From positions 1-47,477 of the forward strand of contig JAUVNS010000024.1 of assembly GCA_030599585.1 (NCBI GenBank): a DNA stretch of 47,477 nucleotides, given 5' to 3'. The notes beneath the pieces were generated by a model that worked only from the letters and a program-made list of their open reading frames with translations, was not told where the DNA came from and searched no databases. Positions 1-47,477 of the stretch are shown here, one piece after another (position 1 is the first letter of the stretch; each line of letters begins with the position of its first letter). A program made the position numbers and the translations under genes. Source of the DNA: Promethearchaeota archaeon. Its GTDB lineage: Archaea; Asgardarchaeota; Lokiarchaeia; Sigyniarchaeales; SOKP01.

Positions 1-1
1 C

Positions 2-304
2 TATTGTAACCTTTGTTTTGTTGATCAAAATAAACCGGTTTGGTTCGGGAAGACAACTGATCTACCAGATGTATTCGTTTATCACCTAATCCGGGCAATG
101 CACATGGCGGGAAGATGCGTTGCGTGCGGTGCGTGCTCACTTGTTTGCCCTATGGGCATTGATTTAAATAAAATTAATAGAAAATTAGAAAAAATCGTTA
201 AAGAACGATTTGATTTCACTTCAGGGCTCGATCCAGATGTGCTACCACCCATGGTAGATTTCAAGATGGATGATGCTCAAGAATTTATGTTAGAAGAGGA
301 TTAA
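2..304 (+). CDS. C-terminal part of a 4Fe-4S dicluster protein, FlxC/FdhB-like (5' truncated by the window edge)
   Basis: Frame is open from position 2 (YCNLCFVDQNKPVWFGK...RAMHMAGRCVACGACSLVCPMGIDL); CxxCxxCxxxCP motif; lies directly upstream of AsrA-like and AsrB-like genes. Confidence 0.75.
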   Translation, partial: YCNLCFVDQNKPVWFGKTTDLPDVFVYHLIRAMHMAGRCVACGACSLVCPMGIDLNKINRKLEKIVKERFDFTSGLDPDVLPPMVDFKMDDAQEFMLEED

Positions 305-326
305 GATTAAGAGAAGTGTTTAAGAT

Positions 327-1385
327 ATGGCAGAGAAAATATTGAAAAAAGACGACATTGGTAAGCTCTATAGCGAGCTAGTAAAAGACTACAAATTTTA
401 CGCTCCTACTAAAGTAAAAGGTAATATTGCTTTCAAAAAGATTTCTAAAGCGGAAGAAATCGAATTAGACTACTTGAATTCGAAGGTTCCTCCGAAAGAA
501 GTATTATTTCCACAAAAAGAAACTATTTTTGAGTATAGATACGAAGGGAAAGACGTAATTATTGATGAAAGGAAAGACTTGGAAGACAAAATTCTAATTT
601 TTGGAGTCAGACCTTGCGATGCTTACAGTTTTAAGCTGTTAAAAGACTTTTTTGCGTTTGGCGACTTTCAGGACGATGTTTTTCTGAAAAAGCGAGAAAA
701 TGCGACGATCATTGGTATTGGTTGTAATAGTCCGAGGCAATCGTGCTTCTGTACGTCTGTAGGTGGTCATCCTTTTCAAAAAGAAAGCACCGACATATTT
801 CTTTCAGATTTAGGAGATACTTATTTAGTTGAGGCCATAAGCGAAAAAGGAGAGAACCTCTTGAAAAAGTTATCATGGCTTGCTGACGCTAAAAAAGCAG
901 ATGTAGAAAAATCTAAAGAGTTAGCTAAGCAAGCAGAAGAATCTTTTACTACTAAATTTGATTTTGATTTAGTAACAAAAGTATTAGACGAAAACTTCGA
1001 GCATCCTGTCTGGCAAGAAATTAGCGAAAGTTGTATCGGATGCAGTTCGTGCACGTTTCTATGCCCTACTTGTACTTGTTTTGATGTTATCGACGAAAAC
1101 GACGAATACAATAACCGGGGTCGACGAATTAGGATTTGGGACACTTGTCAGTCGTGTCTTTATACGCTCGAAACGAGCGGTCATAACCCTCGGCCAGCTA
1201 AAATACAAAGGTGTAGAAATCGAATTATGCACAAGTTTAGCTATTATCCCTCGAATTACGATTGTTTAGGGTGTGTGGGGTGCGGAAGATGTATTACCGC
1301 TTGCCCCGTTAATAACGAGCTCAGATTAATAATTGATAAAATACTTGAAATTCAAGAAAAAAGTGGTGAAAAAGTCAGTGCCTAA
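327..1385 (+). CDS. 4Fe-4S dicluster protein, AsrA / sulfhydrogenase beta / FlxB-like
   Basis: GVRPCD and CFCTS motifs; CIGCSSCTFLCPTCTCF and CVGCGRCITACP clusters. Confidence 0.85.
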   Translation: MAEKILKKDDIGKLYSELVKDYKFYAPTKVKGNIAFKKISKAEEIELDYLNSKVPPKEVLFPQKETIFEYRYEGKDVIIDERKDLEDKILIFGVRPCDAYSFKLLKDFFAFGDFQDDVFLKKRENATIIGIGCNSPRQSCFCTSVGGHPFQKESTDIFLSDLGDTYLVEAISEKGENLLKKLSWLADAKKADVEKSKELAKQAEESFTTKFDFDLVTKVLDENFEHPVWQEISESCIGCSSCTFLCPTCTCFDVIDENDEYNNRGRRIRIWDTCQSCLYTLETSGHNPRPAKIQRCRNRIMHKFSYYPSNYDCLGCVGCGRCITACPVNNELRLIIDKILEIQEKSGEKVSA

Positions 1386-2217
1386 TCCGTATATTCCAAT
1401 GTTGACGAAAGTGAAATCTATAATTTCGGAAAATGAAGTACGAGATATAAAAACTCTCGAGTTAGAATTTCAAAAGGAGGAAGAATATAAAGCCTTCGAT
1501 TATATTCCTGGTCAATTTGCAGAAATTAGTATTATTGGTAAAGGAGAATGTCCTATTGGAATTGCTTCTTCCCCTACTGAAGAGGGTACGATCAAATTCA
1601 CGATCAAAAAAATGGGAACCGTGACTTCTTCTTTTCACAACAGTGATATTGGAGACACGATTGGTGTGAGAGGACCTTTAGGAAACGGCTGGCCGATGGA
1701 AGAACTAAAAGGACAGAACATAGTTGTCATTGGAGGGGGGTTTGCGTTTTCCACGCTAAGATCGCTCGTGTTGTACGTATTAGATGATAAACACCGAAAA
1801 GATTACGGTGATATAACGGTAATTTATGGAAACAGAGATTCAGGTGAAGTTCTCTATCGAGATGTTCTTGAAGAATGGGAAAAGCGAGACGATATTAATG
1901 TAGTTTTGACTATAGATCGCGAAGAAAAAGGCTGGACTCGAAAAGTAGGTTTTGTCGCTGCTATAGTTAAGGAAGTAGCACCTTCCCCAGATAATGCAGT
2001 CGCAATTATTTGCGGACCTCCAATTATGATAAGAACTGCTGTAGATGAGTTAGTAAAGATCGGTTGGAAAGACGAGAAGATTCTTAATTCTTTAGAAATG
2101 CGAATGAAATGTGGAATTGGGAAATGTGGGAGATGTAATATCGGTGAGAAATTTGTGTGCATCGATGGTCCTGTTTTTTCACTCGCAGAGCTTAAAAAAA
2201 TGCCTAATGAATATTAG
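1378..2217 (+). CDS. FAD/NAD(P)-binding 2Fe-2S oxidoreductase, AsrB / sulfhydrogenase gamma / FlxA-like
   Basis: PGQF, RGPLGNGW, GGG, ICGPPIM and MKCGIGKCGRC...CIDGPVF motifs; start placed at GTG 1378 (GGTGA upstream, overlaps the previous stop) rather than 1333. Confidence 0.88.
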   Translation: MPNPYIPMLTKVKSIISENEVRDIKTLELEFQKEEEYKAFDYIPGQFAEISIIGKGECPIGIASSPTEEGTIKFTIKKMGTVTSSFHNSDIGDTIGVRGPLGNGWPMEELKGQNIVVIGGGFAFSTLRSLVLYVLDDKHRKDYGDITVIYGNRDSGEVLYRDVLEEWEKRDDINVVLTIDREEKGWTRKVGFVAAIVKEVAPSPDNAVAIICGPPIMIRTAVDELVKIGWKDEKILNSLEMRMKCGIGKCGRCNIGEKFVCIDGPVFSLAELKKMPNEY

Positions 2218-2278
2218 ATGTTCATCAAGCTAAAATTACAATTCTTTTATTTCTTCTTTTATTATTATAATTTACAAA

Positions 2279-2884
2279 ATGATAAAGAACATTATATTTG
2301 ATTTAGGAAATGTCTTACTAAAGTTCAAACCTAACGAATTCTTGTTAAGATTTACAGACGATAAAGAATATATCGACCAATTTATTTCAAAAGTCACTCG
2401 GAGCAAGACATGGTTAGAGTTAGACCGGGGAACGAACTCCGTGGAAAATGCGAGAACTATTTTTTTATCTGAATATCCTGATGAAAAAGAAATAATCGAG
2501 TTATTCTTTGATCAATGGATGGATATGCTAACCCCTATTGAAGAAAATGTAAAAATTTTAGAAGAAGTGAAGGAATTAGGGTATAGAACATATATTTTGT
2601 CCAATTATATTATAGAAGCATTTAGTTACGTTAGTTCAAAATATAATTTCCTTTCTCTGTTTGATGGTCAGATAATTTCTGGAGTTGAAAAAGTAATTAA
2701 ACCAGAAAAAGCGATTTACGAACTTCTCCTCAGTCGGTATAATTTAGCTCCTGAAGAAAGCCTTTTTATAGATGATGTATTGTTTTTTCTAAAGCCAGCA
2801 AAGAAACTCGGCATGAAAACCATTTGGAATCGTCCTGAAACTGATTTAAGAGAAGAACTGAAAAAACTGGATATATTTCCTTAG
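2279..2884 (+). CDS. HAD-superfamily phosphatase
   Basis: FDLGNVL (motif I), LSN, KP and FIDD motifs. Confidence 0.85.
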   Translation: MIKNIIFDLGNVLLKFKPNEFLLRFTDDKEYIDQFISKVTRSKTWLELDRGTNSVENARTIFLSEYPDEKEIIELFFDQWMDMLTPIEENVKILEEVKELGYRTYILSNYIIEAFSYVSSKYNFLSLFDGQIISGVEKVIKPEKAIYELLLSRYNLAPEESLFIDDVLFFLKPAKKLGMKTIWNRPETDLREELKKLDIFP

Positions 2885-3840
2885 ATTGTTATTATTACAT
2901 TTCCCGTTTTTTCCCCTTTATCAACATACCGATGAGCATCGGCAATTTGTTCCAACGGATAGCTCCTATCTATGGCCGTTTTTATTTTCCCCGCTTCAAT
3001 AAGTTCTCTGAGGAAAATTAAATCTTCAGTCTTGTAGACTAAACTTCTCCCAACTATTACTTTCTGGCCGCTTGTTAATAGCCTTCGAACCTTCCTGCCC
3101 CCAGCATTGGCTAAAAGAAAGGTTCCATTTTCGTTTAGCAATTTTACACTACCTGAAAACGAACTCTTGCCAATCACATCAAAAATAAAATCATAAGTTT
3201 CACCGCTTTTGGTAAAATCCTCTTTAGTGTAATCAATTACCCTATCGGCCCCCAGAGATTTCATCATTTCCAAACTCTTGGGATTGCCTACCGCAGTAAC
3301 TTCTGCCCCATAGTACTTGGCAAGCTGTATACCAAAAGTGCCTATACTTCCAGAAGCTCCACGGATAAGAACTTTTTGTCCGCTCTTGATATTTGCTTTT
3401 CTAATGAAATATAACGCATTAAATCCCCCGGTAATAACGGCGGCGGCTTCCTCATAAGTCATATTAGTTGGCTTTTTTGCCATCACTCCTTTTTCAGGCA
3501 GACATACGTACTCGGCATAAGCACCAAACTTGAACTCGGTAGCTGCAAAAATTTGGTCTCCTACGCTAAAATTTTGTACATTATTTCCTATTGCTTCAAT
3601 TTCTCCGGCTATCTCTTGCCCTGGTATGCTTTTTCTTGGTTTTCTGAGACCAAATCCTAATCGCATGAGGAGCCGCATAAAAAAAGAGAATTTGAGTGCC
3701 CGCAACTCACAATCCCCCATTGTTACTGTTGTCGCATATATTCTTATCAGAACTTCATCTTCCTTTGGAGTAGGCTTATCTACCTCTTTAAGCTGAAGAA
3801 CTTCAGGTGGTCCGTATTTTGTGGCTACAATTGCTTTCAT
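2881..3840 (-). CDS. NAD(P)-dependent MDR-family oxidoreductase (quinone-oxidoreductase-like, lacks Zn-ADH ligands), paralog 1
   Basis: [25 protein letters not shown] Rossmann loop, [22 protein letters not shown]. Confidence 0.9.
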   Translation of the reverse strand: MKAIVATKYGPPEVLQLKEVDKPTPKEDEVLIRIYATTVTMGDCELRALKFSFFMRLLMRLGFGLRKPRKSIPGQEIAGEIEAIGNNVQNFSVGDQIFAATEFKFGAYAEYVCLPEKGVMAKKPTNMTYEEAAAVITGGFNALYFIRKANIKSGQKVLIRGASGSIGTFGIQLAKYYGAEVTAVGNPKSLEMMKSLGADRVIDYTKEDFTKSGETYDFIFDVIGKSSFSGSVKLLNENGTFLLANAGGRKVRRLLTSGQKVIVGRSLVYKTEDLIFLRELIEAGKIKTAIDRSYPLEQIADAHRYVDKGEKTGNVIITI

Positions 3841-3961
3841 AACTATTCATCCTTATTTAATTCTATCCTATAAGTTTGTTCAATGTAACTCTAATTAGAC
3901 AACATTCTATATAATCGTTATTAGAAAATTAAAAAAAAGATAGTAAGATATGCACTCAAAT

Positions 3962-4567
3962 TTATTTCGCATCTCGAACCATTAACCACATTGGTAAATT
4001 CACTGGATCTGGAAGATTTAATTTTTTGACTACGTGAAATCCAAAGTGTTCATAGAGTTTAACATTCTTTTCATTTTGAGTCTCCAGATATATAGGTTTT
4101 TTTTCTATTTCAGATTTTTCTATAACTGCCCTTAAAAATTTTCCTCCAAAACCTTTTCCTTGAAATTCTTGTGAAACAGCCATTATAAATAGAAAGATAT
4201 ATGGGCCTATATCAAGGTCTTTCTTCGCTTCTTCTAATGCATTAGCAGTTTGCTCCATAATCTTTCTTAGGCTTGCTAATTTCATACCAAGAAAAAAACC
4301 ACCGCTTCGAAAAACTCTCCATCCTGTCATATCGCCTTTATCATGTGGTGTAATTGCCATTACTCCTTCAATATTATCAGATGTCGAGAAAACATTACCA
4401 TATTTCATACAAAACTTAGTCATAACCTCAAACTGTGCACGTTGCTTATCTTCTTCCGTAATAAATTTCTCAAACATTGGATCATCAGAATATGCATTCA
4501 CGAATACATCTACAGCTTTCTTAATATCTTCTTTTTTTAATTTATATAAATCGCTAATCAATGACAT
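3962..4567 (-). CDS. GNAT N-acetyltransferase, paralog 1
   Basis: VSQEFQGKGFGG acetyl-CoA motif, YLET...NVKLYEHFGF. Confidence 0.9.
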   Translation of the reverse strand: MSLISDLYKLKKEDIKKAVDVFVNAYSDDPMFEKFITEEDKQRAQFEVMTKFCMKYGNVFSTSDNIEGVMAITPHDKGDMTGWRVFRSGGFFLGMKLASLRKIMEQTANALEEAKKDLDIGPYIFLFIMAVSQEFQGKGFGGKFLRAVIEKSEIEKKPIYLETQNEKNVKLYEHFGFHVVKKLNLPDPVNLPMWLMVRDAK

Positions 4568-4732
4568 ACTGATTAAATAGATTTCTTAACGTATATTAAA
4601 GATATGTGTAATAATTGCATATAATCGACGAATTTCCTCAGAAATAATAATTGTGTAAAGTTGAAATTTAGATATCAAATGAAGCGTTCATGAGAATTAG
4701 GTTTTACGGTAAAATTAAGAAAGAACGAATTA

Positions 4733-4804
4733 TTAAAAATCTTTACGCTCAAGAAAAGCGTCAGGCGTTTTTATTATGATTGTTCTTTTTTCATACTTGT
4801 CCAT
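4733..4804 (-). CDS. Putative 23-aa small protein MDKYEKRTIIIKTPDAFLERKDF
   Basis: ATG preceded by GAGGTA; below the length cutoff of the ORF track. Confidence 0.4.
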   Translation of the reverse strand: MDKYEKRTIIIKTPDAFLERKDF

Positions 4805-4869
4805 TTTATTTACCTCTTTTATTGGGAGTTTTTAGTATTTTTAATTTAAAAAAATTTAAAAAAAATTAT

Positions 4870-4968
4870 TTATTCTTTGCTCATTTCGCAAGCAAATTTA
4901 AGGTATTGAAGTTCAAATGAATTGTAGGTCGATTGAGCTTTTAATGCTTTTATGTCGGATTTTTCCAT
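4870..4968 (-). CDS. Putative 32-aa small protein MEKSDIKALKAQSTYNSFELQYLKFACEMSKE
   Basis: ATG preceded by a strong AAGGAGGTA ribosome-binding site; below the length cutoff of the ORF track. Confidence 0.5.
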   Translation of the reverse strand: MEKSDIKALKAQSTYNSFELQYLKFACEMSKE

Positions 4969-5225
4969 TAGCTTTTACCTCCTTATTATTATTTTTTTTT
5001 CCTTGTTTTTTTTTTTGTTCTTAATTAAAACAAGGTAAGAATACATAATTAGTTTTTAATGCTAAACTAAGAATGGACTCTTGAACATTTGATGAACCAA
5101 TCTATATGATGTGAAGACAGAGCCTACTATTATCTCAATGGATTTATTAAAGTTTTTTACATAAATTTTTTTAACAGCACACACATTAAGATTAATAGGC
5201 TTTAGTAAATCTTACAAATCTCACA

Positions 5226-5855
5226 ATGATTGATACCTGGCTTTCTAAGACAAAATTTAAAGATATGTATGAGAAATTTGTGAGGAAAATTTTTCTCGGC
5301 AAAGTTTCTGCCAATCAACTCACTATAATTGGGCTAACTTTTGGTCTCATAGGTTCCTTTTTCATATATTTTAGCAGTCTTTTAGAAGATCTCCAAATAT
5401 TCATGATTATAATGTCCGTTAGCATTGTTTCAATTTCCTTTTTTTTCGATACCATAGATGGCTCGGTAGCAAGATATGAAGGTCCTACTACATTTGGTGG
5501 CATATTAGATATATTTTGTGATCGATTAGTTGAGATATCAATAATAATTTCGCTTGTTGCATCAGATTCTCTGAATCTAATATGGGCAGGAATGTTTTCT
5601 TTAGCAGCTATTATCCTTTGTATTTCTATGTTTCTAATCGTAGGGGGCATAACTAAAAGAGACAGTGCAGAAAACACACCTAAAGTTATAACATATCAAA
5701 CTGGTCTAATGGAGCGTTCTGAGACGTTTCTCTTTTTCTTAGCTATGATAATCTTAATTCCTTGGCGTTTAATATTATTATGGATTTTTTCTGGGTTGGT
5801 ATTTACGACTGCTATATTAAGGTTGATAAAGGCACGTAAATTATTTAAAGAATAA
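5226..5855 (+). CDS. CDP-alcohol phosphatidyltransferase family protein
   Basis: Signature DxxDGxxAR...GxxxDxxxD (DTIDGSVARYEGPTTFGGILDIFCDR); several TM segments. Confidence 0.9.
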   Translation: MIDTWLSKTKFKDMYEKFVRKIFLGKVSANQLTIIGLTFGLIGSFFIYFSSLLEDLQIFMIIMSVSIVSISFFFDTIDGSVARYEGPTTFGGILDIFCDRLVEISIIISLVASDSLNLIWAGMFSLAAIILCISMFLIVGGITKRDSAENTPKVITYQTGLMERSETFLFFLAMIILIPWRLILLWIFSGLVFTTAILRLIKARKLFKE

Positions 5856-5928
5856 GCTTGACTACCGAATTTTTTTTTTTAAGATATTATGAAAGTATTT
5901 TAAACGAATTGATATAATAATATCAATA

Positions 5929-7239
5929 ATGAATACTGAAAATCTATCCGACGCTGAAGAAATTTTAAAGATTATAAGAAACGATAGTGTGGGGAAATTA
6001 GGAATTTTATGTCTGAATTGTTTAATAGTAAGAGCTAGATTTTTGGAAATTTATGCTTTTATGGAGGGGCATAATATTCCTTTACCAGTAAATCAAAAAT
6101 TATCAAAACTGGAACTACTTGATTATATAAGTGTTTTTTTCTATAAGCAATACCAAAAAAGTCCGACTCTCCACAAACAATTTAAGACTCCAATAGATTA
6201 CATTGGAAATTTCATTTTACACGACGATATTTTAAGTGATTATTTAACAAGATTTGATTTTATTTCAAAGCAAGAATTAATAGACGCTTTCGCTGATTAT
6301 TGTGCTGATTATGGAATTTCGGTGTACAATACCGGAGATATCAAAGCTTTTTCGCTAGACTTATACTTAATTAAGAAAAAACCGTTCCTGAGAACAGAAG
6401 CTGTTTTTGTTAGAACTGGAGCAGAAATGACAGAAGAAAACTACAAAAACACTTTTTACCTTATTAACGAAGCTTCAAAAGTGGCAGTTTGGTCTGTATT
6501 TGTAACAACTCCTCGAGGCGTGTGTAATATTGGTTATGAACGACTTAAGAGTGATATGGAGAATTTAAATGCCTGGCTGTACGTAATAGACCCAATACAT
6601 CAAAAAGTTTTAGGTATTCTTAAAGGTAAAAAATCGAAGAGCCACGATACTTCAATCAGAGACGATTTTATTCAAAAGTTACCACACGAACCGATAAGGG
6701 CACCTTCACGATTGGCTAAGATATCGAAATATAAATTTAAAGAATCCGAATCCTATAACCCTAAAAATTTTGTCATGTTTGAACTTTTTCCAAAGGAGAC
6801 ATTAATTCTAGAAGACCACGCCGTAACTGTAAAGCCTATGTTTAAGGACACATTTAGAACTTTAATGGTTATTGACAAAGACTCTGGGCTAAATATGATT
6901 TCACATTCCAGTGAAGATTCGCCTATGGAACAAGAATTAGTATCTGGGTTTTTGTCAGCTATGGACTCTTTTGTTTCAGAAATAGGAGGCACTACTTCAA
7001 TGAATGAAATTAATTACAAAGGATTTTATATACATGCGGTTTATGGACAGTATGTAAAAATAGCGTTATTTTTATCGAAGCCCGCTCCGCAGAGCTTAAA
7101 AGAGAGATTAGCATACTTTTTAAATCAGTTTGAAGATCACTACCACGATCAAATAGTGCAATTTAACAAAACAGGTAATACAACCGTTTTCAATAAGTCT
7201 CGTATTGTCGAGCTTGTAAAAGAAATTATTAGTGTTTAA
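5929..7239 (+). CDS. Hypothetical protein with a C-terminal Asgard longin-like domain and a central restriction-endonuclease-like segment
   Basis: C-terminal LMVIDKDSGL...ELVSGFLSAMDSFVSEI...NEINY pattern typical of Asgard longin domains; central LDLYLIKK...EAVFVRTG followed by alternating helices and strands. Confidence 0.6.
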   Translation: MNTENLSDAEEILKIIRNDSVGKLGILCLNCLIVRARFLEIYAFMEGHNIPLPVNQKLSKLELLDYISVFFYKQYQKSPTLHKQFKTPIDYIGNFILHDDILSDYLTRFDFISKQELIDAFADYCADYGISVYNTGDIKAFSLDLYLIKKKPFLRTEAVFVRTGAEMTEENYKNTFYLINEASKVAVWSVFVTTPRGVCNIGYERLKSDMENLNAWLYVIDPIHQKVLGILKGKKSKSHDTSIRDDFIQKLPHEPIRAPSRLAKISKYKFKESESYNPKNFVMFELFPKETLILEDHAVTVKPMFKDTFRTLMVIDKDSGLNMISHSSEDSPMEQELVSGFLSAMDSFVSEIGGTTSMNEINYKGFYIHAVYGQYVKIALFLSKPAPQSLKERLAYFLNQFEDHYHDQIVQFNKTGNTTVFNKSRIVELVKEIISV

Positions 7240-7345
7240 ATCGAAATAAGTGGAGAATTAATCTTCTCTCTCTTAGCACTCCTTTTTCTCGTATCCTATA
7301 GATTAAAACCCAAATAAATATATTGAATTAAATGATGAAATTCTT

Positions 7346-7723
7346 ATGGCAAAATCAAAAAAACCAATTGGAATTGTAGATGGAAAATTACATCCTTGCC
7401 CTAAATCTCCAAATTGTGTCTCTACGCAAACTATTGACGATAAGCAAAAAATGGAACCCATAAATTATTCTGGATCTCTTGATGATGCAAAAGCTAAAAT
7501 AATTAGTATAATTAACTCGCTAAAAAGATCTAAAATTATAACAAATGAAGAAAACTACATCCATATAGAATTTAGAACGGCAACTTTCAGGTTTGTAGAC
7601 GATGTTGAATTTCTTTTTGACGATAAAGAAAAAATTATCCATTTTCGTTCTCGAGCAAGAATGGGTTATAGTGATATGGGAGTAAACCGAAAAAGGATGG
7701 AAGAAATTACAAAATTGTTTTAA
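7346..7723 (+). CDS. DUF1499 family protein
   Basis: CPKSPNCVS, FRFVDDVEF, RSRARMGYSDMGVNRKR. Confidence 0.88.
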   Translation: MAKSKKPIGIVDGKLHPCPKSPNCVSTQTIDDKQKMEPINYSGSLDDAKAKIISIINSLKRSKIITNEENYIHIEFRTATFRFVDDVEFLFDDKEKIIHFRSRARMGYSDMGVNRKRMEEITKLF

Positions 7724-7928
7724 TTAAGAGAAGGGTGCAAGCTTAGTTAAACGAGTGATTCAAAAATAGTATATTATTGTTTAACTAATAATTTAGCAAT
7801 TTTTTTAGGTAATTACTTATCTAATTTCTCTCACATTTCATAATATTTATAGATAATAATCAGCAGATTAAAATCTCAAAGCAAGCTCTATATAGTTAGA
7901 TAAGTTTTTCTTGTCACGGGTGATTTGT

Positions 7929-8297
7929 ATGAGCGAAAAAAAAAAAAATAAATTAATTTTTATATACAATGCGGATTCAGGTTTGTTAAATACCGTAAAG
8001 GATTTCTGGCATAAAGCTCTTAGGCCTAGCACTTATCAATGTAATTTATGTCAAACCACATTTGGAACTTTCGGAGCGAAAAAGGAGTGGAAATCTTTTA
8101 TTAGCACCTTAGAAGTCGATACGGAATTTCTTCATAAAGATGAATTTTTAGAAAGCTACGACATACCAGACGCAAAATATCCTTCTGCTTATTTATTAGA
8201 AGACGGAGTTCTTAGGTTACTTATCTCGCAAGAAGAAATGGATAAAGTAGCAACGACTACTGAGATGGAAAATCTCGTATCTTCTAAATTAAAATAA
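7929..8297 (+). CDS. Conserved hypothetical protein with CxxC
   Basis: LIFIYNADSG...YQCNLCQ..F...EW...EFLHKDEF; ATG 7929 follows GGGTGA. Confidence 0.65.
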   Translation: MSEKKKNKLIFIYNADSGLLNTVKDFWHKALRPSTYQCNLCQTTFGTFGAKKEWKSFISTLEVDTEFLHKDEFLESYDIPDAKYPSAYLLEDGVLRLLISQEEMDKVATTTEMENLVSSKLK

Positions 8298-8338
8298 CAT
8301 CTCTTCTTTTATTTTGAAAATAAATGTAAAATAATTCT

Positions 8339-10447
8339 CTATACTTTAGAGTTTAAGTGTTCTAAAGCTTTGTGTATATCGTTTGTAGGTGCTTTGCACG
8401 TTTTGTTGATGCACACGAATGCAGTGGCCTTTCCCTCGTATTTGTCAAAAAATTGAACAAAATTAGAAAACTTATCAATTTCTGGGTTTAACTTCTCCGT
8501 AGGACGAAAAATTAACGATTTGTTAGGTAAAAATTGTTTTCTAATCTCATCTAACATAGAATTTGTATCTTCATTTCCAGTATCTCCTGCTATAACTAAT
8601 GAGTACGTTGGTCCAACAGCGTAATCCACAGCAACCATCATTAGACTATGCGCAACAGGGTTAGCTCGAACATTTTCGGCAAATACTCTTCCAAGATAAT
8701 CTGCTTTTTTCTCATAGTTATCGTTACCGGTTAATTGGGCTAGTCTAAGCAAATTTAACATAGCAACCGAATTTCCCGATGGTATTGCTCCGTCGTAGGT
8801 TTCTTTCTGCCTGGTTAATAACGATTCTGCGTCTTTAGCTGTAAAAAAGAATGCTCCAATCAAATTGTCCCAGAACAATTCTAGCTGCTCCTCAGTAAGT
8901 TCTATCGCTTTTTGAAGATACAAAATGTCAAAAGTGGCTTCATAAAGATTAATTAAACCCCAGATTAAGAAAGCATAGTCATCTAAAAAAGCAGGTATAT
9001 CCGCGCCGCCCTCACGGTACCGATGAAGCAGTCTTCCATCAGAATTTTTCATTTTATTAAGGATGAAGTTCATTGCTTTTTTGGCTGATTCAATGTATTT
9101 TGGCTCATTCAGAATGTACCCTGCCTTAGCAAATGCTGCAATCATTAATCCATTCCAGTCGGTCAATACTTTATCGTCTTTATGTGGTCTAACCCTTTTT
9201 TCCCTAACTTCAAATAATTGTTTTCTGGCTGATTCTAAATCGAATTTGGTAGTATTCGTCGAGCTGAATTTTTGATGCAGTATATTTTTTCCAGTTTTTT
9301 TTCTAGTTGCTTCATCTAAAAAATTACCTTCTACATTAACATCGTAGAATTTTGAAAAATCTTTTGTCTTATCTGCTCCTAATATTTCTTCGATTTCTAG
9401 TTTCGACCAAACATAAAATTTTCCTTCCTCTCCTTCGCTATCGGCATCTTCTGCGCTATAAAATGCTCCTTCTGGAGAAGTCATATCACGCAAAACGTAC
9501 GTCATTATTTCTACTGCAGTATTAGCGTATTCTTTCTTATTTGTTGCTTGGTACGTTTCCAAGTAAGCTAGAGTTAATAAAGATTGATCGTAGAGCATTT
9601 TTTCGAAATGAGGAACAAGCCAGTCAGAATCCGTAGAGTAGCGGTGAAAACCAAATCCAATGTGATCGTAGATTCCTCCCATTCTCATTTGCTCAAGCGT
9701 TTTTTCGACCATTGTTAGTGCGTTCTCATCCCCAGTTCTTTTCCAATATCGCAATAAAAACAGTAAATTATGCGGCGTAGGAAACTTAGGAGCTGTTCCG
9801 AATCCCCCGTTCTTCTTATCAAATCTTGCAGAGAGCTGAGAGTATGTATTATTTAAAACGCTTTTTGTTAAACTACTTCCTGGCGATTCCGAATTCACAT
9901 CATGCAAGGCAAAAATTATTTTCTCGCTCGACTCTAACAATTGTTTTCTCTCGTTCTTCCATAAACTATCTATTCGTTTAATTAAATCTATTATACCTAT
10001 TCTTCCAAAACGACTTTCCTTAGGAAAATAAGTACCTGCAAAAAATGGTTTTTTATCTGGAGTCATTACAATTGTTAGCGGCCACCCACCAGATCCAGTC
10101 ATAAGTTGGCAAACTGTCATATAGATTTTGTCTATATCGGGTCGTTCTTCTCGATCAACTTTAATGGAAATAAATGTTTCGTTCATGTATTTAGCAACTG
10201 AGGAGTCTTCAAACGACTCGTGAGCCATAACATGACACCAGTGACATGTAGAATACCCTATGGATAAAAAAATAGGTTTATCTTCAGATTTTGCCTTATT
10301 AAAAGCTTCTTCTCCCCAAGGATACCAATTAACGGGATTTTTAGCGTGTTGAAGTAAATATGGACTTTTTTCATTGACAAGTTTATTGTAAATTATATCC
10401 GTTTCAGTTCCATCTCGTTCGATATTGTAATCGTTTATACCATCCAC
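8339..10447 (-). CDS. Thioredoxin-domain protein of the YyaL/SSP411 (SPATA20) family
   Basis: [54 protein letters not shown]. Confidence 0.93.
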
Positions 10448-10465
10448 CTATTCAATTTTGTTGAT

Positions 10466-11023
10466 TTATTCCTTATACTTATCAATATAAATAAAATCTT
10501 CTATAGCTTTTCTTGGAGGTCTTTGCTTTTCTCCAAGTTTCATTGAGTCAGACAGAACGGGATTTACTGCTTCTGCATGCTTTCCTATTACAACAAGAGC
10601 AATTAACCGCATTGCATTTGGAATCCCAAGAATATCTTTTGCGGAAGTTTCATCATAACCTGCTATTGGATGAGCAACTAATCCTAATTCAGTAGCACGC
10701 AGCATAATAAATGCTGTGGCCATGCCTGTATCAAACAAATAGTATAACCGTTCTCCAATCATGCAATCATTTTCAGGTTTGCTAAACACACCTATAATCA
10801 TAGACGCTTTTTCAACCCAATTATTACTCCCGGATAAAGCTGTAAAAAGTTGTTGTAAAACTTGTTTATCATATACAAAAACAAATCGCCATGGCTGCTT
10901 ATTACCGCAAGAAGGCGTTATTTTAGCCACTTCTGCAAGATCGTTAACCAAATCGCGAGTTATTTCCACTGGTTCTAACGATCTATAAGCTCTCCTTTTT
11001 TCAATAGTCTCTTTAACACTCAT
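10466..11023 (-). CDS. Nitroreductase family protein
   Basis: RRAYR, PSCGNKQPWRFV, DTGMA...A.ELGL. Confidence 0.9.
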   Translation of the reverse strand: MSVKETIEKRRAYRSLEPVEITRDLVNDLAEVAKITPSCGNKQPWRFVFVYDKQVLQQLFTALSGSNNWVEKASMIIGVFSKPENDCMIGERLYYLFDTGMATAFIMLRATELGLVAHPIAGYDETSAKDILGIPNAMRLIALVVIGKHAEAVNPVLSDSMKLGEKQRPPRKAIEDFIYIDKYKE

Positions 11024-11032
11024 GATTGCAGT

Positions 11033-11518
11033 TTAAATTTTCAACTCCAATAATATTTTCTTCACTTCTTTAGGATGTCGTCCCACAGATACTTTAGACC
11101 AAATATATGCGATCTTTCCATCCGGGTTTATTAAAAAGGTACTACGTGCCACACCCATATAATCCTTACCCCTGAAGGACCTCTTACCCCATTTCCCATA
11201 CGATTTTATAACGTTTTTATCAAGATCGCTCAAAAGAGTTACTTTAAGTTTTTTTTTCTCAATGAATTTTGCGTGAGATTCGGGACTATCTGCGCTAATA
11301 CCGATTACTTCCGCATTTAACTTTTGAAGTTCGGGCAAAATTCCCGTAAAACCTATTGCTTCAGTAGTACAACCGGGTGTATTATCTTTAGGATAAAAGT
11401 AGACGATGACGTACTTGCCTTTAAAATCTTTAAGACACACTTCTTTATCGTCTTTGTCTGGTAGACAAAATTCGGGAGCATTATCTCCAACCTGTAATTC
11501 AATTTGATTAACTGTCAT
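11033..11518 (-). CDS. bcp: Thioredoxin-dependent peroxiredoxin Bcp/PrxQ
   Basis: YFYPKDNTPGCTTEA peroxidatic motif, RSTFLI; start placed at ATG 11518 after GGAG. Confidence 0.9.
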   Translation of the reverse strand: MTVNQIELQVGDNAPEFCLPDKDDKEVCLKDFKGKYVIVYFYPKDNTPGCTTEAIGFTGILPELQKLNAEVIGISADSPESHAKFIEKKKLKVTLLSDLDKNVIKSYGKWGKRSFRGKDYMGVARSTFLINPDGKIAYIWSKVSVGRHPKEVKKILLELKI

Positions 11519-11698
11519 TTTAATTTTCTCCTTGTAAATTTTGGATTTTATTCGTGTTTCAATTACAAGAACATCTGAATACAATTTCAATGTTCAGATT
11601 ATTAACTATAAAAGGATTGAAAATGTTCTATTAATTATTATACTTAGAAAATTCAAATATTAATAAATTATAAATTAACCGTTGATTTGAGTTAAAAT

Positions 11699-12319
11699 AT
11701 GGATAAAAGAAGTTTAGGAATATTTCTAGCATTTTTAGGCGTAATCTTTTTAGGTATTTCAGGAATGACAATTTGGAGCATGTTCTTTGATTACGACGTA
11801 TCTAAAGGAGTATTTATTATCTTGTCTATTCCATTAATGGCGTTTAGTTTTACAACTATATTTTTCGGTGTTTATTTAATTACTCAATCAAAACTAGGCA
11901 TAAAAGTTAAAGGATTAATTTTAATAATTGATGGTATTATCCCAATAATCTGTTCGATTTATGCTATGGCAGATTCTCGACTTAACGCAATCAACGAATT
12001 ACGAATTTTAGTTTTACTGCCATTGAGCCTTGCTGGTATATTTATAGTAATTTATGGTGTATTTTTAGTAAGCGCTGATATGTATATAGATAGCGATAAA
12101 ACAAAAAAAAGGTCAAACCAAATATTAGGATTAATCTCAATCGTTATAGGTCTTGTTAATATAATCTCGCTTGTTGTGTTGATTACGACCGCAGGGGAAC
12201 AGCCAATTATTTTATCTTTCTTTTGGTTATTGGTTGGAGTAATTCTTGTTTATTTTGGCTTTCATTTAATCATCAAAAAAATTGAGGATAAAAAAAAATA
12301 CTCAAAAAAGAAAAAATAG
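11699..12319 (+). CDS. Integral membrane protein (about 6 TM), unknown function
   Basis: Six hydrophobic segments and a basic C-terminal tail. Confidence 0.75.
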   Translation: MDKRSLGIFLAFLGVIFLGISGMTIWSMFFDYDVSKGVFIILSIPLMAFSFTTIFFGVYLITQSKLGIKVKGLILIIDGIIPIICSIYAMADSRLNAINELRILVLLPLSLAGIFIVIYGVFLVSADMYIDSDKTKKRSNQILGLISIVIGLVNIISLVVLITTAGEQPIILSFFWLLVGVILVYFGFHLIIKKIEDKKKYSKKKK

Positions 12320-12533
12320 GATACTTACGGATCGTTCCTGAATGGATGCCGAGTATTCTCAACATTTTAAGTGCCAAATATTTATCTATTTTGGGTTTTT
12401 TGTTATGTTTTTCTTTTTTCCAGATATGTAAGTAATTCACCAAAGATTAAATACATTAATTTTCATAAATCTATTTAATTAAATCCCAAAAATTTCCCAT
12501 TTTTTAGTTTATTGCATTCAGGGTTGATAGTGT

Positions 12534-13382
12534 TTGAACGATCTCGTATTGTTATGTTTATTATTTTTTATTTTTGTTAGAGTTATAGGATTAGGAGTTT
12601 CAATTGATTTTTTGTACGATACAAAAAACAAAAAATTTATCAGTTTTATATTAAGTTGGAGTTTCTGGATTCTTGTCGCACTATTTCCTATTTTTTCTAG
12701 TATTGTGGAATCCACTAATTTACAAGAACTTTTTTTGGTTCTAAATGTATTATTTTCCTTACTAGCAACTATTTTTTATATATGGGGATTTTTAAAGTAT
12801 TTTATGTCCGTGCCTTCTAAAATCATGATATCATTGATAACTCTTTTAGTGGTAACGATTTTTTTCTTGTATTTCATTATCGACTACGCTATCTCAATAC
12901 AATTTACTAGATTTATGTTATTAATTGTGACGGTAAGTTTGTATGTTATACCTCCTTTGAAAAAACGAAATTTTAAAATGTATGTGGGAAAGAGTATTAG
13001 ATGGTATATTGTTGTTATTTCAGCATTTTTTATTTATTTCCCCATATCATTTATAATTTCTTTCCAAGGATATAGTTATGGATTGTACGATGCTGAGAAT
13101 TCTCTCCTAATTATGCTTAATTATGTGCCTACTATCAGTACTTCCATATTATCCATTATTTTACTTGTACATCTCGAATATTCGATATCTTCTCGGGAGT
13201 CTTTTGATTTAAAGGATAAGTATTCTCATAATTTAGGAAATATACTGCAGGTTGTTAATAGTTCCTCAGATTTGATAAAAATGAGTGCTAATTTAAATGA
13301 ACAAGAGACAACAAATTTAAAATTAATACAAGCAAAATGCAAAGAAGCTTCAAAATTAATAAAACATATAAGAAAACTGTAA
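12534..13382 (+). CDS. 7TM membrane sensor ending in a HisKA-like helix pair, without an ATPase domain
   Basis: About 7 TM segments, then DKYSHNLGNILQ (H-box-like); stop about 50 residues later; next to a response regulator. Confidence 0.7.
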   Translation: MNDLVLLCLLFFIFVRVIGLGVSIDFLYDTKNKKFISFILSWSFWILVALFPIFSSIVESTNLQELFLVLNVLFSLLATIFYIWGFLKYFMSVPSKIMISLITLLVVTIFFLYFIIDYAISIQFTRFMLLIVTVSLYVIPPLKKRNFKMYVGKSIRWYIVVISAFFIYFPISFIISFQGYSYGLYDAENSLLIMLNYVPTISTSILSIILLVHLEYSISSRESFDLKDKYSHNLGNILQVVNSSSDLIKMSANLNEQETTNLKLIQAKCKEASKLIKHIRKL

Positions 13383-13402
13383 ACTTTTTTTAAACAGGGG
13401 GT

Positions 13403-13768
13403 GTGATCAAAATAGCTAAAGTCTTCATAGTCGATGATGATGTAAATATCGTTTTCCTTTTTGAACAATTTTTAGTGGTAGAAGGACATGAAATTGTAGC
13501 AAAAGCATTTAATGGGGAAGAAGCAATCGAAATCTTTAAAAATTTTCAGGTAAAACCGGATCTTGTTCTTATGGATCAAAGGATGCCTACAAAAAATGGT
13601 ATAGAAACTACAAAGGAAATACTAAGCATGAATCCTGAAACTAAGATAATTTTCATTAGTGCGGATTATTCTATAAAAAATGAAGCTTTCGAGATTGGCG
13701 CTATTGATTTTATAGAGAAGCCTATTGATTTGTCTACCTTATCTGCGATAATTAACAAACACGTATAA
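13403..13768 (+). CDS. Stand-alone response regulator receiver (CheY-like)
   Basis: IVDDD, LMDQRMP..NG, ISA, FIEKP. Confidence 0.92.
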   Translation: MIKIAKVFIVDDDVNIVFLFEQFLVVEGHEIVAKAFNGEEAIEIFKNFQVKPDLVLMDQRMPTKNGIETTKEILSMNPETKIIFISADYSIKNEAFEIGAIDFIEKPIDLSTLSAIINKHV

Positions 13769-13878
13769 ATAATAAATGAATTTCCTTCACATTAGCACTC
13801 TTATTACGATTATTAATGTTTTATTCAATACTTCTTATTAAAAAAATTAAAAATTAAAATTTAAAAACGATTTATTGC

Positions 13879-15369
13879 TTAAGGATCATTACGGAGAGGG
13901 TGGCGTGCGTTTTCAGCATTTTTAATACCATCTGCTACGGTAGGTAATCCTTCAATAGCCTTTCTAATTGCATTTCGAGTTGCTTTATAATTATTAATAA
14001 ATACTCTTTTTCTCGCACTCGCAGAAGGATGAACAAATACATTTACAATGATGACAATATCATCCAAAATTGCTTCCGGAATGATTCCATCCTCAATACA
14101 TTGCATTACAGCCTTTGCAACTGCCGCTTGAGCTGGACCGTAGGTTAAGCCTGCATGGCGCAGGGAAGTAACCTTAACTGTAGGTATCATAATTGTTGGG
14201 GGTTTTATTTGCATATTTGGTTCGAGAATAACCTGAAGTCCCTCTTTTCCTTTTGCAGGATGAGTTAAGGCTCGAGCATATGCTTCTCCGACCGGTCCAT
14301 TTTTATCACCAATAAGTAAATCTATATGAGCGAGCTCAACACGAGAACCAACTAAAGATTCTCCAACTTTTAAACTAAAATCAGTTATTTTTTGAGGTGT
14401 TACGCCCACTGCGTAAAAGCGACTTGTTAGTTCTTTCTCACCAATTTCGAATTTAATCTCTTTCTTTTCGATATATCCTAACTTTTCTAGTTCAACTCTA
14501 AATTCGTCTTGAAGTTCGTACGATAAAGCATCTCCAAGAATGATAGGTCGTCTTGTCGTGCCTACTGGAACTCCCGTCATATTCAAACACTCTTTAACGC
14601 CTAAGGCGCCAGAATTGATTAACATGCGAGCCAACTTTTGAACTTTCTTTTGTAGAGTTTGAGCTTCTTTTAGCCGATTATTTTTCACGTGATCGTAAAT
14701 TTCAAGCCACACCTTTGGAATAACATTAGCAGAACCAAGTATACAACCTGCAGCGCCACCTGCTAAAGAACCTAACACATTTTCGTCCCACCCAATCAAA
14801 ACAGAGATTTTATCGCTTACTTTTTCAAGTAACGCAGAAAAATACTTGTAATCACCGCTGGAATCTTTTATTGCGACAAAATTTTCGATATCAACAAGAT
14901 CTTCTACAACTGTCCAAGGCAATTCTACACCGGTGCAAACTGGAATGTTATACAACACTAACGGAATATCAGTTTTTTCAGCAATCGTGAAGTAGTGATC
15001 GTATAACCCCTTTGCTTTAGGTTTTAAATAGTATGGTGTAACTATTATACAGGCGTCAGCCCCAATATCTGTTGCGGCCTTGGTAGCGTCTATAACCAGT
15101 TTTGTACCGGTCTCCCCTGTTCCCGCAATTACTGGCACTCTTCCATTCGTTTCGTCAACTACGATTTCTATAACCCTCAATCGTTCCTCAAACGTCATAT
15201 TGACGAACTCTCCAGTTGTTCCTACCGGGACGAGCCCCGTAACTCCTTGGTCTATGAGATGGTTTACTAAATTTCTAAGGTTTTCTTCGTTAATTGATTC
15301 GTCATCTTTATTGAAAGGAGTTACTAATGCTGGCATAACTCCTGTTGGTCTAAAATCAAATTTACCCAT
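13879..15369 (-). CDS. fae: Fusion of a DapA/DHDPS-family class I aldolase (N-terminal) and formaldehyde-activating enzyme Fae (C-terminal, ~13879-14370)
   Basis: N-terminal half: PALVTPF, GTTGE, PYY, LYNIP, AIKDSSGD. C-terminal half: VGESLVG...LAHIDLLIG.K.GPVG.A, GPAQAAVAKAV, VFVHP, NYKAT..AI, HP. Confidence 0.92.
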   Translation of the reverse strand: MGKFDFRPTGVMPALVTPFNKDDESINEENLRNLVNHLIDQGVTGLVPVGTTGEFVNMTFEERLRVIEIVVDETNGRVPVIAGTGETGTKLVIDATKAATDIGADACIIVTPYYLKPKAKGLYDHYFTIAEKTDIPLVLYNIPVCTGVELPWTVVEDLVDIENFVAIKDSSGDYKYFSALLEKVSDKISVLIGWDENVLGSLAGGAAGCILGSANVIPKVWLEIYDHVKNNRLKEAQTLQKKVQKLARMLINSGALGVKECLNMTGVPVGTTRRPIILGDALSYELQDEFRVELEKLGYIEKKEIKFEIGEKELTSRFYAVGVTPQKITDFSLKVGESLVGSRVELAHIDLLIGDKNGPVGEAYARALTHPAKGKEGLQVILEPNMQIKPPTIMIPTVKVTSLRHAGLTYGPAQAAVAKAVMQCIEDGIIPEAILDDIVIIVNVFVHPSASARKRVFINNYKATRNAIRKAIEGLPTVADGIKNAENARHPLRNDP

Positions 15370-15388
15370 TTATATTATCCTCTATTTT

Positions 15389-16675
15389 TTATTCTTTATG
15401 ATGTAAATTTTTAGCAGCTATGAATGTCAGTCCTTTTTTGGTTAGAGCTTCAGCTGTAGTATTAACAGCTTCGTATCGGTCGAGAAGATTTACGCGTAAT
15501 GCTTCCCATATTCCCGCTTCTTCAATATCTTTCTTAGTCATGAAATATTCAAGGATATCTGTAGGATGTTCCCGTTTTTCGTCAACATCAACATTTGCTC
15601 CCTCATGTTTCGCACTTACATTCTTCACTTTCGTAGCTAATTCCATTAATTCATCTCGACGATCATAAGGTTGCCTTACAATGCTTTTCCACGTTTCAGT
15701 TATATGGTGCTCTATTCGTACTACATCTTCGAATCCAAACGGTTTTCTTATATAGGCAGTTACTTCAATAGTTTCATTATTGACTGAATTTGCTAAGTTA
15801 AAACCGATCAAAGGACTTGTACCATCTTCCCGGGCAAATAATTTAGCAGTTAATAAAGTCCAAAGACAAGAATAAGGGTTATCATTGCCCATATATACGC
15901 TAATTTTAAATTCGTTGTTGATACCAAGTTTATGGATAAAATATCCTAATAAAACAGTGCCAGGATTCACGTTAAGAACTTGTTTAATGCCGTAGTTAGT
16001 GTAATAGTAAAGAAACTCGTCAATCCATTTCAACGCAAAATCATTTGGTTGTCCAACGCCGCCAAAATACCCTGTAATTGTATCAGGGCCTCCAAGATGT
16101 ATGTTTACAGGCATACCATCTGGCCCAGGTGCTGTTCCTTTTGTATCAAGAGTCTCAACCCATGTTGAACCTATAATTTGCATTGCTGCTGCCATAGCTA
16201 ATAAATCCCCGTCTTCTTCCTGTTCTTTCATGTATCTTACGCGAATAATTCTACCAGGTACTATCTTTTGATTTTCAACGGCGTCTCTTACCATATCCAT
16301 CAAAAAAGGAAAGTATTGACACGCAGAAAGTTCTAATGTTATAGCAAAGTCTTCGTCGAAAGTCATTTCAGACGCTTTATCGCCTAAAATCTTTTTTCGA
16401 TAATCTGCTATGCTAATAAAAGAATTTTTGTCGCGTTGAGTAATCAACCACTCAATATCCTTAACATATTCTGGTTTCTTCTTTTTTAACTTTTCGAGTA
16501 AATTTTCTACTTTACTGGCTTCTTCTGCCTTTCGATTGATCTCTTCTACTCCACCATATTTATCTACTATATTTAAAAGATCGCTTATCAGTGGATTTTT
16601 TTCGTCCAATAAGAAATCGTTTATTACTTGTAATGCGCTATCTGGAATTTTCAATTTTTTTCTCAAATCGTTCAT
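15389..16675 (-). CDS. Hypothetical protein (428 aa), first gene of the aldolase-Fae operon
   Basis: Long ORF with enzyme-like motifs (VETLDTKG, NIHLGGPDTITGYFGGVGQPN, FKISVYMGNDN, EHHITET, SAKHEG); 19-bp gap to the next gene. Confidence 0.85.
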   Translation of the reverse strand: MNDLRKKLKIPDSALQVINDFLLDEKNPLISDLLNIVDKYGGVEEINRKAEEASKVENLLEKLKKKKPEYVKDIEWLITQRDKNSFISIADYRKKILGDKASEMTFDEDFAITLELSACQYFPFLMDMVRDAVENQKIVPGRIIRVRYMKEQEEDGDLLAMAAAMQIIGSTWVETLDTKGTAPGPDGMPVNIHLGGPDTITGYFGGVGQPNDFALKWIDEFLYYYTNYGIKQVLNVNPGTVLLGYFIHKLGINNEFKISVYMGNDNPYSCLWTLLTAKLFAREDGTSPLIGFNLANSVNNETIEVTAYIRKPFGFEDVVRIEHHITETWKSIVRQPYDRRDELMELATKVKNVSAKHEGANVDVDEKREHPTDILEYFMTKKDIEEAGIWEALRVNLLDRYEAVNTTAEALTKKGLTFIAAKNLHHKE

Positions 16676-16722
16676 TTTATCATTTACCTTATTTCTTTTT
16701 TACTATTTTATATATAAATTGT

Positions 16723-16790
16723 GAATTCTACCCAAAGAATTCCCATACTTCCAACTTTCATTGGAAGAGACTACAAACTTAATCAAGTTT
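16723..16790 (-). promoter_or_regulatory. Three adjacent hairpins upstream of the aldolase-Fae operon (candidate structured leader or operators)
   Basis: Minus strand reads AAACUU-GAUU-AAGUUU, CUUCCAAU-GAAA-GUUGGAAG (GNRA loop), GAAUUCU-UUGGGU-AGAAUUC. Confidence 0.45.
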
Positions 16791-16886
16791 CAGTATATTA
16801 TAAATTTATTTGTAAATAACCAAAAAGTTTTAACTAAATCCAAAACTGATACTTTAAAGGATAAAATAACTGAAGTGGAATAAAAA

Positions 16887-18245
16887 ATGTATAAATATAG
16901 TGTTTCAATCCTCGGTACAGGCTTCATTGGACTCTGTTCAGCAGCTTGTTTTGCCGATAAGGATATAAAAGTGTTGGCTTCTACTCATAACCAGAAGAAA
17001 GCTAAAATGATTAACGATGGAAAAGCTCCTTTTTACGAAGCAGATTTACAAGAAATGATGGACGAAATTAAAGCGAATAAACCAGAACTATTACAGTGTT
17101 TACTAGATCCCATTAAAGCTGTTCTTGAAACGGACATTTCAATGATTACTCAAGGAACGCCAATGCGAGAAGATAAAAGTATAGACTTGGGTTATATCGA
17201 GAGCACAGCGAGAGAAATAGGAGAAGCTCTGAAACAAAAAGATTCTTACCATCTAATCGTCGTAAGATCCACTGTTGTTCCTGGTACTGCTCGAAACCTC
17301 GTTGGAAAAATAATTACTGAAGTTTCAGGAAAAATTCCTGGAAAAGATTTTGGCTTGTGTATGCAACCTGAATTTTTAGCGGAAGGAAGATCGATTGAGG
17401 ATACTTTAAGACCAGATAGGATTGTTATTGGTGCAATTGACGATAGAAGTGGTGATTTGCTTCAAGAGTTTTACGAATATTTCTACGGTGATCACCTGCA
17501 AAATTGTCCGATCCTAAGAATGAATTTAGAAAGTGCTGAGCTTGTCAAGTATGGAAACAATTGTCTCTTGTCCACTAAAATTAGTTACGCAAATGAATTC
17601 GCAAACTTCGCTCAATTAGTGCCTAATGTCGATATAGTTCAAGTAATGAAGGGCGTGGGCTTGGATTACAGGATAAACAATCGATTTTTAAATGCGGGAG
17701 TGGGATTTGGAGGTTCTTGTTTTCATAAAGACGTCAACGCGATCAAGGCGTGGTCTAAATCAAAGGGCTATCCTTCGAGATTATTAGAAGCGGTTCTTGG
17801 AATCAACGACGATCAAGCAATTGCAATCGTTGATATGGCGGAAGAGCTTGCGGGTAAATTAGCGGGGAAAAGGGTTACTTTGTTAGGTCTTGCATTCAAG
17901 CCAGGTACTGACGACATGAGAGAAGCACCTAGCTTAAGAGTCGTCGACGAACTGATGAAACGGGGTATTACAAACATAAATGGATACGACCCTAAAGCTA
18001 AAGAAACAGCAGAGATTGAATTCGAGGATAAGATAAAATATGCCGATTCAATTGAAGAAGCCCTTAAGGATTCAGAATGCGCTTTTTTAATAACTGAATG
18101 GGACGAGTTTAAAAATCTTACGCCAGACGATTTTAAGAAATATATGAAAACCCCTAATGTAATTGATGGAAGAAGACTATTCGATTATGACAAATTCAAC
18201 AAAGCTTTGCCATTCAGAGCTATTGGACGCATCAATTTAAAATAA
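16887..18245 (+). CDS. UDP-glucose/GDP-mannose 6-dehydrogenase family protein
   Basis: GTGFIG, STVVPGT, PEFLAEG, AELVKY, GFGGSCFHKD catalytic Cys, GLAFKPGTDDMREAP, DGRR. Confidence 0.93.
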   Translation: MYKYSVSILGTGFIGLCSAACFADKDIKVLASTHNQKKAKMINDGKAPFYEADLQEMMDEIKANKPELLQCLLDPIKAVLETDISMITQGTPMREDKSIDLGYIESTAREIGEALKQKDSYHLIVVRSTVVPGTARNLVGKIITEVSGKIPGKDFGLCMQPEFLAEGRSIEDTLRPDRIVIGAIDDRSGDLLQEFYEYFYGDHLQNCPILRMNLESAELVKYGNNCLLSTKISYANEFANFAQLVPNVDIVQVMKGVGLDYRINNRFLNAGVGFGGSCFHKDVNAIKAWSKSKGYPSRLLEAVLGINDDQAIAIVDMAEELAGKLAGKRVTLLGLAFKPGTDDMREAPSLRVVDELMKRGITNINGYDPKAKETAEIEFEDKIKYADSIEEALKDSECAFLITEWDEFKNLTPDDFKKYMKTPNVIDGRRLFDYDKFNKALPFRAIGRINLK

Positions 18246-18362
18246 CGCTTTAAGGTTTTTATTCATTATTGTCATTTTCTCATTTTATATTTTTATCTAG
18301 TATATAAATAACCAATAATTTTATAGGTAAACTAACATACTGTTAAGAGTAAAAGAGAACAA

Positions 18363-18635
18363 ATGAAAAACATTAGAAAATCAAATAATATGAAATCATT
18401 TAAAGATTCCGCAGACGAAATAAATGAAAGTAAGCCTGTATTGAAAAAATTATGTGAGCTATGTGGGAAACCATTAAAGCTCTATCAGCGAAACTACGAT
18501 AGACCTCACAAATTTGTCTTTATTAATATCGCTCAAGACCCAGCAAAACACTATTTTTGTTCAAAGCGCTGTAAAAACGAATGGATATTTAACCCAACAA
18601 GCGATCATCAATTTATTGATGTAAAAACTGCTTAA
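18363..18635 (+). CDS. Small zinc-finger protein (TRASH/FCS-like)
   Basis: CELCGK...YFCSKRC. Confidence 0.6.
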   Translation: MKNIRKSNNMKSFKDSADEINESKPVLKKLCELCGKPLKLYQRNYDRPHKFVFINIAQDPAKHYFCSKRCKNEWIFNPTSDHQFIDVKTA

Positions 18636-18679
18636 ATCCTAAGCTTAAAAAACCAATTTTAAACAAGCCGATTTTTATT

Positions 18680-19660
18680 ATGCCATCTGAAAAAACTCTG
18701 AGTGATTACTATGATACTACCGGTCGTGAAGATATTTTAACTGGTGGAATCAAAATGATACCTATCCAGACTCCATTCGGTGAATTTAAAGTCTGGACCA
18801 AAAGGATTGGTAATAATCCTACAATCAAAGTGCTTCTCTTGCATGGAGGTCCTGGCGGAACCCACGAATATCTCGAATGTTTTGATAGCTTTTTTCCAGC
18901 AGAGGGATTTGAATACTACTATTACGACCAGTTGGGATCCTATTATAGTGACCAACCTACAGAACCCGCGTTATGGGAGATATCTAGATTTGTCGAGGAA
19001 GTAGAGCAGGTTAGAAAAGCTCTAAAATTGGACAAATCAAACTTTTACTTGTTAGGGCAATCTTGGGGTGGTATACTAGCAGTTGAGTATGCTCTGAAAT
19101 ATCAAGATAATCTCAAGGGCCTAGTTATCTCCAATATGATGATGAGTGCCCCAGCTTACGGGGAATATGCTGATGAAGTCCTAGCCCCTAAACTTAAACC
19201 TGAAGTGTTAGCTGAAATCAAGGAGTTGGAAGCCAAAGAAGATTTTGATAATCCTCGTTACATGGAGTTATTGATGCCTAATTATTACGCTGAACACGTT
19301 ATTCGTATGCCAGTTGAGCAATGGCCAGACCCCGTTAATCGAATGTTTAAACACCTTAATGAGGATATCTATATACCCATGCAGGGTCCTAGTGAATTAG
19401 GTATCCGAGGGACATTGAAAAAATGGGATAGAACATCTGATTTACCAAAAATAAAAGTTCCCACGTTGGTAATCGGAGCTACTCACGATACCATGAATCC
19501 CGAACACATGAAATGGGTATCTACCCAAGTACAACAGGGAGAATTTCTGTTATGCCCAAATGGTAGTCATTGTGCCCTTTATGACGATCAGAAGATTTTC
19601 TTTGATGGATTAATAAAATTCATCAAAGATGTAGATCAAGGAACATTTTCTCCTAAGTAA
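18680..19660 (+). CDS. pip: Proline iminopeptidase family alpha/beta hydrolase
   Basis: LHGGPG, YDQLGS..SD, GQSWGG nucleophile elbow, HD, GSH. Confidence 0.88.
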   Translation: MPSEKTLSDYYDTTGREDILTGGIKMIPIQTPFGEFKVWTKRIGNNPTIKVLLLHGGPGGTHEYLECFDSFFPAEGFEYYYYDQLGSYYSDQPTEPALWEISRFVEEVEQVRKALKLDKSNFYLLGQSWGGILAVEYALKYQDNLKGLVISNMMMSAPAYGEYADEVLAPKLKPEVLAEIKELEAKEDFDNPRYMELLMPNYYAEHVIRMPVEQWPDPVNRMFKHLNEDIYIPMQGPSELGIRGTLKKWDRTSDLPKIKVPTLVIGATHDTMNPEHMKWVSTQVQQGEFLLCPNGSHCALYDDQKIFFDGLIKFIKDVDQGTFSPK

Positions 19661-19748
19661 ATACTCTGAATTTATCCTATAGTACGTTTTTGAGTCTTAT
19701 AAAAACTCATATTGTAAACTCATGTTTTTCTTTGGCAGCTTTGATGTA

Positions 19749-20318
19749 TTAAGGCTTTTTTAACCAAGGACAAGGTAAAATACATGACAGACAGCCATGA
19801 TCTCCTAAACAAGTCTTAATATCTAAAACATCCTCCCTATACGATGGATGATCGTTAAAGGCAACAAATGTGAGTGCGTTTTGAGGACATGCTTCTATAC
19901 ATTTTCGGCAATTACCACATTCATTATTTATTACTTGATTTATCTGAAGTGGCAAATCTGTTAAAATTGCAATTAATCGATGTAAGGGACCATATTCTGG
20001 AGAAATAATTAATAGTGATCTACCTTGCCAACCAAGTCCTGCTGTTTTTGCTAAGATTTTAAGAGACATAAATCCTAACCGATTAATAGGATCAAACTCG
20101 TCTTCGGTATGAATAATAAGGTGCCTATAACCCTTATTTTCTAAGTAACTCATGATAGAAAACGCAGCGTCTTCTAAAAATAAGGAGTTCACGTCTCCAG
20201 ATGCTTTTTTGCCTAACTTTCCATATTGAGCACCTAATACAATGGCGTATGGAAACATTTTTATGAATTTTTTTAAATCTGTTGGAAGTCCAGTTTCCAT
20301 TTCCTTTAATAAATGCAT
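19749..20318 (-). CDS. Epoxyqueuosine-reductase / reductive-dehalogenase-like 4Fe-4S protein (true start probably further upstream)
   Basis: AGLGWQGRSLLIISPEYGP..RL.AILTD, CGNCRKCIEACP, C...GC..C...CPW. Confidence 0.8.
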   Translation of the reverse strand: MHLLKEMETGLPTDLKKFIKMFPYAIVLGAQYGKLGKKASGDVNSLFLEDAAFSIMSYLENKGYRHLIIHTEDEFDPINRLGFMSLKILAKTAGLGWQGRSLLIISPEYGPLHRLIAILTDLPLQINQVINNECGNCRKCIEACPQNALTFVAFNDHPSYREDVLDIKTCLGDHGCLSCILPCPWLKKP

Positions 20319-20485
20319 GTCAGCAATTCCATAAATATCAATTTCAAGCTTTTTTATATATTTTCTAAGATTTTCTGTTTCGATTTTCTTTTGTTCTTTC
20401 GTAAATGACTCAACTTCATTTCTTTTTTAAATTAATTAATACCTTTACTGATAAAACTAAATTCGTAAAACATCCATGTAGTTGT

Positions 20486-20926
20486 TTACTTTCGATCTTC
20501 CATTTTAAATTCCAATATTATCTTACCCCATCCGCCACATTTTAAACCAATATCAGCACAACCACCGCGTTTGAATAACATTTCATTAGGATCCAATCCC
20601 GCATAAAACATTTCGTGTGCTCCAAATATTGATTTTTCCATGACGCCCATTGCGAATACACAAATTCTTGTAGGGCAGAGTTTGGTAAGTAAATTTCCTT
20701 GACCATCAAAATATATTTTATCACCTACCTTATGCTGAGTATTACAGCCATGAGATTCAATGACTTCAAAAACAATCGTCTTTTTTAATAATCCTGGTGC
20801 TTTTGCGAGAATTTTCTGATTTCTTGGATTTTCCATGAATTCACTTATTTCTTCGTCAGTATACCCTAAATGTTCTTGAAAAAAATCAACCATATTTTTT
20901 TTTCTATCCATTTCATATCTCTCCAT
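20486..20926 (-). CDS. Cys-rich hypothetical protein (TIGR04076-like)
   Basis: EVIESHGC...HKVGDK, ICxxA, CxD...CGGWGKI. Confidence 0.65.
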   Translation of the reverse strand: MERYEMDRKKNMVDFFQEHLGYTDEEISEFMENPRNQKILAKAPGLLKKTIVFEVIESHGCNTQHKVGDKIYFDGQGNLLTKLCPTRICVFAMGVMEKSIFGAHEMFYAGLDPNEMLFKRGGCADIGLKCGGWGKIILEFKMEDRK

Positions 20927-21115
20927 TCTTAATAAATAAATAAATCAAGTTAAGTAACCCTTTTAATTATTTATCTTCTTCCATTTATGTAGTAAATTTA
21001 CTTTTTCATTAATTTATTTATTTCTCAAAAAAAATTCAATAAAATCGTTAGTATAATCTTTAACTAATCCAAGGGCTCCATCCTCTAGAACTAATTCTGT
21101 TTTATTATTAATATC

Positions 21116-22000
21116 TCATTTAGTTCTAAGCATTTGATCAACCCAACAATTATAGTAATTAGATGTCAGTATAATATGTGGAATTATATCTTTGAATCCT
21201 TCAGTTTGTAGTTTTTCTTGAATTTTCTGGGAGTCTTGAGTAGATTTTGACCATGTGTGCATTTGAATAAAGTTAGGAATATTACTAAAGCTTATACAAA
21301 AAGCAATATTTTGAGGATAATTCTCATATATATGTTGTATTGTTGAATTTATACTAGTTCCTTCTTTCAAATATAGATGAAAAGCTGTACTTACATTATT
21401 CTCTGCAATAGGGGCCCATTCCATAGTAAATATAGCTAAATTATTCTCAATCATTCGATCTAATCGTTTTCTAACTGTTTTAGCAGAAATTCCTACATCA
21501 AAAGCAATATCAGTTATAGGTTTCCTTGAATCTCTATTAAGAGTCTTTAATATTTTGAAATCAATACTTGTTAGCGGTTCTGGTGAAATTAAGTAAGGAG
21601 TATTTATAATCCCAATAGTAGGCTCACTAATCTGGGCCTTTTCTGAGACATAAGTACTAAAATCTTGGAGCTCTGATATATCTCTTAAAAAACCAGTGAT
21701 GTAGAAAAATTTGCCCCCTGCGATTGCAATTGTAAAAATACTTTCATGTTGACCTAACTCTTTACTTATAGCATCCATCGATTTTGTATTGGAATTACCG
21801 GAAATTACAACTACTAGATACTTTAATGCAATAATACTCGGTCGTGCTATAAAAGCATTGATAATCCCCTCGTCTACAAGACTTTTTATACGTTTATGTA
21901 TTGCGCTCACTGACATATTCGTCATTTCTGCTAATTCTCTATATGTCAAGCGAGAGTTATTTAATAATTTTTTTAAGAGTGTTAAGTCAATTTCATCCAT
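21116..22000 (-). CDS. Double-domain Lrp/AsnC transcriptional regulator R1
   Basis: Two AsnC HTH units (MDEIDL.LL..L..NSRLTYRELA; LTSIDFKILKTLNRDSRKPITDIA.DVGISAKTVRKRL), each followed by a RAM-like region. Confidence 0.9.
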   Translation of the reverse strand: MDEIDLTLLKKLLNNSRLTYRELAEMTNMSVSAIHKRIKSLVDEGIINAFIARPSIIALKYLVVVISGNSNTKSMDAISKELGQHESIFTIAIAGGKFFYITGFLRDISELQDFSTYVSEKAQISEPTIGIINTPYLISPEPLTSIDFKILKTLNRDSRKPITDIAFDVGISAKTVRKRLDRMIENNLAIFTMEWAPIAENNVSTAFHLYLKEGTSINSTIQHIYENYPQNIAFCISFSNIPNFIQMHTWSKSTQDSQKIQEKLQTEGFKDIIPHIILTSNYYNCWVDQMLRTK

Positions 22001-22133
22001 AATACTTACTTAAATAGTAATTATTTAATAATAATTCTAGGGCTAACTAATATTAATTTTTATATTATTAATTTATCATCCAACTAAGATTAGAAAAAAG
22101 GGAAAAAAATAAAAAATTAGGATTAATCCTATT

Positions 22134-22604
22134 TTATTTTTCACCAATGATATATCCAATAATATTATTAGAATACTCTTTAACTATATCATATACTCTA
22201 TTCTCTAATGCTAATTCTCCTTTATTTAGCTTTAAATAAAGTATTGGCGGATAGATTATTTCGGTCTTTACATTATCGTGGAGAATTTCAACCCATAATG
22301 GTTCGACTTTAATATTGGCTGTTGCAATGTAAAAACCGGATATAGCTTTAAGGGTGATTTTTTTCTTTTTAGATAATTCCCAATACTTAAGTAGCCAATT
22401 TTGAATTTCCAAACTAGGGATTGCATCGCTTATATTGTCTCCGATGATCAAATAATCTAACCTTTCTTCAATTAAGAAAGCCGGTTCAATCTTTTTAGCA
22501 TTTCCTACAGAAACATCAATGTAATCATCCAACCGATCCTGTAACATCTCAGCAATTAACTTTGAGAATCCAATTCCTTCCTTATAAATTATCCATAATT
22601 TCAG
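22134..22604 (-). CDS. Degenerate flavodoxin-like protein, probable CTG start
   Basis: Frame extends upstream of 22547 as KLWIIYKEGIGFSKLIAEML; the first codon after the in-frame stop is CTG (22604), 6 nt after GGTGA. Confidence 0.6.
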   Translation of the reverse strand: MKLWIIYKEGIGFSKLIAEMLQDRLDDYIDVSVGNAKKIEPAFLIEERLDYLIIGDNISDAIPSLEIQNWLLKYWELSKKKKITLKAISGFYIATANIKVEPLWVEILHDNVKTEIIYPPILYLKLNKGELALENRVYDIVKEYSNNIIGYIIGEK

Positions 22605-22682
22605 TTAATTTCACCAGTAGAATTCATTTACTTTGATTTTGTTTATAATTTTATTTGTAAATAATAATAAAAAAAAATTGAT

Positions 22683-23645
22683 CTAAATATGATCTAAAGT
22701 TATTACTACTTGTCCCTTTTTCTGCCCTGTTTCGATATACCTGTGAGCTTCAGATATCTGTTCCAACGGATAGCGTTTATCTATGACCGCCTTTAATTTT
22801 CCAGCTTCAATAAGTTCTTTAAGATAAATTAAATCTTCAGCTCTTCCTTCTAAGAGTCCACTTACTGCTTTCTTGTTACTAAATACTCGAAAAGCCCGTC
22901 CCAACCCAAAGGTCGTAAAAACATAGAATCCCTCTTCCGTCAGCATTCTTTTGCTAGCTGAAAACGGGCTTTTGCCTATCGTATCAAAAATAATGTCATA
23001 CTTCTCGTCGCTTTTGGTAAAATCCTCTTTAGTATAATCAATTACTTTATCGGCTCCAAGAGACCTCACTAATTCTAATTTTGGGGTGCTGCATACTCCA
23101 GTTATTTTTGCCCCAAAGTACTTGGCAAGCTGAACTCCAAAAGTCCCTACCCCTCCCGACGCGCCAAAGATGAGAACTTTTTGACCGCTCTGGATCTTAC
23201 CCATTCTTAAGAAATACAATGCGGTTAATCCCCCATAAGGAATGGCAGCGGCTTCTTCATATGTCATATTAGCTGGTTTTATTGCTACAGACCCATCTTC
23301 AGGCATACATACGTATTCAGCATTAGCTCCCAAATTCATCCCAGTGAATCCAAAAACTTGGTCACCCTTCTTGAATAGATTTACATCTTTACCTACGGAT
23401 TCAATTTCCCCAGCTAATTCAGTCCCAAGTATTGGTTTCTTTGGTTTTCTGAGCCCAGACGATAATTTTATTAATAATCCAAATCCAGGAGGACCTGTGC
23501 AAGCTCTCCCCCAACAGTCGTATAATGTTGCTGTCGTCGCATATACTCTTATCAGCACTTCATTGTCCTTAGGAGTTGGTTTTTCTACCTCCTTGACCTG
23601 AAGAACCTCAGGAGGTCCGTATTTTGAGTATACAGCCGCTTTCAT
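22683..23645 (-). CDS. NAD(P)-dependent MDR-family oxidoreductase, paralog 2 (possible ATT start at 23702)
   Basis: [32 protein letters not shown]; paralog of 2881-3840. Confidence 0.9.
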
Positions 23646-23736
23646 GTAATTTTCATGTCGAGAATCAGCAAAATCTTCTTTTTTTATTATATCTTGTGTA
23701 ATTTCTTATCACCTTTTTTTTATTTTTATTTTTTAA

Positions 23737-24375
23737 CTATTTAATATCTCGAACCATTAACCACATTGGTAAATTCAATGGTTCTGGAAGAATTATTTTT
23801 TTCTTAACAGAAAATCCATACTTTTCGTAGAGACTAACATTCTCTTCTTTTTGAGTCTCCAAATAAATAGGTTTTCTTTCTGTTTCAGCATTTTCTATAA
23901 GTGCTCTTAATAATTTTCCTCCAAAACCTTTTCCTTGAAATTCTTGTGAAACACCCATTATTAATAGATGTATATATGGGCCTAAATTAAGACTTTTCTT
24001 CGCTTCTTCAACTGCATTACTGAGTACATTCATAATTTTTGCTTCGTTTGCTATTTTCATAGAAAGAAAAAAAGCACCACTTCGAATAACTCTCAATGTT
24101 GTCATATCTTTATCATGAGGTGCAATTGCCATTACTCCTTCTAACTTATCAGATGTCGAGAAGACATTACCATATTTCAAACAAAATCTAACCATAACTT
24201 CAGTTAGTACACGATTCTTATCTTTATCTTCAAATACTTCATTCCACATTGATTCTTCAGAAAATGCATTAGTGAGTACATTTACTGCGTTCTTACGATC
24301 TTTTTTTTGTATTTTATATAATCCACTAATTAATGACATATTTTCAGGTGGAACCATTTTGTTTTTTATAACCAA
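23737..24375 (-). CDS. GNAT N-acetyltransferase, paralog 2 (alternative start 24339)
   Basis: VSQEFQGKGFGG, YLETQ...NV.LYEKYGF; close paralog of 3962-4567. Confidence 0.88.
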   Translation of the reverse strand: MVIKNKMVPPENMSLISGLYKIQKKDRKNAVNVLTNAFSEESMWNEVFEDKDKNRVLTEVMVRFCLKYGNVFSTSDKLEGVMAIAPHDKDMTTLRVIRSGAFFLSMKIANEAKIMNVLSNAVEEAKKSLNLGPYIHLLIMGVSQEFQGKGFGGKLLRALIENAETERKPIYLETQKEENVSLYEKYGFSVKKKIILPEPLNLPMWLMVRDIK

Positions 24376-24414
24376 ATTTTTTACACTTTTTTTTTATTTT
24401 TTTTTTATTAATTT

Positions 24415-24646
24415 TAATACAGATTGGGGCTCTAATAACAGCATGTTCACTACTATGGAAAAAAACTAACAATAAGGGCTTTTAGTCATTAAATAGAAGG
24501 AACGGTAATTTTCCATCTAAATAATAAGAGTATAAAATATAAAAAAAGAACAAAATATCAATAAAATCCGCATTTTTCTTCTCAAATGAATATATTGTGG
24601 AACGAAAAGTACCACAATATTTTCCATTTAGTTGAAATTTGGGAAT
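24415..24646. repeat. ~232-bp conserved non-coding element, copy 1
   Basis: About 93% identical (manual alignment) to 27851-28082; contains the inverted repeat ATATTGTGG-N11-CCACAATAT (24592-24620). Confidence 0.92.
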
Positions 24647-24664
24647 AGAATTTCAATTACTATA

Positions 24665-25549
24665 TCATTTAGTTCTAAGCAATTGATCAATCCAACAGTC
24701 GTAGAAATCACTCGATAATGCAATATATGTGATAATATCTTTGAATCCTTCAGTTTGCAGTTCTTTTTGAATTTCATGGGATTCTTGAGTAGATTTTGTC
24801 CACGTGAACATAATAATTAAGTTAGGTATATTACTAAAACTTAGACAAGCAATAACATTTTGATTGTATTTCTCATATATATGTTGTATTGTTGAGTTTA
24901 TATCAGTGCCCTCTTTCAGATGAACGTGAAATGCTGTAGTAAGATTATTTGCCGCTTTTTCAGACCAGTCAATAATAAAATCAACGAGGTTATTCTCAAT
25001 CATACGAGTTAATCGTTTTCTAACGGTTTTAGCAGAAAGTCCAACATCTTCTGCGATATCTGTTACAGGTTTCCTTGCATCTCTATTAAGAGACTTCAAT
25101 ATTTTATAATCTATAGTAGTTAGTGGTTCTGGGGTTGTGATATATGGTACACTTACAATTCCTACATTAGGTTCACTAATTTGAGCTGTTTTAGACACAT
25201 AAATACTCAACTCTTGAAGTTCTGATATATCCCTTAAAAAGGCTGAGATAGTAAGATGTTTTGCTCCAGCTATACCAACAAAATTAATATTCTCATGTTG
25301 CCCTAGTTCTTTACTTAGTAAATCCATTGATTTTGCTTCAGAAGTGCCAAAAATCAAAACTGAAAGGTACTTCAATGCAATCGCACTTGGTCGGGCAATA
25401 AAAGCATTAATAATCTCATCGTCTACAAGTTTTTTTACACGCTTATGTATAGCACTAATTGACATATTCGTCATATCTGCTAATTCTCTATATGTTAAGC
25501 GAGAGTTTTCGAATAGTTTTCTCAGAAGGAAAAAGTCAGTTTCATCCAT
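24665..25549 (-). CDS. Double-domain Lrp/AsnC transcriptional regulator R2
   Basis: Two AsnC HTH units; paralog of R1 and R3. Confidence 0.9.
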   Translation of the reverse strand: MDETDFFLLRKLFENSRLTYRELADMTNMSISAIHKRVKKLVDDEIINAFIARPSAIALKYLSVLIFGTSEAKSMDLLSKELGQHENINFVGIAGAKHLTISAFLRDISELQELSIYVSKTAQISEPNVGIVSVPYITTPEPLTTIDYKILKSLNRDARKPVTDIAEDVGLSAKTVRKRLTRMIENNLVDFIIDWSEKAANNLTTAFHVHLKEGTDINSTIQHIYEKYNQNVIACLSFSNIPNLIIMFTWTKSTQESHEIQKELQTEGFKDIITYIALSSDFYDCWIDQLLRTK

Positions 25550-25692
25550 AAATCTTACAAAGAATAATGTCTAATAAAAAATATGAAAATAATTTAAGAA
25601 ACACTTTAATCAATACAAGATATTTCATGTAATATAAGTATATCTCTCTATAAAGAAGAAAATAAAAAAAAAAATAGAAATTTATTATTTAC

Positions 25693-25947
25693 TTATTCTT
25701 TTCCTCGAATTAATTTAACCACAAAAATTACGAGAAAAATAGCTCCGATTGTGACACATATAACAGGAATCGCTTGAGAAACAAGCCCGGTAATCAAGCC
25801 TTCAGCTGTGCTAATAGAATCTAAAAAATCCTGCCAACTTAAAATAGAAGGATTAGTCCATCCTAATAGCGGTGGTAATACAAACATTGTAATTATAAAA
25901 ATTACAACCAACATTATTCCGATAATAAATGTTGTCCATTTTTTCAT
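25693..25947 (-). CDS. 84-aa two-TM membrane protein, copy a
   Basis: 70/84 identical to 29986-30240; AGGT upstream. Confidence 0.85.
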   Translation of the reverse strand: MKKWTTFIIGIMLVVIFIITMFVLPPLLGWTNPSILSWQDFLDSISTAEGLITGLVSQAIPVICVTIGAIFLVIFVVKLIRGKE

Positions 25948-26029
25948 TCATATCTACCTATTAATTTATAAGTTTTTCCAATATTTAATTTTAAATTAAG
26001 ATTTTTCATTAAAAAAAAAAAAGGTTTTT

Positions 26030-26776
26030 TTACGCTTTTCCAAACCTATTGAATACTACTGTTCCTATAATTACAATAACTATACTATAAACAGCTAAGA
26101 CTCCTAAATTAATCCAAATAGTTATTTCTGTCAATGGAACACCATTAAAGATCATTTGTATTGAATTAGTAGAATAATAGATTGGAAAAAATATTCCTAT
26201 TACTTGTGTAGCTTCTGACATTGGGATCCAAGTACCTAAAAGCATTTGTGGCATGAAAAATATCATTGATACTCCCACAGCAGCTCCAGAGCTTTTTGCG
26301 AACGTTGCAGAGATAAGACCAAAACCAACAGAGGATAGTGCTAGGAATCCTACAAACGCAAATGCTAATAAAAAGCCCGAAGACCTAATACGAAAGCCTA
26401 GTATTAAAGCTAACACCGTTATAATTGCTACTTGTAAGAGAGATATTAGTATATTAGCGATTACATGACTTCCCATAAATTCTCCGGATGTTGTAGGTGT
26501 GGTATTCATTCTGTCGAGTAATCCATCTTTTCGGTAGTCAGTAAACGCCATAGCAACAGTCATGACGATATATACACACGTAAACCCATATATCCCAGGT
26601 ATCATGAAATCAAAAATACTGACTCCAGGGGTGGAGGTGGGAGTATCTGACAAAGCTAACCCAAATGTTAGAGTTAATATTATAGGCAATAATATCAAAG
26701 AGAAAAGATAAGTTGGATCTCGTATCAATTTTTTAAGTTCCAATTTTAACAATGCCATAGTTCTTTGTAAATTCAT
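26030..26776 (-). CDS. ABC-2 type exporter permease
   Basis: Six TM segments, DFMIPGI, G.LDRM.TTP, follows an ABC ATPase. Confidence 0.9.
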   Translation of the reverse strand: MNLQRTMALLKLELKKLIRDPTYLFSLILLPIILTLTFGLALSDTPTSTPGVSIFDFMIPGIYGFTCVYIVMTVAMAFTDYRKDGLLDRMNTTPTTSGEFMGSHVIANILISLLQVAIITVLALILGFRIRSSGFLLAFAFVGFLALSSVGFGLISATFAKSSGAAVGVSMIFFMPQMLLGTWIPMSEATQVIGIFFPIYYSTNSIQMIFNGVPLTEITIWINLGVLAVYSIVIVIIGTVVFNRFGKA

Positions 26777-26778
26777 TT

Positions 26779-27564
26779 TTAAAGCCCCTCCGTAATTCTT
26801 CTACCTGTAATTTTTAAAAATACTTTCTCTAAATCCTCTACATTATGTTTTTCCATTAATCCTTTAGGAGTTCCTAAATCGATCAACTCACCAAAATCAA
26901 TAATGGCAACGTGATCACTAAGAGCTTCTGCTTCCTCGATATAATGGGTGGTCAAAACTACTGTTTTTCCTTTCTCCTTGAGAGAAGCGATAAATTCCCA
27001 AGTTTTTCGACGTACTCGTGCATCCATGCCCACTGTAGGTTCGTCAAGAAATAATATATCTGGGTCACCAATTAAGGCCATCAGCATATTAATCTGACGC
27101 AGCATTCCACCGCTATATTTCTTTGCTTTTCGCTTGCTTTGTTCGGTAAAATCTACTGCTTCTAGAAGCTCATCAATACGCTCTTTTAACACCTTTTTAT
27201 CTATTGCATAGAGATTTCCATAAAGCTCAATATTTTCTCGTCCTGAAAGAAACTTATAGATAGCTGCTTGTTGGGGGCAAACACCAATCAATTCTTTGAT
27301 CTTATTAAGATCCTTCCTTACATTATAGCCCCCCACATAAATTTCACCGCTTGTAGGTTTTAATAGACCTATCATCATTTTAATAGTTGTAGTCTTCCCC
27401 GCACCATTTGGTCCTAAGAGACCAAAAATTTCACCTTTATTTATTTTAAATGAAAGATCGTTAACAGCCTTTACATCATCGAAATGCTTTTTTAAATTTT
27501 GAATCTCAATTACTGTATTATTAGAACTTCCTTTTCTCAGATCAGATTCTTCTGAAATTGTCAT
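26779..27564 (-). CDS. ABC exporter ATP-binding subunit (DrrA-like)
   Basis: GPNGAGKTT, YSGGM, LFLDEPT, TTHY. Confidence 0.94.
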   Translation of the reverse strand: MTISEESDLRKGSSNNTVIEIQNLKKHFDDVKAVNDLSFKINKGEIFGLLGPNGAGKTTTIKMMIGLLKPTSGEIYVGGYNVRKDLNKIKELIGVCPQQAAIYKFLSGRENIELYGNLYAIDKKVLKERIDELLEAVDFTEQSKRKAKKYSGGMLRQINMLMALIGDPDILFLDEPTVGMDARVRRKTWEFIASLKEKGKTVVLTTHYIEEAEALSDHVAIIDFGELIDLGTPKGLMEKHNVEDLEKVFLKITGRRITEGL

Positions 27565-27581
27565 TTTTTCATTCCTCCTAT

Positions 27582-27794
27582 TTAACTTTTTTTTGTTTTA
27601 TTTATCTTGTACCAAAGTAGTCCATAATTTAACGCTGGACCCGCAATAGTAATTGCAATTGCAGTAATAAAGAGCGCTAAGTTTGGAGCGTTTACCCAAT
27701 AAACAAGCCACATAATTATCAGTGCGACGATCCAAATCCCCATAATTACCCAGTTAATCTCTTTGTACGTTGGAGTTTTTTTTACTTCACTCAT
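27582..27794 (-). CDS. 70-aa two-TM membrane protein
   Basis: MSEVKKTPTY... with two hydrophobic helices; start placed at ATG 27794 because the track's longer start lies inside the repeat element. Confidence 0.7.
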   Translation of the reverse strand: MSEVKKTPTYKEINWVIMGIWIVALIIMWLVYWVNAPNLALFITAIAITIAGPALNYGLLWYKINKTKKS

Positions 27795-27850
27795 TTTTAT
27801 TCTCACTTTAAGTTTTATTTTTTTTTTGTAATTTTTTTTTTTGTTAATCA

Positions 27851-28082
27851 TAATACTGATCGGGGCTCTTATAACAGCATGTTCACTACTATGGAAAAAA
27901 ATTAACAATGGGGTTTTATAGTCATTAAATAAAAAGAAAGGTAATTATCCATCTAAATAATAAGAGCATAAAATAAAAAAAAAGAACAAAATATCAATAA
28001 TATCCGCATTTTTCTTCTCTAATGAATATATTGTGGAACGAAAAGTACCACAATATTTTCCATTTAGTTGAAATTTGGGAAT
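27851..28082. repeat. ~232-bp conserved non-coding element, copy 2
   Basis: Direct repeat of 24415-24646; inverted repeat at 28028-28056 identical to copy 1. Confidence 0.92.
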
Positions 28083-28087
28083 GGATT

Positions 28088-28975
28088 TTAGGATTTTGTT
28101 CTAAGTAATTGGTCGACCCAACAATCATAATACTTTGCAGAAAGATAAATATGTGGAATTACATCCTTGAATCCTTCGGTTTGCAGGTCTTCCTGAATTT
28201 TTTGGGTCCCTTTAGAAGATTTTGTCCATACATGCATTGATAAAAAGTTTGGAATATTACTATAGCTTTGGCAATAAGCAGTATTCTGGGAATGTTTCTG
28301 ATTAAGATACTGAATTGTTGAATTAATATCGGTTCCTTCTTTTAAATTAATATGAAAAACTGTATTAAAATTATTTTCTGATAACGGAGCCCATTCAATG
28401 GTAAATCTGGCTAACTTGTTCTCGATCATTCGATCTAATCGCCTTTTAACAGTTTTTGCGGAGATCCCTACATCATCTGCAATATCTGTTATAGGCTTCC
28501 TTGAATCTCGATTTAGAGCTTTTAAAATCTTATAATCAATAGTTGTGAGTGGTTCTGGGGTTGTCACATAGGGAACATTTATAATTCCTATTGTTGGCTC
28601 ACTAATCTGACCCGTTCTTGAGACATAACTACTAAAGTCTTGAAGCTCTGATATATTCCTTATGTAAGCGGGAATAATGAGGTATTTTCCTCCGGCTATA
28701 GCAATAACATAAATATTCTCATGCTGTCCTAGTTCTTTGCTCACTGCATCCATTGATCTTGCATTAGAAGTGCCCCAAATCGCAACCCATAGAAATTTTA
28801 ATGCTAAAACACTTGGTCTTGCAATAAAAGCAAGGATATCCTCATTGTCTACAAGATTCTTTACGCGTTTATGTATACCGCTGACAGTCATGTTGGTAAT
28901 TTCCGATAATTCCCTATATGTCAAGCGAGAGTTTTCTCTTAGTTTTCTAATAAGGATTAAGTCAATTTCATCCAT
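28088..28975 (-). CDS. Double-domain Lrp/AsnC transcriptional regulator R3
   Basis: Start MDEIDLIL at 28975 by alignment with R1 and R2; two HTH units. Confidence 0.9.
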   Translation of the reverse strand: MDEIDLILIRKLRENSRLTYRELSEITNMTVSGIHKRVKNLVDNEDILAFIARPSVLALKFLWVAIWGTSNARSMDAVSKELGQHENIYVIAIAGGKYLIIPAYIRNISELQDFSSYVSRTGQISEPTIGIINVPYVTTPEPLTTIDYKILKALNRDSRKPITDIADDVGISAKTVKRRLDRMIENKLARFTIEWAPLSENNFNTVFHINLKEGTDINSTIQYLNQKHSQNTAYCQSYSNIPNFLSMHVWTKSSKGTQKIQEDLQTEGFKDVIPHIYLSAKYYDCWVDQLLRTKS

Positions 28976-29178
28976 ATTTCTAACTAGAAATTCATTTATT
29001 CTAATAATTATAATGTTCTCTTCAGATATTATAAATGTTTTAGTGATATTATAGAAAAATCCTAGTAAAGAAGCGGAAAAAAATGCAATACTCACTGAAG
29101 TTAAAGAATCTTTTGACAAGATAGAATAAAAGAAAAGAAAAAAAAAACTAAACATTAAGAAGAGGGTTAATACATTAG

Positions 29179-29865
29179 CTATGGGATGATGAGTGAATAA
29201 AATATTAACCATCCTCCGATGATTAGTTCAAATAGAATCGCCACCAGACCACCGATAGAAAACAAGATTTTAAAGATTTTGGAGTCTTTAACATTAGGTT
29301 TTACAAATTTTATCCCATTACCGAAGCCAACGAAAATACTGGCAACAATTCCTAACCATCCAATAAATTGGGGAAGCGTTCCCACATAAGTAACTAACAC
29401 GATTGAAAATGCGAGTGTACCAATGGACCAAAAGATCATTGCAAAATCGAATCTAGAGCTTTTTGTTTTGGTAATTGTACGAGCTAAATCACTCAACGAA
29501 GTTCTTTCAGCACCATTAGTACCAGAATATTTTCTTGCTATGTTGAGAAGACCCCCGTAGTTTTTATCATTATAGCTAAGGATCAAGCCTTCTCCTATTC
29601 GAAAGATGGTCCAAACAATTCCAAGTATTATGTTATATTGACTAAAAACAATAAACAACATTATAGTAAGCGTAATGACGATTACATTATGTATGAGCGC
29701 TAACCCGATACCTATTTGAAATTTTTTTGGATCATCGTTAATCTGTTGTAGCTCAGCGTCTGAATTACCTATTTCTGCTTTATATCCTAATGCCGGTAGC
29801 AATATCAAATATAAAACTATAATCAACAGAAAGAGAAAACCAGCTACCCTCATTTCGATACTCAA
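29179..29865 (-). CDS. DUF4386-like membrane protein, paralog a
   Basis: R.AG.LFL N-terminus, R..E helix, P.FIGWLG, FELIIGGWL C-terminus; paralog of 32165-32818. Confidence 0.75.
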   Translation of the reverse strand: MSIEMRVAGFLFLLIIVLYLILLPALGYKAEIGNSDAELQQINDDPKKFQIGIGLALIHNVIVITLTIMLFIVFSQYNIILGIVWTIFRIGEGLILSYNDKNYGGLLNIARKYSGTNGAERTSLSDLARTITKTKSSRFDFAMIFWSIGTLAFSIVLVTYVGTLPQFIGWLGIVASIFVGFGNGIKFVKPNVKDSKIFKILFSIGGLVAILFELIIGGWLIFYSLIIP

Positions 29866-29915
29866 AGGGAATCCTCCAATTTATTCTTCATTTTTTTTTT
29901 AATATCTTGTGTAAT
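29862..29915 (-). pseudogene. 17-codon head-to-tail remnant of an internally deleted MDR oxidoreductase gene
   Basis: 5' end matches the MDR2 upstream sequence (GTGATAA-AAATTACACAAGATAT); 3' end matches the MDR4 terminus (GGATTCC-TTTGA overlapping the TTG of the DUF4386-like gene). Confidence 0.6.
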
Positions 29916-29985
29916 TTTTTATCACTTTTAGTTAAAAATTTTTTATTATTTAGAATTTAAAATAAAAATATAATTTATGAGGTGT

Positions 29986-30240
29986 TTATTCTTTACCTCG
30001 AATTAATTTTATCACAAAAATTGTAAGATAAATAGCTCCGATTGTAACACATATAATCGGAATCAACTGAGAAATGATACCAATAATCAAGCCTTCTGCC
30101 GTGCTAATAGAATCTAAAAAATCTTGCCAGCTTGCAATAGCGGGCATAGTCCAGCCTAATAGCGGAGGTATTACAAACATTGTGATTATAAAAATAACAA
30201 CCAGAATTATTCCAATAATGAATGCTGTCCATTTTTTCAT
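29986..30240 (-). CDS. 84-aa two-TM membrane protein, copy b
   Basis: Paralog of 25693-25947; AGGAG upstream. Confidence 0.85.
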   Translation of the reverse strand: MKKWTAFIIGIILVVIFIITMFVIPPLLGWTMPAIASWQDFLDSISTAEGLIIGIISQLIPIICVTIGAIYLTIFVIKLIRGKE

Positions 30241-30428
30241 ACAAATCTACTCCTTTAATTTTTTCATTTGATTTTTTTCACATCCATTTTTACATGATAT
30301 TTGGATTAATTTAATTAAAACATATGAGCTTTTAAAAAAAGACGTAATTTTTGCGTAAATATTTTTAAATTAAAAAAAAATTAAAAAATTGAATAAAAAA
30401 ATATTAAAAAAAAAATGGTTAAAAAAAA

Positions 30429-31052
30429 ATGATGAATAAAAATTTTTTTCGTGTTACTGGAATAGCAAATATAGTTTCTGCTGTATGTTTGTTATTATTT
30501 TGGTTTTTATATGCAATTTTGTTACCTATAAACGAAGTTCCTACAAATTATCATTTATTGATTCTTGATCCTGATTGGCTTCTTGTAAATGGTTTAGGAG
30601 TTATTGGATTTGTTTTAGCATTAGTCGGAATTTTAGGGATATTCTTCAAACAGTTTAATAATCTTACAGCGTTGGGAATGTTTGGTTTCTTGATAACTGT
30701 TGTAGGACAAGTATTATATAATGCGGGGATATATTACGAAACATTTATTTGGCCGATTCTTGCAGAAAGTGATCCTAGCCTAGTTACTTTATCTAGTGGA
30801 CCTATTTATTCTAATCCCGTCTTTTTCATGATGCAAATGTTGGCAGGTAGTATTTATGCTATAGGATTTCTAATTTTTGGAATATCAACTTATAAGACTA
30901 AATCTTTTTCTAAATGGACTATTCTTCTTCTCGTAATTGGAGTAGTTTTGTTTATTCCCGGTTTTTTTCCCTACTTAGTACGGACTGTGGGAATTGTTGC
31001 GTATGCGATAGGATTAATTTGGGTTGGATATACGCTAATTAAACAAGAATAG
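30429..31052 (+). CDS. Integral membrane protein (about 6 TM; possibly a distant DUF4386 relative)
   Basis: Hydrophobic segments; divergently transcribed within the array. Confidence 0.75.
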   Translation: MMNKNFFRVTGIANIVSAVCLLLFWFLYAILLPINEVPTNYHLLILDPDWLLVNGLGVIGFVLALVGILGIFFKQFNNLTALGMFGFLITVVGQVLYNAGIYYETFIWPILAESDPSLVTLSSGPIYSNPVFFMMQMLAGSIYAIGFLIFGISTYKTKSFSKWTILLLVIGVVLFIPGFFPYLVRTVGIVAYAIGLIWVGYTLIKQE

Positions 31053-31190
31053 AATCGTATTTAAAATAAAACTTTTTTTTTTATTTGTTCAAAAATTTTA
31101 CGAACAACCATAGTCTTCAACAATTACCGATCCAAAGGTAAGACTGAAATAATAATTAAAGATAAAAAAAAATTGCTTTCATACGCTTTG

Positions 31191-32120
31191 TTAGGTTTTG
31201 TTATTATGTTCCACAGTTATTACTACATTTCCTTTTTTGTGCCCTTTGTCAACATATCTATGAGCTTCTACGATCTGTTCCAACGGATAGGTTCTATCTA
31301 TGGCCGATTTTAGCTTTTCCGCTTCAACAAGCTCTTTGAGGTAAATTAAATCTTCAGTCTTTTCGCCGCCTACCCTATCATGAACTGACATGAATGTTCC
31401 CTTCGGAGTTAGTGCTTTCTTACGATTCGGTTTCGAGATTTTAGCAACGGCATCAAAAATGACATCGTAAAGCTCTCCTCTTTCTGTAAAATTCTCTTTA
31501 GTGTAATCAATTACTTTATCGGCTCCCAGAGATTTGACCAATTCTAAATTTGTGGTACTACAAACTCCGGTCACTTCTGCCCCAAAGTACTTAGCAAGCT
31601 GTACCGCAAACGTACCTACGCTTCCAGAAGCACCGTAGATAAGAACTTTTTGTCCGTTCTGGATATTAGCTTTTCTCATAAACTTCAATGCCATTACTGC
31701 CCCAGTAGAAAGTCCAGCTGCGGCCTCCTCAAAAGTCATATTTACCGGCTTTATTACTACTATTCCGTTTTCAGGCAGACATTTGTACTCAGCATAAGCA
31801 CCATAACCTACCCCGAAGGTAGACGCAAAAATGTGGTCACCTTTCTTAAATAGTGTAACATCCTTGCCAACGGCTTCAATTTCCCCGGCTAACTCCATTC
31901 CTAGTATAGGTTTTTTTGGTTTTTTGAAACCAAGAGCTATTCCTGCGATGAGCCTCATCCCACGAGGAACATCAAAACTTCGCATTCTAGTGTCACCCCG
32001 ATGTACTGTTGTCGCATATACTTTTACCAGAATTTCATTGTCTTTGGGAGTAGGTTTTTCTACCTCTTTGAGCTGAAGAACTTCCGGCGGTCCGTATTTT
32101 TCATATACAATCGCTTTCAT
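31191..32120 (-). CDS. NAD(P)-dependent MDR-family oxidoreductase, paralog 3
   Basis: [37 protein letters not shown]. Confidence 0.9.
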
Positions 32121-32164
32121 AATATTTTTTATCTCCGTTCTTTAAAAAATTTTATTTATTTAAT

Positions 32165-32818
32165 TTAATAAAAAAACAATAGCCATCCTCCCAAGACTAC
32201 TTCAAAAATCAGAATTAACAGCCCCCCTAAGTTCCACAGGATTTTAACATTAGGTTTTACTCGGAATATCCCGTTACCTAAGCCATAGAGAATGCTAGCA
32301 ATAATTCCAAACCATCCAATAATTGATGGTACAACTCCATAAGTAACAAACAGGATTGAGTATGCGAGTGTACCAATGGAGAATAAGATTTGTGCAAATG
32401 TGAATCGAGACTCTTTTGTATTAAGAATGCTGCGACCTAAATCAATTAATGTATCTCTTTTAGCACCACTAGTATCTGGGTATTTCATTGCTAGATCGAG
32501 GAGTCCCCAGTAGTTTTTTTTATCATAGATTTGGATCAAGGCTTCTCCTATTCGAGAGATAGCCCAAACAATTCCAAATATTATGTTATGAAAACTAAAA
32601 GCAATAAATAATGTTATAGCAAGAGAAATTATGCTAAAGTGTTCTATGAGGATTAGCACGAAGCCAATTTTAAATTTTTTTGGATCAGTGTTAATCTCTT
32701 GCAGTTTAGCGTCTGAACTCAAATCATTAAATGTTTTATAACCAAATTTACCACTTGCAATGTTTGTAATTATAATAAACAGAAAGAGAAAACCAGATAA
32801 TTTCGCTTCGATAATCAA
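32165..32818 (-). CDS. DUF4386-like membrane protein, paralog b
   Basis: TTG start overlapping the MDR4 stop; [23 protein letters not shown]. Confidence 0.75.
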
Positions 32819-33768
32819 AAGGAATCCCCCATAGATATTATTACATGTCCTGTTTTCTCCCCTGTTTCGACATACATGTTGGCCTCGACAGTCTGTTCCA
32901 GCGGGTAGCTTCTATCTATGACTGATTTTATCTTTCCCGCCTCAATAAGCTCTTTAATGAAGAGTAAATCTTCAAGCTTTGGCTTGACTCCCGTACCCTT
33001 TATAACGTTAAGATAGAGTCCTGTCGACTTTAGAGTCTTTTTAGCTCGTGAAGACGAAATCTTGCCTACAATGTCAAGAATATAATCATAGGTCTCACCG
33101 CTTTTTGCGAAATCTTCTTGGGTGTAATCAATGACATGGTCTGCACCAATTGAGCGTAGCATGTCCAATTTATTCGTGCTGTCCACAGCAGTCACTTCAG
33201 CTCCGTAGTGTTTGGCCAGCTGTACCGCAAAAGAACCTATAGTTCCACCCGCACCATTAATCAGAACCTTTTGTCCGCTCTGGATATTTCCTTGCCTAAT
33301 ATAATCCAATGCTTCAAGACCCCCTACAGGAACGGCGGTAGCTTCTTCATAGGTCATATTGGTCGGTTTTATGGCCAGTATCACCCCTTCAGGTTTTTCA
33401 GGGTTTTCAGATTTTTCAGGTAGACATATATACTCAGCCCAAGCACCCATACCGATAAAACCGGTAGCTGCAAAAACTTGGTCACCTTTCTTAAATAGTG
33501 TTACATCTTTGCCTACTGATTCAATTTCCCCGGCTAACTCCATCCCTAGTTTAGTTATTCTCGTTGGTCTTCTGAGACCCACATATGCGCGCATGAGGTA
33601 CCTGAACTTGAGTGCGGTTTTCATCCTTCGCATTTCACAGTCCCCAGCTGTTACTGTTGTTGCATGTATTTTTATCAGTACTTCGTTGTCTTTGGGAGTA
33701 GGTTTTTCTACATCTTTGAGCTGGAGAACCTCAGGAGGGCCGTATTTTGTCCATACAATCGCCTTCAT
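32815..33768 (-). CDS. NAD(P)-dependent MDR-family oxidoreductase, paralog 4
   Basis: [16 protein letters not shown] (start 33768 by alignment with paralogs), [16 protein letters not shown]. Confidence 0.9.
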
Positions 33769-33886
33769 AATAAGCCCTATTAGAATACATTCCATATAAA
33801 TTGATGTCTGGGTTAAGAATGATAATTCTTTTCCATTCTTTTCACTATTTTTTAAAATTGAACTGAAAAAAGTTATCTATCTAAAT

Positions 33887-35770
33887 TTAAATTATTGGAA
33901 GTGAAAAATAAAATGTAGAACCCTTGTTCCGACCTTCTGACTCAAACCACATCTTTCCATCATGTAATTCTACAATCTTTTTTGAAATATACAGACCTAA
34001 TCCAGAACCTTCTGAAAAAACATGAAATCCACTACTTTCTCTAGCTATTTTTCCAAATTTATTAAAAATCGTTATTTTTTCATCTTCTGTAAAACCAATT
34101 CCTCTATCTTTTATCGAAATAATAATAGATGTGTCTTTTATTTCTGATTTTATATTGATAATCGTATTATGGGGAGAGTATTTTATGGCGTTACTTAATA
34201 AGTTTGATATAACTTCATAAATTTGGTCTTCATTAAATTTAGTTAAAATAAGATTGGCTATGCCTAAATTAATATCTATTTCTCTCGTCTTGGCCAAGGA
34301 TTTTACTTCATTTACACAGAGTTTAATTAGTAAAGATAAATCTTCTTCTTTTGTATGTAGTTCAATTTTGCTAGTTTCTAATTTAGAACTTTCAATAAGT
34401 TTATGAATAATACCTTCAAGTCTAACGCAACCTTTTTGAATCCCTTCAATCATTTTTAATTGGTCCTGGTTAAGCTTTTCATCCTTTAATTTTATTAATT
34501 CCGCATAACCGTTTATGGTAGCTAAAGGAGTTTTTAGCTCGTGGGAAGCTCTACTAAGAAATTCAGTTTTTAAGTTGCTTACTTCTTGCAATTCCTTATT
34601 TTGCTCTTTTAATATCTTTTCGGCGTTTTTAATTTTTGAAATATCTTGAGTAATGATTTGAAATAGTGTTTCCTTTTTCAGTCTTACAATAGATGCTATC
34701 ATTGATACCCAAATAACACTTCCATCTTTTTTGTGGAGTTTTAATTCTTGCGGTTCTGGTATTTCACCTTTAATCAACTTATTAAGGTTATTAAAAACTA
34801 TTGCACTATGTTCTTTTGAGAAAAGGGGAAATTTTCTGAAGTTTTGTCCAACAAATTCCTCTTTTTTATATCCGAAAATCTTTTCTATATTAGAATTGCC
34901 TTGAATGACAATTCCTTTTGTATTTATTAAGCCAACAGCGTTAGGTGAGCTTTCAAAGAGCGATCTATATTTTTGTTCAGATTCTTTTAGTTTTTGCTCA
35001 GCTTCCTTTCTTTTAGTTATGGTTCTTGTGATACCAACAAGCCCAAAGGCAATCCCTTTCTCGTTTCGCATAGGATTAACTGTTACTTCGCATGGAATTA
35101 TAGATCCATTCTTATGATATTGTTCTAATTCTAATCTAAGCACAGGATTATAATTTCTATCTTTAATGTTTTTGGGTGTTATATGATTTTTTATCAATTT
35201 TCCAATTTTCTTTAGTGATTCTGGTGTGAACTTTTCGGTAATAGGACGAGCAATATCTTCCTCAACAGTGTAACCAAGGATATTTTTAATTGATGGGCTT
35301 ACATATGTAGTGTTTGTGTTGAGATCATTTGTCCAGATTATATCATTGATATTGCCTGCAAGTAGTTCATATTTTTGCTCGGTTTCTCGTTCTCTTGTAA
35401 TATCTCGTAAAACTGCAATAAGTTTTATGTTTCCGTTTTGCTTTACAATGGTACCCTTCGCAGATAAATAAACATAGTGACCATCCTTGTGTAATGCTCT
35501 GTATTCAACTTGCACCGGACCCCCAGATTTTATCAAGTTAGTAAATTTACTAGTTAATTTTGGCAAATCTTCTGGATGGATGAATTTGAACCCATTTAAT
35601 CCAATTACCTCTTCGGGTTTATAACCAAGAATATCATAAGCTTGAGGACTCACATAAGTGAAGATTCCATTCAATTCTGATTCTATGATTATATCTTGAA
35701 TATGATTAATAATTACCTGAAGTTTCTCATTTGAATCTTTAATTTCTTTACTAGAAGATGAATTTGACAT
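33887..35770 (-). CDS. Cytoplasmic sensor histidine kinase with three PAS domains
   Basis: Three PAS/PAC repeats, ASHELKTPL H-box, NLLSNAIKY, DRGIG, GSGLGL, GSTF. Confidence 0.94.
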   Translation of the reverse strand: MSNSSSSKEIKDSNEKLQVIINHIQDIIIESELNGIFTYVSPQAYDILGYKPEEVIGLNGFKFIHPEDLPKLTSKFTNLIKSGGPVQVEYRALHKDGHYVYLSAKGTIVKQNGNIKLIAVLRDITRERETEQKYELLAGNINDIIWTNDLNTNTTYVSPSIKNILGYTVEEDIARPITEKFTPESLKKIGKLIKNHITPKNIKDRNYNPVLRLELEQYHKNGSIIPCEVTVNPMRNEKGIAFGLVGITRTITKRKEAEQKLKESEQKYRSLFESSPNAVGLINTKGIVIQGNSNIEKIFGYKKEEFVGQNFRKFPLFSKEHSAIVFNNLNKLIKGEIPEPQELKLHKKDGSVIWVSMIASIVRLKKETLFQIITQDISKIKNAEKILKEQNKELQEVSNLKTEFLSRASHELKTPLATINGYAELIKLKDEKLNQDQLKMIEGIQKGCVRLEGIIHKLIESSKLETSKIELHTKEEDLSLLIKLCVNEVKSLAKTREIDINLGIANLILTKFNEDQIYEVISNLLSNAIKYSPHNTIINIKSEIKDTSIIISIKDRGIGFTEDEKITIFNKFGKIARESSGFHVFSEGSGLGLYISKKIVELHDGKMWFESEGRNKGSTFYFSLPII

Positions 35771-35800
35771 AATAATATTTTTTATTAAGTATTTATTTTC

Positions 35801-36064
35801 CTAATCGAGAGCTATAAATTCCGATTTTAATAGATTAAATAGTAACTCTTTCTTATCTTCATTAAGATCCTTAATTTCTTTTCCTTTAAATGTATCAATA
35901 TAATTCGGGCTCGATATTACCATAGTGAGTATAAGACAATTTTTGAATTCTAATTCGGTTAATGCCTCAGATTTGTTGTTTATCAAATCAGTCATATAAT
36001 CAATGTAATTGTCTATCCCATTATTCTCATGATATATCTTCAGAACATCATCATAACAATCCAT
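35801..36064 (-). CDS. Small acidic hypothetical protein upstream of the kinase
   Basis: MDCYDDVLKIYHEN...; protein-like composition; start placed at ATG 36064. Confidence 0.55.
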   Translation of the reverse strand: MDCYDDVLKIYHENNGIDNYIDYMTDLINNKSEALTELEFKNCLILTMVISSPNYIDTFKGKEIKDLNEDKKELLFNLLKSEFIALD

Positions 36065-36236
36065 ATTTAATCCACAATAAATAGAGTTAGATTCTATAAA
36101 ATGATATTTGTGTACAAAAATATTTATTACTTGGTAATTTTTGTACAAAAACTCAAATATATAATAATAAATCGCATTAATAAAATTAGGATAAAATCTT
36201 TCTGTTCTTATTAATAGAACGAATTCTCGATAGAAT

Positions 36237-36380
36237 TTACTTTTTAAAAAGACTTAAATAATTATCTATAATTCCAACTCCTATATCTTCGACAATATTA
36301 TCTATAGAATTATTTGATTCTACTAGTTTTATATAGAGTTTTCTTTTAGAGGGAGTATTTTTAATGGTTCATTTGCTAAA
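36237..36380 (-). pseudogene. Decayed fragment of a histidine-kinase HATPase_c domain
   Basis: Translates as ..IKNTPSKRKLYIKLVESNNSIDNIVEDIGVGIIDNYLSLFKK*, resembling N-box, G1 (DxGxG) and F-box; no start codon. Confidence 0.55.
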
Positions 36381-36406
36381 TTTTTTTGAAATCCTAATAG
36401 GTATTA

Positions 36407-37243
36407 TTAAGATTTTAAAATCTCATTTAACTTTTCTAATCTTTTATCTCTTGATAAACTGTCTTTCACAGGATTTAAACTCCCATAAAGACTCTTATGA
36501 TAGACTTCTCTCGTGTCTTGATAAAAAATTCCTATAGTGAATCGATGTGAATTCCTCGCAATATTTAATGCTTCTTCTCTTGACATAGGTTCTTTTTTTA
36601 GGTATTCAATTTTATCTTTGTATTCCTCCCATTTATGATACGGCATTGCTGGTTGGAGAACCTCAATAAATGAGAAGCCTTCATGTTCTATAGCTTTAAC
36701 GATAGTTTCAGTTAAATGTTTAATGTCTCCAGCATAAGTTCTCGCTACAAATGTAGCACCTACTTCTATTAGTAATGAAATTGCATTAAAGGGAACCTCA
36801 AAGCTTCCACCAGGAGTTGTAGGGCCTTTCCATCCTTTATCTGTTAAAGGAGAAAACTGCCCTGTAGTTAATGCGTAGACACCATTATTATGCAATATCA
36901 TTGTGATATCTTGATTTCTTTTAGCTGCGAATATTGTATGAGCTAATCCTTCACCTAATCCGTTTCCATCTCCAGAAAAGGTAATCACTTTTAAATTAGG
37001 ATTTGCTATTTTCATTCCTTCAGCATTCGAACTGTTTCTTCCATGCAGCCCATATAACCCGCTTAAATTCAAATAATCGAAGATTTTGGCGTGACATCCT
37101 ATACCAGCTGTTATTACAATATCTTCCCTCCTGATTCCTTTTGTTTCCAGTTTTGGGATTGCGTTTCTTAAAGCTGTAAAAATACCAAAATTCCCACAAC
37201 CAGGGCACCAAGTAATTTCGGCGTTTGTTTTAAGGTTTTCCAT
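36407..37243 (-). CDS. korB: 2-oxoacid:ferredoxin oxidoreductase beta subunit
   Basis: TWCPGCGNFG, GIGC, LHGR, GDG...NN TPP motif, YALTTGQ.SP; start placed at ATG 37243. Confidence 0.9.
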   Translation of the reverse strand: MENLKTNAEITWCPGCGNFGIFTALRNAIPKLETKGIRREDIVITAGIGCHAKIFDYLNLSGLYGLHGRNSSNAEGMKIANPNLKVITFSGDGNGLGEGLAHTIFAAKRNQDITMILHNNGVYALTTGQFSPLTDKGWKGPTTPGGSFEVPFNAISLLIEVGATFVARTYAGDIKHLTETIVKAIEHEGFSFIEVLQPAMPYHKWEEYKDKIEYLKKEPMSREEALNIARNSHRFTIGIFYQDTREVYHKSLYGSLNPVKDSLSRDKRLEKLNEILKS

Positions 37244-37244
37244 G

Positions 37245-38906
37245 TTATTCCAACTCCTCCCTAATTTTAATTGAAAGCTCAATTGGATCAAAGGGGCGAC
37301 CGTCGTATCTTTTAATCACGCTTCTAATGTTCAAACCCGCTTTTTCTTTAAGAAGAGATGCAAATTGTCCTGTAATGCTTTGTTCAATTACAATGTTGTC
37401 TTGATTTATAAATTCTACTAGTTCCCAAACAGGTAATGGGCTCAAATAAACCGGCTGAACGGTAGTTGGATTTAGTTTACCATACTTAAGTGCTTCTAAC
37501 ACGCTCATATAAGTAGAGCCATAAGCAAAAATATTAGTAGGGTGCTCTCCTCGAATGATATTAACTGTTTCTTGTGTTTTTAAATGTTCGATAAGCTCCG
37601 TTAGCTTTTTATTCCTTTTATTATGCATTTTTTCGATCATATTCGCACTCTCAGTTGTAATTCCAATCTCATCGTGTTCGTAACTATTCCATTTAATTAT
37701 TTCTTTAGAAGGTGGAAAGAGCATTGGCGAAATTCCATCGGCCGTGTCTTTATATCGTTTATAGTTTCCCCCATTATGCATCTTTGATTCTGCCCATTTA
37801 GCTCTATCAATATCTAAGTCTATCGTCATACTACTTTCGGATAAATGCTTCTCTGTTAGAAGAATACCGGGAGTTTGAAACTTCCAAACGAGATCTAACA
37901 TTTTAGCAGTTAAATAATACGCTTCTTCTACTGTTCCAGGTGATGCTATTATTCGTAAAAAATCACCGTGACCTGCGGATAGCGCAAAATTTAAGTCAGC
38001 TTGTTCAGTATAAGTCGGGACTCCAGTAGCAGGTCCAGGACGCATAGATAGCACGCATAGAATGGGCGTTTCTGTTATGCCTGCCAAGGATATGCCTTCG
38101 GTCATAAGAGCGAATCCTCCACCGCTGGTTCCAACCATAGACTTAGCACCTGTAAATGCTGCCCCTATTGCCATGTTAATTACCGCAAGTTCGCTTTCAG
38201 CATGAACAACCGCTAAACCAAAGTTTTCAGCTTGCTTTGCTAAAAAGTGTAGGATAGAAGAAGCAGGAGTCATGGGATAACCAAAATATGTGTCTAATCC
38301 CCCCGCTATCGCACCAAGGCTTATTGCATCGTTCCCTGTAATAATAGGTCTCTCTTTATATCCTCTTTCTAATGGGTATTTATTTTTACATCTTTCTTTT
38401 ACAATATCGTATATGGAATCTGCAAATTTTATATTATCTTCTATTCCTCGTGGATATTGGTTTTTGATATTTTGGTTCATTTGGTCTTTGCTCATTCCTA
38501 TCGTCGAAGATAATATAGCTACAGCTCCTACGCCATACATTAATTTCTTCATAGGATATTTTTCGGCTTCTGAACTTAATGGAATGCCAATACCATCAAC
38601 ATTTTCTTGTTCGTCTGAATTAAAAATGATAATACCTTTATCAGCTACGTCGTTAATGTGAGTATCACAACTTCTCTTATCGAAATTGACCACAAGGTTC
38701 GCTTTCATATAATGACTCGTAATCGAGTGAGAAGAAGTGCTTACAACAGAAAAATTATGACCACCCCTTATTAAGCTCATATAATCGTCCAGTTGGAACA
38801 CATGCCTTCCCATGCTAGAAAAAATATGTGCTGCTACTGATCCTGCTTTCTTTACACCTTCTCCAGCTTTACCTCCAACAAGAAACGTAAATACATCGTA
38901 AACCAT
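37245..38906 (-). CDS. korA: 2-oxoacid:ferredoxin oxidoreductase alpha subunit (with fused gamma domain)
   Basis: GGKAGEG, IRGGH, GYPMTPAS, ESE, TSGGGF.LM.E, RPGPATG.PT..EQAD. Confidence 0.92.
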   Translation of the reverse strand: MVYDVFTFLVGGKAGEGVKKAGSVAAHIFSSMGRHVFQLDDYMSLIRGGHNFSVVSTSSHSITSHYMKANLVVNFDKRSCDTHINDVADKGIIIFNSDEQENVDGIGIPLSSEAEKYPMKKLMYGVGAVAILSSTIGMSKDQMNQNIKNQYPRGIEDNIKFADSIYDIVKERCKNKYPLERGYKERPIITGNDAISLGAIAGGLDTYFGYPMTPASSILHFLAKQAENFGLAVVHAESELAVINMAIGAAFTGAKSMVGTSGGGFALMTEGISLAGITETPILCVLSMRPGPATGVPTYTEQADLNFALSAGHGDFLRIIASPGTVEEAYYLTAKMLDLVWKFQTPGILLTEKHLSESSMTIDLDIDRAKWAESKMHNGGNYKRYKDTADGISPMLFPPSKEIIKWNSYEHDEIGITTESANMIEKMHNKRNKKLTELIEHLKTQETVNIIRGEHPTNIFAYGSTYMSVLEALKYGKLNPTTVQPVYLSPLPVWELVEFINQDNIVIEQSITGQFASLLKEKAGLNIRSVIKRYDGRPFDPIELSIKIREELE

Positions 38907-39017
38907 TTATTTTAACCTCTATTTTTTAGACTAATTTTTGAATTAGCCCTAAAACATTTAAATATATGGGTTATAAATCCTAATTTTAAGATTTAGAAAA
39001 AAAAGAAAAGAGGGAAA

Positions 39018-39236
39018 TTATCGAGCTTTACTAACTCCCAGAATTTTTCGACAGTGAGGACAAAAGAAAATAGTCGTCATAATTGCTACTGGTGCTACCA
39101 TAACTTTAATGGTACTTACTTTTTGATGCATACCCGCTCCACCTTCTATTAAATCTTCAATATCTATTTCGATTTCACAATATGGACAAATGGGATTTAA
39201 ATCGCTTTTGAATTCGAACTTCTTTGAAAAGGACAT
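39018..39236 (-). CDS. Small zinc-ribbon protein
   Basis: CPYC...CPHCRKILG; ATG 39236 after GGTGA. Confidence 0.7.
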   Translation of the reverse strand: MSFSKKFEFKSDLNPICPYCEIEIDIEDLIEGGAGMHQKVSTIKVMVAPVAIMTTIFFCPHCRKILGVSKAR

Positions 39237-39539
39237 GCTAACTAATTTCACCAAGATATATTTAAAAGTATGCTTTATCGCTTCGAAGTGTAATTTCTCT
39301 TACTTCACTTTTTTTTGAAGCGAGCAATTAAGTTACCACTCAATTGTTTGTTCGAATGGCTTTTAAAACCGTTTACTAAATTTTTTAAAACACAATTCCT
39401 TTTAGGAAGTAAGTTTATATCGTAATTTTTATAATAATATTAATACAAAATTGAATTTATCTTAAAAATTATCAGAACAAACATTAAACCGAACTTAAAG
39501 AATCGAGACTTAATTCTTACAAATAGGGGAAAGATTACA

Positions 39540-39797
39540 ATGCAAATCTATGAATTAAAAATTAATAAAAATACTTGCACCGGTTGTAATGCGTGCGTCG
39601 TTTCATGTCCAATTAACTTTAACGAGTTGAGAAAGAAAAGCTTTTTGAACGAAACGAATGCCGTTATATTAGTCAAAAATGGAATAGCTGTCCCAATTTA
39701 TGACGACGAGAGAGAAGTAAATTGCGATGGGTGTGGAGTGTGCGTAAAATTTTGTCCTCAAGTATCAATTAGAATTATTAATGTGGAGAAAAAATAG
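39540..39797 (+). CDS. fwdG: 2[4Fe-4S] ferredoxin, FwdG-like
   Basis: CTGCNACVVSCP and CDGCGVCVKFCP; heads the fwd cluster. Confidence 0.75.
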   Translation: MQIYELKINKNTCTGCNACVVSCPINFNELRKKSFLNETNAVILVKNGIAVPIYDDEREVNCDGCGVCVKFCPQVSIRIINVEKK

Positions 39798-39805
39798 GTG
39801 AAAAA

Positions 39806-40522
39806 ATGTCGTTTCCAAAAATTTCAAGAACAATTTCAAAAGAATTGGAAAGTATCAAAGTTCAGTTCCTTACTGAAAATTTAGAACTCATACTAAATCG
39901 AGATAAATGCGTTGGATGTGGAACTTGCGCGCGCGTTTGTCCAAAGGACGCTATTTCTCGTGGTCCAGTTGGTATGTCTCGTCGTTTTCCAACTACTGAA
40001 GATATAATACCAGAACTATACGATCCAAAGCTCTGTGTATTCTGTGGAACATGCGTCTATCTCTGCCCTTTTGGAGCATTAACCATGAAAAAAGATGGCG
40101 AGATTATCAATTTAGCCGATATTCCACTTGTTGCTGAAAAAGTTATGCCGAAACTTGACTTTGAAACTAAGAAACTATTAAACGATAGAATCGCAAAACA
40201 ATGGGCTAAAGCAACGGTGAAAGTTATTGACGAAGAATGTGCCAAGGGTTGTGGCTCTTGCGCTGAAGTTTGTCCTTCTGGGTCTATTGTGATCGCTGAA
40301 AGACCGGAACATGGCTGGGAAATGTCTAAAAATGTAGAAGTAGTCGACGAAGACGCTTGTGTAGCTTGTGGTGCTTGCGATAACGCGTGCCCAACAGGAG
40401 CACTAATTCTCGAGATAACCGAAGTTCATACTTCGGGAGAATTTGAAGAAAGATATTGGCCACCTTTATTAGAAAGATTGAAAACCTTAAGATGGAGTAA
40501 AAAGGAGGAGGCAGCAGAATGA
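39806..40522 (+). CDS. fwdF: Polyferredoxin (four 4Fe-4S motifs), short FwdF-like
   Basis: Four CxxCxxCxxxCP-type motifs; position within the fwd cluster. Confidence 0.7.
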   Translation: MSFPKISRTISKELESIKVQFLTENLELILNRDKCVGCGTCARVCPKDAISRGPVGMSRRFPTTEDIIPELYDPKLCVFCGTCVYLCPFGALTMKKDGEIINLADIPLVAEKVMPKLDFETKKLLNDRIAKQWAKATVKVIDEECAKGCGSCAEVCPSGSIVIAERPEHGWEMSKNVEVVDEDACVACGACDNACPTGALILEITEVHTSGEFEERYWPPLLERLKTLRWSKKEEAAE

Positions 40523-40914
40523 GCTTAGATAATTTAATTCTCTTAACAGGGCGAACAATTAGTCAAGGTGTCGCTCTTGAAGGAGGAAAAGCATCACGAG
40601 AGAATGTTAGAGCTTGTGGTATCTGTACATTTGATGCTGATGATTTTAAAAAGCTTGATTGTCTCGTTGGAACTCCAGTTAAAGTTATTACAGATCACGG
40701 TGAGGTCGTGGTTTATTCAACAATTACGGAAGAAGGACCTCATCAAGGCATAATTTTTATACCAATGGGACCCTGGGCAAATCAACTCGTAAATCCTAGT
40801 TCTCAAGCATGTGGTACCCCAACATATAAGGGTATGAGTGCTAAAGTCGAAGTTGTAAAAAGCGGAAAAGTTTTAGGTGCTATAGAATTAATAGGAAGAT
40901 TAAAGGAAGCTTAA
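40519..40914 (+). CDS. fwdD: Formylmethanofuran dehydrogenase subunit D
   Basis: LLTGRTISQG, FIPMGPWAN, G.P.YKG. Confidence 0.92.
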   Translation: MSLDNLILLTGRTISQGVALEGGKASRENVRACGICTFDADDFKKLDCLVGTPVKVITDHGEVVVYSTITEEGPHQGIIFIPMGPWANQLVNPSSQACGTPTYKGMSAKVEVVKSGKVLGAIELIGRLKEA

Positions 40915-40927
40915 CTGAGTGATTAAA

Positions 40928-42253
40928 ATGGTAGTAAAAATAAGAACAGTAAAAGATGTAAGTTGTCCGTTTTGTGGAACTCTTTGTGATGATCTCGAAA
41001 TAGATGTCGATATTAAAACAGATCTTGTTGTAGAAGTAAGAAACGGTTGCCAAATTGGCACGAAGAAATATTTCTCATCAAATCCGAGCGATCACCGTTA
41101 TATGAAACCATTAATCAAAGTAAATGGGGAACATAAAGAAGTTTCTTGGGACGAAGCATTAGATAAAGCTGCAGATATACTGGTAAACGCACAGCGACCT
41201 TTACTTTATGGGTTTTCTAGCACTGAATGTGAAGCTCAGAGTAGAGGTGTTGAATTAGCTGAGATGTTAAACGCTATTTTAGACAACACTGCTTCTGTTT
41301 GTCATGGTCCAAGTTTATTAGCGATACAAGATGTTGGGGCATCACTAGCAACATTAGGAGAGATCAAAAATCGAGCGGATACTATAATTTTTTGGGGCTC
41401 TAACCCAGTCCATGCTCACCCAAGGCATTTAAGCCGCTATAGTGATTTTATTAGAGGATATTTCAGAACTGACGGTAGAAACGATAGAAACATTATAGTC
41501 GTTGACCCAAGAAATACTCATACTGCGCAAATTGCAGATAAATACATTAAAGTTAACCCTAGCGAAGATTACGAATTAATCCAAGCAATTAGGGCAATCT
41601 TGAGAGGTAGTGAATTAGATGTAAAAGAAGTTTCTGGTGTTCCAATAGACGATATAAAAGAATTGGTCGAAGAGTTAAAATCATGCAATTTTGGTGTGGT
41701 CTTTTTTGGTATGGGTTTGACGCAAAGCCTCGCACATCACCGAAATGTAGACACAGCAATCCGTTTAGTAGCGGAATTGAATGATTACACGAAATTTCTT
41801 CTAATTCCTATGCGCGGGCATTATAACGTTGCTGGGGCTAATCAAGTTTTTACTTGGAATACGGGATATCCATATTCAATTGATTTTTCTCGAGGCTATC
41901 CCCGATATAATCCAGGAGAATTCTCTTCTGTAGATTTATTGATGCGGGATGAAGTTGACGCTTCCTTGATAGTTGCTTCTGATCCAGGTAGTAATTTTCC
42001 GGCAGCATCAGTAAAAAACCTATTTAAACATCCGTTAATAGCAATTGAACCTCATATAACTCCAACTTCTGCATTTGCAGACGTAATTTTACCCGCTGCG
42101 ATTGCTGGTATTGAATGCGAAGGAACTGCGTATCGCATGGATGGAGTGCCATTAAGATTAAGGAAAGTTAAAGACCCACCAGGAGAAACCTTATCGGATA
42201 AAGAAATTTTAGAAAAACTTATCGAAAAAGTTAAAGAAAAGTTAGGTGAGTAA
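40928..42253 (+). CDS. fwdB: Formylmethanofuran dehydrogenase subunit B (Mo/W-pterin, Cys-ligated)
   Basis: CPFCGTLCDD, DNTASVCHGPS, FWGSNPVHAHPRH, PMRGHYNV.G, GTAYRMDGVP. Confidence 0.95.
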   Translation: MVVKIRTVKDVSCPFCGTLCDDLEIDVDIKTDLVVEVRNGCQIGTKKYFSSNPSDHRYMKPLIKVNGEHKEVSWDEALDKAADILVNAQRPLLYGFSSTECEAQSRGVELAEMLNAILDNTASVCHGPSLLAIQDVGASLATLGEIKNRADTIIFWGSNPVHAHPRHLSRYSDFIRGYFRTDGRNDRNIIVVDPRNTHTAQIADKYIKVNPSEDYELIQAIRAILRGSELDVKEVSGVPIDDIKELVEELKSCNFGVVFFGMGLTQSLAHHRNVDTAIRLVAELNDYTKFLLIPMRGHYNVAGANQVFTWNTGYPYSIDFSRGYPRYNPGEFSSVDLLMRDEVDASLIVASDPGSNFPAASVKNLFKHPLIAIEPHITPTSAFADVILPAAIAGIECEGTAYRMDGVPLRLRKVKDPPGETLSDKEILEKLIEKVKEKLGE

Positions 42254-42256
42254 AGC

Positions 42257-43066
42257 ATGGCGGAAATTAAATTAAAAATAAAAAAGAAGCTAGATTTTCC
42301 ATTAGAAGCAGATAGTATTACTCCTGATAATTTTGCGGGAAAAACTGCAGCTGATATTAAGAAATTACCTTTGTTTTACGCAACAAAAGAGGTAACTATT
42401 GGTGATTTCTTTGATGTATCAGGCAAATCTACAGATGTGGCTGATACAAAGATAGTTATTGATGGCGATGTATCTAACGTAAAACGAATAGGGGAAAACA
42501 TGACTGCGGGTGAAATAGTTATTAACAGTGGTGTCGGAATGCATGTTGGAAATCATATGTCCGGTGGAAAAATTACTGTTAATGGAAATGCTGACGATTG
42601 GGCTGGTGCTATGCTTCAAGGAGGGGAACTCGAAATTACAGGCGACGCTGGACATTATGTTGGATCGGCTTACAGAGGATACTGGCAAGGTATGAAGAAT
42701 GGCACGATAAAAGTCAAGGGAAGGGTAGGAGTAGAATCAATGTTATGGGCTAAGAGTTCTAAACCTTCAAACAAGTGGCCAACTTTATACTGTGGAAGTG
42801 CCGATTCGTTCTTAGGGATTCACAATCATGGTGGAACTATTGTAGTCGAAGGAGATGTTGACCGCTGCGTGGGCGCTGACCAAGCATGGGGAAATATAGT
42901 TATTAAAGGAAAGGTTTCACGACTCTTACCATCTTATAAAAAAGTTGGCGAAGTTAAAGAAGTCCAACTCCCTAACGGTGAAGTCATAAAAGGAAAATTC
43001 ATCGAATATAGCGGGGACCACACAATTAAGAAAGAAACAAATGGTAGATTGTATATAGCTGCTTAA
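42257..43066 (+). CDS. fwdC: Formylmethanofuran dehydrogenase subunit C
   Basis: PLEADSITPD, GxGxG beta-helix repeats (IG..M..GEI.I.G), GSAYRG.W.GM. Confidence 0.92.
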   Translation: MAEIKLKIKKKLDFPLEADSITPDNFAGKTAADIKKLPLFYATKEVTIGDFFDVSGKSTDVADTKIVIDGDVSNVKRIGENMTAGEIVINSGVGMHVGNHMSGGKITVNGNADDWAGAMLQGGELEITGDAGHYVGSAYRGYWQGMKNGTIKVKGRVGVESMLWAKSSKPSNKWPTLYCGSADSFLGIHNHGGTIVVEGDVDRCVGADQAWGNIVIKGKVSRLLPSYKKVGEVKEVQLPNGEVIKGKFIEYSGDHTIKKETNGRLYIAA

Positions 43067-43186
43067 TACTTAATTCTTTTTTCACATAATTTTTACTCAT
43101 TTTAAATAATAAAGCTTCAATATTATGAAATCAATATTTTATTAAGAAACCCTAATTTTCCTCCCGAGAAAGAATAGGATCGAAAC

Positions 43187-43993
43187 ATGTATCAAAGAAA
43201 AGTTAACATCACGAAAATTCACAAGGGTGTCATAAAAGAAGAAATTGACTTAGTCCTAATAGAGAGTCCAATAGACATCGTTGTAAATTCGGAACCTTTG
43301 GTCAACATAATTTGTTTGAATAAAGATTTAAAAGAGCTCACTGCAGGATTCTTGTTTTCTATTGGAATTATTAATACTATTGATGATATATCTAAAATTA
43401 AGATTGATCAAGTGGAAGGAAAAGTGTATGTTGAGCTTGAAAAATCCTTAGATTTATCTAAAATTTTGGAAATGAATCCAGTCAGCAGAGTTATTGATAC
43501 TACATGTGGAATTCCGTCTCCCTGGCGCAATTTAATTAAAGAGAAATTAATCGAAACTGATGATATATTAAATTTGAACACGCAGTTTGTAGTGAGTTCT
43601 GATATTATTTTTTCCGCTATGATAAAAATGCAAAAAGAAACCCCACTATTTAAAGAAACGGGTGGATGTCATGGGGCTGCAATATTCGATCTAGAAGGAA
43701 ATCTTATCGCCGCTAGCGAAGATATTGGAAGACATAATGCTATAGATAAAGTGATTGGTACTTTACTATTTAAAAAGGAATCATTCAATAATAAAATTTT
43801 AACCTCGACTGGTCGCTTGACAGGTGATTCAGTTTTAAAAGCCGTAAGGGCACAGATCCCCATAGTGGCTTCTCTTTCAGCCGCCATCGAATCCGGTATT
43901 AGATTAGCGTCTTCTTATGGAATTACGTTAATTGGTTTTGCTCGAGGTAAGAGAATGAACGTCTATACAAACCCAAAAAGAATAAAGATCTAA
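43187..43993 (+). CDS. fdhD: Formate dehydrogenase accessory sulfurtransferase FdhD
   Basis: TCG, TGGCHGAA, EDIGRHNAIDKVIG, STGR, ITLIGFARG. Confidence 0.93.
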   Translation: MYQRKVNITKIHKGVIKEEIDLVLIESPIDIVVNSEPLVNIICLNKDLKELTAGFLFSIGIINTIDDISKIKIDQVEGKVYVELEKSLDLSKILEMNPVSRVIDTTCGIPSPWRNLIKEKLIETDDILNLNTQFVVSSDIIFSAMIKMQKETPLFKETGGCHGAAIFDLEGNLIAASEDIGRHNAIDKVIGTLLFKKESFNNKILTSTGRLTGDSVLKAVRAQIPIVASLSAAIESGIRLASSYGITLIGFARGKRMNVYTNPKRIKI

Positions 43994-44127
43994 CTAAGGA
44001 TGTGTAAATTGATTCAAACACCTTTTTAATCTTAGGCTCTTCAGATTATTACCCATATATTTATATACGATTTTAACTAGCTAAACCATAATTAAATCGT
44101 CATTTAAAATAGAAAGATGATATAATA

Positions 44128-44511
44128 ATGGCAAATGAAATATCTAAAGGTCTGAAATACGTTCTTCTCATTCATTTCGTACTAGGGATTATCATTGGAG
44201 TAGTTTTTTTATTTTTTCCTGAAGAATATTGTGCGCTTTTTGGAATCGCAATAACTGATCACGGTGTATATAGGCTAATAGGTGCCGCGTCTCTAGCGCT
44301 TGGATTTAGCTCGTATTTAGCGTATAAGAATAGTCAGTGGGACACGGTAAAACTCTTTGTTCAGATGGAAATAGTTTGGCTTATTGGTGCAAATATAGGG
44401 ATGTTATGGTGGTTAATTACAGGAGTATCACCAATGATGTGGGTAATTGAAGTTATGTTTATTTTCTTTACCGTAGCTTTTCTCTTTTTCTACTTTCAAG
44501 AAAATAAATGA
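44128..44511 (+). CDS. Four-TM membrane protein, unknown function
   Basis: Four hydrophobic helices. Confidence 0.75.
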   Translation: MANEISKGLKYVLLIHFVLGIIIGVVFLFFPEEYCALFGIAITDHGVYRLIGAASLALGFSSYLAYKNSQWDTVKLFVQMEIVWLIGANIGMLWWLITGVSPMMWVIEVMFIFFTVAFLFFYFQENK

Positions 44512-44629
44512 TTTTCTTTTTTTTAATTATTCAGTCAAAAATCAACAGAAGTTAAGATGGATGTATAAACTTTAATTTTTATATTATTATATCTAGTGTA
44601 AAATAACTTACATATTAAAAAGTGAGATA

Positions 44630-45226
44630 ATGAAAAATAAGAATTTATTTTGGATTTTTTTAATCGTTTTAGGCGGAATCTTTATGATCATTGGTTCAGC
44701 CATAGGAAGCGCAGTTTTTTATCAATTTCTTTATACTAATCTTGTCGTACCTTACGTTGATCCAGCATTTCATACGCTTATTCAATCAATATTGACTGCT
44801 TTGGAATATATTGCATTTTACGGAGGGTATTCTGTTTTAGTAGGAGCATTCTTCTTACTCATTAAATGGGTTAGAGTAGGTAAAATTATCATAATGATTG
44901 CAACGAGTTTCGGAATGTTAGGATTGATAATATACGCATTAACATGGGCAGTGACCAATTTTAGTATAACTCTAAATCCATCGTTACAATTAATTTTGGC
45001 TCAAATCTACAGCTTGTTTACTTTCAATTCCGGAATTGGATTTACTGGGACTGTACTAGCGGTTATTGGACGGTTCGGGGTAAAGAGAGCAGAGAAAGCG
45101 GACAAAGATAGTTCTACGAGCAACGAAAAAAGTAAAATTAGTAGCGATAGTAAAGCTTGCCCAAATTGTGGTGCGACACTTCCTCTTAAAGCAAACTTTT
45201 GTAATAAGTGTGGGAAAAATATTTGA
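44630..45226 (+). CDS. Membrane protein with a C-terminal zinc ribbon
   Basis: Four TM segments, then CPNCG...FCNKCG. Confidence 0.8.
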   Translation: MKNKNLFWIFLIVLGGIFMIIGSAIGSAVFYQFLYTNLVVPYVDPAFHTLIQSILTALEYIAFYGGYSVLVGAFFLLIKWVRVGKIIIMIATSFGMLGLIIYALTWAVTNFSITLNPSLQLILAQIYSLFTFNSGIGFTGTVLAVIGRFGVKRAEKADKDSSTSNEKSKISSDSKACPNCGATLPLKANFCNKCGKNI

Positions 45227-45415
45227 TTAACTAATCAAATCCTTTCTTTTCTTTTTTATTTAAGTAATGATAAATCAAACTAATAGGAGTAGTTAAATAA
45301 AGGGAAATCATTTAGGATAAGTAATATAACCAATTACTAAGTTTTATATCTCAATTGTTATATATTAATATTTAGGATTGTTTTAAACTATTAATTTAGC
45401 TTTTTTTTCAAGAAA

Positions 45416-46999
45416 ATGGAAATTGAAATTTTTGGTGGAGTGAACGAGATTGGAGGGAATAAAATCTTCATAAATGTAGGAGATAAAAAATTCCTATTTG
45501 ATTTTGGTTTATCTTTTGGCGATATGCAAAAGTATTATTCTGAATTTCTAAAACCTCGCAAATTGAATGGAATTATTGATTATTTGTACTTAGATCTTAT
45601 ACCTTCCATTAATAAATTATACCGGAACGATCTTATTACACCATTTTCGGATATTTTGAATTCAGAACCGTACAAAATTATTACTACTAATGAAAATACT
45701 GTTGATGCCTTTTTTCTTACGCACGCACATATGGACCACTATAAATTTGTGGGATTTTTAAAGCAAAATACACCGATTTATTTAAATTGGATGTCAAAAA
45801 CGATTATAGAACATCTCACTAATACTTCAACTGACACTTTATCACGAGAAGTTTTAAATTTTTATGAAACTTTTAAAATCGTGCCAAAAAAAAGACAACG
45901 TAATGATGATGAAATTGAATATAAGAGAGCAACCAAATCTGATTACGTACACTCAGAAACGAAAAGACCAGTTAAAATAATTAAAGATGGCAAGGCAATA
46001 CATTTTAACTCTCCTAAGGGAGAAATTAAAATTACTCAATACCAAACAGATCACTCTATTCCCGGAGCAGGTTCATACATAGTTGAATACGACGGGAGAA
46101 GCGTTATTTATACGGGAGATTTTAAAAGACATGGATTCCATTCCGAATGGGTAAATGATTTCATTTCACATGCTCGAAATTCCAATCCCATAGCGATAAT
46201 TACGGAAGGTACAAGAGTTCCTGATATTGAATCTTATAGGAAAGGAACTTATCACGATGACGAACAATCAGAAAATGACGTAAAAAGTCGATCAAAAAGG
46301 ATCATACAAGACCATCCGGGATTAATCTTGGTGAGGTTTCCCCCCAGAAACCTTGATAGAATATTATTATATTACTCACTCGCTAAGAAATTCGATAGAA
46401 GGTTCGCAATTAGTCCTAAGATATTCCATTATATCGATAGTTTTAGAATGAGCCTTGATGACATGGAGGAGGATACGAAAGAACGATATTACAATGACTA
46501 CGACCTTCCCGATTTTAGCGATAAAAACTTAGTAGTATATTTACCACGAAAAAGCTGGGGCAAATTCGAATCCGCAGATTATAGAGGATATCAAAATGAC
46601 ATCTTTCGCATCGATAATTACGTAACATATAAGGACATCAAAAAAGAACCTGATAAATACTTACTTTATCTCGACGATTTTATGCTAAGTGAGTTGATTG
46701 ATCTCAATCAAAAACCGGGGACAACACTCTTTTTAAATTCAACTACAGATCCTTTTAGCATAGAGATGAAAATTAAAGAAGAAAAATTAGATGCTTGGCT
46801 TAAGAGGTTTAAGATTTCGAAGAGTGAGACAGTTCATTCATCTGGTCATTGTAGCGTAGATGAATTAATAGATTTCCTTCAAAGAATTAATGCCGAAAAT
46901 ATAATACCCGTACATACGGAACATCCCGAAACATTTCAAGAGTTTGGATTATCTGGAAAAGTAATTTTGCCTGAAAAAGGAAAAAAATATACATTTTAG
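45416..46999 (+). CDS. Metallo-beta-lactamase / beta-CASP nuclease, RNase J-like
   Basis: GGVNEIGGN, THAHMDH, DHSIPG, YTGDF, EGT, HSSGH, PVHTEH. Confidence 0.87.
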   Translation: MEIEIFGGVNEIGGNKIFINVGDKKFLFDFGLSFGDMQKYYSEFLKPRKLNGIIDYLYLDLIPSINKLYRNDLITPFSDILNSEPYKIITTNENTVDAFFLTHAHMDHYKFVGFLKQNTPIYLNWMSKTIIEHLTNTSTDTLSREVLNFYETFKIVPKKRQRNDDEIEYKRATKSDYVHSETKRPVKIIKDGKAIHFNSPKGEIKITQYQTDHSIPGAGSYIVEYDGRSVIYTGDFKRHGFHSEWVNDFISHARNSNPIAIITEGTRVPDIESYRKGTYHDDEQSENDVKSRSKRIIQDHPGLILVRFPPRNLDRILLYYSLAKKFDRRFAISPKIFHYIDSFRMSLDDMEEDTKERYYNDYDLPDFSDKNLVVYLPRKSWGKFESADYRGYQNDIFRIDNYVTYKDIKKEPDKYLLYLDDFMLSELIDLNQKPGTTLFLNSTTDPFSIEMKIKEEKLDAWLKRFKISKSETVHSSGHCSVDELIDFLQRINAENIIPVHTEHPETFQEFGLSGKVILPEKGKKYTF

Positions 47000-47030
47000 T
47001 AATAGCTATTCGATTAATTACTAATTAAAT

Positions 47031-47070
47031 AAAGAAAGAAAAAAAACATTAACACCTAAAAGGTGCTAGT
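47031..47070 (-). terminator. Hairpin plus U-tract downstream of the LVIVD gene
   Basis: Minus strand UAGCACCU-UUU-AGGUGUUA followed by a U-rich run, between convergent genes. Confidence 0.4.
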
Positions 47071-47092
47071 ATTAATTTGTTTGAATTTTGAT

Positions 47093-47476
47093 TTATTCTC
47101 TGGATTCACGGGCAATTTGGCGTTTTTTGGTTATAATTAGACATATAAGGCTAAATCCTACGAATATCAAGAAGAAATTACCAAATGGAATTACTGTAGG
47201 ATTGGAGATGGAAATGTCGATGACCGCTAAACCAGAAGTATAATCCGCCACGAAGGCGTAACCTCCACTCACGTAAACGCCACTTGCTTCTCCAGTCGTG
47301 TCTTCGTAGAGGGGCGTTCCCGGGTTTGTCGGGTCGGAAACATCGATGACTGCCAATCCCGAAGTATAATCTGCCACATAGGCGTAATCTCCGCTCACGT
47401 AAATGTCAAGTGCACCTCCGGTCGTGTCTTCGTAGAGGGGCGTTCCCGGGTTTGTCGGGTCGGAAACGTCGATGAC
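47093..47476 (-). CDS. C-terminal part of an LVIVD-repeat (beta-propeller) surface protein with a Loki-CTERM-like anchor (5' truncated by the window edge)
   Basis: Repeats VSGDYAYVADYTSGLAVIDVSDPTNP; C-terminal IPFG + TM helix + KKR; frame open to the window end. Confidence 0.88.
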   Translation of the reverse strand, partial: VIDVSDPTNPGTPLYEDTTGGALDIYVSGDYAYVADYTSGLAVIDVSDPTNPGTPLYEDTTGEASGVYVSGGYAFVADYTSGLAVIDISISNPTVIPFGNFFLIFVGFSLICLIITKKRQIARESRE

Positions 47477-47477
47477 C
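47215..47477. repeat. 126-bp tandem coding repeat
   Basis: 47295-47341 is identical to 47421-47467 (period 126 bp = 42 aa). Confidence 0.9.

Follow-up and report, generated by a model that had tools for sequence, protein, structure and literature searches.

A DapA-family barrel fused to a formaldehyde-activating enzyme domain in Asgard archaea and Anaerolineae is probably a hydroxymethyl-transfer enzyme

The window analysed here is the whole of a 47,477-nucleotide stretch from a Promethearchaeota genome (contig JAUVNS010000024.1), and the gene under study is a single unbroken open reading frame within it (Table 1). The Pfam DHDPS profile matched residues 8-277 of the encoded protein (E 1e-76) and the Fae profile residues 335-492, covering profile positions 1-158 of 159 (E 5e-54). 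The uninterrupted DapA-type barrel and complete Fae domain described in an earlier, sequence-only reading of this DNA were therefore borne out, as were the motifs that it named (GTTGE at residues 50-54, the YNIP Tyr as Tyr140, the IKDS Lys as Lys168 and the AHIDL His as His348). Among the NCBIfam models, the Fae model TIGR03126 scored 183 bits against a cut-off of 118 and TIGR00674 scored 238 bits against a cut-off of 206; passing the latter explains the DapA label in the databases. Both domains were present in the AlphaFold model (mean pLDDT 83.7), with a poorly ordered linker in which pLDDT fell below 50 at residues 305-309 and 313-327. The junction between the fusion and the gene upstream of it, here called X, was spanned by two contigs from RNA libraries of relatives, which is weak evidence, the contigs being small-share ones from other organisms.

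Table 1. Features of the fusion locus, with positions in the window.
Feature	Position	Strand	Description
Aldolase-Fae fusion gene	13879..15369	minus	496 aa; DapA/NAL-family Schiff-base barrel + linker + Fae domain
Barrel, residues ~1-300	14470..15369	minus	Catalytic set retained, DHDPS Arg138/Asn248 replaced
Linker, residues ~301-333	14371..14469	minus	Predicted beta hairpin, low confidence
Fae domain, residues ~334-496	13882..14370	minus	From alignment and structural model
Partner gene X, 428 aa	15389..16675	minus	Upstream of fusion; predicted TIM barrel
X-fusion gap, 19 nt	15370..15388	minus	GAGGA ribosome-binding-like site

The best 120 homologues, which came from four sources and mostly from Promethearchaeota (Loki) MAGs, were all DHDPS+Fae proteins of 481-505 amino acids (84-93% identity), labelled DapA by those sources. 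An assembly artefact is ruled out by this shared architecture and by the 75 fusion loci found in GTDB; the absence of the fusion from relatives, which would have pointed to such an artefact, was not seen in any of the 120. The locus in G000, a genome with 8.9% contamination, is syntenic with those of relatives. A check of domain architectures thus found the fusion intact in more than 120 relatives and in bacteria as well as archaea: it occurs in 125 of 251 Asgard genomes, in 39 of 151 genomes of the Anaerolineae class (the class of G251, Anaerolineae by record), and on Bathyarchaeia-type and Korarchaeota/Thermoproteota contigs, the genomes sampled being related, incomplete MAGs, so that these counts overstate independence.

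By alignment, the barrel retains the DHDPS-type catalytic residues Thr52/Thr53, Tyr114, Tyr140 and Lys168, and the full set is kept in nearly all fusion members. On the aspartate-semialdehyde side, Cys145 occupies the position of DHDPS Arg138, and Gly254 that of Asn248. The replacement of this Arg by Cys, proposed in the sequence-only reading, held for the close homologues (Cys in 119 of 120), but in the wider fusion family the position is often Val or Leu, and it is the loss of Arg that is the common feature. A DHDPS paralogue with an appended Fae domain, serving lysine synthesis as the database label implies, would account for the passing of TIGR00674 and for the DHDPS entries that are the best PDB sequence matches of the fusion. 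Such an enzyme would, however, lack both Arg138 and Asn248, and a search for a separate canonical dapA found an Arg-type gene beside dapB on contig C9 of the same genome, where genes resembling lysA and dapF also lie. A tree built from 129 barrels placed every fusion barrel in one clade (71 rows, SH-aLRT 99), which includes a stand-alone barrel (P0252) and leaves the genome's own DapA outside; having been made in quick mode with a midpoint root, no bootstrap, and unnamed relatives in place of characterised references, this tree shows monophyly and not nearest function. The fusion also occurs in G239 and G023, in which no aspartokinase above the cut-off and no Asd were found. The replaced residues, the separate clade and the dapA-dapB pair support the earlier claim that the protein is not a lysine enzyme: the fusion is probably not a DHDPS, and the lysine-paralogue explanation can hardly be right.

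The barrel model was closest to HOGA (3s5n; Z 39.5, rmsd 1.6, 291 aligned residues, 28% identity), with the next structural matches, DHDPS, YagE and NAL entries among the close ones, at Z 38.0-37.1. The fusion did not reach the NCBIfam cut-offs for NAL (184 vs 281 bits), KDG aldolase (110 vs 390), HpaI (189 vs 397) or KdgD (120 vs 278). The barrel does contain a NAL-like Gly193-Trp-Asp-Glu196 motif and Ser213, and across 50 diverse fusion members Glu196 is invariant and Asp195 and Ser213 are near-invariant. These three residues are taken here to resemble the polyol pocket of NAL, and the invariant G-x-D-E motif could mean that the substrate is a larger one.

The Fae-domain model superimposed on the Methylobacterium extorquens enzyme (1y5y; Z 22.8, rmsd 1.6, 158 aligned residues). 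Alignment to 1y5y showed that His348 (His22 in Fae), the AHIDL histidine that had been singled out as catalytic, is retained together with Asp350 (Asp24), Gln414 (Gln88) and the C-terminal His-Pro; His22, Asp24 and Gln88 are, we assume, the catalytic set. The positions of Lys71 and Thr73, presumably pterin contacts, read Thr397 and Lys399. The Lys71 position is Thr in most fusion members, which counts against the hydroxymethyl-transfer reading developed below; Lys is retained in members from family f28 and Thr73 in the B-type domains described next, and the Lys71-to-Thr change may relate to carrier use (THF vs H4MPT). The same genome encodes a separate Fae-Hps on contig C34, to which the Fae part of the fusion is 43% identical. 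The Fae-Hps model NF009833 matched only that part (152 bits vs a cut-off of 274), the fusion having no C-terminal Hps domain.

Loki and a number of further lineages possess a single gene whose Fae domain is complete; two tandem fusion paralogues, A and B, occur in family f8 (Thorarchaeia, by P0245), in Anaerolineae and elsewhere. In type A the strand bearing His/Asp and the C-terminal tail are gone, while the Glu-Pro-Asn loop and Gly-Pro-x-Gln remain; in type B it is His, Asp and the tail that remain and the opposite face that is gone, so that each pair conserves exactly one complete Fae catalytic face. This residue pattern is independent evidence of selection on a Fae-type site. When the two Fae domains, A and B, were modelled together, exactly the two retained faces were joined, with a score of 0.88 against 0.17 for the best control, contact agreement between runs of at least 87% and partner pLDDT of at least 85. 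The mark is one attained by 58 of 80 solved complexes and by 2 of 110 mismatched pairs, and the same interface is present in the solved Fae pentamer, so the pass may reflect memory. In an oligomer the two-fold symmetry of the barrel would not match a five-fold Fae ring, nor could A and B alternate around a pentamer. The A/B pairs are a clear example of a gene duplication in which each copy holds part of a single active site.

Neither the A/B division nor the partner gene formed part of the sequence-only reading. Partner gene X was present in 72 of 76 fusion loci, directly upstream in all but two, and had no match in Pfam, NCBIfam, PDB sequences or Atlas features. Its predicted structure is a TIM barrel. 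The best Foldseek matches were class II aldolases and transaldolases (E ~1e-4, TM 0.33), and the fold matches were generic (VIA Z 12, tied among unrelated barrels). The nearest predicted structures were U32-like clusters of ~316 amino acids, here called family Y (TM 0.74 by row, rmsd 2.9). This link between X and Y comes from the shape search alone, profile comparison giving a weak match (hhalign E 0.005, probability 7%). Neither family has the cysteines conserved in U32 4Fe-4S hydroxylases, X having one near-invariant Cys (C119) and Y no invariant Cys. At least 8000 homologues of X and more than 4000 of Y were found. In Asgard families that lack X it is Y that lies beside the fusion; Y was present in 8 of 8 such genomes and in 0 of 69 others. 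Genomes of the home family have either both X and the fusion or neither, bar three with partial or contig-end matches. The Anaerolineae sample gave a similar picture: of 39 fusion carriers, 7 have X and 29 a close Y orthologue (36 in all), and a single genome contains X as well as close Y. The fusion is thus nearly always paired with X or Y, two mutually exclusive TIM barrels. Genes for an amino-acid dehydrogenase, Ldh_2, Fhs, MTHFR and a pterin-binding methyltransferase also occur next to X, and the recurrent downstream gene checked at L021 is a glucuronate isomerase. The sugar-acid operon contexts of Y on plasmids were set aside, these Y genes being 39-46% relatives, of a kind that co-occurs with X.

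The nature of the reaction is suggested by what takes the place of the fusion. Among the 38 X carriers in the 151 Anaerolineae-class genomes, 17 have a PanB-family gene directly adjoining X, and none of the 17 has the fusion; 7 others have the fusion and no adjacent PanB. A second PanB lies elsewhere in 12 of the 17 genomes and is the higher-scoring one in 9 cases (379-404 bits). In the nine genomes that have a close Y and no fusion, PanB stands beside Y in five. X or Y therefore pairs with the fusion or with a second PanB-like gene; among the cases scored, none had both. Hydroxymethyl transfer between THF and a 2-oxo acid, which PanB carries out, is also what an aldolase acting together with Fae would achieve overall, so the exchange of the two genes provides independent support for aldol chemistry coupled to formaldehyde capture. 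Pfam found no PF02548 domain in the fusion, and the likeness to PanB is one of function, deduced from the gene exchange. On this evidence the fusion is likely to be a 2-oxo-acid:pterin hydroxymethyltransferase, i.e., an enzyme that transfers the hydroxymethyl group of some 2-oxo acid, with a probability that we put at roughly 80%.

Were no formaldehyde to pass between the domains, the barrel would be a DapA-family hydratase, dehydratase, deaminase or cleaver of longer keto acids, and Fae would act as a pterin-binding, regulatory or oligomerisation module or would scavenge formaldehyde arising elsewhere. DapA-family folds span many reactions and the top structural matches of the barrel are close in score; the altered Lys71 and Thr73 positions, the poorly ordered linker and the Fae-Hps already in the genome are also compatible with this. 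So is G252, where both barrels (P0248 and P0250), like those of a few others, have lost the Schiff-base Lys while the Fae residues are retained, an observation that counts against hydroxymethyl transfer. This reading would, however, leave unexplained why the fusion and a PanB-like gene exclude each other next to the same partners, and the conservation of exactly one Fae face across A/B pairs also argues against it, making independent functions for the two domains unlikely.

Asgard families f6 and f23, with X but neither the fusion nor Mch, show a second replacement. In their operon X comes first and is accompanied by a class I aminotransferase, homoserine dehydrogenase (Hom) and aldehyde:ferredoxin oxidoreductase (AOR). 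G211 (99% complete) yielded no aspartokinase above the cut-off and no Asd, so by these searches the Hom of the X operon is not part of the usual route. At metagenome locus L217, Hom and AOR occupy the slot that holds the fusion in L196 and L231. Hom and the fusion are anti-correlated (both in 20 genomes, fusion only in 105, Hom only in 77; kin are not independent), and in the home family Hom is present in 12 of 38 fusion carriers and in 14 of 16 non-carriers. With the exception of G040, fusion-positive, Hom-negative genomes are also without the Hom-linked ThrC, and a role for the fusion as homoserine supplier for threonine is accordingly not supported.

4-Hydroxy-2-oxobutanoate (HOB), the keto acid of homoserine, is the one nameable metabolite that fits the fusion, the PanB-like module and the Hom module, and is therefore the most economical substrate. 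The sequence-only reading had proposed a pyruvate aldolase with formaldehyde as partner; the coupling of aldol chemistry to formaldehyde capture gains support from the PanB exchange, but HOB is its most economical substrate and no more. The specific reaction, HOB = pyruvate + methylene-pterin, is given about an even chance. Counting against it are the NAL-like pocket (Glu196, Asp195, Ser213), which exceeds what bare formaldehyde needs, and a profile search for methionine gamma-lyase as a complement of X, which returned nothing above the cut-off and no pattern.

Exchange with PanB fixes the type of reaction and not its substrate, and the same chemistry with an enamine partner larger than pyruvate would give a branched 3-hydroxymethyl-2-oxo acid. 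The conserved Glu196, Asp195 and Ser213 suggest extra polar contacts, and G023 has the fusion and no panB. Candidate partners are 2-oxobutanoate, 2-oxoisovalerate (giving ketopantoate), 2-oxoglutarate and a hydroxylated keto acid. A larger partner fits poorly with the alternative module of Hom, aminotransferase and AOR, which needs a homoserine-like amino acid of the substrate. Ketopantoate in particular is disfavoured by G000 and G239, which have both panB and the fusion, and by the 12 Anaerolineae-class genomes with a second PanB besides the X-linked one; a role as panB substitute for pantothenate was rejected for this genome on account of the panB genes of G000 and G239. A larger 2-oxo acid is accordingly a possible but somewhat doubtful substrate.

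X or Y might instead be the true HOB aldolase, with the fusion mainly capturing or oxidising the formaldehyde, as AOR would in f6 and f23. The TIM-barrel fold of X with its aldolase and transaldolase matches would suit such a role, and X-AOR operons exist without any pterin step. Those matches are generic, though; a PanB-like or DapA-like partner would then be redundant, and the catalytic set of the fusion barrel is complete in nearly all members. An aldolase role for X or Y is therefore very unlikely.

From the residues, folds, clade, gene pairings and exclusions, we infer a course of reaction for HOB that includes channelling and a role for X. Lys168 of the barrel would form a Schiff base with the 2-oxo acid, and the barrel would break or make the C3-CH2OH bond (C3-C4 in HOB cleavage). 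Formaldehyde would be handed to the His348 site between neighbouring Fae domains and condensed there with a tetrahydropterin, the net reaction being HOB + H4-pterin = pyruvate + methylene-pterin. The fusion would be one step of a two-gene module, the same keto acid being produced or consumed by X or, in its stead, by Y; the best guess for X is that a 2-oxobutanoate with a substituent at C4, for example the keto acid of methionine, undergoes addition or elimination at that carbon. The PanB-like module would transfer the hydroxymethyl group of HOB to THF, and in the Hom module HOB would be transaminated to homoserine and oxidised through aspartate semialdehyde to aspartate by aminotransferase, Hom and AOR. 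Cleavage is somewhat favoured, at odds of roughly three to two, because pterin capture of formaldehyde is exergonic and because Hom-negative carriers, being also without the Hom-linked threonine synthase, seem not to use the fusion for threonine. The lesser share of those odds goes to the reverse direction, fixation of C1 into a C4 unit for another product.

The pterin carrier probably differs between lineages. Mch is present in every fusion-bearing Asgard family tested; G023 has it with neither Fhs nor FolD, and G000 has it together with FolD. The likely carrier in Asgard archaea is therefore H4MPT or a related pterin. Only 7 of 39 bacterial carriers have Mch, and the THF genes Fhs and FolD are present in the two that were checked; THF is therefore the probable carrier in most bacterial carriers, and H4MPT cannot be general. 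The link to H4MPT proposed earlier is likely for the Asgard families tested but is too narrow for the bacteria. The fwd-like genes cited in its favour do lie in the window, at 39806-43066, but they are ~24 kb from the fusion and are not among its conserved neighbours within 6 kb, and so show only that the organism has the pathway.

Taken together, the fusion is probably the hydroxymethyl-transfer enzyme of an unrecognised C1-C4 pathway. The chance is slightly below even that this is a natural, undescribed HOB pathway of Asgard archaea, Bathyarchaeia and Anaerolineae, in which X or Y acts with the aldolase-Fae fusion, a PanB paralogue or the aminotransferase-Hom-AOR set, the C4 skeleton of amino acids is linked directly to pterin-bound C1, and Fae serves both THF and H4MPT. 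If so, some of the commonest anaerobic sediment microbes would themselves use the HOB route, synthetic methylotrophy would gain an enzyme dedicated to pyruvate and formaldehyde that brings its own trap for the aldehyde, and the DapA label, with its implication of lysine synthesis in genomes seemingly without it, would be corrected. The reading also makes the large barrel families X and Y, neither of them annotated, accessible to testing. No description of a DHDPS/DapA-Fae fusion was found in the literature searched, most subscription journals lying outside its coverage. HOB has been called a non-native metabolite in a review (PMC8879981), and PanB of P. putida has partial HOB aldolase function (bioRxiv 10.1101/2025.02.17.638773). 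Transfer of C1 from HOB to THF with release of pyruvate has been engineered (PMC8719824); it has the same net reaction as that proposed for the fusion, and the HOB reaction is described only as an engineered one.

The fusion shares its barrel fold and pyruvate Schiff-base machinery with DHDPS, HOGA, NAL, KDG aldolase and YagE; it differs from DHDPS in lacking Arg138 and Asn248, and it falls below every curated cut-off for NAL, KDG aldolase, HpaI and KdgD. With M. extorquens Fae (1y5y/1y60) it has in common the fold, His22, Asp24, Gln88 and the C-terminal His-Pro. Unlike that enzyme, it has a barrel attached and reads Thr/Lys at Lys71/Thr73, the faces of its site are split over two paralogues in many lineages, and most bacterial carriers are without Mch. 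DmpG/DmpF, an aldolase-dehydrogenase channel for a reactive aldehyde, follows the same logic in tying a 4-hydroxy-2-oxo-acid aldolase to an enzyme that traps the aldehyde, but it has a class II aldolase, acetaldehyde and CoA, and two chains, the likeness drawn here being one of logic only. Closer in design is Fae-Hps of methanogens (FaeB-HpsB), which likewise places a formaldehyde-releasing aldol enzyme and Fae in one chain; in the fusion the partner is a class I Schiff-base barrel of the DapA family in place of Hps, and the domain order is reversed, with the barrel first. PanB (PF02548) would share the net reaction, in which a hydroxymethyl group passes between a tetrahydropterin and a 2-oxo acid, but belongs to a different family, is a metal-enolate enzyme where the fusion has a Schiff base and a dedicated Fae site, and probably acts on a different substrate. 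In how it is built the fusion resembles Fae-Hps, and in its inferred net reaction PanB, without belonging to either family.

Directly upstream of X, the TIM-barrel partner gene of the DapA-Fae fusion, two genomes (G213 and G089) carried a 348-aa divergent DapA-family barrel that lacked Fae and differed from the barrel of the fusion. Mch, a marker of the H4MPT pathway, was absent from both genomes, and Fae was also absent from G213. The stand-alone barrel and X possibly form a fourth module, beside those proposed for the fusion, the PanB-like gene and the aminotransferase-homoserine dehydrogenase-AOR set. The genes of this last set were found in one operon at L136 (G211) and at L129-L135, and neither aspartokinase nor Asd was detectable in G211; the operon is a candidate for a non-canonical homoserine-aspartate route.

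Other companions of X were also observed. A four-subunit 2-oxoacid oxidoreductase operon flanked X in metagenome loci L195, L201-203, L213 and L218, and in Thor-type genomes (L140, L142-L145) X lay near an ECF S component and an enzyme that resembles threonine synthase and carries a fused PadR-type HTH. A Polaromonas plasmid carried a homologue of X (52%), and nearby genes encoded a Cys/Met PLP enzyme, a member of the Ldh family, an FAD oxidoreductase and a DapA of the Arg type. Distant relatives (28-46%) of Y, the U32-like barrel that replaces X elsewhere, were found at L242, L243, L245 and L246, where the settings were sugar-acid operons (dehydratase, lactonase, ABC transporter), a position before dmpF-dmpG, and a biosynthetic cluster that includes both a kinase and an aminotransferase. 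These relatives are an unannotated, Cys-poor group of U32-like enzymes.

Within the window, the fwdG/D/B/C-like cluster contained no fwdA-sized gene. The paralogue-rich stretch looks like the result of local duplication. The membrane protein with a kinase-like tail had no Pfam match; it and its response regulator are convergent to the fusion gene, and their conservation was absent among related loci.

Coordinates of features in the window and in compared loci
Feature	Location	Strand
4Fe-4S dicluster protein and FAD/NAD-binding Fe-S subunit (resemble sulfhydrogenase or AsrAB beta/gamma subunits)	window 327-2217	+
Membrane protein (C-terminal tail kinase-like), then single-domain response regulator	window 12534-13768	+
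Repeated paralogues (zinc-binding dehydrogenase family, several genes; AsnC-type regulators; GNAT genes)	window 21116-33795	
2-oxoacid:ferredoxin oxidoreductase, two subunits	window 36407-38906	-
fwdG/D/B/C-like cluster: polyferredoxin, molybdopterin-binding, molybdopterin oxidoreductase, GXGXG, FdhD genes	window 39806-43993	+
Stand-alone DapA-family barrel and X	L137:7778-10107 (G213); L138:7085-9417 (G089)	
Polaromonas-plasmid X homologue	L108:14986-16257	
A/B pair of G252	L153:8544-11449	

In G252, where two tandem fusion paralogues form an A/B pair, the Schiff-base Lys was missing from both barrels and the Fae residues were kept; RibD_C lay upstream, with MtnA-like and class II aldolase-like genes downstream. 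At L111-L113 the fusion was flanked by a CitG-family gene, and CitG homologues are found in H4MPT gene clusters.
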